Shown: one piece after another, positions 1-64,000 of the stretch
Position numbering within the stretch: the stretch's first letter is position 1
How the letters are laid out: each line of letters opens with the position of its first letter
Assembly (NCBI GenBank): GCA_044892525.1
Contig: CM097885.1
Location: 13,394,001-13,458,000 of the forward strand
DNA from: Schmidtea polychroa
Taxonomy: Eukaryota
DNA length: 64,000 nucleotides
Reading direction: 5' to 3'
Notes under the pieces: generated by a model
Databases searched by the model: none
The model's input: the letters and a program-made list of their open reading frames with translations, nothing else
What the model was told of the DNA's origin: nothing
Program-made: the position numbers and the translations under genes

Positions 1-161
1 AATAAAATAAATAAAATTATATACAATCGTATAAAATGTATAAAATAGAATAAAGTAGTATAAAATACAATAAAATAGTTAGGAACAACTGATTTGAATT
101 AATGTGAAAATTAATTTTAAACATTTAACAAATAAAAATTATTTCCTTATGTGATTATTAG

Positions 162-370
162 AAGTCTAAGCATATAGAAGTAAAAGTATATTTACAAAGT
201 TTCTCACAATGTTCCATTGAATTCAGGCTAAACAATTTCAGAAGGTTTCCACCAAGCTATCAAGGAAGAATTGTATCCGGAAATATTCATTATGCATAAT
301 TATTCTAGCTGGACTGACAATTCTCATTGTATTCATTATAATAATTTTTTCCATTATGTTTGATATATGA
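162..370 (+). CDS. 3' end of a probable VAMP/synaptobrevin-family R-SNARE (terminal exon 227-370; possible 24-nt exon 162-185)
   Basis: After acceptor TTCAG (226) the frame reads AKQFQKVSTKLSRKNCIRKYSLCIIILAGLTILIVFIIIIFSIMFDI*. This fits the A-x-x-F...KL-x-RK SNARE end followed by a C-terminal TM anchor. The upstream AG..GT-bounded 162-185 adds KSKHIEVK in phase across a 41-nt intron. Confidence 0.6.
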
Positions 371-828
371 ATGACAATTATTATATATGCCAATCACAAA
401 GGTTGTCCATGGAGTTCTTGATAAATTTTATGAATAATAATCATTCAACCTTTATTAGTGGATTTTATATTTATTTTCATTATTTATTTTCCTTTTATTA
501 TATAATTAAACGTTATGAAATATATAATACATTTTGACTCTTCTCAGAATTTTAAATAATATAAATGTATAATTTGTGATGCATAAATTTTCCATTTAAA
601 TTAACAAAAAGTCCCGATTCATTTTAAAATCATATAAATTTTACATAAATTTAATTTTACATAATCAATAACAAATATTTATTTACACAAATATTTATTA
701 ATATTTTTAATTTTTTATTTTATTTATAATTTTCATTAATTTAATAAAAACTTTTATTTGTTTTATTAGGTTAATTTCAAAATTTCATAAATGTTTATAA
801 AATAAAATTTAGAAATTTGTTTGTTTAA

Positions 829-1059
829 CCCTTTTCTATCTTGTGTCTATAAAAATATGACAAAAAAAATTAACCATTCTATCCTCTGTCTATAAAATAA
901 TGACATTATTTTTGTATAGTTTATTTCCCATGCACTGTCGATTATATTATGACCAACTGTTTATAGAGCGATAGGCTGTAGGCTGTCTGTATGTCTAGAT
1001 GATGAATTTTATTAGGATTGGAACGGGCGGACACATAAAATAAAGAAGATAGGAAAGGG
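829..1059. mobile_element. piggyBac-type MITE
   Basis: TTAA on both sides (825-828, 1060-1063); 14-bp TIRs CCCTTTTCTATCTT / AAGATAGGAAAGGG with one mismatch. Confidence 0.8.
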
Positions 1060-1773
1060 TTAAATATAATTTAATTTTTAGAAATGAACTTTAAATTCTT
1101 TGAATATTTTCAGTAACTACATTAAATAAATGTGAAAATTTAATTAATAAATAAAAGAATTTTGTTTTAAATTGACAAAACATTAACCCGCTAGTATTTA
1201 AAAAAATTTATATTTTATATTTGTTTGTTTTAAAATAATCTACGAACTTGGACTGTTAAAATATATTTATAAAAGTAAGTTATAATAATAATTCTTACAA
1301 TTCTGGCGCTATTTTATATCTTTGGGTTTTTTTATTTTGTTATAAAATTAAAAGCAAAATAATTTCTGACAATTATTTTGTTTTATTAAAAACAAGGTAT
1401 AATTAACTTCTCCCTTACTAATTTGAGAATTCGGTGCACTCTCGCTCTCTGTAAGGTCCTAAATATAACCATGAATTAAATATAAAATTATCCATGTCTA
1501 ATTTCAATTTGCTGCAATATAACTAAAAATAGGTTGAAATTATTTTACTGTTCTAAAATTATTTCCTGATCATATTCTGATAAATATAATAATGTGAAGC
1601 AAAAATAATGTATTTGAACAACACAAAGCCTCTTCAAATAGTAAACAAAAATCGCTAAAAGATGAAACTCATCTTGGATAGATCTTCATTAGGTGAGTCG
1701 TATATGATCTCATTCATATAGTCTATTATGTCCTTACCCCCCCCCTCTAACCGATAAATTTATGAAATAAACC

Positions 1774-2368
<595 letters not shown>

Positions 2369-3260
2369 TTGCTGGCATCAGTATCTAAAATGAACTCCTT
2401 TCTCAGATCCGGAAAGCATAGGATCGGTGCCATTGTGAGTGCTATCTTCAATCCCTCGAATACGTTATTTGTTTCTTCAGTCCATTTCAGTTTTTTGTTA
2501 TTCGGACCGCTACATAATTGTTCTAACATCCTTACTTTCTTTGCATACTCACTAATGAATCTTCTATAATAATTGCAAATGCCTAGAAAGCTTCGAAGTT
2601 TCTTTACGCAACTGGCTTCCCAAAGTTTTGTATAGCCTGAATCTTAGAAGGATCGGTCTGTATTCCTTCTTTACTGATTATGTGTCCTAAGAATCTGATT
2701 TCTTTCTGTATTATTTGACACTTTTCTGGGTTAATATTTAGTCCTGCTTTCTCGCTCGCTTTTAATACTTCACTGAGTATTGTATAATGGTTTTCTTTAC
2801 TACTCGAATAAATCAGAATATCATCCAAATACACCATTGCTCCATTTATTTTGCATATTACCTTTGTCATCATTTCCTGGAACGTACATGGTGCTGCAGC
2901 AATTCCGAACGCCATACTTTTGATACAGTATTGCCCTTTCTTTGTTGAGAAGGCTGTTTTCTCTTGCGCTTCTGTATCTAACTCCACTTGGTTATATGCA
3001 TTACCAAGTTCGATTGACCTAAAAAACGGATCTTCCTAACAAATCTAAATTCTCGTCTATGCTTGGCATTGGAAATGCCTGCCTCTCTGTTACTGTGTTC
3101 AGCTGTCTGAAATCCAAGCATAGCCTAATATCTCTTTTCTCTTTTTTCCATACGCAAATTAACGGCGTGTTCCATGGGGAGTTGCATTTCCGTATAATCC
3201 CGTTTTCGTACAAATTTTGTATTGCTTCTTCAATTTTTGTTTTCAAATTTAATGGTTGAC
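2369..3260 (-). pseudogene. Ty3/Gypsy pol fragment (RT and start of RNase H), frameshifted and split by a hAT insertion
   Basis: SPWNTPLICVWKK, RLCLDFRQLN, MAFGIAAAPCTFQ, YLDDILI, FLGHIIS, FILDTDAS motifs across ORFs 3019-3246, 2604-2987, 2311-2529. Confidence 0.93.
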
Positions 3261-3459
3261 CGTCGGATTAAGCTGCAATTCAAACTGGGGCCTGGTCCAG
3301 TCCAGCGTCCATATAAAATGATGCTAGCAGCTAATGTAAGACTGTAACTTGCAAAGAGTTAAAAAAATTAAATTGAAGTAAATTTAATTTATATAAAGTT
3401 AAATGAATTCACACTTCATTAAAATATTTATTATTAGACTATATATTTCAATCTAGAAC

Positions 3460-4924
3460 CTACGCTTGCAAACTTTTCTCATGGCGAAGTTATCAGTTAT
3501 GTCAGTAAAGCTAAGTGAGCTTACAATTTCACTTTCGATGCTCATTAGAGACAGCAGACTCAGTCTTTATCGTCCCATGCAACTTCTAACTTCATTTTTT
3601 ATTCTTCTCAACATTGAAAATGATCTTTCTCCGCTGCAGTTTGATGTCATCATTGAGAGATAGATGCGAAGTGCGATGTGAACATTCGGGAAGGACTGTG
3701 TAAAATTTAGGTCATTCAAAAACAGCAACATCTTTAGCTCTGTGCATGTGTTTTGAGGTTCGCATTGTGCTTCTTCCTGTCCTTGACCCTGGCCCTGGGG
3801 CTGGACAATAACTATCTTGAAGAGCTCGGAAAATTGAACTAACTCTGAAGGCAAGCAGTCTTAGAAAATACTTGAATATTCTTCCATTAACTTGGCTACT
3901 GCCTCTCGGATGGTATCATTGCTGAGCTCAGTTAGGTTTGTAAGAAAGCCAAAGTTCTCATGGATGTCTTCATATGCGTCTAACCGATGTTGGAGAGCTG
4001 AAGAGAGTTTGTCAATGATTACCAAAAATACCTCAACCTTGAATTTTTGTCACGGTGAAAATACTGTTTCAGCTGATGGCCCTTCATCAAACTGACACTT
4101 TCTCTTTTGTGATCGTATTGAAGATTGTTTATACTCTTTCTCCACAGACTGTTGCTTTCCTTTTTCTTCGTAAGAATCAAATTCAGAACCCTGTCTTTTA
4201 ACAAACTCAAGGAGAGATTTCAACAAATGGATGGCTGAATTCAAAGATAGTCCTCGTTCTTGAAGGAAAATATTCGTTTTCTGAAATCTTTCTAAAATTG
4301 TGTCCCAAATTTCAAGTAAAACAGAGACTTCCAGTTGTTCAAGATTTTTCCGAAATCCTTCTGCTTCAAGTAAATTGTCACGCAACTGATTTTTGTCAGT
4401 TGCCAATTCTTCCAGTGATGCAATATTCTCATTGTATGATTTATTAAAAGACCTAAAAGCATCATGTCTGTCTGACCATCTTGTGTCAGACAAGGCTTTG
4501 TTAACAAGTAACCTTTTAGGTGTTTTTGATGTGCCTGCCAACGATGAGTAGATGCAACAAGCCAGGTATAAAGATTTTGCAAAAGGCAAAAACACCTTCT
4601 GCTGCATTTTCCCCAAACAAATTGAGGGAATGAGCCGTGCACAGGCTGTGGAGAAGCAGACTCAGTATTCATGACTTCAGTGTTCACTGAATTCTCTTCA
4701 TAATTTGTTTTTGGAGCAATAGAAGGCTGATCCTCACCAATGTCTCTCACATTCGTCGTACACGTAGTCGGAATCGTAGTTGGCTTGCAGAAGAATGCAA
4801 TTTTATTAGTTTTTTCAGCTAACTCCTTTTCTCTTTTTTTCTTTTTTAATGAAGCTGCACGCTTTTGTGTGCCACTGGGACATGAACGTTGCATGACTAT
4901 AATTATTTTCTGAAATAAAAACAA
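3460..4924 (-). pseudogene. hAT transposase remnant (ZMYM1-like / Tip100-type) with C-terminal dimerisation domain
   Basis: LSDTRWS motif and SFPNVHIALRIYLSMMTSNCSGERSFSMLRRIKNEVRS; broken over several frames. Confidence 0.9.
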
Positions 4925-5454
4925 ATTTTAGACAACGATATATTTTTAATTTATATAATATATTGATATATTTTTATATATATAAGGCTATATAAATAAT
5001 ATAAAAAAATTTCATGATAAATTTATATACTAATATACTGTAACTGTACTATAATTTTACTTTTAGGGACATATTTAGATGAAGGCTGTTTTTGTTAATT
5101 TTTATAAATATATAATTGTATACATTTTCTATATATACACCTTGTTAAGTCTCGTAGGTATTTTCTTCCTATTTATTATTCCACCACGTAATTTCCTCCT
5201 GTGTCCATACGTCTCCAACAGACCTTTTGCTCGGCTCTGTTATCTAGAACGGTTGTTGTGGTAACACTGATATTACGTCAATTATTCTTAGTTATCCAAT
5301 AGTTTGTTCTAAGATGGATGTTTTTAAGTCAGCTAAAAGTCCATCGTTTTTAAAACCTACTGTAATAACACAGTAATCAACATAAGTAGTATGATGTGAG
5401 CTCCCCAGAACATGAGCTCCCCGCGACACATATACCCCCCCCCCGGGAAAAAAA

Positions 5455-6640
5455 AATTTTTAGAACGATGCCACATATTTTTAGAACTATTACGTAATCA
5501 ATGCCTAATATTTTTAGAACGATGCCTAATATTTTTAGAACTATTACGTAATTTTTTTAAATTAATTGGCCGGGCGGTGACCTACTTTTTTTCTTCCCAA
5601 AAATTAATGTTCCCACCAACAGATTTTATTGAACGATACCTCATCTTAAACCTCAGTCCAAGACCTTTCGAATGAGCTATAGGTATTTTATATATCTTTA
5701 ATAGTTTTAATGTTATTAACAATTGATGACCATCATCTTTTCAACGTTAAATTATTATTATTATTCAAAATATTATTAATTGGCCCAGCGGTGACCTACT
5801 TTTTTTCATCCCAAAAATTAATGTTCCCACCAACAGATTTTATTGGACGATACCTCATCTTAAAGCATAGTCCAAGACCTTTCAAATGAGCTATTGAAGG
5901 TATCATCATCATTAATATTAACAAAGAGAATGACTCACTCAACGATGCCTATTATTTTTAGAATGGTACCTATTATTTTTAGAACGATGCCTAATATTTT
6001 TAGAATGATTACGTCATAATTTTAGAACGATGCATAATATTTTTAGAATGATTACGTCATAATTTTAGAACGATGCCTAATATTTTTAGAACGATGCCTA
6101 ATATTTTTAGAATGATGCCTAATATTTTTAGAATGATTACGTCATAATTTTAGAATGATGCCTAATATTTTTAGAACGATGCCTAATATTTTTAGAACGA
6201 TGCCTAATATTTTTAGAACGATGCCTAATATTTTTAGAACGATGCCTATTATTTTTAGAATGATGCCTAATATTTTTAGAATGATTACGTCATAATTTTA
6301 GAATGATGCCTAATATTTTTAGAACGATGCCTATTATTTTTAGAATGATGCCTAATATTTTTAGAATGATTACGTCATAATTTTAGAACGATGCCAAATA
6401 TTTTTAGAACGATGCCTAATATTTTTAGAACGATGCCTCTTATTTTTAGAATGATTACGTCTTACTTTTAGAACGATGCCTAATATTTTTAGAACGATGA
6501 CTCATACAATGACTCATCACATTTTTAGAACGATGACTCATACGATGACTCATCATATTTTTAGAACTAATATTTTTAGAACGATGCCACATATTTTAGA
6601 ACTATTACGTAATCGAAGCCTAATATTTTTAGAACTAATA
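5455..6640. repeat. Subterminal tandem array of ~20-21-bp units (mirrored at about 18120-19330)
   Basis: Units TTTTTAGAACGATGCCTAATA interspersed with TTTTAGAATGATTACGTCATAA; a ~110-bp direct repeat at about 5565-5680 and 5780-5895. Confidence 0.92.
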
Positions 6641-6856
6641 ATTTTGTTTTAATTATCGATTACATAATAATTTAATTTTGTTTAAATCGTTGATTATATA
6701 ATTTGTTTAAATCATTGATTATATAATTTTTTGTTTTAATTATCGAATACGTAATAATATAATTTGTTTAAATCGTTGATTACATATTATTATTTTTTAA
6801 TTTTCAATATTTTCTTTTAAAATATTAACGCCCGTGTGGAAGATGTTATTTTCAAA

Positions 6857-6913
<57 letters not shown>

Positions 6914-7427
6914 TGCAATTATTCATAAAACTTAATTTCTACATCACTTTCATGATTTTCAACATTTTCATCATTTGCATGAATATTTTAATATTTTTCA
7001 ATATTTTTCAATATTTCTTTATTATTATTAAATTATTATTTTTACAGTTATTTTGAAAGTTTTTCATCTTATTATTATTATTAATATTTTCAAAGTTATT
7101 TTCAAAGAATTATTATTATTATTTGCAAAGTTCTAATTATTATTTTTTTTTAGAAGTTTCATTATTATTATTTACTTACATATTCATAAAACTTAATTTC
7201 TACGTCAATTTCAGGATTTTCAACATTTTCATCATTTGCATTTTTTAATAATTATCAATTTTTTCATAATTTTCTACATTTTCAATATTTTCACGATTTT
7301 CAACATTTTCATGATTATTTCAGGAACTTTTTCATCAAATATTGTTCAAAGTATTATTTTCAAAGAATTATTTTCAAAGTTTTAATCAATATTATTATTA
7401 TTAATATTATTATTATGATTATTATTA

Positions 7428-7514
7428 TATATACTCCGAGTTTATCCGACAAGATATTCTGTCCCCCTATGGGTATTGCTCACAAGGGTACTACTCACAT
7501 TCAACATGTCGCAA
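7428..7514. repeat. 87-bp dispersed internal module, copy 1 (others 7871-7957, 9952-10038, inverted partial 11741-11839; all mirrored in the right arm)
   Basis: TATATACTCC(G/T)AGTTTATCCGACAA(G/A)ATATTCTGTCCCCCTATGGGTATTGCT...CAACATGTCGCAA. Confidence 0.9.
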
Positions 7515-7536
7515 ATTATTTTCAAATACAATTTCA

Positions 7537-7585
<49 letters not shown>

Positions 7586-8940
7586 GCAAATATTAGTCAA
7601 AAACATAAAATATTTTTACACATACACACACAACCCATTAACAATTATTATTATCAATATTAGTGAAAACCTAAATATTTTTTATACAACCCATTAAACT
7701 TTATTATTATTATTATAATTAGTCAAAAACATAAAATATTATTTACACCCTAAGTTATGGGGTAGAGAATTATTATATGTTTGCAATATTCTGTGTTTGC
7801 CTTTACACGAAGTTGACAATAATTTTACACACACACATTCTATATACACATACCTTGTTTAACATGGGTGTATATACTCCTAGTCTATCCGACAAAATAT
7901 TCTGTCCCCCTATGGGTATTGCTCATATGGGTACTAGTCACACTCAACATGTCGCAAGGGTTTTCGAGTTTAAAGCATATTATGGTTTATTAAGGTTAGT
8001 AAATAAAACTTATAACACCTACTATTTTTAATAATATTTAAACGATAAAAATCAAGACAAGAGAGGACAAGGCAAAGTTTATGCATTTAGTATTGCCAGG
8101 CCTAATGAGCAGTGACCAAATATCTGTGCCTGAAAGACACGGTGGATATTTGTTCGCGTCCACAAGGGTCGTCTGTGCCTCCCCCAAGTGGGGTCAGAAG
8201 AACCTGGGCATTATAGCTTTCCGTACGGAACATTACGCCTAGCATGGGTAGTCAACTACCAGCACATTCGAAACGTATAATTTCAAAATACATGCGTCAT
8301 TGGCACTATAACCAAATTAATTAATGTTTTCACTAACACAAATATATATTTACAGAGGCCTCCCACTAGTTAGATTACAACCGCCCACCACGACGATCAG
8401 CTTGTAAATATATATTAATTAAGGGATAAAGAGGACCCACCCAACCCTATTATATTTAATTTACAAATTTTTCTCGCTCTTCTGCTGGTAATCTATCTCA
8501 AAATTATCATCTCCATCAGGCCATTTGGAATACATCTTGCAAATTGGACGTATTTCTTAGTTTCTGATGCGGTGTCAACTATCATTGCTAAAATTTAAAA
8601 GCCATTAACTTACAGATGTTATTTATCATTTTATCGTCAGAAATTAAATTCTACCTGACTATTAGGCAACTGTTATTTGTGGTATACTTTTTCAATGACA
8701 TTTCCCAACATAAAACACAGATACCTAAATATAATATATTTATTTTAAAGAATTAATTCATGTCTTACATTATTAATAATATTCTTCAGGTGTAACGAAT
8801 ATTTTACAATATCTAATTGTTAAAACATCGGTTTTCCCATTTTTCTTGACATTCGTTGAAAGAAAGTTTACATAATTTAAGTCTGATAAGTAAACATTCA
8901 TGTTGAAGGACACCTACAATCAGCTAATTCATTTAAAAAA

Positions 8941-9205
8941 TCCAGAACATAACTCCTTTAGTGTTTCACCATTTTATCTGGTTCATCTTCCTCATAATCA
9001 TATAATTCATGTTTTAATAAGAAATCTCTAAATCTAAAAACTATAACTCCTTTAGTGTTTCACCATTTTGTCTGGTTCATCTTCTTCATAATCATATAAT
9101 TCATGTTTTAATAAGAAATCTCTAAATCCAGAACATAAGTCTTTTAGTGTTTCACCATTTTGTCTGACTCATCTTCTTCATAATCATATAATTCATTTTC
9201 TTCAT
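8941..9205 (-). repeat. Three ~92-94-bp tandem units with acidic coding-like content (mirrored at about 15545-15810)
   Basis: Each unit reads ELYDYEEDE(P/S)DKM in one frame; the frame is not maintained between units. Confidence 0.8.
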
Positions 9206-12200
9206 TACTAAGTAAAATAATTAAAATATTGTAGTAAATTCTTTATTTACTTACTTTATGGATACTAAAACGAAAGAAATAAAGTTATATCATAATTATA
9301 TTTAATTAATTTAAATTTAAATAATTTAAATTTAGTATTTAAACATATTTAAACAATTTAGTTATTTAAGCATATTTAAACATTATTATATAGTATTTAT
9401 AAAATATTATAATATTATAATTTTATGTATTCTAAATTTATTAATAAATACAGTATAATTTTATATAATATTATAATATTATGTACACTTATATATCCTT
9501 CATTTAATTTTTTAAATTCAAAAATTTATAATGAAGATTTTTTGAATTAAAAAATATTCTGTTAGTATTTCCATGCAGAAAACAACGAATTCAATAATTA
9601 AAATCTTAATTTTCATGTTGTTAGGGTTGTGGCCAGAAGTTAATCGCCATCTAATCGTTTGTTCTCAATTTCGCTCATTTTTGTTCAAAACATTCAGGAG
9701 AGTTGTTATCTGGAAAGTTTCTTTTAGCTCAGCTTTCTTTAAACACTCACGGCATTCTTGAAAGATGTGACACTGGAAATAAATTAACAATGGGTGGTCT
9801 TGCATACATGTTGTTGGTTTGAACTGTTGATTTATTTTAGAAATATGTATATTAAAAACATTTAAGGTATCATTCAGTAAAATAATATAGTATTTTTGAG
9901 TATTTTTTAGTTGATTTATAAATAACAGTATTTTGATATATCAATAAAGACCATATACTCCTAGTTTATCCGACAAAATATTCTGTCCCCCTATGGGTAT
10001 TGCTAGCAAGGGTACTGGTCACATTCAACATGTCGCAAGGGTATATTAATCATTTAGAAATTCTTAGGTAATTTAGTGAGATGATCGTGAATATTTTAAA
10101 TGTAACTTTACACTTATGTCGAGCGACTAATTTATTGGTTAACTTTGTAGTCATTTAAAGCAAAAATTAATTTATTCATCTAATGTTCGTTACAATAGTT
10201 AATAATATGAGAAAACATGGTCATTATTCATTGATAATTTTAAATTCTTTATCATTTGGAGTAAATTTGTTTGAGGCAAAAATATTTAAAGGAGTCATAA
10301 TAGAAATATGGTTATCATTTATCCAATTAAGGGGCTTATTAGTTAAAAATATATATTCATATAGGGTTACAATTATTTTCTAATTTAATTATATGATCAT
10401 TGGGCGTAGTATATCTTTGCGAGAAATTTAAGATGTTTGAGTAACCAAAACATGGATATTTTGTACGATAAATTTATGAATATTGGTTAATTTAGTCATT
10501 TAAAATAATATTTAGCAAAGGTAATTTGGCAAAATATCATTTATCCATCCGATAACAATATTCCTTCAATAGATATTCAACCGATTTAATTTCTAATTAA
10601 AATCATAAAATTTCTTCAATAAAGATCAATTTTCTTTAGCTGTTGTCGATTTCCAACTTTTAAGTCAATATTTCTCAAGTTTTGTCACTGATGTCCCCAC
10701 AATGAATAAAATAACTTCTTAAGTAAAATAATTTAAAGCAATAACCTTTGATATCAATTAATTCTAAAGATTTCAAATATTTCATTGTGAAAACCAAGTA
10801 AATTGATCATTAACCCTAAACGACTTAATAAAACAGTGGATAATTAATAAAAAACTGGTTCTAAAACATAAATCTAAATTACTGTGCAATAACATTCATC
10901 ACAACCTAATAAACCTCTAAAACGATATAATTTCACAGGAACTATTATTAATTCATAGCTAAATACTGACTATTTCCCTTTAAAATTTACCAATAAGAAC
11001 ATTGTCGATTTAAATAGAGATTTCAAAAATTTCCACCTTAACCGATCCCTCACCAAATATTTCTATCATTTTAAACACCTTAAAAATCATCTATTACCAT
11101 CTTAACCAACCGACTTTAATATATCAGACCTTTAATATATCAATTCTCTTAAAATCCATAGAAAATTCTTCAAAATATGAATTTTATTTAATTGTTACAG
11201 ACATCCTTCCATTGAAATAATTTAGTATCTAAATTCATGTAGTAAGAGCCCATTAAAAAATCAAAATTTACTAAAATCAATATTTTCTACAAATATTTCA
11301 CCACATTTACCATCAAATACCTAACTAGAGATGAAATATATCGATTGATCATAATTCTTCATCGATTCAGCTAATTATATAGCAATTATAACGTGATATA
11401 TCTTTCAAAATCACAAATTTCAGTATATTTTACAATAATTTTTACAAAAATTAAATAATAATAACTTGATTATTGTAAAAACTCTAATTATTAACCTAAC
11501 TGTCATTAAAAATATTTTTATTTAAAAGTAAATTTAAAAACAAGTCAATAAAATATAGCAAATTATCAAGAAATTAATTAAATTTGTCTTAGAATTAACA
11601 CTAAAACGTTAAATTTCAAAATATTCTTTCAATTATTCACAAAAAGGTTAGTAATAATGTTAGTAAAATCCCGCTAACTCTAAAAATTACCAATGAATTT
11701 AATGCTAAATAATAACCAAAAATTTGCCTAAATAAAACACACCAGTACCTTTACGACCAGTACCCTTACGAGCAGTACCAATTGTGAACAGTACCCATAG
11801 AGGGAGAAAATATCTTGTCGGATAAACTCAGAGTATATATAATAAAACGAATTAACAATAACTCCATCAAATTAAATCAGTCAAATTAACACAAATTTTG
11901 ATAAAAAATCTTATTCTAAAATGGTAAGAAGCGTAAAGTCGAAAGATAATTTTAATAACACAGAGATAAATTAACAATATTATTCTCAGGTGGTAAGAAT
12001 CTTCATTAAAGTTAGGAAATTATAAGAACTACCAATTGCTATAAAATATTTAAACGAATTTAGTTTTATTGTTTTATAACTTTCGGTTATATTTGAGTGA
12101 GTTTTCGATTGTCCCTTTTAACTTTCAGTGCTCATTTTCATTAAAAAGAGTAATGTATCTTAAATTATCTTTTAGAATATTTGTTTTTGAAAATGAAATA

Positions 12201-15200
12201 TTTAGTTTAAAATAGTAAATTTAATAATAAATTGTTAATATTAAAGGACTTAAATAATAATTTAAAATATGAACTTATCATAATTACTCTGTCAAATACC
12301 CTTCACGGTTTCTTATGTAATAAAATATTCATTTGGGGATTAAATACTTTATTAAATAAAAGTTTATCACATTATTAAAATATTTTAATTCGTTAGTAGC
12401 TCATATAATAGAAATATTTTTATTTATATATCCTCATCACTTATAGCCGCCGACTCTCGATTTCCCACTAATTATTATCATTTATATTCTCCCGGCAAAT
12501 ATTTCTTTTAAAATTGTATTAAATATTTTTTATTAAAGTGAACGTTTTTTATGAATTTTTATGAAATTTATGAATTTTATGAAATAATTTTAAATAAATA
12601 CAATTAATATATATCCATGCCACTTCTCTGTATATTTTCATTGACCTTCCATAATCTAATAATGAATAATTCTAACACTTATTTTAACCCCTTTGAAGTT
12701 TATTATTAATTTATGACAGAATAATAAATAATTTCCTAACTTTAATGAAGATTCTTACCACCTGAGAATAATATTGTTAATTTATCTCTGTGTTATTAAA
12801 ATTATCTTTCGACTTTACGCTTCTTACCATTTTAGAATAAGATTTTTATCAAAATTTGTGTTAATTTGACTGATTTAATTTGATGGAGTTATTGTTAATT
12901 CGTTTTATTATATATACTCTGAGTTTATCCGACAAGATATTTTCTCCCTCTATGGGTACTGTTCACAATTGGTACTGCTCGTAAGGGTACTGGTCGTAAA
13001 GGTACTGGTGTGTTTTATTTAGGCAAATTTTTGGTTATTATTTAGCATTAAATTCATTGGTAATTTTTAGAGTTAGCGGGATTTTACTAACATTATTACT
13101 AACCTTTTTGTGAATAATTGAAAGAATATTTTGAAATTTAACGTTTTAGTGTTAATTCTAAGACAAATTTAATTAATTTCTTGATAATTTGCTATATTTT
13201 ATTGACTTGTTTTTAAATTTACTTTTAAATAAAAATATTTTTAATGACAGTTAGGTTAATAATTAGAGTTTTTACAATAATCAAGTTATTATTATTTAAT
13301 TTTTGTAAAAATTATTGTAAAATATACTGAAATTTGTGATTTTGAAAGATATATCACGTTATAATTGCTATATAATTAGCTGAATCGATGAAGAATTATG
13401 ATCAATCGATATATTTCATCTCTAGTTAGGTATTTGATGGTAAATGTGGTGAAATATTTGTAGAAAATATTGATTTTAGTAAATTTTGATTTTTTAATGG
13501 GCTCTTACTACATGAATTTAGATACTAAATTATTTCAATGGAAGGATGTCTGTAACAATTAAATAAAATTCATATTTTGAAGAATTTTCTATGGATTTTA
13601 AGAGAATTGATATATTAAAGGTCTGATATATTAAAGTCGGTTGGTTAAGATGGTAATAGATGATTTTTAAGGTGTTTAAAATGATAGAAATATTTGGTGA
13701 GGGATCGGTTAAGGTGGAAATTTTTGAAATCTCTATTTAAATCGACAATGTTCTTATTGGTAAATTTTAAAGGGAAATAGTCAGTATTTAGCTATGAATT
13801 AATAATAGTTCCTGTGAAATTATATCGTTTTAGAGGTTTATTAGGTTGTGATGAATGTTATTGCACAGTAATTTAGATTTATGTTTTAGAACCAGTTTTT
13901 TATTAATTATCCACTGTTTTATTAAGTCGTTTAGGGTTAATGATCAATTTACTTGGTTTTCACAATGAAATATTTGAAATCTTTAGAATTAATTGATATC
14001 AAAGGTTATTGCTTTAAATTATTTTACTTAAGAAGTTATTTTATTCATTGTGGGGACATCAGTGACAAAACTTGAGAAATATTGACTTAAAAGTTGGAAA
14101 TCGACAACAGCTAAAGAAAATTGATCTTTATTGAAGAAATTTTATGATTTTAATTAGAAATTAAATCGGTTGAATATCTATTGAAGGAATATTGTTATCG
14201 GATGGATAAATGATATTTTGCCAAATTACCTTTGCTAAATATTATTTTAAATGACTAAATTAACCAATATTCATAAATTTATCGTACAAAATATCCATGT
14301 TTTGGTTACTCAAACATCTTAAATTTCTCGCAAAGATATACTACGCCCAATGATCATATAATTAAATTAGAAAATAATTGTAACCCTATATGAATATATA
14401 TTTTTAACTAATAAGCCCCTTAATTGGATAAATGATAACCATATTTCTATTATGACTCCTTTAAATATTTTTGCCTCAAACAAATTTACTCCAAATGATA
14501 AAGAATTTAAAATTATCAATGAATAATGACCATGTTTTCTCATATTATTAACTATTGTAACGAACATTAGATGAATAAATTAATTTTTGCTTTAAATGAC
14601 TACAAAGTTAACCAATAAATTAGTCGCTCGACATAAGTGTAAAGTTACATTTAAAATATTCACGATCATCTCACTAAATTACCTAAGAATTTCTAAATGA
14701 TTAATATACCCTTGCGACATGTTGAATGTGACCAGTACCCTTGCTAGCAATACCCATAGGGGGACAGAATATTTTGTCGGATAAACTAGGAGTATATGGT
14801 CTTTATTGATATATCAAAATACTGTTATTTATAAATCAACTAAAAAATACTCAAAAATACTATATTATTTTACTGAATGATACCTTAAATGTTTTTAATA
14901 TACATATTTCTAAAATAAATCAACAGTTCAAACCAACAACATGTATGCAAGACCACCCATTGTTAATTTATTTCCAGTGTCACATCTTTCAAGAATGCCG
15001 TGAGTGTTTAAAGAAAGCTGAGCTAAAAGAAACTTTCCAGATAACAACTCTCCTGAATGTTTTGAACAAAAATGAGCGAAATTGAGAACAAACGATTAGA
15101 TGGCGATTAACTTCTGGCCACAACCCTAACAACATGAAAATTAAGATTTTAATTATTGAATTCGTTGTTTTCTGCATGGAAATACTAAGAGAATATTTTT

Positions 15201-17164
15201 TAATTCAAAAAATCTTCATTATAAATTTTTGAATTTAAAAAATTAAATGAAGGATATATAAGTGTACATAATATTATAATATTATATAAAATTATACTGT
15301 ATTTATTAATAAATTTAGAATACATAAAATTATAATATTATAATATTTTATAAATACTATATAATAATGTTTAAATATGCTTAAATAACTAAATTGTTTA
15401 AATATGTTTAAATACTAAATTTAAATTATTTAAATTTAAATTAATTAAATATAATTATGATATAACTTTATTTCTTTCGTTTTAGTATCCATAAAGTAAG
15501 TAAATAAAGAATTTACTACAATATTTTAATTATTTTACTTAGTAATGAAGAAATTGAATTATATGATTATGAAGAAGATGAGTCAGACAAAATGGTGAAA
15601 CACTAAAAGACTTATGTTCTGGATTTAGAGATTTCTTATTAAAACATGAATTATATGATTATGAAGAAGATGAACCAGACAAAATGGTGAAACACTAAAG
15701 GAGTTATAGTTTTTAGATTTAGAGATTTCTTATTAACACATGAATTATATGATTATGAGGAAGATGAACCAGATAAAATGGTGAAACACTAAAGGAGTTA
15801 TGTTCTGGATTTTTTAAATGAATTAGCTGATTGTAGGTGTCCTTCAACATGAATGTTTACTTATCAGACTTAAATTATGTAAACTTTCTTTCAACGAATG
15901 TCAAGAAAAATGGGAAAACCGATGTTTTAACAATTAGATATTGTAAAATATTCGTTACACCTGAAGAATATTATTAATAATGTAAGACATGAATTAATTC
16001 TTTAAAATAAATATATTATATTTAGGTATCTGTGTTTTATGTTGGGAAATGTCATTGAAAAAGTATACCACAAATAACAGTTGCCTAATAGTCAGGTAGA
16101 ATTTAATTTCTGACGATAAAATGATAAATAACATCTGTAAGTTAATTGCTTTTAAATTTTAGCAATGATAGTTGACACCGCATCAGAAACTAAGAAATAC
16201 GTCCAATTTGCAAGATGTATTCCAAATGGCCTGATGGAGATGATAATTTTGAGATAGATTACCAGCAGAAGAGCGAGAAAAATTTGTAAATTAAATATAA
16301 TAGGGTTGGGTGGGTCCTCTTTATCCCTTAATTAATATATATTTACAAGCTGATCGTCGTGGTGGGCGGTTGTAATCTAACTAGTGGGAGGCCTCTGTAA
16401 ATATATATTTGTGTTAGTGAAAACATTAATTAATTTGGTTATAGTGCCAATGACGCATGTATTTTGAAATTATACGTTTCGAATGTGCTGGTAGTTGACT
16501 ACCCATGCTAGGCGTAATGTTCCGTACGGAAAGCTATAATGCCCAGGTTCTTCTGACCCCACTTGGGGGAGGCACAGACGACCCTTGTGGACGCGAACAA
16601 ATATCCACCGTGTCTTTCAGGCACAGATATTTGGTCACTGCTCATTAGGCCTGGCAATACTAAATGCATAAACTTTGCCTTGTCCTCTCTTGTCTTGATT
16701 TTTATCGTTTAAATATTATTAAAAATAGTAGGTGTTATAAGTTTTATTTACTAACCTTAATAAACCATAATATGCTTTAAACTCGAAAACCCTTGCGACA
16801 TGTTGAGTGTGACTAGTACCCATATGAGCAATACCCATAGGGGGACAGAATATTTTGTCGGATAGACTAGGAGTATATACACCCATGTTAAACAAGGTAT
16901 GTGTATATAGAATGTGTGTGTGTAAAATTATTGTCAACTTCGTGTAAAGGCAAACACAGAATATTGCAAACATATAATAATTCTCTACCCCATAACTTAG
17001 GGTGTAAATAATATTTTATGTTTTTGACTAATTATAATAATAATAATAAAGTTTAATGGGTTGTATAAAAAATATTTAGGTTTTCACTAATATTGATAAT
17101 AATAATTGTTAATGGGTTGTGTGTGTATGTGTAAAAATATTTTATGTTTTTGACTAATATTTGC

Positions 17165-17213
<49 letters not shown>

Positions 17214-17836
17214 TGAAATTGTATTTGAAAATAATTTGCGACATGTTGAATGTGAGTAGTACCCTTGTGAGCAATACCCATAGGGGGACAGAATATCTTG
17301 TCGGATAAACTCGGAGTATATATAATAATAATCATAATAATAATATTAATAATAATAATATTGATTAAAACTTTGAAAATAATTCTTTGAAAATAATACT
17401 TTGAACAATATTTGATGAAAAAGTTCCTGAAATAATCATGAAAATGTTGAAAATCGTGAAAATATTGAAAATGTAGAAAATTATGAAAAAATTGATAATT
17501 ATTAAAAAATGCAAATGATGAAAATGTTGAAAATCCTGAAATTGACGTAGAAATTAAGTTTTATGAATATGTAAGTAAATAATAATAATGAAACTTCTAA
17601 AAAAAAATAATAATTAGAACTTTGCAAATAATAATAATAATTCTTTGAAAATAACTTTGAAAATATTAATAATAATAATAAGATGAAAAACTTTCAAAAT
17701 AACTGTAAAAATAATAATTTAATAATAATTAGGAAATATTGAAAAATATTGAAAAATATTAAAATATTCATGCAAGTGATGAAAATGTTGAAAATCATGA
17801 AAGTGATGTAGAAATTAAGTTTTATGAATAATTGCA

Positions 17837-17905
<69 letters not shown>

Positions 17906-19533
17906 TTTGAAAATAACATCTTCCACACGGGCGTTAATATTTTAAAAGAAAATATTGAAAATTAAAAAATAATAATATGTAATCAACGATTTAAACAAAT
18001 TATATTATTACGTATTCGATAATTAAAACAAAAAATTATATAATCAATGATTTAAACAAATTATATAATCAACGATTTAAACAAAATTAAATTATTATGT
18101 AATCGATAATTAAAACAAAATTATTAGTTCTAAAAATATTAGGCTTCGATTACGTAATAGTTCTAAAATATGTGGCATCGTTCTAAAAATATTAGTTCTA
18201 AAAATATGATGAGTCATCGTATGAGTCATCGTTCTAAAAATGTGATGAGTCATTGTATGAGTCATCGTTCTAAAAATATTAGGCATCGTTCTAAAAGTAA
18301 GACGTAATCATTCTAAAAATAAGAGGCATCGTTCTAAAAATATTAGGCATCGTTCTAAAAATATTTGGCATCGTTCTAAAATTATGACGTAATCATTCTA
18401 AAAATATTAGGCATCATTCTAAAAATAATAGGCATCGTTCTAAAAATATTAGGCATCGTTCTAAAAATATTAGGCATCATTCTAAAATTATGACGTAATC
18501 ATTCTAAAAATATTAGGCATCATTCTAAAAATAATAGGCATCGTTCTAAAAATATTAGGCATCGTTCTAAAAATATTAGGCATCGTTCTAAAAATATTAG
18601 GCATCGTTCTAAAAATATTAGGCATCATTCTAAAATTATGACGTAATCATTCTAAAAATATTAGGCATCATTCTAAAAATATTAGGCATCGTTCTAAAAA
18701 TATTAGGCATCGTTCTAAAATTATGACGTAATCATTCTAAAAATATTATGCATCGTTCTAAAATTATGACGTAATCATTCTAAAAATATTAGGCATCGTT
18801 CTAAAAATAATAGGTACCATTCTAAAAATAATAGGCATCGTTGAGTGAGTCATTCTCTTTGTTAATATTAATGATGATGATACCTTCAATAGCTCATTTG
18901 AAAGGTCTTGGACTATGCTTTAAGATGAGGTATCGTCCAATAAAATCTGTTGGTGGGAACATTAATTTTTGGGATGAAAAAAAGTAGGTCACCGCTGGGC
19001 CAATTAATAATATTTTGAATAATAATAATAATTTAACGTTGAAAAGATGATGGTCATCAATTGTTAATAACATTAAAACTATTAAAGATATATAAAATAC
19101 CTATAGCTCATTCGAAAGGTCTTGGACTGAGGTTTAAGATGAGGTATCGTTCAATAAAATCTGTTGGTGGGAACATTAATTTTTGGGAAGAAAAAAAGTA
19201 GGTCACCGCCCGGCCAATTAATTTAAAAAAATTACGTAATAGTTCTAAAAATATTAGGCATCGTTCTAAAAATATTAGGCATTGATTACGTAATAGTTCT
19301 AAAAATATGTGGCATCGTTCTAAAAATTTTTTTTCCCGGGGGGGGGGGGGGGGGGAGGGGGTATATGTGTCGCGGGAGCTCATGTTCTGGGGAGCTCACA
19401 TCATACTACTAACATAGTCGAAATTTTAAGATCGAATTTTTTGTAAAAGCATAATATGCTTCTCTAATTTCGGGGTCCTAAAAATTGGGGACCCCGGCTT
19501 TAGCCCGATCAGCCCCCCCTTAATCCGCTACAG

Positions 19534-19580
19534 GGTTGACGATATGGTTTTATGTTTATCTGTTCACCTCTTCTTTCTTT
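19534..19580 (-). pseudogene. Upstream continuation of the split Gypsy RT
   Basis: Reverse complement encodes GEQINIKPYRQP, contiguous with 3260. Confidence 0.8.
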
Positions 19581-20199
19581 TAAATACTTTTTCGATAAAA
19601 ATATTTTTAAAATTTAACAAAATTTCTAATTAAAACCTTTAGAATCTTTCATCTTCCTCATAATTATTATTGGAATTTTCTTGATTAATGAAAAATTTAA
19701 AATTTGTAAATAATGAAAGAAACGTTACAAACCAAAACGGCTGATCCAAAGATTAGGCCAAAGCAAGAACTTTGAGAGTTTAAAAAATAGCCATTTTATT
19801 TCCTTTATTGCCTAATAATATGTCAAGATTGTAGTTTAAAAATCAGAGGTTATTTATGATGTTTGATGGTGGGTGTTTGAATGTTGGTATGTGTGCATGT
19901 TTGCAGCTATTCTGTGTCAATATTACACAATGAAGAGCTTTATATTTTTGATACAACCCTATTTAATAGCATAATGAAGTATTTTAATATCACAACGTTT
20001 CTCCTGATTTTGCAAAACTATTCACCAATACATAGATGCTTAATTCGCTCAAGATGAAAAGTTTTTTTATCCTTAAAAATAAATTGACTCCGTTTCATCT
20101 ATTAAGTAGTAGGATGTGTGCCTGCCATATAATTTTGTAACATGCTGTAACCCTGCTGTTATAATTTTGTAACATGTAAGAATTTACCTTTAATCTCTA

Positions 20200-22200
20200 A
20201 GATGCTCATATTTTGTTAAGTTGTTGATTGTCAGCGATTTCAGAAGTAGATACAGACTCAATAGAACAACAACGATGACGGCCACCTCATTAAAACGAAA
20301 TATTAATATTATTTAATTGTGAGTCTGATTAGGTAATTATGAGGGTTATGTAGAATATTATATTACATAACTACTCGTCGGAGGACTATGTAATACACAC
20401 AGGGGCCCCTTGTTTAAGTAAGCTCATAGTATGCTACTAGGACACTTTATATCAACCAAAAGAATGTGTTTTCTCTCATTATCAGTGATTAATATGTCGA
20501 CTCATTGCTTGGTTTCCGGCCCTAAGGAACATATGTGACCAAAACCCCAATGAGGAATAGATCATTCAAACAGTCATATATTTTATTTACGTATTCAATG
20601 TAATGTTCAAGAGCAAGAGTTTTATGAGTTTTACAAGTATGCAGAGCATGTGACATTGTTTCCTCTTTACAATGGCATCTTCTACATAATCTATTTTCCC
20701 CTTTCCACATTTTCCCGTTAATACTGATCATGTATTAGTTTGAGGTCTATGTATAAAATTACACGCAAAATTAATTTATACTAATTTGCCTATTTCCCGT
20801 CTCATCAAATAAGCAATATAGAGAGCTAAATGTAAAATTCTAGAGATGGATTGGGGAAATTCTTTAATCAGAACAGACGTTCCACCTGATCTAGTCATTA
20901 TATGTAGCCGTGGCTGACTATCAACGACTTGAAAAAATAGTTTGATAATGTGATTCTTTTCGAAAAATTTAATTACTGTTCAAGCTTTGGTAAAAAGCGT
21001 TATTTTGCTAGTATCATCTGACATACCTTCACACTCATTTATCCTTGAAGCGATGGCTTTTCTCCCAAATTTTGGCTGATTACAAATTTGAAAGAATCAA
21101 GGTTTATCTTTCTGGTATAGTCAGACATTAAGGTAAAAACGCCGAAAGAAGTGTGTCATAGTCTGTGTATGGTACTCATCATAAAGCCCAGTACACCTGG
21201 TTTATAAAATTAACTTATTTCAGAATTCTGAGGCAAATTTAATATTTTTCTCAAGTGAATACGTAGTCTTCTTGGAGTGGAAGTAGCATTAGTCTTGATC
21301 TCTCTTGTTTTAAATGGAAAAATTAGACGAGAGTGTAAAAAGAATTTAAATGCTTTAATATTTTGTCAACCGAGCAGCTCAGAATCAGCAAGTTTCTTAA
21401 TTGCACAAATGACCTTATTTAAAATCTCACAAAGGCCCTGATTAAGTTCTTCACCAACCAGGACATCAAGATAGTGGTAAACTTTCTAGGAGACTGATTT
21501 TTAATCATGAATCTATCCACAAAGGCTTTACTGCCAATATGTATGTTTGGAACCTTCTCTGAATCGTATTTAAAACCTATCTCAGCGATAGTTTCAACAG
21601 TTCTGTTTGTAATTATTTGCCAGTCAGACGCGTTCAATCAATGCAATATAGCCAGAGTAAGAAAGTATCTGTATATGTGAATCGTCAATCTTAAAAGGAG
21701 CTATATCAGATTTACTTAGTGCTACCAAAACAGGAAATAAATAAAATCATCGAGAGAGGCCATTCTAGCTTGGTACCTTATTTGATTGGAAAATTCGGTG
21801 TAAGAACCGAACCACAGCTGTGTAAATATCTGTGTAAATCGAAGGTTATGCAACTTATTGGTGTATAAAGTGGTGTGAAAGCTTTGTAAACCTATTAGCC
21901 CTTCTTTCCCATATAACGAACAACCTGATAACTCAAAACAATTTGTTCATAGTTGAAAAGGTTACTTTAAAACAATTCAAAGATATTCGCTATATCATTG
22001 ATATTATTCCTATTATTCTGTTAAACTTAACCTTAGTTATATCTTTGGCTCTCATTCTGATTGCGTCAATCAAAGACTAATGAGAATCGGGAAAAGTTGA
22101 CCAATTATCTGAAAAGCTTCATTTAAAAAACAAAAATTCACTTCCAAAGTACACAAGACATTTCTCCTCGTCCTTTCTTCTAAGGATCTGATTTATTACT
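20200..22200 (-). mobile_element. Decayed non-LTR retrotransposon with restriction-like endonuclease (R2/NeSL-type group)
   Basis: CRRCHCKEETMSHALHTC CCHC knuckle followed by VDILI...LLVDIKCP (PD-(D/E)xK-like); degenerate RT-like sequence upstream. Boundaries approximate. Confidence 0.72.
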
Positions 22201-22449
22201 AGTAGATGGATTGGGCACCGCTGGGTCAAGTAACCCTCTCCTAATGAGGATTTTTCCCAAAAAAATTCCTAGTATTTTTATGTAGGTCATCAAAAGGTTT
22301 TGTGTAGGTCAAATACTTTTTTTCATTTTTTTCGATTTTCAATCTATTTTCACGAAGTTTTTTCAGAGTTAAACTATATAGTATTTATTTGATCCAGCGG
22401 TGGCCTGTTTTATAGTTGATTTAATTAAACTATATAGACTGTGTGCATT

Positions 22450-23828
<1,379 letters not shown>

Positions 23829-25479
23829 TCTAGTTATTGTAAATAGAAACGCCAAATGAAACGGAGAGTCAGTTCCGGAGATATGTTATGTAGGAATATT
23901 GCTGTAGAAATGGATGTCCTATCTCGGTTGATACATCTGCTCGAACGCTGTTGGGCAATTTCATACTGGTTGAATGACTCTCCCAGCTCTATTCTGACCT
24001 ATGAAAGTTAAATTAATATAGTTATTTGTACGAGATTGTTATATATGGAATTTCCCAGTGAATTGCGCCCAATAATTGATATCTTGATGGGCCGATCTCG
24101 GTTTGTGGAATAATTCATTTGATTACAAGGTAGATAAAATTTGTTTATTTCAATTCTGATAATTTTAATTAACTTGCAAATTTATTGACTCAGTTTAATG
24201 TTTAACATTTTTCAATATAGGAAATTAAATATAATTTTTATTTATTTCTTTTAATTCCAATCAGACTTTTCTTGAATTAAAAGTGAGAATAATGATTATT
24301 TAGCATTGATTTAAACAATAAAATCACCGTAAAATACCACTATAAAGTTTCATTGTATATTTAAAATAAATTTAAAAATTATTAATATAAAATTTTCATG
24401 ATTATTTTTTTCTGAAATTGAATATTATAGAGTAAAATATCACTCAAAAATAAAAAATGGACACAGGCAGAAGGTATATGGACCTTACTAAAATATTTTA
24501 TGAATAATTTTCTATATTTTAAGTATTTCCAGGTTATTATAACTTAATTTTTCACTTTTTTAAATTCTTTTTTAAATAAAATATTATTTATTTATTTATT
24601 AATTTTATTTAGATTAAAATAATAAGATGTCAGTAAATATATATTTTGCAGTTGAAAATTAATAAATTATCTTTAATAAAGTTTTATTTTATTTAAAAAT
24701 AATAAAAGTGTCTTTACCTTTATTTTTAGTGAAATTATTATTATTTACTTAACACTAATTTCCTTCATATCCTTTATCAAGTGTTTATTAACGAATCTTA
24801 ATTTATTATTTACAATAAAATCAAAAATTTTAATATTTAAAAATAATATATTTTATCCAAGACTCGTAGTTATTACCCAATAATTCGTGTTATATAAACA
24901 ATAATATTGTTATAAAATCTAAAGGAAAAACGAAAAATAAATCATTGTAAAAAGAATAAAAAAAATTTATTTTAAAATAATTAAATTAAATATTACTGCT
25001 TTGTTCAAATAATAATAAAATTTTAAAGTTTTAATAAATTTTTTTTCATTTATTCCAATGCATTTATCCTAAATTTAAATACAAGTACAAATATCGAAAA
25101 ATTGATGGCGGCAAACAAACGAAATATACTTCAAGGAAATTATCCCTATCAACAGTCTAGCATTATAATGTGTGTCAAACTTTATATACGGAAACAATGA
25201 TAACGTAATAGTTATGATTCAATGAGTAAATTAAATAAGCTCAATAAATTCGTTGCTGATTAAATTGTAAGGGATTGTAATTTAATCACTAATGCTTCAC
25301 GAATAATTTTTTTCAACTTATTATTAAAGATTTTATAAAAAATTTTAAGATATTTTAAGTCAGGTGCCCCTTTACACATTTTTCTATGCTTAGTAATATT
25401 ACTGACACCTTTCAATCGGATATGTTCTTGAACACGTCTGCGGAGATGACGGAAAGTTTTCAGTCTTATTTTTAAATGT

Positions 25480-25680
25480 ATTGAGTCCTTTTGTACTGTG
25501 TACTTGAATATTAACTATAGGATTTAAAGATCTAATTAGCAACGCCCCACACGTTACTCATTCCGGATTCGATCTTTAAATCCTATGATTAATTTGCAAG
25601 ACTAAAGAAGACTGTTAAACGTCGAAATATATAGCTATGTTATCTTTTAATATAGTTAGCGATTTTCAATCATTATTATT
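25480..25680. mobile_element. Short Penelope-like fold-back remnant with a mutated hammerhead (25602-25636)
   Basis: ATAGGATTTAAAGATC / GATCTTTAAATCCTAT inverted pair homologous to about 23060-23095; CTAAAGAAGACTGTTAAACGTCGAAATATATAGC. Confidence 0.6.
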
Positions 25681-25962
25681 ATTATTATTATGAAAATAAA
25701 GAATCAATATAAGCTTTTTTTGTGATACCTATTGTAGGTTCCAATAACAGGTTGAACTTTTGGCTCTCTTCAGTGTTTATAATTTTGAAAAGAAAACTCT
25801 AAAAGTAATCGGATGCACTTGTAAACAGTTTCTGTGTATCGACTAATGTTTTAGTCCGCAGAGGTGATTATAATTTTTCATAAGCCATGTTTACAAGTTT
25901 ACAAATTTTTCTGTGACCAAGTTAATTTGCAAGTGATGTGATTTCTAGTGTACCAGGAAAAG

Positions 25963-26103
25963 TATGCAATAGAGTTGAATAAGCAATATTGTATACTTAC
26001 CTGGCGCGAAGAGAAATTTCTGCGTCTCCTACATAGTACTAATGAGAGCCAAAAACTCGAAACTAGTCTACTATTGGGATTTGCACTGGGCATCACAAAG
26101 CTT
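25963..26103 (+). repeat. U1-5'-motif / hairpin / hammerhead repeat, copy A (core mutated)
   Basis: ATACTTACCTGGC at 25993; ATAGTA-CTAATGA-GAGCCAAAAACTC-GAAA-CTAG-TC-TACTAT at 26033-26074; homologous to 48970-49110. Confidence 0.85.
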
Positions 26104-26162
26104 ATACTGTTTATTTTATTCAAGTGAGACATCCGACAAAAAAATGTTACACCATTACTTTA

Positions 26163-26198
<36 letters not shown>

Positions 26199-26259
26199 CA
26201 TTATTATTATTAAAATATTATAGTTATGTTTAAAATTATTAATTTCCACCATACCTTAG

Positions 26260-26401
26260 CTCAATTTCCTTGAAATGATAGAAACAAAAATGACATCTCA
26301 TTCCAATTTCACTGTTTCAACCACCCCTGGTAAAACCGCTACAGATACTGCAAAAGAGAAATTCCAGGAAATAATTACATTTTTGTCGAAAAAAATGAAA
26401 G
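26260..26401 (+). CDS. Syt1: Synaptotagmin-1-like, first visible coding exon (luminal N-terminus; ATG at 26275)
   Basis: MIETKMTSHSNFTVSTTPGKTATDTAKEKFQEIITFLSKKMK with an NFT sequon; phase-1 donor G|GTAATT joins the next exon to give V-PPW. Confidence 0.75.
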
Positions 26402-27835
26402 GTAATTTGAGTTTTTGATATTTAGTAAAAATGGAATTTATCATTTTCGGTAAAAAAACAAAATATCAAATTTTATATATTTCTCTTACAAAATTCGTCG
26501 ACCAAAATAATTCTATTAATCACTAATAATTCAAATTTAATTTTAATTAATTTCAAATAAAAATTAAGTTAAATAAAATTTTTTCAACTTATAAATCAGA
26601 AACTCATGAAACCCAGTAATGTCGTGACTGAACGTTTCCGGTTCATTTGTTTCAAATGGAGTCTCCTCTCACAGCATATTTATGTGATAACTCGGAGGAG
26701 AAGTGATAATTGTTTTATTGAAGTAATGAATGCATGAAAACTAAAGCAAATCGGAACAGAGAAGGAATCAAGAGCTCTACAAATTTCAATTAATCAGAGA
26801 TTTGATTGTTATAAAATATTTTGGGATTTTGTTGTGGTTTCTAATTTCGGATTAATGATTAATTTATAATTCTGTGAAATCTCTATTATTTTTCTCATTA
26901 GTTTATTCCAATTTATTGATATTAAATTTCACAATTAAGTTTTTCATCTTTCTGATATTGACTATCACCTCTGATCCAGTAACATTCATCCACAGTCAAT
27001 ACATAAACAGATTTCAATAAATTATAGGGATTATCCATGAAAACTTTGTTATTTGATTAAATTAATGATTCAAAAATTCAAAAACATTTTCAAAAAAATT
27101 TCAAAATCAATTTTAAAATTTTATTCTGACAAAACAAATACGAAATCATTATTTAAACAAATTTAAGCATAAAGTTAATTTAATTTTCCAAAAATAGCAG
27201 ACAGCCAATAAAAACTTCTACAAACATTATAATATTAAAACAATATTTTTTTGCAGAAAAATTTGCTGATTTTATATATTAGATTTTAATGATTAGAATA
27301 ATCGTTTCTCGCATTTGGCAAACAAGATTTTGAAATCTTTCTCATCATTACACAAGATAAAATAATTTTATTGAGCAGTGAATTTATTAGATTTTATTAA
27401 ATGCACAATTGCTCGTTTTTTCGGATAAATGAGAAATAAAAACATAATCAAAAATATTCAATGCGGAATTTTCTGCAATAATAATGAGTTTCCTTCCTTT
27501 TCTTTCTATCTTTATATCAGGCAGTGAAACATTTAGTTTTAACATTCCTTTCTTCAGTTGCAGGAATAAATCCTGGAATTGTTTATCTATATATCTTTAG
27601 GAATCTCTGTAGCTTTTGGAGGACCACGTTTTGTGATCCCAAATTCAGAACGATATCCTTTAATAATTGCTTATGAAAATATTAATAGTTCTTTTATTTT
27701 ATCTTATTTTCTCCATTTTTTGAATGAGAACAAAATCATTAAATTTCAAAATATATATAAGAAATGAAAACATATGTTTCATATTATTTCTCGTCTTTTT
27801 CATTTACTGTCGATTCATGGTGATATGATTTAACT

Positions 27836-29190
27836 CAGGGGTATTAAACTCAAACTGGCCTGCAAGCCGCATTAGACTAGTATTATAAGCCGGCGGGCCG
27901 CAACATAACTTTTTTTGAAAACAAATACTCGAGAATGTATCATAATTGCAATTTATTAGAAATAGGAAAAAAAACATTATTATGAACATAAAAATGTAAC
28001 ACAAAATTATTTAAATAAAGACAAACAAAGCGCGTAATATATTATTTTTATTTCTGGATACTTAGTTGGCAGCGTTTAGCCACCACAACAACATCAATAT
28101 TAGGAACAATCTTTTGAGATGTAGTCAGTCTTAGTGTTGCTTGTAAATGTTCGCCACTTAACTTTGTTCGTGTTGAAGATTTGTTGAATTTCATCAATGA
28201 AAAAAATTGTTCACAAAGATAAGTGCTTCCAAACATTGCAATAATCTTTACTGCTTGAGAATGCAACCTTGGAAATCTTTCTTGTTAGAGATATGAAAAA
28301 AACTCAAGAATTCCAACATCAGAGTACTTTTGTTTTAAAATAGAATCACACTGAAGCTCCACTAATTCCATCTGAATCTCCTCTGTCACGGATTCAACAT
28401 CAACAGCAAATGGTGTTGAAAAAAGTTGGAACTGTGGTTCAAGCATTTTAAAATATTTAAATCGTGTCTCAAACTGTTGAAGGAGTTCTTTGAGAATACC
28501 TGAATAGAATACCAAGCAATTGGGTTCAATCTTTTTCAGTGACTTGATAGTTTGAAAATGAATGTAGTTACCATTGGAAATTTGTTTGTTCCAGAAGTTC
28601 AGCTTGATTTTGAATGATTTGATGTGATCATACATTTGAGTTATGATCAAATCTTTTCTTTGCAGTTTTGTATTCAGATCATTCAAGTGATCTGTAATAT
28701 CAGTTAGAAAAGCAAGATTGCTGATGAAATTTGAGTCTGTGAGTTCTGGTACTTTTTTGTATTTTATTTTCATGAATGAGTCGATCTCATCCAAAAGATC
28801 AAAAAAATCTTTTAAAAACCTTTCCACGACTGAGCCACCTTACCTCAGTGTGAAATAAAAGTTCACCATGTTGGCTTTCATTGGTAAGAAGGAAAGAAGA
28901 AAATTGCCGGTGGTTTAGACCTCTTGATCTAATAAAATCAACTGTTTTTACAACAATTTTCATTACTTCCTTCATTTTAATATTTTTTCCACACAGAGCT
29001 TCTTGATGCAAAAAGCAATGAATGCTGGTAAAGTTGTTTCCGTGAGGACTGAGGATTTGAAGTTTGTTTTTAATTAGACCAGCAACTCCCACTTTTTTTC
29101 AAAGCATTGCTGGAGCACTATCTGCTTCGAGATTAACTAATTTTGACCAAGGTAGCTCAGTTTTAGCTATACACTCTTCAAGCATTTGAA
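27836..29190 (-). mobile_element. hAT (Charlie/Buster/SPIN, GTF2IRD2-like) transposon 3' half with frameshifted transposase 28048-29190
   Basis: HCFLHQEALC, TEVRWLSRG, LAFLTDITDHLNDLN, FGSTYLCEQFFS motifs; CAGGGGT terminus at 27836. Confidence 0.9.
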
Positions 29191-30473
29191 AAATTCTAAA
29201 GAAAGATTCTAACTAATCAACCCCCCTCCCCCAGATCGTACAGACAAAAACGTACAAGCCGCCAGTTGGTCGAAGAAACTAGAGAGAAATTAACTAAATA
29301 AAGCAGTCAGCGATCAGAGGATAAAATCTAGTAATTGAAAGCAAAATTTAACTCTCGTACCACAAAAAGTGATTGCCCATTGAGTTGTCTACCATAGCGA
29401 GCAATATTTATTGTAGAGAAAGATGCAAATCTAGTGACGAATTGTAATTGTGATTGAAGTCTAATAAAGTTATTCTGTGTTGGGTTTCGATTTATTTGTT
29501 TAAATAAGAACACAAGTAGTCAGAGAAAACCTACTTGCATAAATTAATAACCTAACAGCTTTTACAAACAAAGTTCTCTGCTTAAAGTTTTATTCTTTAT
29601 TTTTAATTCATTTTTATGTAGATTTCTTTACATTTTACAATCGTATTTCATTGATAATTTATTAAATAATAAAATTAATTAAAGAGTTTAAAAATTTTCT
29701 AAATTGAAAAGAATGAAAATTAAAAATTACCAAATATAAGTAAATTTCGATGGTTCAACATTTTATGGTTCGACAGCAAGATCGACAGCCCACCTAAAAT
29801 ACCATCATGATGAACCATCGAGCGGTTTTAATAATAATATTTTATTGACCCATAAAAACGAGACGTTTCATAATTAAAAATTTGAACTTGTACTTGTGGC
29901 TTTCTGTAACATTTTGTGATTATTTGCCAGTCGTTATATCTTCATTATTGATCATCTGGATAGTTGTACTGGAGACTGTTAAGATGTAAAGATATAAAAC
30001 AGAAAAAATGAACAACCTATGAATAATAAAAGTAGAGATGCACATCTAAAGAGAATGGACTGCAAATGAAAGAATTTTATGCATCTGTAACATTTATTAT
30101 AGACTGAGTACATGACAAGGGGTAACAAAATGATGAAGATTAATATGTGATTTGTATAATAGGCTTGTTATAATATTTTATAAATAAAAGATAATTTAAA
30201 AATAATAGTTTTCAAATATGAGTTAGCTTGTTCTCTAGAGCTCAATATTTTTTTAAATTTTTATTTATTCCCGAATGAAATCGCTTTAAATTAAAATGTC
30301 GAACCATCGAATGTAATTTATTTATTTTTTACGCTGATGATTTAGAGGTGACGAAAAATTGAAATTCACTTGTATGTGAATTGAAAATTCTCCAAAAAAT
30401 ATCAATTAATTATAAAATATTATTTTCCTTTATATTTGAATAAATGCTATAAAATATTTATTAATTTTCTCAG

Positions 30474-30652
30474 TACCCCCATGGGCAGTTTATGTAATTG
30501 GAATAGCAATAATCCTCGTCATCCTCATAATTTTCTTTTGCCTCATAAAGTTTTGTTGCTGCAAAAGACGAAAAAAATCAAAGAGTGGCGGGAAAAAAGG
30601 AAAAAATACAACAAAGAACATGAAAATCATTGGTGGAGCTGTTGATAATAAG
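30474..30652 (+). CDS. Syt1: Synaptotagmin-1-like, TM exon
   Basis: PPWAVYVIGIAIILVILIIFFCLIKFCCCKRRKKSKSGGKKGKNTTKNMKIIGGAVDNK: PPW-TM-Cys cluster-polybasic; CAG| and |GTTTGT. Confidence 0.9.
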
Positions 30653-30660
30653 GTTTGTTT

Positions 30661-31019
<359 letters not shown>

Positions 31020-31906
31020 TAAACAATTGTTAGAAACAGAAAAGTTAAAAATGATAAAAATTAAAAAATACAATTTGAAATTTTGAAAAATATTCAAAAT
31101 TGCTAGGATTTTTTAAAGTTTGAAATTACACAGGCAGCTCTTGCGAAAATATTTTATAACTTATTAATTACTTAAAAATTACGCCATATCGCCGTTGACT
31201 TAACGGGAATCGAAGTAATAGATCCTACTTCAATTCTGGCAACGTTTTGTTGTATTTTATAACTGCTCGTATTTGTTGAAGTTGTTTCAAGTGACATTAT
31301 ATTTGAATGCCTCTCTCATTTAAATTCGTTTCCAAGCTTTTGTTGCTACTCAAGCTTCACACTGAAAAAATATGTAAAAATATAAATTTTCCTTCTTCAT
31401 TATTTCTTGAAAATGTTTGGTGTGCCACGGAAATTTTCCGATTTACTTGGTGTGCCATGATCCAAAAAAGGTTGGGAAACACTGATTTGTTTAAATATAT
31501 AAACTTTTAAATTGAAAAAATAAAAAATTCCCTTAAAAATGTAAAGATATTTAAAATATATTTTATTAAATTTTTATGAAAATATGCAGATTTATTCATA
31601 ACTTGATTTGGTGGTATTGAAATTATTGTCTCTAATTTGTTTGAATATTGAAGATTAATGAAGACATTTGATTAGGAATAAATTTTCTTGACTTCAAAAT
31701 TTAATAATTTTAATGTTATTACGACAGATAACAAATAAATTTTTATAAATCAAAATTCTTCTTTTTATTATTATTATTAAGTAATGATTTCTTGGTAACA
31801 GCATTTATTATTTAAAACAATAAAATGATAATTTAAACCTTTTGCTGAAAATATTTTCATTAAATACGTCATATGCAGCAAAAGGCTTAAATTATCACTT
31901 TATTGC

Positions 31907-32098
<192 letters not shown>

Positions 32099-32115
32099 GA
32101 TTTTTTTATTTTAAG

Positions 32116-32238
32116 ACTCAATCAGATGAAGAAGATTTGGTTTTAGATAAAGATGACGATAGTGAAAAGAAAGAAGAGGAAAAAGAATTTTTGGGAAAAT
32201 TAGAATACAAATTAGATTACGATTTTACTAAAGGAGAG
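32116..32238 (+). CDS. Syt1: Synaptotagmin-1-like, acidic linker and start of C2A
   Basis: TQSDEEDLVLDKDDDSEKKEEEKEFLGKLEYKLDYDFTKGE; AG/GT bounded, phase 0-0. Confidence 0.93.
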
Positions 32239-34756
32239 GTTAGTCAATAAAAGTTTTTTATTTTCTTTATATTATAGTAACTGTAAAAATCTCCAATATC
32301 ATCCTTCTTATTTAATAATGTTGTCATAAAAATATATGAACCACAAGATTTATGACATATTCTTGCTCGAAAATTTAATTAAATCTGAAATTGGGACTTG
32401 AAAAAATATCTGTCAATCATACTTTAAAATTTGCTATAGAAATAATATTAAACTCATATAATGAAAGGACACTAAGGACAACTACTAAAGGAAATCTTGA
32501 CAGATTTTAATGAACATTCGAAAAAAGATGTTGAATAAAATATGAAAATTGTATATTATTATTATTTCGAAAATAACCAAATGTTGTTAACAGCAAAGAA
32601 AAGAAAATTTATGCTATTTAATGATGATTTTTTTCTTGACCTCCGATTTTTTGGAATTAAAGAAAAATACAAAGAGTTCTTTCTTCGATCACCTTTGGGT
32701 TGTCCTTAAGACTTAATTGGTGTGATGTCATAGAAGAAATAAATTTTAATTTTTAACTATTGGTGACTTCTGTTAGAAATGTACTTTTAAATCCATAAAA
32801 TCAAATATTAAAACAAAATGCCTTCATTCAAATTAAATAATTAAATTATTAAATAATTAATAAAATTAAATAATTGAATTATTACCTATCAATAAATTGA
32901 GAAATAAAACTTTGGGTTTGTCTTTCACCGTGTATCAAACTTTACAATTTTGTATCACCCAAACAAATTTGTTTAAATTATTCAGCTTAGGTCAATGAAA
33001 GGGATTTTATTTGGGAGGAAAAACCTGTAAATTATTAATTAAAGCGAAATTCTCTAGTCAGACAAAAACTGTATTGCATTACATTGAGTCTGTCAATGAT
33101 ATTCATGAAGGGAGGATAAATACTTTTCGATGTGACTTTTTGTTTTAATACAAAAAAACCTTTCCCCTAATTTCAATGGGTAACAAAACAGTTCGTATTA
33201 AATTAATATTAAATAAGGCGAGTTATCCGTTAAATTGTTATTGTAATATTATCAGTTAAGGAACTGACAATCTTCATTGGTAGCAGATAATAGGAAGTCC
33301 ACATTAGGCCATAGGAAAGGAAGATTGTGCATTTATTTCGGTTAATAATATTTTCTGACAGAAATAAGCGCTCATTCTGACTATTAGGCTATTTGTATTA
33401 AAACAATGAGACCGAATATTGAAATTTTATTTAACAACACAACAATACAATTCGGTTTTAGCTACTAAATAAAATTTTACATTTTACACTAAGTAAACAT
33501 TGCAAGCAATCATAAAAATTCAATGAAACACCTTATAAACATTGAATAAATAACAACAACCCATAATTAAAAGTAAAACACGAATAATAAATTTTTCTCT
33601 CATACAAGTGGCCGGTAAGAAGATGACTGAAACCTATGCCTTATTGAAGCATATATTGTATTTAGTCTCGAGTCAGATAGACTGTTTCGACGGTTTCCTG
33701 CCTCAGTGAGACAGGTGAAATTTGTGCGCTGGTTTTGACGCAAACTTATCGTCGCGAGCATATCACCATCTGGTTTTGTGGACCAAATGTCGACGGGGTG
33801 GATGTCGAGTGGATTGAGGCCTAAAACAAAAGCGCAATTATAAATTACAGATAAAGGAAGTTTCTTGACTTGGGTTGATTTGGGATACCGAAACAGAAAA
33901 GTGTAGAAAATGCCGTAGGTTGTTGGTAGTGTCAGGCACAAAAATGTTTTCTAAATTCCTAATTAAGTGTTAAGCACATAGGTGTTTTCCAAATTCCTGG
34001 TAATTCCTAATTCCTAAATTACTAAATATTTTTATATATTTATTCTATAGGCTTAAAAGGTTGTGAGAGGGTAAATATACAGCTCTCAGTATATACTAAA
34101 ATCAAATGAAAATATTTAAATATCAATAAAAATAATTTAATAGTGACTCTAACTCAAGAATGAAATAATAATAATGAGTAATAATAATAAATAAATAATA
34201 ATAAATAAATAACAATAATAAATAAATAATAATAAATAAAAAATAATAAAATTGCATTATCTAATAAGTGAAAATTGATATTCATTAGAATTCATAATTT
34301 AATAGTTTAAAGTTACTTTCAATTTTATTTATTTATTAAAATATTCGAAAAATATCTACAATTAATCTCTGGAGAAGAATAAATTATTGAAAAAATATAT
34401 TTTATCAGATCATATTTACTTTTACATATAGAATCGGGAGTGGAGGGTTTGTAGGAAATGTAGAGTTTTTTTCTATAGATAACTGATTTTATTGTTTTGC
34501 TAAACTTAAATGAAGAACTCACGAGATAATTATGTTTATCATTGACAGGAAAGGACTGGCACTAAATCCTCTACGAATTTTCTGATATTTCTATTATTAA
34601 CCTCCTGAATGTGGTTAAAATAAAAAAAAATTGTTAAAATATTTGCAGTTATCAAAATGCCAATTTGTGAAGGTTTGACCGATTGTTAATAATAAGTGGA
34701 ATAACATTTATTAATATTTAAATATTTTCGGCATTGCTTTTATCAAGTGAATTTAA

Positions 34757-35019
<263 letters not shown>

Positions 35020-36336
35020 CTTTTATTCAGTCAATCAGAAGTGACTGTGCTAGATGGCTCACATGTCCCTACTTTTATAGTTTATCATTATTTCTTTTAA
35101 TTATTTTCCCAATATTTAAAATTTTCAATCTTCACAAATATAACTATGAAATTTATGCCTAATTTCAATTTTACTAGAAACATTCGGGCAATAACAATGT
35201 CCATTTCAGACTTCTAAATATATTAAGAATTACCTTACCTGTCCACATCCGTCTTATATTTATCACTACCGTGTCTTAAAAATACAAATCAAGGAAATTC
35301 TGAATTTCGGATTTTATGATTTTTTGACAGGTACAGGTCCGGCTTAGAGGTTGGGACTTCGGAAATTTTTTCTCGAGATTCCGCGCTTTCACATTTCTAA
35401 CAATTATCAGTAGCTAGGGCAAGTTTTTGACACAAAATTCAACGCACATGTTACAAATTAAAGTTAATTAAACATTAAGGTTAGAAGGGATGACTATGTT
35501 GTCAATAGCGCAGGAAGTAACGAAACAGATAAGTTTTGATTATATAATCAAGGAATTAGCAGTTAAAAAGTGTGTACGAAATAAGAATAAAAAATATTAT
35601 GTTTATGTATGTATATTATTGAATATATTGAAGGAATAAATATTTCATTAAATAAATTGATAAAATTATGTTCATGTACTATTTCGTCCTTTGTGGGAAG
35701 AGGCCCCGCATATAATATTTTCCCGAGGCCCCGCAAAGCGATACTTACATGGCTAAGGATGCAATAAACAAAATTGTTTACAGCAGAGATTTTCAATCCT
35801 TTTAGCAGCGGAGTCTCGATATTAAAAATGAGTTTAAAATATCATATATTCAGACTACATACATTTATTTTTTATACGATTGAAGTACAGAAGTATATAA
35901 ATTCTAGAAATTATTTTGAGTTGTTACATCAAAAATTAAAGAAATTGTAAAATTTTAAGGAGCCCTTTGGAACTTGCCAAGGAGCCCTCGAGCTCCGTGG
36001 AGCACACATAAAAAACCACTGGTTTACGGAATTAAAAAGCTAATAATATGATCGAATTTAAAGAGGGTAGAATAAAGTGGTTAGTTGTCACTATTAAAAT
36101 ATATCTAGCATTTGTTGCAAATCCAGCCTAAAAAAATAATAATTTAATAGGAATATAATTTATTATTAAAACTGCATTCATAAATAGCCATCTGCCACAG
36201 CAGTCAAATATCAAATCTCATAATCTGAATAATTTCATCTGCCTAAAATTAGTTCATTTCAGCCGATCTCTCTCCGTATTTTAACCATTTAGGAATAATA
36301 ATTTTATTTGTTGATTAATGTAAAGTTTATTTACAG

Positions 36337-36504
36337 CTTACAGTTGGAATTTTGCAAGCTCAAGAACTGCCAGCACTCGATATGAACGGAACGTCAGATC
36401 CTTACGTCAAAGTATTTATGAAACCAGATAAAAAGAAAAAATTTGAAACAAAAGTTCATCGAAAAACCTTAAATCCAGTCTTCGATGAAGTTTTTCTTTT
36501 TAAA
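36337..36504 (+). CDS. Syt1: Synaptotagmin-1-like, C2A exon
   Basis: [56 protein letters not shown]. Confidence 0.97.
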
Positions 36505-36605
36505 GTAATACTTTGATTTTTGTTCTCGAAAAAATAATTATCTTTATTATTATTAAATAAATACAATGTCAATTAAAAAGAAATCAGAGGTGAAATTGAA
36601 AAGAA

Positions 36606-36712
<107 letters not shown>

Positions 36713-37502
36713 TAATAATAATAGCTGTGAGATGTTAAATTTTAGAGATTTAAACCTCAAAGTTTTTAAAAGACAAAGATTTTAAAAATTGAATATTAAT
36801 TGAAAATTTGAATATAATTTAAAATGATGAGAAATGAATTCAGAATTAAATATATTTAACGCTTTTATAAACGGGTTTAACAATATCTCGTTCCGTTTTT
36901 CACTATTTACCTATTTGTTAATAAAAAAATGCTTTCACAACTTAAACGCAAAACATTACAAGCGATTGGCATAAATACAATACAAAAAATTCTATAGTTT
37001 GTTGACGACTCATTGACAACCTCATTACATTATTTTGTACTTTTCAATTACTAAATAAAATAAGTTCAATGTAATTACATTAAAAAATTCTATATAGCAT
37101 TTTTTTGCTTTTTATAAATTAAAAAAATATTGAGATATGCATCGAATTTCAAATTGTTACTAAGGAGTTCGAATACCCTAAGTCTTAGGGCCTAAGAGAT
37201 TGAAAAACCCTGCCCAAAAATATCTTCAACAAAAATAGCAGTATAAGTTAAATGTTAAACAAGTATATATTTTTGGGCAAAATATGTATTAAGTGAGACA
37301 ACTTTCGATTATAATAATATTTTACAATTTTATAATCGAAAGTTTTCTCACTTAATATTTATTTTGCATTAAAGGCTTATCTTGTCATTTACTTGCTTAA
37401 AAACAACAGTAATTAAATAAATTAAATGGTGGCTCTAAAATTAGGTAACAAATTAAATTTCAAAATGATTATGTAGTAATCAAATTAGTTATTAGGTGTA
37501 TA

Positions 37503-38468
37503 TAACTGCGAAATATAACATTATCTATAATCTAAAAAAATCAATAAATATATATTATAGGAACACACAAACTTACCTGTGTGTAAAAGTTTAATGCTGC
37601 GAAAGTTAACATATTTATTATAGGAATCTAAAAAGTGAGAGAAAATAATTAAGCATACAAACACAGCACACATAATGAAAAATATATACAAAATTAAGTA
37701 AAGTGTTTTTTATGCGAAATTAACATTGATTAACATATACCTAAGTAATTAACATATCAATATTTTTAAATTATTTAAAAAGTTATGTACAAAAAAACTT
37801 TTGAATCAGATTCTGACTGCTCTACTTTGAGATTTAGGGAAAAAGAAGAAATTAAATCGTAAGATTTAATTATAAAATAATTTAGAATATAAAATTTCTT
37901 TAGATTTGCAGATATTGAAGAAGGTCCTTCGAAATCTTTGAATTTGCAGGAAAAAATCGCAAATCGTAAATTTTAATAAATTATTTTAACAAATTAATAT
38001 TTTCATAGAATTACAGAAATAGACAAAATTCGAAAGAAGATTACAAAAACTTAAAAAATATTTTATCCATTCTTTACTAAATGTCTTAAAAAAATAAATG
38101 TTTAGTGAATACTTTATTTATTTATAATTATAAAAATATCTAACTTACATTTTTAAGAAATAAATCCAAATAAATCCAAATAAAATACCATAAAATTCCT
38201 AAAAAACACCTGAAATTTAATTATCAATGTTATATTATAAATGCTGACTAACAGTAATATTTAAGAACTTGAATAATGATCTCATAATTATATAAAATCA
38301 AAATTCAAGTCCTAAAAATTACTTAAATTCAAAAACTTACCTTAAAACGATTTTTGAAAAATTGAAAAAATGAAATTAAGTTAACATTGTCATATAATTG
38401 GTGACTCACCTCAGGTGGTGTGCACACCAACGTATATTATAGACAATGTTAACTTTCGCAGTTAGGTG
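37503..38468. mobile_element. Tc1/mariner-type non-autonomous element (~950 bp), copy 1
   Basis: TIR ...TAGACAATGTTAACTTTCGCAGTTAGGTG followed by TA; left terminus damaged; inverted homolog of 55292-56233. Confidence 0.85.
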
Positions 38469-39324
38469 TAAGCTAAATGATATATGAGCAACAGTATTGT
38501 GAATATTTGTTTGAGTTTCATTGGTTGCATGTTTAAGTATTTTGCACTTGATACAATATCACCAATTGATTTCCTTAAATTGGTCTTCGTATAGAAAAAA
38601 TTATATCATAAAATAGATTTTGTTATTGATATTTAATAATTAACTTATCACCACAAATCACTTACAATAATTATTAAATAATCTGATTATTAATTAAAGA
38701 ATTTTTTTTATATTTATTATGTAGTAATTTCTTTATTTTTCAATTAATTAACATTAATGATATTATTGCATAAAATAATCTAGAAATATGATTTTTTTAG
38801 CTGAAGTTTTTTTATCTACAACAAACTAATAAAATGAATTTATTGATAACCAGAGAAATGAAATTTATTTTTATTATTATTATTTTTTATATATAATAAA
38901 TATTCAATATATAAACAACAATATTTTATGATTGGTCTAATAATCATTTTACGACAGAATTTATTCCAAGATCTGAATAAATAAATAATTTGCATTAGTT
39001 CCAAATTTAATTATTTCCAATTATTAATTATTATTATAAAATAATTTTTAATTTGAATATTTTTTAAAGCGAAAATTAATTTATAATTTTTATTTTCATT
39101 TCATTCATTTTTCGATATAAATCATTATTTTTTTCTGTTGTACACATACTCATCACGATAACTTATTTTCAAGTCAAATTTTTTAAATTTATTTAAACTT
39201 CTTAAAATTTAAACAAACATCGCTTTTTGAATCAAATATAAAATAGTGACATGTCACAAGAGCCTTCATGTATATCAAGAAAATGTCAAGAGATGCCATT
39301 CGTGTTCATAACATTAACGGAACC

Positions 39325-40221
39325 TAGTGCATGGCCCCCACATCCTAGATTGGACCCCAATGCCAGGATTTTCGGCGGGCCCCCAAACTATATACCGCTT
39401 GATGCTCTACAGGAATTAGGATAAAATAGGGCGGATTAAATGATGGCAAGAAAGTAACATTAAAAATTTATTAAAAATAAACTACAGTTTTTAGCTTTAC
39501 ATTTTAAAAAAACATAGACTATGGTAGAATCTTACAATAATATCAAAAATTATCTCAAAGTAGACAGTATTTTCTAGCTTTTGTCAATGCAAATTTTTCA
39601 CTGACATCATTAAAATCAACTTTCTTTGCTAAATCATTTTCGATACTTAAAATTGCTAGATGATTGAGTCGATCTTGACTAATTGTGCTTCTTTGCCATG
39701 TTTTTAATGAATTTTCCAGCCTGCTGAATGATCTTTCAGCTGAAGAAATCGTAACTGGTACGGTACAAAACAGTTTAATGGCGAGGCAGATATTAGCAAA
39801 TATACCTTGCAGTTTTTTGTCATAAATTGCATTCAGAAGTTTTGTTGGACTTCTTTCAGTTCCAAAAACTGTTTTGTGGATATTTTTAAAATGAAGGATT
39901 TCGTGCGATTGAATTTTTTTTTTAATGTATCAATACAGACAAGTGTTTTCCATCGGCAATACGGCATATATTAATGTCCGAATGGAGATAAATCACCAAC
40001 ACGATGATGAAAGGATTAGCGGAATAATATAATGTGCCTATAGCAAAATGCAGTAATTAATTTTGGTTGATATGTACAAAACAAAAGTCAATATTTAACA
40101 AGTTCCTTTCTGTCTTATGTTCATCTCATTTAGCTAACCGACTTGCTACGGCGGGCCCCATTAATCCCGGGCCCTAGGGCTAGAGCCTTGTCAGCGTCTC
40201 CCATGTGGGGGCCATGACCTA
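39325..40221 (-). mobile_element. Deleted hAT element retaining the dimerisation domain
   Basis: TIRs TAGTGCATGGCCCCCAC / GTGGGGGCCATGACCTA; minus strand LFCTVPVTISSAERSFSRL...RSTISQDRLNHLAILSIE at about 39600-39800. Confidence 0.82.
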
Positions 40222-40909
40222 CTGAACCTAGTCAAAATTGAAATTTACAACTATTCCGATGCTGGCATATTTGGTGGTTTAACGTTTGTCAACAAACACC
40301 CTGAAGTATGATCAAATGATACTAATTTGTTGTATATCGATATCAACTATTTATATGGCTGGGAATAAGGTAAAAATTACCATATTGTGATTCTTAATGG
40401 GTCCATGGCAAAAATTGATTACCAATTATTATAAGTGAATGCCACAGTGGAAATCTGGAATCATTATCGAATGGATATACTATGATTGTTCACGATAGGG
40501 ACGTGTTTTATTTGTCTGAAAATATGCTATCAATCGAAGTGTTGGAAAATATTTCTTCGACAATCTGATCTTCACAATCATTAGGTATTTAGAAAATTTG
40601 ATTTAAGTCAAGTCGTTTCAATATACATGTTGGAAAAAATAACTCCCTTCGTACCATTTCAAATATGTATGACTGAATACAGGTTCATCGCTAAATAACC
40701 AATGTAATGGTTCCAAAATATTATTAGAATTAATAATAACATAATTCTTTAATAATATCTTTATGACAGAAAATATTAATAAAGTAACAAGACATTTTTT
40801 AAAAACATTTATTTAATTACTATGTTTATACATTGACCAAACAAGACAATGTTGATCATATGTATCATTTAATGGATATTGAAATCAAATTTTATTATAT
40901 TAAATAGGT

Positions 40910-41110
40910 TTACAATATTATTATAGTTTTGCTTATCAATGGAACATGATAATGGTATCTCATGAGGTCGAAAACATTTATCTTGTTCGGTTTCACATAG
41001 ACTGCAATCCAATGTTCTCTACCAAGAGTAGATGAATCAGTGTTGGCAACTGTGGCTTGATTGTTTTTTAAATAAGGACTTTTATCTAATAAATACACAA
41101 AAAAACTCGT
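40910..41110 (-). pseudogene. Maverick/Polinton adenain-like cysteine protease remnant
   Basis: VANTDSSTLGREHWIAVYVKPNKINVFD fits the NTD-x5-G-x-HW...(Y/V)FD pattern. Confidence 0.7.
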
Positions 41111-41269
41111 TTCCCAATATTTGAGTACCAATTGATTGAAGTCAAAATCAAAGGTCAAAACCAATGTGAAAGATTTAAATTCAAGAGTTATACCACAATT
41201 CAGGTTTTTATCCAAATACCTCATATTTTTCACAATACTTTGCATATATATAGCACATTAATTATGCAA

Positions 41270-44200
41270 GACAATTGTGTAATAATGAACATGAAATAGT
41301 AGACATGTTTCAAACATTAAAAAACATGCCCAACCGCACCAAACAATTCACTATAATTATTAATTAGATAATTTAATCATTAGATTACCTATATCCACCA
41401 GTTTAAAAGGCTTTAACCCTTTGTTATTTAAGTTTGTCAAAAACATTTTCACACTCATCAGACGATTGAAGCATATCTTTGGTAGACCTAATTAATTTTG
41501 TTAAAGGTCGGAATATACTTGAATAGTTTTTAATAAATTTCCGGTAATAGTTGGTTAATCATAAAAAACTAAGGAGGTTTTTACACAATGAGGTTTTCTA
41601 AAATTAATCAAGTACTAAATTTTTCAGGGTTAGCAATTTATCATGTGTCCTAGAAATTTTAATCTGTCACTAAAAATTTACTTTTATCAATATTTCAACC
41701 ATGAATCGCTAATTGTTTTAAATAATCTTTCAATACGTTTCTCTTGTCGTCTAAATATACCATTACTTGACTACGTCATATCTTCAACTATGATAGCCAA
41801 TAGTTTTTGGAATGTAGATGGAGCTACTGCTATGCCAAATGGCATTCTATTAAAACAATACTTTCCATATATTTTTTCTTTTAATTCTTCTTGAAATTCA
41901 ACTCGACATTACGCGTTTCCTATATCGAATGAACTAAAATACATAGACCCATATAATGAGTACAACATTTCATCAACATTAGGAATTGGAAATGTCGGCT
42001 TAAAGATGTTTTCCTTTAATAATCTAAAGTCTAAGCACATTCAAATATCATTTGTAATTTCTTTCGCAACACAAGCAATCGGTGAATTACAGGAGATTCA
42101 CATTTCCTTATAATTCCCTTATTCTCCAAGTTTTCTATTATTTCTTTAAGTTTATTCTCGTAATGTATCGGTTGTCATTTTGGTTTATTTATTACTGGGT
42201 TACAATTTGTTTATATTTTATTCTTTAAAATATCTGTGAGACCTATGTCCCATTTATTCAACATAATTATATTTGGAAAGCTCTTTATTAACGCATGTGT
42301 TAATCAATTTTTCAAATTCATTTTTATTAATTCTGTTATTCCCAAAATTACGTTCTGAGCTTAGTAAAAATTTATTATTTCTAATGTTATCAACTATTTA
42401 TGTAATTTCATTTCGTTTAATATATCAATGACTAAAATAACCCAAATGTTGCCACCGTCCTTTTAAAAGAACGCTCCTTATATATTTTTTTATTTTGCAT
42501 ACGCTAGTTATTTAGAGATATCTATAATAAGAATGTGTTTAGCACATCACAATTACAAGTCTTGACCAGTTAACTTCTTTGTTTATTCTTGATTTTGTAT
42601 ACACTGCGGTATTTAGTTCTATGATAGTGCAAGAAGTTTTATGTTTTTTTTGAATAAAATAGTTTTGGCAACATATGGGATAATTTCTGGGTAAATTTCA
42701 TTTGCAATGTAAATATTTTCAATTATAATCAATTTTTCGTATTTAATTTCACTATTTCCAAAACCACATATTTATTTTTCTCACAATAGCACAACTTATC
42801 ATTTTATAATTTTCACTCTTGATATTAATTTTTATTAGCTACTGCTTTAATTAAAACCCTAATTTTAGCACATGTATTTACTAATAAATTTAATTCTATA
42901 TTTTTCATTTTAATCATTTTAATTATCATTATTATAGTTAATTAAATTTAAATAATTATCATTAAAATCGTAAAAATTATTTTAAAATTCATTATTTTCA
43001 TTCTTTGCAAAGGTTTCATCATTCTATATGTTCATTCATTTCAAATCATCAATATTTACATGTGTAAATTCATTAAATTTTTTTCTATTAAACAAACATT
43101 CAAAATCATCATTTAAACATTCCTTATCACATTCATACTTTAACAGTCTCATATAAGAATTATCATTAATTACTTTTGATTGAGAGCGTCTAGCACACCC
43201 CTTTTATTGAAACTTGATAATTTTCCGACTCGTCATTAAATCAAATACTCATTAATAAATTTTTATCATTCATAGCTGCAATACGCTGTTTGTAATCACG
43301 ATCACTGTGTTGATTTCTAAAATTCCTAAAGTTTTCATTATTTTACTCATTAGAATTTTCATAATTTCTAAAATTTCTTTCTTTATTAAAATTTCTAAAA
43401 TTCTCTGTTATTGTTGGGTCATTGTAATCTATTTACTTGGTTTCATCTAATATGCCTGTTAAAACATTGAAATTGTAAATTTCCATTTCCATTTCAAATT
43501 GGAAACATTGAATTTTCGGACATTCTCGTCTGATATGACTTTTTGCAATCATAACATTGAATTTGACGTTGAAAATTTCATTTTTTCTGTTTTGGAAATT
43601 ATTATTTTTATACAAAGGTTTAGACTTCATTGGATTGTTATTATTACGAACCACTTCTGAATAGCTCCTTTTATTCATTGCGTTTCGAATCTTCCACTTT
43701 TTCAAAATACATTTTATGTGTTTATTTATTTACTTTTTCATTGTCAACTTTTCTTTCCTGTTTGTAGAGTTTCACTTTAATTAAGTCCTCTGTAATTTCG
43801 TAACGCTGAATTTCATTTCTGTCTTCTTTAAAATCCAAACAATATTTTTAAAAAAATGCTGTTAATTTACTGCTTGTAATTTTATGCTTCAGTACACGCT
43901 CAAAATATTTCTCTATAGTCTTGATATAGTCGTTGACAGTTGAATTGACTTCAATAGCTCAAAGCAATAGCTCTGTGCATCAAAAACCTTTCTTAATCTT
44001 CCTTCCAAATTGTTTTCAAATAGTTTTTCATCATATTTCTTCCTGCTTCTCTCGCTGTTCATCTAGTTTGATCATATCAAAATTGTTTTTTATTGACATG
44101 ACAAATTCTTCAAGTTCTTCACCAATTGAGTACATTTTTGTTTGAGTAATAATCTACAGCCATGTGGTCGCCATGTTAAATAATTCAAAGTCTGGTAAAT

Positions 44201-44360
44201 TTTATGACAACAGTTCAAGTATTTATCTCTTTAGGATCGAAGACTATTGTGTAATAATTAACATGAAATATGAATCATGTTTCAGGTATACAATAACATG
44301 CACACACGCATCAAACCATTCACGATAATTATTAATTAGGTAATGTAATTATTAGATTAC
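41270..44360 (-). mobile_element. Old Ty3/Gypsy LTR retrotransposon (decayed gag-pol, two diverged partial LTRs)
   Basis: Similar segments 41270-41388 and 44241-44360; minus-strand CA-TGGCGACC PBS at about 44166-44175; HIRRECP knuckle; MPFGIAVAPSTFQK and SPCNSPIACVAK. Confidence 0.82.
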
Positions 44361-44384
44361 TTATAATAATACTAATAATAATAC

Positions 44385-44564
<180 letters not shown>

Positions 44565-44599
44565 TAATAATAATAATAATAACAATAATAATAATAATA

Positions 44600-44680
<81 letters not shown>

Positions 44681-46441
44681 TGTAAATATATTTCGAATTA
44701 CTCCTAAGTTGACAAATGTTTAAAATCCAAAATTTTCATGAATATTTTCAGTTCTGTCTAAAAGATGGCTAATTTTTTGTCTATTGTGCTCAATTTGCGG
44801 AAACGAATTTTTCTGTTTTATAAAAGTTTAAATTAAGATTGACACAAATAATTATCGATTTTATAGAGAATTTCCGCGCAAAAAATTTTCATTGAAATTC
44901 TAATTGTTTCAAGTAAAATTGACGCTGACAAATTTCAGATAATTATTAAATTAGTAATTTTATTAATTTTAAATTGTTTATACTATTTTTATTTCTGTTA
45001 TCAGTTATCAAATTTAACATTTTCACATGAAATGTACTAATATAGATTTTGCGCTTACGTAATATGATTACGGCGATTTTATTTTTCCAAAGGCCAAATT
45101 AAATTTTAGTTACATTTATTAATATGACCACAAATATAAACGTTTTTATATAGTATTTTCCCGGGTCATAAGTCACTACTTTTTTCTTTTTTTCTTAAAT
45201 TTCTTAACGACTGTAACTAATGCGCAGTGACAACGTAAAGAAATAATAGTGGTGCTATTTGGTTTAAACAGTTTTGGTCATCCACATTTTCTTGTTTTAT
45301 TGCCATTTTATTGCTAATATTTGTTAGAGACTTCTTCGTAAAACTTTCGAATTCCTTGTAGAACTTCCGAAAACATGGTTGCATATTCTCCAGTTATTTT
45401 ACATTGTACTCTCTTGCTTGATTTTAAAATCGGTCAAACTACCCTGTACTAATTCTGAACCTTTATATTCTCCTTGAACTTTCCACTCATTAAATATCAT
45501 AAGAATAGTAAGAACTTCCTCCACAATATTCATTGTAATAAGAGACATTCAATTCTTGTTACAATCCTCAATCATAATACATAGAAGTTGTTCCATTCTA
45601 TAAATTATTTTACTTCTATTTCGTAAAGTTTGTCAGTTTAAAGACTCAGAAGAGACCTTTCCTATTTATATGTATTCTGCACATTTCCTCAAGATAATCT
45701 TAACATTAGATTGCTATCCAAGTACATTCTTCTTTAATAATTTTAAGCATTTCTTGTAACGTATTAACTTTTTCTTTTCCATGATTGGTTTATTACTATA
45801 AAAATGCAAAAATCACCAATAGGTAACGCATAACAAGAATTTTTATATAGAATGTAATTGTAATGATGGGAACAGAAATTCCAATGAAATTAATTGAAAG
45901 CGCTTGAACAAATGAAATGGAAGACTGGCACGTCTGGACAATGTGATGGCTTAGAAGAAATTACCAGTGAGTAAGTGAGTGAGGGCCGAGGAGAGATACT
46001 CTCCCTACTACTGCCGCCACCCCGCCGGTTCAGAGGAGGAGGGCAAATAATAACCATGTTAAATGATTAACCAGCCGCTTAAAGTGGGAATTAGTTTTAT
46101 TGTGTCTAGGAGCGCTAATTAAATTCGCGTTACATGAGGTTTCCCTATATGCATTAAAGTCTAAATATTATTTGAAATATCATATAACCAAATTTTGCAT
46201 TGTAAAATTATTTCTTATTTTTAATAATCAGACATATTAACATTGATAAATTTTTGTTTTCTAACTCCTATACAAAAATACTAGTAAAAAAGACTAATAG
46301 GGAGAAATATTAATGACACCGTTAGCTATTGAGTTGTAGCTCAATGGCCAATATCAAATTGGGCTGTAAATTATTTATGGAGGATAATTATTCGACTGTC
46401 TCTAACATATCAGTCCATCAAATCAAATAATAATAATAAAA

Positions 46442-46474
<33 letters not shown>

Positions 46475-46499
46475 GGTATTATTATTATTATTATTATTA

Positions 46500-46624
<125 letters not shown>

Positions 46625-47370
46625 GTGAGGTGTTTTCAGCTGAGAATTATTTATTTCAATGATTTATTAAAAAAATTTTAAATCGAATTTTTTAAATTGA
46701 CATTTTTAAATAAATATATTTTATATATCGAAATTTTAATAAATGATTTTTAAAAAATATTTTATTCAACGCTGAAAATTTGTTTGAAAATTTTACAATA
46801 TTTCATTAAATAAATACTTGGAATTATGAGGTTAACTTTTGAACCGGATTTAAAAAATAATTTAGAAGATGTGTTAGCAGCTTCTAAATGGCGACCACGT
46901 CTATGGATTTCTTCATAAAGAAGCTATTTCCAAACGATTATCATAGAGATGATGTTGAAGCATTCATTAAGGAATGCGATAAATATTTTAAAGTGGTACA
47001 AATGCCTACTTCAAGACAAGAAGTGAATTACTGATCGATAAACAGATTAGAGATATATATGCAGGAGTTGACCAAAATATCAAATGTTATAAGGAAAGAT
47101 TGCGGAAGGCATTCGTCAAGAAAACAAGTTTGGCAGAGGATTTACAATATGCTGTCTTATAGACAGATGAGTGAGCAGCCCAATAAATATTTTACTATCA
47201 TAGACGAGTTAGGCGATAAAATATTTGGGCATTAGTTGAACAAGGAAAGTTTAACAGAATATCTGCTGGTACACTGTGCAGCTGAGAAGACTTTGAAACA
47301 AGAATCGTGTCTAAGTGACACCAAGGGAACAAGAGAACTGAAGAAAAAAATCATGGTATTTGTTAGTAAG
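46625..47370 (+). mobile_element. Gypsy LTR/PBS/gag 5' remnant
   Basis: TGGCGACCAC PBS at about 46889 followed by MDFFIKKLFPNDYHRDDVEAFIKECDKYFKV; same PBS as the 41-44 kb element. Confidence 0.6.
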
Positions 47371-48760
47371 TACTTGGTATCTGATTGATAGAATTTATAT
47401 ATAATAAAACGAATCAATAATAACTATTTATTTCATACAAGTTTTACTTTGCAATAATAAGTCAGTAGTAATCAATTAAAAGAAGAATATTTTGTAAATT
47501 AAAATTAGAATTCAATTGTCTTTCATTATAATTTAAATTATCCTCAATTCCAAGTGGTGTTTTAAAGTGGTTGACAATTATTCATTTTTTGATGAAAATC
47601 ATCATTTTTGTTAAATTTAGACATTAAAAAAGGGTTTTTCTACTGATTGTAATTAAAAATATTTTTGAACACGAATAAAAAAAATTTAAAAAGCATTTGA
47701 TAAAATAGATTGAAGAATATATAGTTGATTGTAAGTATCTAATTGTTTGAGAGGTAATTAGTAAGGAGCCACTAACTTCCTACTCTATTTCTCTTTTACT
47801 TTCCTTCCTAAAATTCTTATTATTAATATTTAATTAACATGTAAACTTAAAATTTCATTTGAATTTTTCCATAATTTTGTACTTTTTTCGTATTATAAGT
47901 AAAAATAGAAATCATTTTTGAAACCTAAAATCAAATTTTTGATTAAAATTAATTTTTGAAAAGATTCATGAAAATTGATTGAGTCTTGGCTAGATGGATA
48001 TTGAAGATGGTTTTATTTTATTAAGTTTAATTTACATACTAAAATAAAAATATAAAATATAAAATAATATTTTTCCATCGCTATTGGAATAAATAAATTA
48101 AGATTGGTCAAAAAACACTCAAAAAAGTAGCCATAATAAAATTAAAATATTGATTTAAAAAATATAAACGAAGGAAAAAAAATAAAACTTAAAAATAAGA
48201 ATAAGTTGATAGTAAAATGAATACAAAACCTTGAAAAATATAATAGGACGAAAGTGTAATATTGTCAATATTGTTATGTAATTGCATATACAACTGCCAT
48301 TATTTCACATTTCAAATTTAATAATATTACATTAAAGTTTTGTCTTACGAAAGTTTATATTATAAACCATTTTTAAAAATTTAATAAAAACAGATGTGAA
48401 AACAGAAACACTTTTTGACACCTGAAACCAAATTTTGATTAAAATTATTTATTATTCAAAAATAATTTTTAAATATAATTTCTGTAAATATCTTTCCATC
48501 TTTCTATTCCAGTTCAGACTCTAAATATAATATTAATACCAAATTTAGTCTGCTATTTTCACCGAATTTCGTTCTTCATTTTGAAATTATTTTAATTGTA
48601 TAATTAGAAGCAAAATTTAATTATCTTTACTTATGCTAATCAAGTAGCAGATGTACTCGTCTAGCAAAATTAGTTTTAATTATTAAAATTTTATTGTTTT
48701 ATATATTTTAAATTCTAATATAATAATAATAATAATAATAATATTAATAATAATAATAAC

Positions 48761-48914
<154 letters not shown>

Positions 48915-48969
48915 TTGTTGTAAATTTTTTTTATGCGGATGTCTAACATTTGAATAATATAAACATTAC

Positions 48970-49110
48970 AAGCTTTGTGATGCCCAGTGCTAATCCCAAT
49001 AGTAGACTAGTTTCAAGCTTTTGGCTCTCATCAGTACTATGCAGGAGACGCGAAGATTTCTCTTCGCGCCAGGTAAGTATACAATATTGCTGATTCAACT
49101 CTATTGCATA
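48970..49110 (-). ncRNA. U1-5'-motif / GAAA hairpin / type I hammerhead repeat, copy B (intact core)
   Basis: Minus strand: ATACTTACCT-GGCGCGAAGA GAAA TCTTCGCGTC-...ATAGTA CTGATGA GAGC CAAAA GCTT GAAA CTAG TC TACTAT. Confidence 0.85.
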
Positions 49111-49159
49111 GTAATATTGATAATAATAATGATAATAAATATAATAATAATAATAATAC

Positions 49160-50230
49160 TAATTTTCCAATTTCACCACTGATTAATTTTTCCATTGAAT
49201 TTATTAAAAAGAGAGCTTGAAGACTATAAATCAGTAACATATCGATGTTTTTTGATACTCACAAATTTTCGGCACTGCCTTTTTCAAGTGAATTTACATC
49301 ACAAAAATCTGTGCTTGTTGATATAAATCAATTCCGTTAGTCGACAGTTATCCAGAACTTGAGAACGGAGTTTTTTTTGTTTAGGTTTACATTTCAATGT
49401 TGGAAGGTGGTATCTAATTCCTGTTTTATAACTTCGTGTTTATTAGTGGATTTCAATTCTTACTTAGATGGTGTTCGGATCTTGGTTATGAATATTTATG
49501 TCATGGGTGCAATGCCACATATATTGTAATGACTGTCCGTCATCTCTGTTTTCAAGTTCCTGATCACTATAGACTGAAGGAATTGATTAATATTAGTAAA
49601 CACAATTTTGTGAAAAATTTATTAAAATGTTGTTTGATTTCAACTTTTGTGAGTTTTAAAATTTTTAAAATTTTAAAACTTTTATAATTTTTAAAGTTTG
49701 AATTGAAAAACAGAATTTTGTGAATTTTTAGCGAAATTAATTTTAAAATTATTAATGAATTAGTTAAATAGTTTGTTTAAAAACAGCAATTTATATTGAT
49801 TTAGTTTGATTTTCAATTCTACCTGAAGATGACAGTGATTCTGTCGAAATATATTGTAGTAAAATATATATATATATTGGATTTGGTGTTTTTTGTTATA
49901 TTTAAGTCAGTGCGATTGTTTGGTGATTGTTATAATAAATTTAAACAATAAGTGAAAATATTATAAAAAGCATTTTTAAAAGAATTTTGAAACAATAACT
50001 ATTCAATGTCAGAATTTAAAAATTCCAAGTAAGATGTCCAATAAGTACTTAGACTCGACAGTAAATAATTATTTATAAAATAGATATTGTAGATTTTTAT
50101 ACTTACTAAAGGCAGTGCCGAAAATTCATGAATATCAAAAAACATCGATATATTTACTGATTCATAGTCAAGCTTTTTAATAAATACAATGTCAATTGAA
50201 AAGAAATCAGTGGTGAAAATTGAAAAAAGT
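49160..50230. mobile_element. Penelope-like remnants: ~130-bp inverted repeats around a GIY-YIG fragment
   Basis: 49160-49283 is an inverted homolog of 50108-50230; YEYLCHGCNATYI...TVRHL at about 49490-49570. Confidence 0.6.
49819..49859 (+). ncRNA. Minimal type I hammerhead ribozyme (Penelope-associated)
   Basis: CTAC-CTGAAGAT-GACAG TGATT CTGTC-GAAA-TATA-TT-GTAG: stems I and II pair, palindromic stem III. Confidence 0.75.
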
Positions 50231-51282
50231 TCTTATAATATTTTACTTACATAAATATAGATAATGAAAAGTGTTTTGTCTTTCTGAAATACTAATCACA
50301 TCTAATACATCTTTGAGCTTATAAATGATTGTCTTGGGGCAGTATGGTATTTTCCTTTATAATTAAAGAATTATCCGGTTCTCAAGGCATTTATAAAATT
50401 TTAATATTTTATTGCATTTAAATTTAAGATTTTATATTTGTAAAAAAATTCTTTATAAATAATACATATATAAACAGAGTAGAACGAAGAGATATAATAA
50501 AAACAAATACAATTTTATTAAATTTTGACATAAATATTATCTATAAAATTTGCGATGGAATTCCGTGCAATTCCGAAACAAACCAGTTTTATTGAGGGAA
50601 ATTCATTTAGTTGATGGAAATTTCGCCCAGGAATTCGCTCGTAATTCAATTAAAATCCGGTGAGTATGATTTAGATTAACCAGCAATTTAAACAAAACAA
50701 GTTACTGTTTAATATAATATTAAGTAAAGTAAATTATTCGACTAAATTCCTGTAAATTTCAGACGGCTTCCAGTTGACGCCCAGAATATAATAAGACAAG
50801 ACATTTATAAAAATATTACTATATATTTCCACATCACAGGAAAATTTAAGGGGGAACTGAATAACTCTTTTTTTCTTTTATTTCAAAATAATTAGTATTA
50901 AATATTATTATATTAATTTCAACTAATCATGTTGTAATTATTCAAATATTAACGGGAAATATTATTGGTGTTGTCGGATTATTTAGATTAATTATTCGTC
51001 AGTATTACAACTTTGTTATAACTGATTGTTTATGTTTATGACATAAATTGTAATTAAATAAATAATGATTATGCAATTCGATTGTATTTTACAATTAGTA
51101 AAACTATTTTTCTGTGTTGGAGTCAATAAAAAATTCTTTAATAATTAAAATCGAATAAAATGAGAAATTGAAGAAAAAAGAACTGGAAAATTAGTCAAAA
51201 ATAAAATTTACAAGACTAAGCTATTCAGTTTCAAATTTTTTCACCTTGAGGCTTTCTTGGATGCTTCCTTGGGGCTTTAGGA

Positions 51283-51493
51283 CAGTGATGCGCAGTTTTT
51301 TACGTATTGCGACCCTCTTTTTTAAATAAAAAATTTATTCGACCCCATCTAGCAAAATTTATTGAAAAATTCATAAAAATTGAATGTTTAATTTATAAAT
51401 GCCTCTACAATTTAGCAGGCTTCATACTTTTGGTAGCTAGTTTTTCCAAACATATAACGCATAATAGACCCCTCTTGACTTTACGCATTACTG
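51283..51493. mobile_element. hAT-type MITE
   Basis: CAGTGATGCG / CGCATTACTG ends; flanks CTTTAGGA and GTGTAGGA (6/8 match). Confidence 0.5.
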
Positions 51494-53671
51494 GTGTAGG
51501 AGGATTAGCCAGTAGTTAAAAATTAAATGTTATTGAAAAGATATATTTCACATTATATATGTAGAGCAATGGTGCTCAGGCTTTTTTAACTGTGGCCTAT
51601 TTTTAAATTACGAAAAATTATTTAAATTGTATAATGGATCTTATCGTCTTGATACTTAAATAAAAAAAACAATAAACAAGTGAATAATTAACAAAAATTA
51701 TTTTATCCAAAGTTGAAATTAATAATTAATCCAATTTGTAATTGAAATAAAATTAATTAGGATTTTTGAAAAATTAAAATTATGAAGTTGCCTAATTTTT
51801 CCAAATTATGATGAAATAATTCAATAATAACACAAACACTTGATAAATTTGATAAACAGCTGACAATTAACCCGATTAATATGGCAATATAAAATCAATA
51901 CTAACAATATTTATTTCATAACATTTAACACTAAAATGAATTTATTTAATTTTACATCTTTTTTTATGAATTCATACGAGGAAAAATCATATTCTTTTTA
52001 ATTAAATATTCAAACAAAGAAATAATTTAGAATCATTTTTCATTTATGAAGATTTTCAATTTTCTGATGAATTTTGTGTTATTTGTAAAATAAATCATTC
52101 GTTTATTCTATTATTTTGAATAATTAAATCTAAATTAAAAATTAAAAATTACGAAATATTGTGTATATTTTGGGACCGCTCTGAAAGACGTGGAGGGTCA
52201 CATGCGGCCCACGGCCAGTAGGTTGGTCTATTGTAAATGTTGTGTTCGGACCTCAAATATATTTTGTCATTCATATATTTAAATTAATAAGATCTTATAA
52301 AGATTCTTAATCCGAAAATGTCGGTGATATGTATCTATTTATTTTGACAGGTATTATATGAGTGTACCCATTGATGGTATGTTTGTTCGATTTAAGGTGC
52401 TGATATTGCCTCTGAGATGGTAAAAGCTGAGCTCTAATACATCTTCGCAAAATTCGACTAAAAAGTTCTTTCTTGTATATTTTGGCACCCAATATGAAAC
52501 CTTCAATAATTAATTAATTAATTTTATGACAGTTAGATATCTTGTTGTTTAAATAATTTGGAATTGGCGGATTTTGTGAATTAATTAAAACTTGTTATTT
52601 ATAAATTCATTGAATAAATATATATTGTTAGTTTCAAGATTTTTCTGCGAGATTTAAAGATGGATCTAAAGATGGATTTAACTATGACATTTGACAGTTT
52701 AATATTTGAAAATTAAACACTGAAAATCAGTATTTACAAAACAACAAAAGCCTGTCTAGCAAATTATTTATTTACAAAATCCGTTAGAAAAATGTTTTTA
52801 TAAACTTTATTTAGGAAGATAACTAAATTATTCACGAATTAATAAATTGTTGAACTTGGGTCGAGAATGTACAAAGATTGAGGATGAGAACGATGTTATT
52901 GACGAAGGTGCTTCCAACATAAACCAAACCCGATACTTGCGGTTTTCTCGTCGTTAAAGTATCCCTTTAACCATTTTAACTTCATTAATAATTTCTTTGC
53001 CATTTTTTTATTTTTTATATTGCCATATTTTATACACGCAAAGAGTTCAATTCAGTATTTTAAAATATATCAGTAAATTTCTTTATCTTTTTGTTCACAT
53101 TTTATCTGTTTTTATTTTATTCTAACATTTCATTAATTTCCATTACAACTATGGATCAAAAAATCATTTTCCTATGTGATATAGAGAAATAAAGTTTTGA
53201 CTTGCAGTTACAATGGCTAACTATTACAGCTAACTATAAAAATAGTTTAATAAAATTTTATTTTGATTTAAAAAATTGATAATGATAAAAAAAGTTAGAA
53301 GCCACTGCTATGCAATAATATGGTGAGATTCTTTTAATGATGTTGGTTACTTAGGGGTGTGTCATTTTAAATTTTTAAATGCATTAGGGGTAATCATATA
53401 TATTCACTCGACTCTTTCCTAAGCACCTCCATGACTATTGCAATTTAACCATTTGTGTACCGATGGCGACGACCATGTTGGTATTGTACACAAAGGCGAA
53501 AAAACAATGAGCAGGTGAGCTCTATTGCTAAAACTACTCCCCATTGTATTTTCTCTTCGGGTTCTAGACGGCCGATAGAAGGTCTTACGTCATTGATCAT
53601 TTTCTATTTTTACTTTTCTATCTCATTCGGTTATGGTCTTCATTTCTAGTTGTTTTTTATTCTTTCCTTTC

Positions 53672-53955
53672 AAAATTTTGTGCAGGGATGCGCCCTTATT
53701 TTTCTATTACTAAAGGTTGCTAGGTATTTCTTTTGATATTTATGAATATTTAAACTATCTCGCAAAAAAATTTGAGCAGGGATCGGCCCTTATTTTCCAG
53801 CTAATAATTATTGTTCCACACTTCCTACAATATCTAAATTATCCTTTGAAAAATTTGAGCAGGGATTGGCCCTTATTTTCAAGTTAATCCACGCTTCCCA
53901 TAATATTTAAGTTATACTTCAAAAAATTTGAGCAGGGATCTGCCTGTATTCTCAG
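53672..53955. repeat. Degenerate tandem repeat, four units with core AAAATTTGAGCAGGGATNNGCCCTTATTTT
   Basis: Cores at about 53672, 53766, 53849, 53922; the intervening sequences resemble one another. Confidence 0.8.
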
Positions 53956-55291
53956 TCCTAACCTACATTTGACCACGGTACTTCCAGCGATAGGACCCGT
54001 GAGGAAGCCCCCACATTCCGGCCCAATCCAGCTGCGCGATTGAAAAACCAGCATACCCACCAGTCTGAGCATCCCGAAGGTACCTCAAACCATGATATGC
54101 TGAATCTCAATTCAGCGGTACTAACGTTCGTAATCAGTTAGTATAAAAATTGAACACAATAAAATTATTATTTAATATCTGCAACTAAATGAAATTTAAC
54201 AATTAAAAGAAAATAACAAAAGAAAATTTAACTAAAAATTTTATTGCATATTAAATTTAATCATCTCGTAAAATTACTACAACAATAAAAAAATAAATTA
54301 CCAAATCCACGTTGGCATAAAATCGAAAACTGAGAGCTTCACTGTCTACAACTAAATTTTGATGTTAGAGAAAAAGTAGTAGTTTTAAATGAATTTGTGA
54401 TCAGTATTTATACTGATTTTTCATGCATTTGCTGCCACTCTATCCAATCAGAGTGCGAGAAATTCTGAATTAGTCTTGCATACATGCATGAGTGTGTGCA
54501 ATTGTTTATTTGTTTTAATTCACTAAATTTAATTAATTTCTTATTTAATTTTTATTAATTTTAATTTTATAAATTTTATAATTTAAATAATTTGAGTTAT
54601 ATTAATTTTTATTAATTTAAACATTTTTATTCTTTAAATTTAATAAGTTAAATAACCATTTAATTCTATAAACTTTACAATTTATATAATGCTAACTAAT
54701 TTTATTATTTTTGACGATTTTATTTTTATATTGTTTAAATAATTTTCAACTAATTCTATTTTATATTTTATTATTTTTCTATTTAAATTTTTAAGTGTTG
54801 AATTTTTTGTTAAATTTATTTATCTCTTATTCTATTATACAGGGTTTATTGGTTCTTAATGTGTGATGTAATTTATTTCATTTATTTTAAATTAGATCTT
54901 GATCATAGATTATTTTCAAATTTGTGGTTTTTGTGTTAGGTATTTTCGATCGATTAAAACAAACTCTCAGTTCTCGTTTTCAGCCCAACAATGAGAAAAA
55001 TGTATCTCAATCAAGGACATTGTCGATTTCAAAAGTCCGTATCTCAATTTTTAGCGGATAATTGCTTAATAAAGAGAAACTGGCGTGTAAATTGATCAGT
55101 GAAATGTGTTTATGTGCAGAATAAATTTTATTCAATATACGCTAGGTGAATTTTTGAGTTGTTATTTTGTTACAAATGGGGCCTGAATTTAAATTGTATT
55201 ACAGTCCGCGGATAAATAGGTAATCACGAAACATGTACAGAAATATTGTAAATATGAAGTAGTAACAACAAACAAGTATATACATATAATA

Positions 55292-56233
55292 CACCTAACT
55301 GCGGAAGTTAACATTGTCTATAATATACGTTGATGTGCACACCAGTCGAGGTGAGTCACCATATATATGACAATGTTAACTTAATTTCATTTTTTCAATT
55401 TTTCAAAATTCGTTTTAAGGTAAGTTTTCGAATTTAAGTAATTTTTAGGACTTGAATTTTGATTTTATATAATTATGAGATCATTATTCAAGTTCTTAAA
55501 TATTACTGTTAGTCAGCATTTATAATATAACATTGATAATTAAATTTCAGGTGTTTTTTTAGGAATTTTATGATATTTTATTTGGATTTATTTCGTAAAA
55601 ATGTAAGTCAGATATTTTTATAATTATAAATAAATAAAGTAATCACCAAACATTTATTTTTTTAAGAGATTTAGGAAAGAATGGATAAAATAGTTTTTTA
55701 AGATTTTGTAATCTTCTTTCGAATTTTGTCTATTTCTGTAATTCTATGAAAATATTAATTTATTAAAATTTACGATTTGCGATTTTTTTCCTGCAAATTC
55801 AAAGATGTCGAAGGACCTTCTTCAATACCTGTAAATCTAAAGAAATTTTATATTCTAAATTATTTTATAATTAAATCTTACGATGTATTTTCTTCTTTTT
55901 CTCTGAAGCTCAAGGTAGAGCAGTCGGAATCTGATTCTAAAGGTTTTTTGTGCATAACTTTTTAAATAATTTGAAAATATTAATATGTTAATTATATTTT
56001 AATCAATGTTAATTTCGCAAAAAAACACTTTACTTAATTTTGTATATATTTTTCATTATGTGTGCTGTGTTTGTATGCTTAATTATTTTCTCTCACTTTT
56101 TAGATTCCTATAATAAATATGTTAACTTTCGCAGCATTAACTTTTTACACACAGGTAAGTTTGTGTGTTCCTATAATATATATTTATTGATTTTTTTTAG
56201 ATTATAGACAATGCTAACTTTCGCAGTTAGGTG
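55292..56233. mobile_element. Tc1/mariner-type non-autonomous element, copy 2 (complete)
   Basis: TA|CACCTAACTGCGGAAGTTAACATTGTCTA ... TAGACAATGCTAACTTTCGCAGTTAGGTG|TA. Confidence 0.9.
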
Positions 56234-56420
56234 TATATATTATTTCTAAAATTAATTGTAAAGCACAAACATGTGCAGACGGACTTTACTTTCAGTTTTA
56301 TGAAATGCACAAATATGTGCACACAGATTGTAATGTGTTAATTACATTTGTACAAATTATTAGAATTTTAAAATGTTCTATAACAAAAAGGGTAAACTTT
56401 TCATAGTTTTATTTTTCTAG

Positions 56421-56594
56421 GTACCATTTGCAGAAATAACTTCCAAAACTCTTTGTCTTCATATTTACGATTTTGACAGATTCTCTAAGCATGACCAAAT
56501 TGGTCAGTTGGAAATTCCATTGGGTTCAATAGATCTGTGTCAGGTTGTACAGGAATGGAAAGAACTTGAACCAAGCAAAGATAGCTCTGAAAAA
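56421..56594 (+). CDS. Syt1: Synaptotagmin-1-like, second half of C2A
   Basis: VPFAEITSKTLCLHIYDFDRFSKHDQIGQLEIPLGSIDLCQVVQEWKELEPSKDSSEK; with the previous exon all five C2A Ca2+-ligand aspartates are present. Confidence 0.96.
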
Positions 56595-56647
56595 GTAGAT
56601 TAATTAATATTTCTGTGTTAATTTGTTAGGATTAATAATAATATATT

Positions 56648-57462
56648 CAGTCGCGTAGTTATGGGGTGACCCACACCAGATGTCACCCGTTTGAAAGTGA
56701 CACACGACCGCTATTGAAAAAAATTAATATCTTACAAAAAACCATGAAATGAAATAACCGCTAAAAATCTATAGGTTTATTATATCTTTGTGTAGCTTCC
56801 TATGGAATGATCTATAAAGTTATTCTAAATCTGTGACACTAGCGCTACATTTGTACGATGTGATCTGTGACGCTGCTGACTGCGACTGTGTAGTCTAGAG
56901 AATAGATGAGCACGCAACTTTGTCATCTAAGATAACTCGGCCTCGGCTGTCAGCTGCTCATTTCATATGGAATTGGATATTTTGATGTGAAAATATTGTG
57001 TACAGTTTTTTTTACTTATAGCATATTGCATTCATTTGTGTGGTATAAATTATGTTAAAGTCAGCCAAATATTCTTTACAAATAAAGATGTAGACAATCA
57101 AAACTGGTCGGTGTTGCTACAGAAAGATAGATTATGTATATGTCAAAGTACCTCCCTATTAATAGTAGAAAAATCAAACAGTCAACTGAAGAACGTTATA
57201 AAAATTGGTTAATATCAAAATTTAATAATCGTCTGTTATTAGCCTATTACTATTATCCTTAACAATTTATACTTTCAACCAAATTTACTTAATATTTGGA
57301 ATATATTTATGATACTTGATTAATAGTTTTGTAATTTGTTCATCAACGACTTATAATTTTTTATATGTTTACTTAAATTGTTGTATTAAAATCATACTTC
57401 ACGCTTACCTGATTTTTTTCTTTTACATTCGAGGAGTGTCACATATGCTCGTTACGCCACTT
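56648..57462. mobile_element. Probable hAT-type MITE
   Basis: CAGTCGCGTA start and TACGCCACT end, GTCAC/GTGAC subterminal motifs; no clean TSD. Confidence 0.4.
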
Positions 57463-58777
57463 TGGTTACGAAGCCACTTTTAATTGTTTATAAATTCAAT
57501 TCATTCGATTTACTATGTTTGATTAAACAAGTTTTATAAAACAAATCATAAATAATTTTTTTTAAGTATCTAATAAGCCAGTTGGGTCTGTGAAATGTTT
57601 AGCTGTTCATGAAGTTTTTTGTTTAGAAAATATTATTTTTTAATTTAATATTTCCACCATATGTATGTTTCAGAAAATGGGAGAACTAGGAACTGCAGCA
57701 GTGCTTACTAATGTAATAATAATAAATAAAATTCGTTCGAATTTAGATGCTCAACTTCCACATTCATATGGGGCAGCCCTGGGTCCATGATAGTCCTGAA
57801 ATTTTCAGTAACTTTTGGACATTTTCATGAAGGCATATTCAGTAATCACAATGTTTTTTCTTAATATAATATTAACTCCTTTTCATATTGTAAAGCAGTT
57901 GAAAGACCAAAAATAGTACTTTAATTTTTCGTAAGGAAACCAAAAAATTATGTTGGCCAACTAATGTTTTTAACATTAAATGTAACCAACAACCAGACGT
58001 AAGTAACATACCTTATTTAGCAGCAGGGATCTATTGAAGAGCACGTCATGCATTCCGTATATCTACAAAAGGCAAAAATTACACAGTTCCTGAAAAACAA
58101 GGACCATAACAGTCCGTAAAATTTACTCTGCCTAATTTTGAAATAATTTTAAAAAATTTTCTTTTTGGGAGAGTACAAATTACTATACTAACCATCCCCG
58201 GCGCAATAGTGCATCCGTCTGAGACTAACTTCATCAACAATTTATCCTCTAAATATATTTGAGAAGTTTCAACTGATTCAATGATATTTAGCGTAGCTAT
58301 TTTATGAAATAAAACTTTAAAATGTTTTCATTATTTTTAAATACATATTGAGGTTCTAGTTGATTAAAACTAAATTTATCGTACTAGTCATAATGACTGG
58401 TTATAACTTTTATGGTAAAAATCCTCTGTTAAAAATGGGTAAATCAAAAAAAATAATGTCATGACTTTTATAGATATATGTAAGTAATTAATATCATGAA
58501 TAATTTTATTTTTCAATTTTAATACTAAGAAAAATAAATCTGTGTTATACCTATTTATACCGACACCAGTCATTTTGATTGGTGCCATTATCAAAGCGGC
58601 CGACGACAATAAAAGCGTAGCCGGCTACAATAAACATAAACAACTTTGATATTGATATCATATATTGATATATTTGAGGTAACAGAAATAAAAATTACCT
58701 TTTTATGAATTATTAGCTGTTTAGCGAGACTTTATTATTTGTACAATGGAATCTATTTTTAGCATCGATTCCACAAA

Positions 58778-59296
58778 ATGGATAAACTGAGGAAAAGTGC
58801 AACATTTTTGGGAAAAATAAATGACATTCCTATGGAATATTCTGAGATTGAAGACAATGACCTGTATGATAGTGAAGGTAAACTACTGAATGGTCGAAGT
58901 GGACCATATGGTAAATATAATATACCTTTTGAGACCATAAATAGTAGTAGTTTTATCGATGAAGAGGTTACTGGCGAGTCTACTGATACAGAAAATAATA
59001 GTAATTATGAAAATATTTTGAATATTCATAAAAGAAATATACAACTCTCAAGCTCTGAGGACGAAAATGATGAAGATAAACAAGAGGATCATAAGGAAAT
59101 TGCAACAGATGGTACAATTTGTGAAAAATTACAAGCTGGTTCTAGTATTAGAAGAAAACCAATTCAATCTATTTTCAAAGATGTATCCAATCCTACAGAA
59201 AATGCAAAAAGAAATATTATGAAAGGTGTAGTTAGCACCGCATTTTCACTGATAATAAAGAACTCAATTATAGAATATATAAGTACTTGTACATAA
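58778..59296 (+). pseudogene. piggyBac-like transposase N-terminal remnant
   Basis: Acidic N-terminus then STAFSLII...IIEYISTCT, resembling the start of the PGBD core; truncated. Confidence 0.55.
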
Positions 59297-61130
59297 GAAG
59301 AAGCCTCACGAATCTAAGGAGATTAATCAGAATAAATAAAATGTTTATGATATTCTGGCCTTTCGTCAAATATTCTAAATACTGACTTGTTTTAATTAAT
59401 TTTCTTTAAATTTACTACTGATTAATTTTATATTTTGTATTTGAACGAAAGATGAAACATACATATGCAAATACACTAAAGAGTAATAAGTAAGAGTTTA
59501 AATGTCAAAAATGAAAGCTTTAATAATATAAAAAACTAACAAATAATAAATGTGAATGTTCCATTAAAAAATTACAATAAATAAGGTCCTTTAACAATAA
59601 GTAAGAACTTCATTTTAAATATAAAATGGAATTACTAGCGTTTTCGAAGAACATTTTTTTGTTTCCACATCACCGATTATTTCATAAAAACAAATATGTA
59701 AATTTTTTATTTATTTTGTTTTTTTATGTGTCAAAAATTGCTGATTTCTACTGAAAGAAATTATTGCATAAAAATTTGAAAAATCAAAAACACATTTAGA
59801 AAATCATCAACAACAAGATTGCTTAATTTCTCAAATAAATATTTTACCTTTATGGTGATTAAATCCGTCAGTTCTAAGATATTTTTAAAAATTATTAAAT
59901 CAAAAGCATGAAAATTAATTACTAAACAATTTAAAAATTGCCAAATAAATTTATCATTACACTAAAAAATTAACTTAAATAAGAAAATCCTGTCTATTAG
60001 TGCAATTGATAGGCCCTTATTTAATGTCATCTTGACTCTTGCTAATTGCGATGTGTAATGATTGAACACTAAATGGATTATTTTTGAATTTTATAAGCTA
60101 CGTTGTCACTGTTATTCTTTCGTTTAAAATTATATAGAAAGATGGAACTCATGGCAAATAAAAGAAAAAATATGCAACTCGTCGATATCATATATTAAGT
60201 TTTAATTAAATTGCAAATATTGTATTTTCTTAATTTTGTTCAGTTATGATTTTTTTGCAATACAACCCCGCTTTCTTGGGAAAAGGTCAGCCATATAAAT
60301 CGAATCTTTACGATAAAGATGAAAGCGAAATCCATTAAGAAGCGTTTATTAAAACAAATTAGGAATTTTATCGCTTTCTCCAAACCAATTGTATTATAAT
60401 TAATCTTTCAAGTCAAACTCTAATGGACTTTCACAGTGTTTGTCCTGATAAAGTCATATACCAAACCCAGATTTTGCCTCCAATATCCCGTCATAGTAAT
60501 TAAAATATTTTGATATTATTTTCATTTTAAAGCTCATTTTCATGGTTGATTTATTGGCAAGAAAAATATGGAAATAAAAATCTAATAACAGGGAAATTTA
60601 ATTTATTTTTTCAAAAGAAATAATCTCAAATAAAATTTTACGGGGCTAATTAAGGAAATATTTGAATTGGAAATCTCATGCATTATTGCCAAAGAAATTT
60701 GTCATGTCCATTTGAAACTGAGAGCGTTTGGTGTTTTAATATAATGCTTAGACTTGTGGTTCACTGAAAAGCATTTTCTAACAGCCATAAATATTAATAT
60801 ATGAAAAAATAAATTCTCTTAATAAGTGTAGTCCTTCTGACTTTCAAATTAATAAATATATATCAATTTAATAATTAAATTTAAAATACATTATTAAATT
60901 AATTAAATTAAAATGATTGTTTAAATATTCAAAAATAATATTCATGCTTCTTTCGAACATCGCCACCGTTATTCAAAAATGTATTCAAAACAAAGGGATT
61001 CTTTCAATTTACTGGAAGTCTGTTTTCCCCGAAAATACGTCATTCCAAACAATCAATATTGCAACATTTGGAACTTCAAATTGTCAAACAGGTCGCTATC
61101 TCGTTTCTATATTGGATTAGTTATGGCAAC

Positions 61131-61405
61131 AGTAGTGTGTTTATATCCCTAACCAAAACAGCCCTCCCAACAAATCATGCCTCCATTTCACTTAAACCAT
61201 TAGAAAAACAACCTAAAACTTATACTTTTATAGTATTTTAACCTTATATTTTTGAAAACAACCACCCTTAATGACTCTAACTGTTTTAATCTTTAAAGCC
61301 TCAAACTCAAAAGCTTCAAACTAAAAACATAAAGAGAATAGAAAAGAAAATGGTATAATGAAAAAGTTAGAGGGCTATTTTGGTTAGGGATATAAACACA
61401 CTACT
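61131..61405. mobile_element. 275-bp miniature element with Maverick-type AGTAGT termini
   Basis: AGTAGTGTGTTTATATCCCTAACCAAAACAGCCCTC / GAGGGCTATTTTTGGTTAGGGATATAAACACACTACT; no TSD. Confidence 0.7.
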
Positions 61406-62032
61406 TGAGGCACTGTTTTGATCGTAATCAAACTCTAGAGTTGATCTTTATCAGATTATTGATTTTAAATTATATAAAACTTAAAAAATTGAAAAAGAAT
61501 AAAAAATTTTATGAAATAGTAAAACTGCTCTGAGAGGACAGTGGTATTTTTTTTTTCACTGTCCTCTCAACAGTTTTTTTGATCCGGATCATTTTTTTAT
61601 TCAACCTCTTTCGTTTATCAAATCTCTTCCAATATACAAGCTGGCCAGACTCATACATCAGAATCAATTCGATAATAGCAGCACACCTTATTATTCGCTT
61701 CTCGCTCGAATACGATTTCATCGGCGTTTTAAGCGTGCTGCTAGAAAGTACAAATGAATTCGAAAGTGAATCCGAAAGAGGTCCGAAAACTGAGAAAGGG
61801 ATCGATCCGGGGTGTGTTCGAAAGACTGGTGGCGATAATTACCGGTTCGCCACCACACCCGTTTCAATATTTTTTTTCATATTTATGTTTAAAAAATAAA
61901 ATAAAATAAAATAAATAAAATAAAATAAATAAAATAAAAATAAATAAAATAAAATATAAATTTAAGATACCCACACCATTTTCAATATTATTTTCAAATT
62001 TTTAATATTATTTTATGTTGAAAAAAAACTAA

Positions 62033-62100
62033 CCTTAGATGTGATTTGAACCACTAGCATTTGAACCACTGTGCCAGTCTAGCCCACTGCGCTATCGGGC
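62033..62100 (-). other. tRNA-derived (SINE-head-like) sequence
   Basis: Minus strand GCCCGATAGCGCAGTGG (A box) ... GGTTCAAATC (B box, duplicated); no full cloverleaf. Confidence 0.45.
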
Positions 62101-62154
62101 TTTGGATTTTATTTATAAAATTCTAAAAATTAGACTGTCACATTATGAAAATGA

Positions 62155-64000
62155 ATAATATATAAAATTAAAACTGGATTAATTTCTCACTTAAAATCGA
62201 AAGCTCATTTATTAAAAGAAAATAATCTTAATGATACAAATTCAAAACTTTGTCCTAAATGTAAAGGAAGATTTCTACATTCTGGATATAATAAACATTT
62301 TGAAAATTGTATTGGGAAAAATAGAGAAATATTTACATGTCCTCATTGTAACTTTTCAACAAAACTAAATTTCTATTATTTAGAACATATAAAAGAATGT
62401 AAAAATAAAAAACAAAATTCTGACGATGAGGAATGTCATTCAGAAGGAGAACCTGATCATTTTGAAAGAGAAAAATATAACTGGGATAATTTTAATCATA
62501 TAGATGAATTTCAATTAAAAATTAATGGACCTGCAACTCCTGGAGAATATATAAATAAAAATAAAAAAAATATTAAAAATTCTTTCACTGAAGCTTTAAA
62601 AAATTATAAACCGACAAGGTATAATGTTATAAAATATAAAATTATAATCAAAGCAAAATACTGGCGAGGAGCAGAAGAAAAGACAACACCCTTAGATGTT
62701 GAAATTGGAATACCTTTTAAATATTTATTTTCAACTAAAGGATTTGATAAAACCATCAAAGAAATAATTAAAGCAGCAGAAGCAAAACAAGAGGAAGTAG
62801 AAAATGAATTAGGAGATTCAAACTTAGTATTCAACTCTTTCCAAACTTTAGTGATTGATTATTGGAGAGGATTACCACCCAATCCTAAATCTTATATTCC
62901 TACACACTTTAAATCTAAAAATGTTATAAACATACAGAATAATGATAACAAATGTTTCATCTGGTCAATACTTGCACATTTACATCCTCAAGAATCAAAC
63001 CCTCAAAGAGTTTCAAAATACAAACAATATGAAAATGAATTAATATTTCCCAAAGGATTCAAACACCCAATGAAACTAGAAGACATTCCAGAATTTGAAA
63101 AATTAAATAATCTTAAAATTAATATTTATGAACGGGTTAAAGGGAAAAATATTAAAAGTAGAGAAATTATTCCAATTTACATTTCTGATAGTGGAATCGA
63201 TAACCCTAGAGAAATATATCTTTTAATCTTGGAACAACAAAATAATCAACATTATATTTTAATAAAAAACTTTCAAGCTTTTACATCACCAGAGAATCCA
63301 ACTAGTGGAGGAGGAACATGTAAAAGATGTCTTCATTATTCAACAACTAAAAACTCTATGATTAAACATACAAGATTTTGTGAAAAAGATGAACCAGCTT
63401 TAATTAACATGCCTAAAGATCCCAAGATGAATTTTAAAAACTTTTCAAATTTACTACAAACAGTAGGAGTGGTTTATGGAGACTTTGAATCTATAAATCG
63501 TAAACAAGATTTGGTTAACCAATATTTAAAAATAATAGAAAAAAATAAACTCATGGATTCATGGAACTCCTCAGGAGAGAAAATGAAACCAGAGAGGATG
63601 AAAGTCTTTCTAAGAAAAAGAAACAAACCTAATAGTGTTAAAAAAACTAAACAATTACCATCTGCTTATAAATTATTATTTAAAAGTAATTATCCTGAAC
63701 TCATAGAATCTAGAGAATATACATTTCAAGGAATTTCAGAAACAGAAGTCTTGAATCATTTTACTAAAAGTATAAATGATCTAGAACATGAAATATTTAA
63801 AGTATTAAAAACAAAATATGAAATAAACCTTTCAACCGAACAATGGGAAGAATATGAAAATTCTTCAAATTGTTGGATGTGTAAACAACCATTTGAAGAT
63901 TCTTCAGATACAGAGTCTTTAAATATAGAATCTTTGAATAATGAATCTCCGAATAATGAAACTTTTGAAGAAGAAGAACAAAGAATGTTTCATGAAAGAA
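62155..64000 (+). CDS. Maverick/Polinton (adintovirus-like) protein-primed DNA polymerase B, N-terminal part; runs off the window
   Basis: About 615 stop-free codons: N-terminal zinc fingers, SYIP...VINIQNNDNKCFIWSILAHLHP, IPEFEKLNNLKINIY, HYILIKNF, CKRC...H...C, ExoI VYGDFES, then CWMCKQPF. First in-frame ATG only at 63070. Confidence 0.88.
   Translation, partial: MIYKIKTGLISHLKSKAHLLKENNLNDTNSKLCPKCKGRFLHSGYNKHFENCIGKNREIFTCPHCNFSTKLNFYYLEHIKECKNKKQNSDDEECHSEGEPDHFEREKYNWDNFNHIDEFQLKINGPATPGEYINKNKKNIKNSFTEALKNYKPTRYNVIKYKIIIKAKYWRGAEEKTTPLDVEIGIPFKYLFSTKGFDKTIKEIIKAAEAKQEEVENELGDSNLVFNSFQTLVIDYWRGLPPNPKSYIPTHFKSKNVINIQNNDNKCFIWSILAHLHPQESNPQRVSKYKQYENELIFPKGFKHPMKLEDIPEFEKLNNLKINIYERVKGKNIKSREIIPIYISDSGIDNPREIYLLILEQQNNQHYILIKNFQAFTSPENPTSGGGTCKRCLHYSTTKNSMIKHTRFCEKDEPALINMPKDPKMNFKNFSNLLQTVGVVYGDFESINRKQDLVNQYLKIIEKNKLMDSWNSSGEKMKPERMKVFLRKRNKPNSVKKTKQLPSAYKLLFKSNYPELIESREYTFQGISETEVLNHFTKSINDLEHEIFKVLKTKYEINLSTEQWEEYENSSNCWMCKQPFEDSSDTESLNIESLNNESPNNETFEEEEQRMFHER

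Follow-up and report, generated by a model that had tools for sequence, protein, structure and literature searches.

The window analysed here, a 64,000-nucleotide stretch of the Schmidtea polychroa genome (assembly GCA_044892525.1, contig CM097885.1, positions 13,394,001 to 13,458,000), carries a 14-kb element that is almost wholly palindromic. Self-BLAST of the window is dominated by one inverted pair, 5385-12023 against 19410-12728, with 99.1% identity over 6685 columns. The arms, 6639 and 6683 bp long, enclose a 704-bp spacer, making the element 95.0% inverted repeat. The six bases before its AGTAGT end (5379-5384) perfectly match the six that follow its ACTACT end (19411-19416), an identity expected by chance with p ~8e-4 for two flanking 6-mers at the window's base composition. 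A first-pass annotation had reported these ends, the 6-bp target-site duplication (TSD), the arm and spacer lengths and a palindromic share of about 95%, and both the self-BLAST and the flank comparison agree with it. For brevity, the palindrome and its relatives are called satellites below, and the coding Mavericks (Polintons) of the same genome helpers. The features of the locus are:

5379..5384, no strand: TSD, left copy, 6 bp
5385..12023, + strand: left arm of the whole-element inverted repeat, 6639 bp, starting with the (AGT)2 Maverick end motif
5385..6800, + strand: terminal module, ~74-87% homologous to the terminal inverted repeat (TIR) of coding type-1 Mavericks
5941..6506, + strand: 21-bp tandem array of the terminal module, left arm, 26.7 units
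7429..7500, + strand: conserved inner motif, copy 1
7872..7942, + strand: conserved inner motif, copy 2
8081..8242 (+) and 8102..8245 (-): putative short ORFs whose ends overlap the conserved island
8200..8400, no strand: most conserved core island, 0.012 substitutions per cell, gap-free, 26 copies; mirrored near 16350-16550
8938..9196, + strand: 94-bp tandem repeat of the core, 2.8 units
9953..10024, + strand: conserved inner motif, copy 3
11770..11838, - strand: conserved inner motif, copy 4, outward-pointing, ~190 bp from the spacer
12024..12727, no strand: spacer (fold-back loop), 704 bp, unique, AT-rich, boundaries constant across other copies
12728..19410, - strand: right arm, 6683 bp, terminating in (ACT)2
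12912-12980, 14726-14797, 16808-16878 and 17250-17321: mirrored motif copies, right arm
18256-18842: 21-bp tandem array, right arm, 27.7 units
19411..19416, no strand: TSD, right copy, 6 bp

The homology of the terminal module was measured between the window and the Mavericks E3, E4, E5 and E8; the module presumably acts as replication origin and integrase substrate. Helper TIRs also carry its 21-bp tandem array. The inner motif (~70-90 bp) forms the inner edge of each helper TIR, where it is found one to three times, against four times per arm in the palindrome, and the geometry of copy 4 is identical in type-1-ended and type-2-ended satellite copies. Arm against arm, there are seven clean substitutions (at 6974, 7018, 7020, 8603, 9013, 9196 and 9561) and two further apparent ones, both within a C/G homopolymer. 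The right arm has one additional 21-bp unit; an AAT repeat and a C-run differ in length by 12 and 13 bp, respectively, and two 1-bp indels lie at 5419 and 11903. The scattered substitutions, the AAT and poly-C lengths and the extra unit described in the first pass were all recovered, with the correction that the unit is 21 bp long rather than about 20.

The only stop-to-stop ORF of at least 120 aa inside the element is a low-complexity frame together with its mirror (7190-7663), and it has no Pfam match. When ORFs of coding Mavericks were compared with the element by tblastn, no PolB, integrase, ATPase or capsid ORF gave a match, and the matches obtained came from repeat- and motif-derived frames only. 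In a tblastx search for decayed coding remnants, all of the matches listed were to a satellite-containing locus, and four of the seven short ORFs tested were intact in 0 of 12 copies. The absence of Maverick genes claimed earlier is thus borne out by the ORF scan and tblastn for 5385-19410. Set beside an autonomous Maverick, the element has the ends and the 6-bp TSD and lacks the PolB and integrase genes, the ATPase, protease and capsid genes, and short TIRs. An Rfam scan of 5300-13100 gave two weak matches far under the gathering score, which we take as chance. Folding of the inner motif gave no structure signal (z -0.4 to +0.9), while the first 66 bases gave z -2.9, one value among several tests. 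The inner motif was rejected as a coding unit (pN/pS 0.91), and it was not equated with the TATA-like word that precedes helper genes, as the helper upstream sequences differ by eye. Viral contigs searched with the motif and island patterns, and metagenome contigs searched with the motif, gave 0 matches.

An exact 19-mer spanning the arm/spacer junction occurs 270 times, and its reversed control 0 times. Among 40 spacers scored out of 1990 candidates, 39 others were full-length at 95-97%; nine of the best 10 spacer matches had inverted arms of at least 2 kb, and seven of 10 positionally sampled copies were full palindromes, each with its own matching TSD. Independent insertions carry distinct TSDs with the spacer boundaries unchanged, and many satellite copies are centrally deleted. 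Elements with Maverick ends and no encoded Maverick protein have been inserted as units, with 6-bp TSDs, at hundreds of sites. This agrees with the first-pass annotation, which proposed that the palindrome was integrated as one unit and suggested searching with its ends and spacer for insertions with different TSDs. Its near-genome length was likewise upheld, satellites measuring 12.7-14.9 kb (n=12) against 15.2-16.2 kb for helpers (n=6), or 81-95% of the median helper length. Inner arms and spacers fall into subfamilies only 73-78% alike. The spacer seemed more conserved than the arms, which we attribute to ascertainment: copies chosen by their ends have spacers at 74-76%. The flanks of the palindrome, compared with the other loci analysed as a proxy for an empty site, gave no match. 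The locus is best read as a recent insertion belonging to a non-autonomous Maverick/Polinton family that lacks genes and is present in many copies.

Chimeric reads are known to produce long, nearly perfect palindromes, and the sequencing-run contigs are short, none spanning arm, spacer and arm. Contigs from run X1, possibly the assembly's own sample, nevertheless cover 30 of 30 bins including the spacer, and those from X10 cover 28 of 30. Under a second organism label, sequence from parts of the arms is present, with next to nothing of the spacer. The direct TSD, the non-identical arms and the many loci that share these spacer boundaries and differ in their TSDs exclude a fold-back chimera or misassembly at this locus. 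Together with the 270 junctions and copy-specific arm haplotypes, they leave an assembly artefact or one-off local inversion with almost no credibility. The lone local rearrangement that the annotation had named as an alternative also fails on the recurrence of palindromes genome-wide and the existence of autonomous partners.

The two arms of a copy usually resemble each other more closely than they resemble any other copy: median arm divergence is 0.14% inside one copy against 4.6% from copy to copy, and in a tree that leaves out four further copies with rearranged segments, arms pair by copy in 11 of 14 copies, the exceptions being L078, L084 and L088. Where arms differ, the differences are mostly clustered in tracts, and in some copies the arms are 1-3% apart. 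Chromosomal gene conversion could likewise keep arms alike.

Coding Mavericks with the palindrome's ends are abundant in the same genome, which contains 377 ATPase markers. They encode integrase (rve, E 1e-8), an A32 ATPase (E 2e-7), PolB and a capsid protein whose predicted fold is a double jelly-roll (pLDDT 88; Foldseek E 2e-17); this fold search matched, while a PDB sequence search with the capsid alignment returned nothing. No protease gene was identified in helpers, and a putative penton candidate is present. Helper TIRs are 0.9-1.6 kb long. The idea of Maverick-type ends on a gene-less satellite with autonomous relatives of the same termini therefore stands, the ends being common to these co-resident elements. 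End type tracks polymerase type: all four type-1-ended helpers share one PolB and all three assignable type-2-ended helpers another. The type-2 PolB matches PF03175 (E 5e-29) and is 59% identical to the type-1 PolB, which Pfam did not recognise directly. The satellite core, for its part, occurs with type-1, type-2 and a third end type. Homology between palindrome and helper is limited to ~5385-7515 and one ~70-90-bp motif; among sampled helpers, the 4.5-kb inner arm and the spacer have no other match.

At two loci, L115 (6.1 kb) and L129/130 (10.2 kb), the left end of a helper forms a palindrome flanked by a TSD, and the L115 switch point has a ~13-bp overlap. These palindromes show that Maverick ends do fold back in this genome. 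Helper-satellite hybrids under a single TSD also occur (E6 and L080/81); the L080/81 join is found at seven of the 84 junctions listed, and its counterpart in a second locus shows 99.4% identity. Three derivative families have been amplified, all of ~13-15 kb, and TSD-flanked derivatives of 3.2-10.2 kb are present as well, so integration does not require near-genome size. A copy-back origin as put forward in the first pass is supported insofar as helper-end fold-backs exist; for the palindrome itself, a direct copy-back of a present helper is not supported. No sampled helper is the source of its inner 4.5 kb or its spacer, and its subfamilies are diverged, which points to an old lineage rather than a fresh copy-back. 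Because those helpers contain nothing equivalent to the inner arm and spacer, a fold-back origin of the family is argued by analogy only: an ancestral element most likely gave rise to the palindrome when one of its ends folded back. Such a fold-back is visible freshly in the helper-derived palindromes and is not traceable for the gene-less family.

We consider it probable (roughly 0.75) that the element is a helper-dependent satellite resembling a snap-back defective genome, one that replicates by strand displacement and snap-back and is inserted in trans. The helper's protein-primed PolB would start at either end and displace one strand which, being 95% self-complementary, would snap back to give a long duplex closed by a loop of 0.7 kb, restoring the duplex origin. 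Template switching between the arms would reset them to near-identity, and the helper's retroviral-type integrase would insert the product. Satellite and helper DNA may recombine when they meet during replication, so that the core would exchange its end modules and with them its helper polymerase. In what is the weakest step, packaging in the helper capsid would keep the length at 13-15 kb.

Ends, TSDs and copy number would be accounted for equally well by a Foldback-like passenger that host machinery excises or copies and the Maverick integrase only inserts, with no PolB replication or packaging and with intrachromosomal gene conversion keeping its arms similar, as happens in palindromes of chromosomes. 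Patchy arm differences can indeed be conversion tracts; the copies with arms 1-3% apart, however, suggest that conversion in place is inefficient. This account also leaves unexplained the match of end type to PolB type among helpers, the existence of helper ends that have folded back and integrated, the amplification of a helper-satellite hybrid and the clustering of lengths just below that of the helper, and we judge it unlikely. Somewhat less probable again is that the conserved island (~8080-8400) contains a gene, small or spliced, or an RNA that gives the satellite an active role such as helper interference or steering. No other part of the core is as conserved, the island is indel-free across 26 copies, and ORFs of 53 and 47 aa are open in 12 of 12 copies. 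Open frames are nonetheless to be expected among such closely related copies in a GC-richer region. The pN/pS values of 0.55 and 0.40 come from just 23 and 18 variants, against 0.75-1.08 in shifted frames; one variant introduces a stop into the 47-aa ORF; Pfam, Atlas and Rfam lend no support, and the island folds with z = -0.8.

A host-retained defence element, whose read-through giant hairpin would feed small RNAs against Mavericks, fits the geometry: transcription across the spacer would yield kilobases of dsRNA including helper TIR sequence, and motif copies that start with a TATA-like word point inward. Hundreds of dispersed young insertions and many central deletions look selfish rather than domesticated, however, and silencing would reach helper TIRs only, because no coding sequence is held in common; we regard this explanation as very improbable.

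Very long, internally repetitive inverted arms, a short centre and central deletions are also seen in Foldback/Galileo transposons, which move by cut-and-paste and have other ends and 7-11-bp TSDs, unlike the palindrome with its Maverick ends and 6-bp TSD. A possible parallel is offered by the defective and inverted-repeat genomes of adenovirus and the hairpin or palindromic derivatives of yeast pGKL1, which are end-duplicated palindromes of strand-displacement replicons, replicated in trans; they are laboratory, extrachromosomal forms without integrase or TSD. Kapitonov and Jurka reportedly described multi-kb TIRs for Polinton-1N1_DR and -2N1_DR in 2006, and if this is right, the palindrome architecture is already catalogued. 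These zebrafish elements are named as non-autonomous, with near-genome length (Polinton-1N1_DR 15,469 bp, -2N1_DR 11,092 bp and -4N1_DR 10,436 bp; PMC9341512, supplement 3) and high copy number, the comparison being with a table that gives neither TIR length nor gene content (PMC9341512). Among the titles and abstract openings found in our literature search, none described palindromic non-autonomous Mavericks; key older papers lay outside it, so absence from print is not established. Nor did the search find a description of end swapping, hybrids or fresh fold-backs of Mavericks.

With autonomous Mavericks/Polintons the palindrome shares (AGT)2//(ACT)2 ends, one of two published definitions beside (AG)3//(CT)3 (PMC8097293), the 6-bp TSD, terminal-module homology and a length within published ranges (12.7-24.6 kb; 13-25 kb; PMC8097293, PMC10748475). 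It differs in being a palindrome without PolB, integrase, ATPase or capsid genes and in its 6.6-kb inverted repeats, against TIRs of 46-1447 bp in an intact vertebrate set or 100-1500 bp (PMC8097293, PMC10748475). Butterfly polinton variants without PolB (bioRxiv 10.1101/2025.02.07.637071) and transpovirons (PMC5499653) are similarly helper-dependent, Polinton-related and bounded by TIRs, but they have retained genes and are not palindromic over their full length; the butterfly TIRs are ~2 kb long and gene-bearing, and 'palindrom' is absent from the preprint's main text. Copy-back and snap-back defective viral genomes, known mainly as transient by-products of negative-strand RNA viruses (PMC13506859), are likewise self-complementary, carry terminal signals at both ends and do without genes of their own, a geometry shared by L115 and L129/130, whereas the palindrome is a DNA element, integrated, inherited, and old enough to have formed its subfamilies.

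A wider reading, which we offer as a tentative possibility, is that Mavericks support recurring, capsid-sized palindromic satellites that swap end modules and helpers. The system of this genome would be split into separately amplified pieces of ~13-15 kb: the gene-less palindrome, a palindrome carrying only PolB, twice (~140 elements), and an ATPase/integrase/capsid hybrid without PolB. Taken together, these might be a multipartite community of virus and satellites, inherited in an animal germ line, with strand-displacement and snap-back replication of Mavericks recorded in its copies. Maverick replication and particles are inferred rather than observed, the abstract of PMC8097293 noting that particles are yet to be seen. 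Surveys seeded on co-located integrase and PolB, such as that one, would miss palindrome families of this kind. A satellite with cis signals only marks what Mavericks need in cis, namely the terminal module, with the repeated inner motif as a probable and a size window as a possible further requirement. The fold-backs and hybrids found alongside it hint at the way in which Maverick-ended elements copy themselves. The identity of arm to arm serves both as an insertion clock and as a record of template switching. Since end type pairs with PolB type and the satellite uses both, origin specificity can be tested purely by comparison. For the host, hundreds of 14-kb palindromes amount to megabases of fragile, hairpin-forming DNA.

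The first-pass annotation had described a palindrome with Maverick ends, a 6-bp TSD and no Maverick genes, and all of these features were confirmed. Inverted repeat makes up 95.0% of the element, in two arms around a 704-bp spacer:

Window 5385-12023: left arm, inverted copy of 12728-19410, 99.1% identity
Window 12728-19410: right arm, inverted copy of 5385-12023, 99.1% identity

The termini are (AGT)2//(ACT)2, the commonest vertebrate Maverick end in the available text of PMC8097293, and a perfect direct 6-bp TSD lies on both flanks (chance match p ~8e-4). Between the arms there are 7 clean substitutions, length differences in the AAT and C runs, two 1-bp indels and one extra unit of 21 bp; the scattered substitutions and AAT/poly-C differences reported earlier stand, and the extra unit given as a ~20-mer is corrected. 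The sole long ORF is a low-complexity frame, and tblastn with the ORFs for PolB, integrase, ATPase and capsid of coding helper Mavericks found no Maverick gene or remnant in the element.

Other features of the window were recorded alongside. An RVT_1 reverse-transcriptase fragment lies left of the element (2604-3035(-), E 2e-27), and a segment with Maverick-like end words lies 0.7 kb to its right (20105-20375). Small repeats at 25793-26241, 47396-47763 and 48763-49110 recur at two fetched loci, L118 and L042. An inverted repeat pair of 92% identity (37503-38470 / 55290-56229; further coordinates 40228-41263), its copies 18.7 kb apart, encloses short degraded helper-related PolB and capsid fragments. 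At 61131-64000 a second-lineage Maverick end and PolB continue past the window (87-93% DNA and 90% protein identity to L031/L032), with an inverted short copy of that end motif at ~61405.

In the 781-Mb genome, where the window is G000:C1:13394001-13458000, the terminal 116 bp returned 1422 candidates (40 scored) and the spacer 1990 (40 scored), with 39 other full-length matches at 95-97% among those scored. A 19-mer over the arm/spacer junction occurs 270 times, its reversed control 0 times. We sampled loci in three ways: paired ends (8), best spacer matches (10) and every tenth of the first 100 listed junctions (10). TSDs matched in 8/8 paired-end loci, which comprised 2 satellite-like palindromes, 1 palindrome with another Maverick nested inside, 1 hybrid, 3 coding Mavericks and 1 coding Maverick with a palindrome nested inside. 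Inverted arms of at least 2 kb were found in 9/10 best spacer matches. The junction sample held full palindromes with matching TSDs at 7/10 loci, plus one hybrid, one other-centre palindrome and one partial copy; the 270 junctions and these palindromes with their own TSDs supply the further insertions that the annotation had suggested looking for. Within the first 34 Mb of contig C1, 38 pairs of type-1 ends, one class of element ends, carried the junction marker in 5 cases, the helper ATPase marker in 9, both in 1 and neither in 23; among six marker-free pairs whose centres were fetched, satellite core (inner arm plus spacer) was present at 73-89% in 5 and a palindromic centre in 3. With 1210 type-1 ends in the genome, these results point to a few hundred satellite copies, a rough figure since exact markers miss diverged copies.

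Several loci combine or modify these elements. At L031-L033 (G000:C4:1619567-1644719) a satellite copy contains a second Maverick lineage encoding DJR, an integrase with a PLA2-like domain, A32 ATPase and PolB, and at L048/49 a type-1 helper is inserted in a satellite spacer. At L041/42 a helper contains a divergent 15.5-kb palindrome with different ends, 67-80% identical to the window element's inner arm and spacer; the fold point of its family lies deeper, within sequence that is spacer in the window element. A further variant of the centre, L092/93, has ends of a third type. Shortened satellites (L114, L124-L128, L062/63; 3.2-8.9 kb) have central or one-sided deletions whose varied breakpoints are consistent with palindrome instability. 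Run X15, on organism B, matched arm parts at ~9500-11000 and near 11300, 11800 and 12950 with almost no spacer, suggesting a related family in a second species label.

The search for an autonomous Maverick with the same termini succeeded. Helpers sharing the satellite's ends are 15.2-16.2 kb long (n=6), with TIRs of ~0.7-1.6 kb, and the count of their ATPase marker is 377. Their products include an A32 ATPase, an rve integrase that has a chromodomain, a TBP-like protein (L036:2589-3065(-) and equivalents; PF00352, E 8e-15), a large PolB and a candidate penton; no protease gene was identified in them. For a 427-aa ORF with 121 homologues, the predicted structure (pLDDT 88) is that of a double jelly-roll capsid protein, with a Foldseek E of 2e-17 to an iridovirus capsid. 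The type-2 PolB matches PF03175 (E 5e-29); the type-1 PolB, with no Pfam match of its own, is 59% identical to it, the N-terminal ~200 aa aligning poorly.

End type and polymerase vary together: type-1-ended coding elements carry one and the same PolB in 4/4 cases, and type-2-ended elements another in 3/3 assignable cases (a fourth is unassigned). The left gene blocks of the two types (L040-L043 versus L096-L101) are 90-97% identical in DNA while TIR and PolB differ, which we read as a swap of a PolB-plus-ends module. Type-1, type-2 and a third kind of end are all found on the satellite core; in an unrooted tree, read by position and not by a formal clade test, four type-2-ended copies lie close together amid type-1-ended ones, which fits a recent end swap. 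In the accessible part of a 2026 preprint (10.64898/2026.10.13.758929), pPolB and the DDE integrase are argued to act on one end sequence.

Satellite and helper have in common only about 5385-7515 and a motif of ~70-90 bp; helper TIRs each have 1-3 copies of it at their inner edge, whereas a satellite arm has 4, three inward and one outward. The motif shows no RNA-structure or coding signal; packaging, protein binding and promoter are candidate roles. The remaining arm and spacer have no match in the sampled helpers and their subfamilies are only 73-78% alike, which indicates that the family is old and the window copy not a fresh copy-back of a present helper, contrary to the direct copy-back origin first proposed.

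Maverick ends do fold back. L115 (6.1 kb) and L129/130 (10.2 kb) are fresh fold-backs: TSD-flanked palindromes of a helper left end. Their unique centres measure 0.8 and 1.4 kb, and the L115 switch point has a ~13-bp overlap. Inverted ATPase-marker pairs numbered 4 among 100 listed, 1 of which was checked; the three others lie near C1:4.17 Mb, 179.58 Mb and 210.41 Mb. Satellite-helper hybrids also exist under a single TSD. In L080/81 and L137, a satellite arm and half spacer lead through an AAT run into the helper block that encodes the TBP-like protein, ATPase, integrase and capsid, PolB being absent; this join accounts for 7/84 C1 junctions among the matches listed and is 99.4% identical where checked.

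A second palindromic family of ~12-13 kb has its own end type (281 end matches, ~140 elements) and was sampled at three loci:

L116/117: G000:C1 near 84 kb
L118/119: G000:C1 near 62.80 Mb
L120/121: G000:C1 near 32.47 Mb

It encodes only a PolB, once per arm, as ORFs of 249 and 870 aa (PF03175, E 4e-31; 56% to both helper PolBs), with no other arm ORF of at least 170 aa. A type-2 Maverick end forms its centre of ~0.3-0.4 kb, these loci lack the inner motif, and TSDs match by eye in 2/3.

We compared a 2.1-kb inner-arm segment across 14 copies, 4 of 18 being left out for rearrangement. The median arm difference was 0.14% within a copy versus 4.6% between copies, arms paired by copy in 11/14 (in L078, L084 and L088 one arm lay nearer another copy), and substitutions fell mostly in tracts on a near-identical background, two copies differing throughout. 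Therefore one arm has been repeatedly re-copied from the other within each lineage, with patches from other copies; replication and chromosomal gene conversion both fit.

The satellite shares helper ends, integrates as a unit with a 6-bp TSD, reaches high copy number and has no known genes; its arms are reset, its ends swap, and fold-back and hybrid products occur. We favour, at a probability of about 0.75, a helper-dependent satellite replicated with snap-back by helper PolB and integrated by helper integrase. Following what is known of protein-primed strand-displacement replicons, helper PolB would start at either end, the displaced strand would snap back to restore a duplex origin, template switches would equalize the arms and generate fold-backs and hybrids, and helper integrase would insert the product. 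Adenovirus, pGKL and Foldback are parallel systems. A Foldback-like route, using the integrase only and with gene conversion keeping the arms alike, is accommodated by the arm data but leaves the fold-backs and the end-PolB pairing unexplained; we consider it unlikely. A small gene hidden in the conserved island at window 8200-8400 seems slightly less likely again. We give little weight to a host defence element or an artefact. Within helper dependence, packaging of the satellite is the least certain part: complete copies measure 12.7-14.9 kb (n=12, median 13.8) versus a helper median of 15.7 kb, three amplified derivative families fall in the satellite range, and smaller TSD-flanked forms of 3.2-10.2 kb exist.

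Large non-autonomous Polintons are already known, reportedly with multi-kb TIRs in Kapitonov and Jurka's 2006 work. In its testable features the satellite is a non-autonomous Maverick. Unlike an autonomous one, it lacks PolB, integrase, ATPase and capsid, and its TIRs are four times the maximum of ~1.5 kb given in the available portions of PMC8097293 and PMC10748475. It would work like the snap-back defective genome in the available part of PMC13506859, yet is inherited. Large non-autonomous zebrafish Polinton families measure 15.5, 11.1 and 10.4 kb, TIR lengths not being stated in the accessible material (PMC9341512, supplement 3), and Polinton-1N1_DR is likewise named without TIR length in that of PMC9341505. 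Gene-less Maverick palindromes are not described in the available text of PMC6431247, PMC11296320 and PMC3014272, nor were they found by our literature search, beyond whose reach lay older work such as Kapitonov and Jurka 2006. The present analysis adds the pairing of end type and PolB type, both types being used by a single core, the integrated fresh fold-backs and the amplified hybrid. Because of these, Maverick replication, so far a model only, becomes open to study from genome data.

Follow-up and report, generated by a model that had tools for sequence, protein, structure and literature searches.

Hammerhead repeats of the kind described below are known in many animals, and the new part is a U1 5' end inside the repeat. 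Metazoan non-LTR retrozymes are presented, in the accessible text of PMC7229834 and bioRxiv 10.64898/2026.07.22.740005, as non-coding units of 150-450 bp that occur as tandem and solo copies and carry a canonical type I hammerhead with a palindromic helix III, a GC content under 50% and a self-paired circle. Penelope-type mobilisation of these units has been proposed (Cervera and de la Pena 2020; Li, Clavereau and Pollet). The repeat analyzed here is alike in all of these respects and differs by its internal U1 5' tip. The term snRNA appears once in the accessible part of PMC7229834, in the reference list, and is absent from that of the bioRxiv paper.

The pLTRs of endonuclease-positive Penelope-like elements (PLEs), as far as the available portions of PMC4209133, PMC8557442 and PMC11167929 describe them, share with the repeat 5' truncation, an inverted 5' copy, an optional tail of 30-40 bp, AT-rich or microsatellite targets and a sense hammerhead near the 3' end. 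The repeat differs from them in having no ORF. Newt satellite 2 likewise consists of tandemly repeated hammerhead units, and an snRNA-type polymerase II promoter is said to drive it (Coats, Zhang and Epstein 1994, cited in PMC2220036), whereas the promoter of the present repeat is only predicted; in the accessible text of PMC2220036 no statement was found on U1 coding sequence in satellite 2. An snRNA-type promoter has been reported for the newt repeat only, and the present unit bears on how animal retrozymes are transcribed so strongly. The SINEU elements of crocodilians (Kojima 2015, PMC4494074) are mobile elements with U1-derived sequence. In the available text they have U1 and U2 pieces as 5' heads, polyA tails and no hammerhead (0 occurrences of the word), whereas the present unit is tandem and holds 16-19 nt of U1 at an internal position.

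No paper on a U1-containing hammerhead repeat was found in searches of an open-access library, and supplementary lists of retrozyme sequences might include this family. A pattern combining the U1 tip with the hammerhead core gave 24 viral and 15 metagenome matches in collections that hold little animal DNA, none of them with hammerhead stems or an extended U1 match when inspected by eye.

Copies of the repeat in the window

The window, which is the whole 64-kb stretch of DNA that was analyzed, is AT-rich and intergenic-looking. All of the motifs named in an earlier note on this DNA were found on the minus strand where that note had placed them. The features are as follows.

48913..49110, minus strand: 5'-truncated retrozyme copy, unit positions 183-377, 91% identical to the L054 tandem unit over 198 bp
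49099..49110, minus strand: site in the unit that best matches the upstream motif of host snRNA genes, 69 bp ahead of hammerhead stem I; candidate promoter site
49062..49080, minus strand: U1 5' tip; nt 1-16 equal host U1 type A, and 18/19 equal the main tandem-array U1 type
49080-49065, minus strand: sequence of the U1-like 16-mer
49070..49080, plus strand: perfect 5' splice-donor sequence, junction 49072/49073, complement of U1 nt 1-11
49047..49070, minus strand: 10-bp hairpin with a GAAA loop, the 5' arm being U1 nt 11-19 plus one base
48994..49046, minus strand: canonical type I hammerhead, in which helix I is extended, the core is intact, helix II has 4 bp and helix III a self-complementary 6-mer
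49040-49035 / 49004-48999 (stem I) and 49034-49028 (core), minus strand: hammerhead parts, with a 4-bp stem II, GAAA, a palindromic stem III and GUC
49005/49004, minus strand: predicted hammerhead cut, after GUC
25793..26161, plus strand: second copy, with the U1 16-mer at 25993-26008 and core G5 changed to A at 26041
25698..25774, minus strand: decayed inverted fragment, unit positions 258-336, 71% identity, E 1e-4 within the window

The hammerhead had been assigned to type I and compared with the minimal form found in PLEs. The type I assignment holds and the minimal form does not, since the architecture is that of the canonical metazoan type I (helix I of 6 bp plus an extension, helix II of 4 bp). 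This architecture is described in the accessible part of PMC4209133 and is typical of retrozymes according to that of PMC7229834. The fold of the hairpin and the hammerhead is reproduced by RNAfold (z -3.76; 0/200 shuffles as good). In an Rfam scan of the window the only hammerhead match was HH9, which is sub-threshold (20.8 bits, E 1.6), and no U1 match was obtained. The GAAA hairpin and the U1-like 16-mer overlap by 6 nt, and pairing in this hairpin is retained as G-U by the subfamily variants C240T and C242T. The segment 49099..49110 (-) also forms part of the 5' arm of the hairpin by which the U1 tip is masked, and the window copy starts there. The copy at 48913..49110 (-) is followed by a long (ATT)n tract.

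A second copy, previously delimited as 25963-26103, is present and nearly full length (25793-26161). Its core substitution, G5 to A at 26041, predicts an inactive ribozyme. The third, degenerate piece also exists, with an extent of 25774-25698; it is inverted, lies immediately 5' of the second copy, and contains neither the GAAA nor the U1 part.

The repeat unit and its insertion marks

The 140 bp originally taken as the element correspond to the 3' half of a 372-383-bp repeat. A perfect trimer (L054, at G000:C1:7.855 Mb) has a period of 383 bp, and the majority sequences of the three distinguishable subfamilies are 372-378 bp long. The unit has a GC content of 37% and is non-coding, with no ORF. 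As a circle, the 383-bp unit is predicted to fold with -128.7 kcal/mol (z -9.9; 0/60 shuffles as good). Predicted pairs are kept at 12/15 of the subfamily-defining changes vs 121/394 of the other changes (p 1.7e-4). This agrees with a circular fold under selection, but the comparison is biased upward, since the subfamily majorities also supplied the structure. The 12/15 count leaves out five sites (20-22, 122, 123) where the apparent variation falls at indels or homopolymers. The subfamily-defining sites fall in unpaired positions in 17/32 cases.

Genome-wide counts were taken over the 781-Mb assembly with four large contigs. The exact U1-like 16-mer occurs 1,081 times (reverse control, 0) and the exact hammerhead 30-mer 960 times. 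The 16-mer loci that were sampled all proved to be the element (30/30), and the hammerhead core is kept in 17/30 of these copies, which had been picked by the U1 motif. Six tandem arrays (13 matches), including five head-to-tail dimers of 371-378 bp, were observed among the first 100 of the 960 hammerhead 30-mer matches listed. The search for copy number and tandem arrays that had been proposed thus returned an abundant repeat with arrays. The number of tip-carrying copies is estimated at ~1,900 (1,081 divided by 43/77). With the exception of one duplicated pair, no flank common beyond the unit was found in 30 element loci, and neither an ORF nor an LTR was seen linked to it.

The ends of the copies were mapped in 165 rows from 168 matches, with a few arrays counted twice and a few rows clipped at locus ends. 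Most copies are truncated monomers, and the 5' ends are scattered across the whole unit. Rows longer than one unit, running through the cut site, number 31/165, and an adjacent inverted copy is present in 42/165. The 3' ends fall at unit 330-349 in 96 of the 165 rows and at unit 360-384 in 48, two end points that lie about 50 and 90 nt past the cut at unit 288. The flanks are in many cases microsatellites of the (ATT)n, (AAT)n or (TA)n type. Such insertion marks are described for Penelope elements in the available portions of PMC8557442 and PMC11167929, the latter of which also describes a two-site tail.

The genome contains at least 150 GIY-YIG matches, and 34 GIY-YIG loci were examined. The unit was found as the pLTR of an RT plus GIY-YIG ORF at none of these 34 loci. 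Pieces of the unit at L108 and L128 are separate neighbors of Penelope elements with other pLTRs, and L126 has a 30-bp chance match to the unit. The earlier note had proposed a search for links to Penelope ORFs; no such link was present at the 34 GIY-YIG loci or the 30 element loci, and none of the Penelope elements examined has this repeat as its pLTR. The Penelope families examined in the genome are different, having mostly U3-A8 minimal hammerheads and no U1 tip. The absence of the unit as a pLTR at the 34 GIY-YIG loci, together with the lack of a common flank at the 30 element loci, indicate that the U1-tip repeat is a non-autonomous retrozyme.

An intact Penelope-like ORF of 856 aa, with RT plus a GIY-YIG at the C terminus, is present at L124:3216-5783 (+) (G000:C2, about 183.47 Mb), and a U3-A8 hammerhead closely precedes its start codon. 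This family is young, with several near-identical copies. Its pLTR copies end +53-66 (32/62) and +94-98 (23/62) after their own hammerhead cut, which is the same two-3'-end geometry as that of the U1-tip unit. Copying by Penelope-type enzymes is likely, and we infer a partner enzyme. The tandem unit, the circular fold, the canonical type I hammerhead, the Penelope-type insertion marks and the absence of an ORF bear out the earlier reading of the repeat as a retrozyme, and we are highly confident that it is a non-LTR retrozyme.

Fragments of another abundant minimal-hammerhead family, with a U3-A8 core, are found in the window at 49163-49295 (-) and 50108-50226 (+). In L105-L121 this family serves as the 3' pLTR for GIY-YIG elements of the Penelope-like kind.

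The element-bearing sequencing runs X1 and X5 behave as genomic DNA. Runs X7, X8 and X13 track the depth profile of DNA across every repeat in window positions 48925-56300 and therefore look like low-coverage DNA. Run X19, which is RNA, and run X24, which may be RNA, yielded 0 contigs. In X7 the depth changes stepwise where the hammerhead begins; this was considered as a start site and set aside because the run is DNA-like. In X8 and X13 a contig of 409 nt, equal to one unit of 378 nt plus overlap, was likewise set aside as a circle, the runs being DNA-like.

Identity, position and folding of the U1 tip

The host genome has several types of U1 genes, for which 42 Rfam matches were scored. The tip is identical to nt 1-16 of host U1 type A (16/16), after which the match ends. 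It also agrees with 18/19 of the first nt of the main tandem-array U1 type, which makes up most of 264 pattern matches, and this match then ends as well. The resemblance to U1, first noticed as a 13-mer, is therefore confirmed, but it runs beyond 13 nt. The chance of the 16-mer by composition is about 6e-8 per unit, and that of the 5 nt beyond the donor complement is 2e-4. The match extends 5-8 nt beyond what a splice donor needs, and this excess over the donor length supports a real U1 origin of the motif. The internal tip is very probably derived from U1. The body of U1 (loops I and II, Sm site, 3' stem-loop) was sought in the unit by alignment to four U1 types, which showed no similarity (p 0.19-0.71). 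A U-rich stretch at unit 55-66 was tried as an Sm site and rejected, as it forms a hairpin and is replaced in another subfamily.

The tip is located at unit 212-227, which is 307-322 nt into the cut-to-cut monomer. Only 2/165 mapped rows start in the 10-nt bin that contains U1 +1, and most run well upstream. The tip is therefore not a head, and the suggestion of a SINE-like RNA headed by U1 does not agree with this internal position.

Conservation was evaluated in 77 hammerhead-selected copies covering the tip. The tip is exact in 43 of these, within two mismatches in 73, and deleted or rearranged in 4; the motif is thus kept among copies, contrary to one of the outcomes that the earlier note had considered. 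Its identity of 0.937 ranks 84 of 140 windows. Subfamily variants occur at 0/16 tip positions vs 37/344 overall, a non-significant difference (p 0.16). A tip-less subfamily was looked for starting from the deletion copy at L128, but nothing beyond its duplicate and single deletions turned up (30 loci examined of 44 matches).

In the circle, the tip is predicted to be paired in all three subfamilies (P 0.84 or more at 15-16 of 16 nt), its predicted partners being an upstream antisense arm and the GAAA hairpin. An RNA extending from U1 +1 to the cut would be 76 nt long, with nt 1-10 predicted free and a helix from nt 11 (nt 11-20). These ten nucleotides are predicted free only if the RNA starts at U1 +1, and in the uncut RNA of two subfamilies nt 6-10 of the tip are predicted to pair again. 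The tests that were run give no support to the anti-splice-site guide that had been suggested, the tip being predicted to pair in the circle and having no extra conservation, and a guide function at splice sites appears unsupported.

U1 in the host genome falls into at least five divergent types, of which some have an altered 5' tip (e.g. starting AAACUUACUUGG or AAACUAACCUGG). The U1 loci are located at G000:C4 74.0-74.2 Mb and 78.9-79.1 Mb and at C1 78.84 and 80.76 Mb, and the tandem U1 units hold two different U1 types, some with U4. A lone U1 tip lies between two U1 genes at L034:1295-1313 (-) (G000:C1, about 80,769,161-80,769,179) and matches the element at 18/19 nt. The last dozen bases upstream of it resemble the neighboring U1 gene (local promoter similarity p 0.04, one of five comparisons). 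Its body does not resemble U1 (p 0.18-0.49) and shows weak colinearity with the element (p 0.006-0.22, four copies). This lone tip could be a decayed U1 paralog, an old element copy or a relic of a founding fusion.

Candidate promoter sites and the origin of the tip

The motif ATGCAA is present at -67 to -70 in 6/13 distinct host snRNA promoters (U1, U2, U4, U6). Two U5 promoters have a variant motif, and 5/13 promoters have no clear site. Schistosome snRNA promoters are described as highly derived in the accessible text of PMC2770079. A PWM was built from eight snRNA promoter sites, and 372-378 plus-strand unit positions were scored per subfamily. The site 69 bp before hammerhead stem I is rank 1 in all three subfamilies, with a score of 7.2 and 1.9% of 7-nt unit windows as good. 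The site 66 bp before the U1 tip is rank 2 or 3, with scores of 6.0, 6.0 and 3.0 and 3.7-5.6% of windows as good. Real snRNA sites score 5.2-11.9 when left out one at a time. The -66 site is 1-3 bp short of the polymerase II snRNA spacing and is weakest in the least diverged subfamily. An unconstrained motif search gave a score of 114 vs 97-112 for six shuffles, and the 100 bp before the tip showed no similarity to U1 promoters (best p 0.08 of 21 comparisons). The two candidate sites weakly suggest that the unit may carry an snRNA-type promoter. A general promoter motif 69 bp before Penelope hammerheads was also considered and is absent, with scores of 2.4 or less in 32 rows.

The explanation that we favor, to which we give about an even chance, is that the tip is a captured remnant of a U1 gene start in a retrozyme with an snRNA-type promoter, likely copied by Penelope-type enzymes, and that the tip is folded away in the circle and is not a guide. 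In this model, transcription of tandem copies would probably be driven by a polymerase II promoter of the snRNA type within the unit, as reported for newt satellite 2. Pairing of two hammerheads via the palindromic helix III would let them excise monomers, and these would become circles. AT-rich microsatellite DNA would be nicked by a Penelope RT/GIY-YIG protein, whose RT would prime at either of two sites, about 50 or 90 nt beyond the cut, and copy around the circle over a variable distance. The first bases of U1 and two sharply placed candidate starts (unit 212 and 251-252) make the idea of a borrowed promoter testable in a tractable animal. If the tip is inert, the repeat is an ordinary retrozyme with a curious captured fragment.

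A possible but clearly less probable origin, for the same retrozyme, is an RNA-level template jump during reverse transcription that was unrelated to a promoter, the tip persisting only in the arms of two hairpins. In favor of such a jump, the match begins near U1 +1 without upstream likeness to U1 promoters, the tip is not extra conserved, and the tip-deleted copies (L128, L140, L149) are single events. Switching onto U1 and U2 has moreover been proposed for SINEU in the available text of PMC4494074. Against a jump, the site 66 bp ahead of the tip is the second or third best of the snRNA-promoter-like sites, and dispersed U1 5' retro-fragments look rare: the 7 matches listed before the C4 array, with 100 of 264 listed, are 4 U1 genes and 3 element copies.

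It is improbable that the tip acts as a decoy, in which case transcription would start at U1 +1 and self-cleavage would free a 76-nt capped fragment (or the circle would open its hairpin) that binds 5' splice sites or splicing factors. The fold from U1 +1 to the cut, with nt 1-10 predicted free and a helix at nt 11-20, the arrangement of U1 itself, agrees with this proposal, as do the absence of subfamily variants at the 16 tip positions across three subfamilies and the estimated number of about 1,900 copies. That absence is within chance, however (p 0.16, identity rank 84 of 140 windows). There is no similarity to U1 loop I or the U1 body and no conserved Sm-like site, the candidate stretch being a hairpin that varies between subfamilies, and the genomic copies do not begin at +1. 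An addition to this proposal, in which the upstream antisense arm would be an off switch in the circle, is equally doubtful. We hold a similarly low expectation for the capture of a U1 gene start, together with its promoter, by a selfish ribozyme RNA that would make a mini-U1, 76 nt long and capped, with a free tip and no Sm site, the circle hiding the tip behind the antisense arm; the lone tip at L034, with its non-U1 body in a host snRNA gene cluster, could be a relic of that founding fusion. If the tip is exposed in the cleavage product, it would be a natural splice-site decoy, and if the decoy proposal is true, a ribozyme-switched 5' splice-site decoy would arise from over a thousand loci.

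Still less probable is that the motif is a strong splice donor on the other strand, or a fold-back copy of the intron donor of a Penelope pLTR, with the extra U1 match arising by chance. Penelope pLTR introns can have a 3' end that overlaps the hammerhead, according to the accessible part of PMC4209133, and in one subfamily the upstream arm is donor-like on the strand of the hammerhead (T177 in 20/65 copies). This sense donor is nevertheless missing from most copies, and a donor accounts for only 11 nt of a match of 16-19 nt. No ORF is linked to the unit, and no GT-AG joint was found among the 15 joints listed of 77 in DNA-like contigs, which are uninformative for RNA. Pure coincidence in a GC-rich hairpin is very improbable at about 6e-8 per unit for a match that begins at U1 nt 1, even with many repeat families scanned and GC-rich arms needed by both neighboring hairpins.

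Other features were observed in the window. Short ORF remnants are located at 2604-3035, 4050-4927, 28285-28839, 39555-39929 and 58763-59296, which, judged by eye, resemble a gypsy-type RT and hAT-type and piggyBac-type transposases. An inverted duplication of 6.7 kb occupies 5385-12023 and 12728-19410, with 99.1% identity and a 0.7-kb spacer. Two inverted copies of a high-copy repeat of ~950 bp are found at 37503-38470 and 55290-56229, each with an Rfam mir-753 hairpin (61.8 bits). The mir-753 miRNA family, presumably a planarian family, may be repeat-derived.
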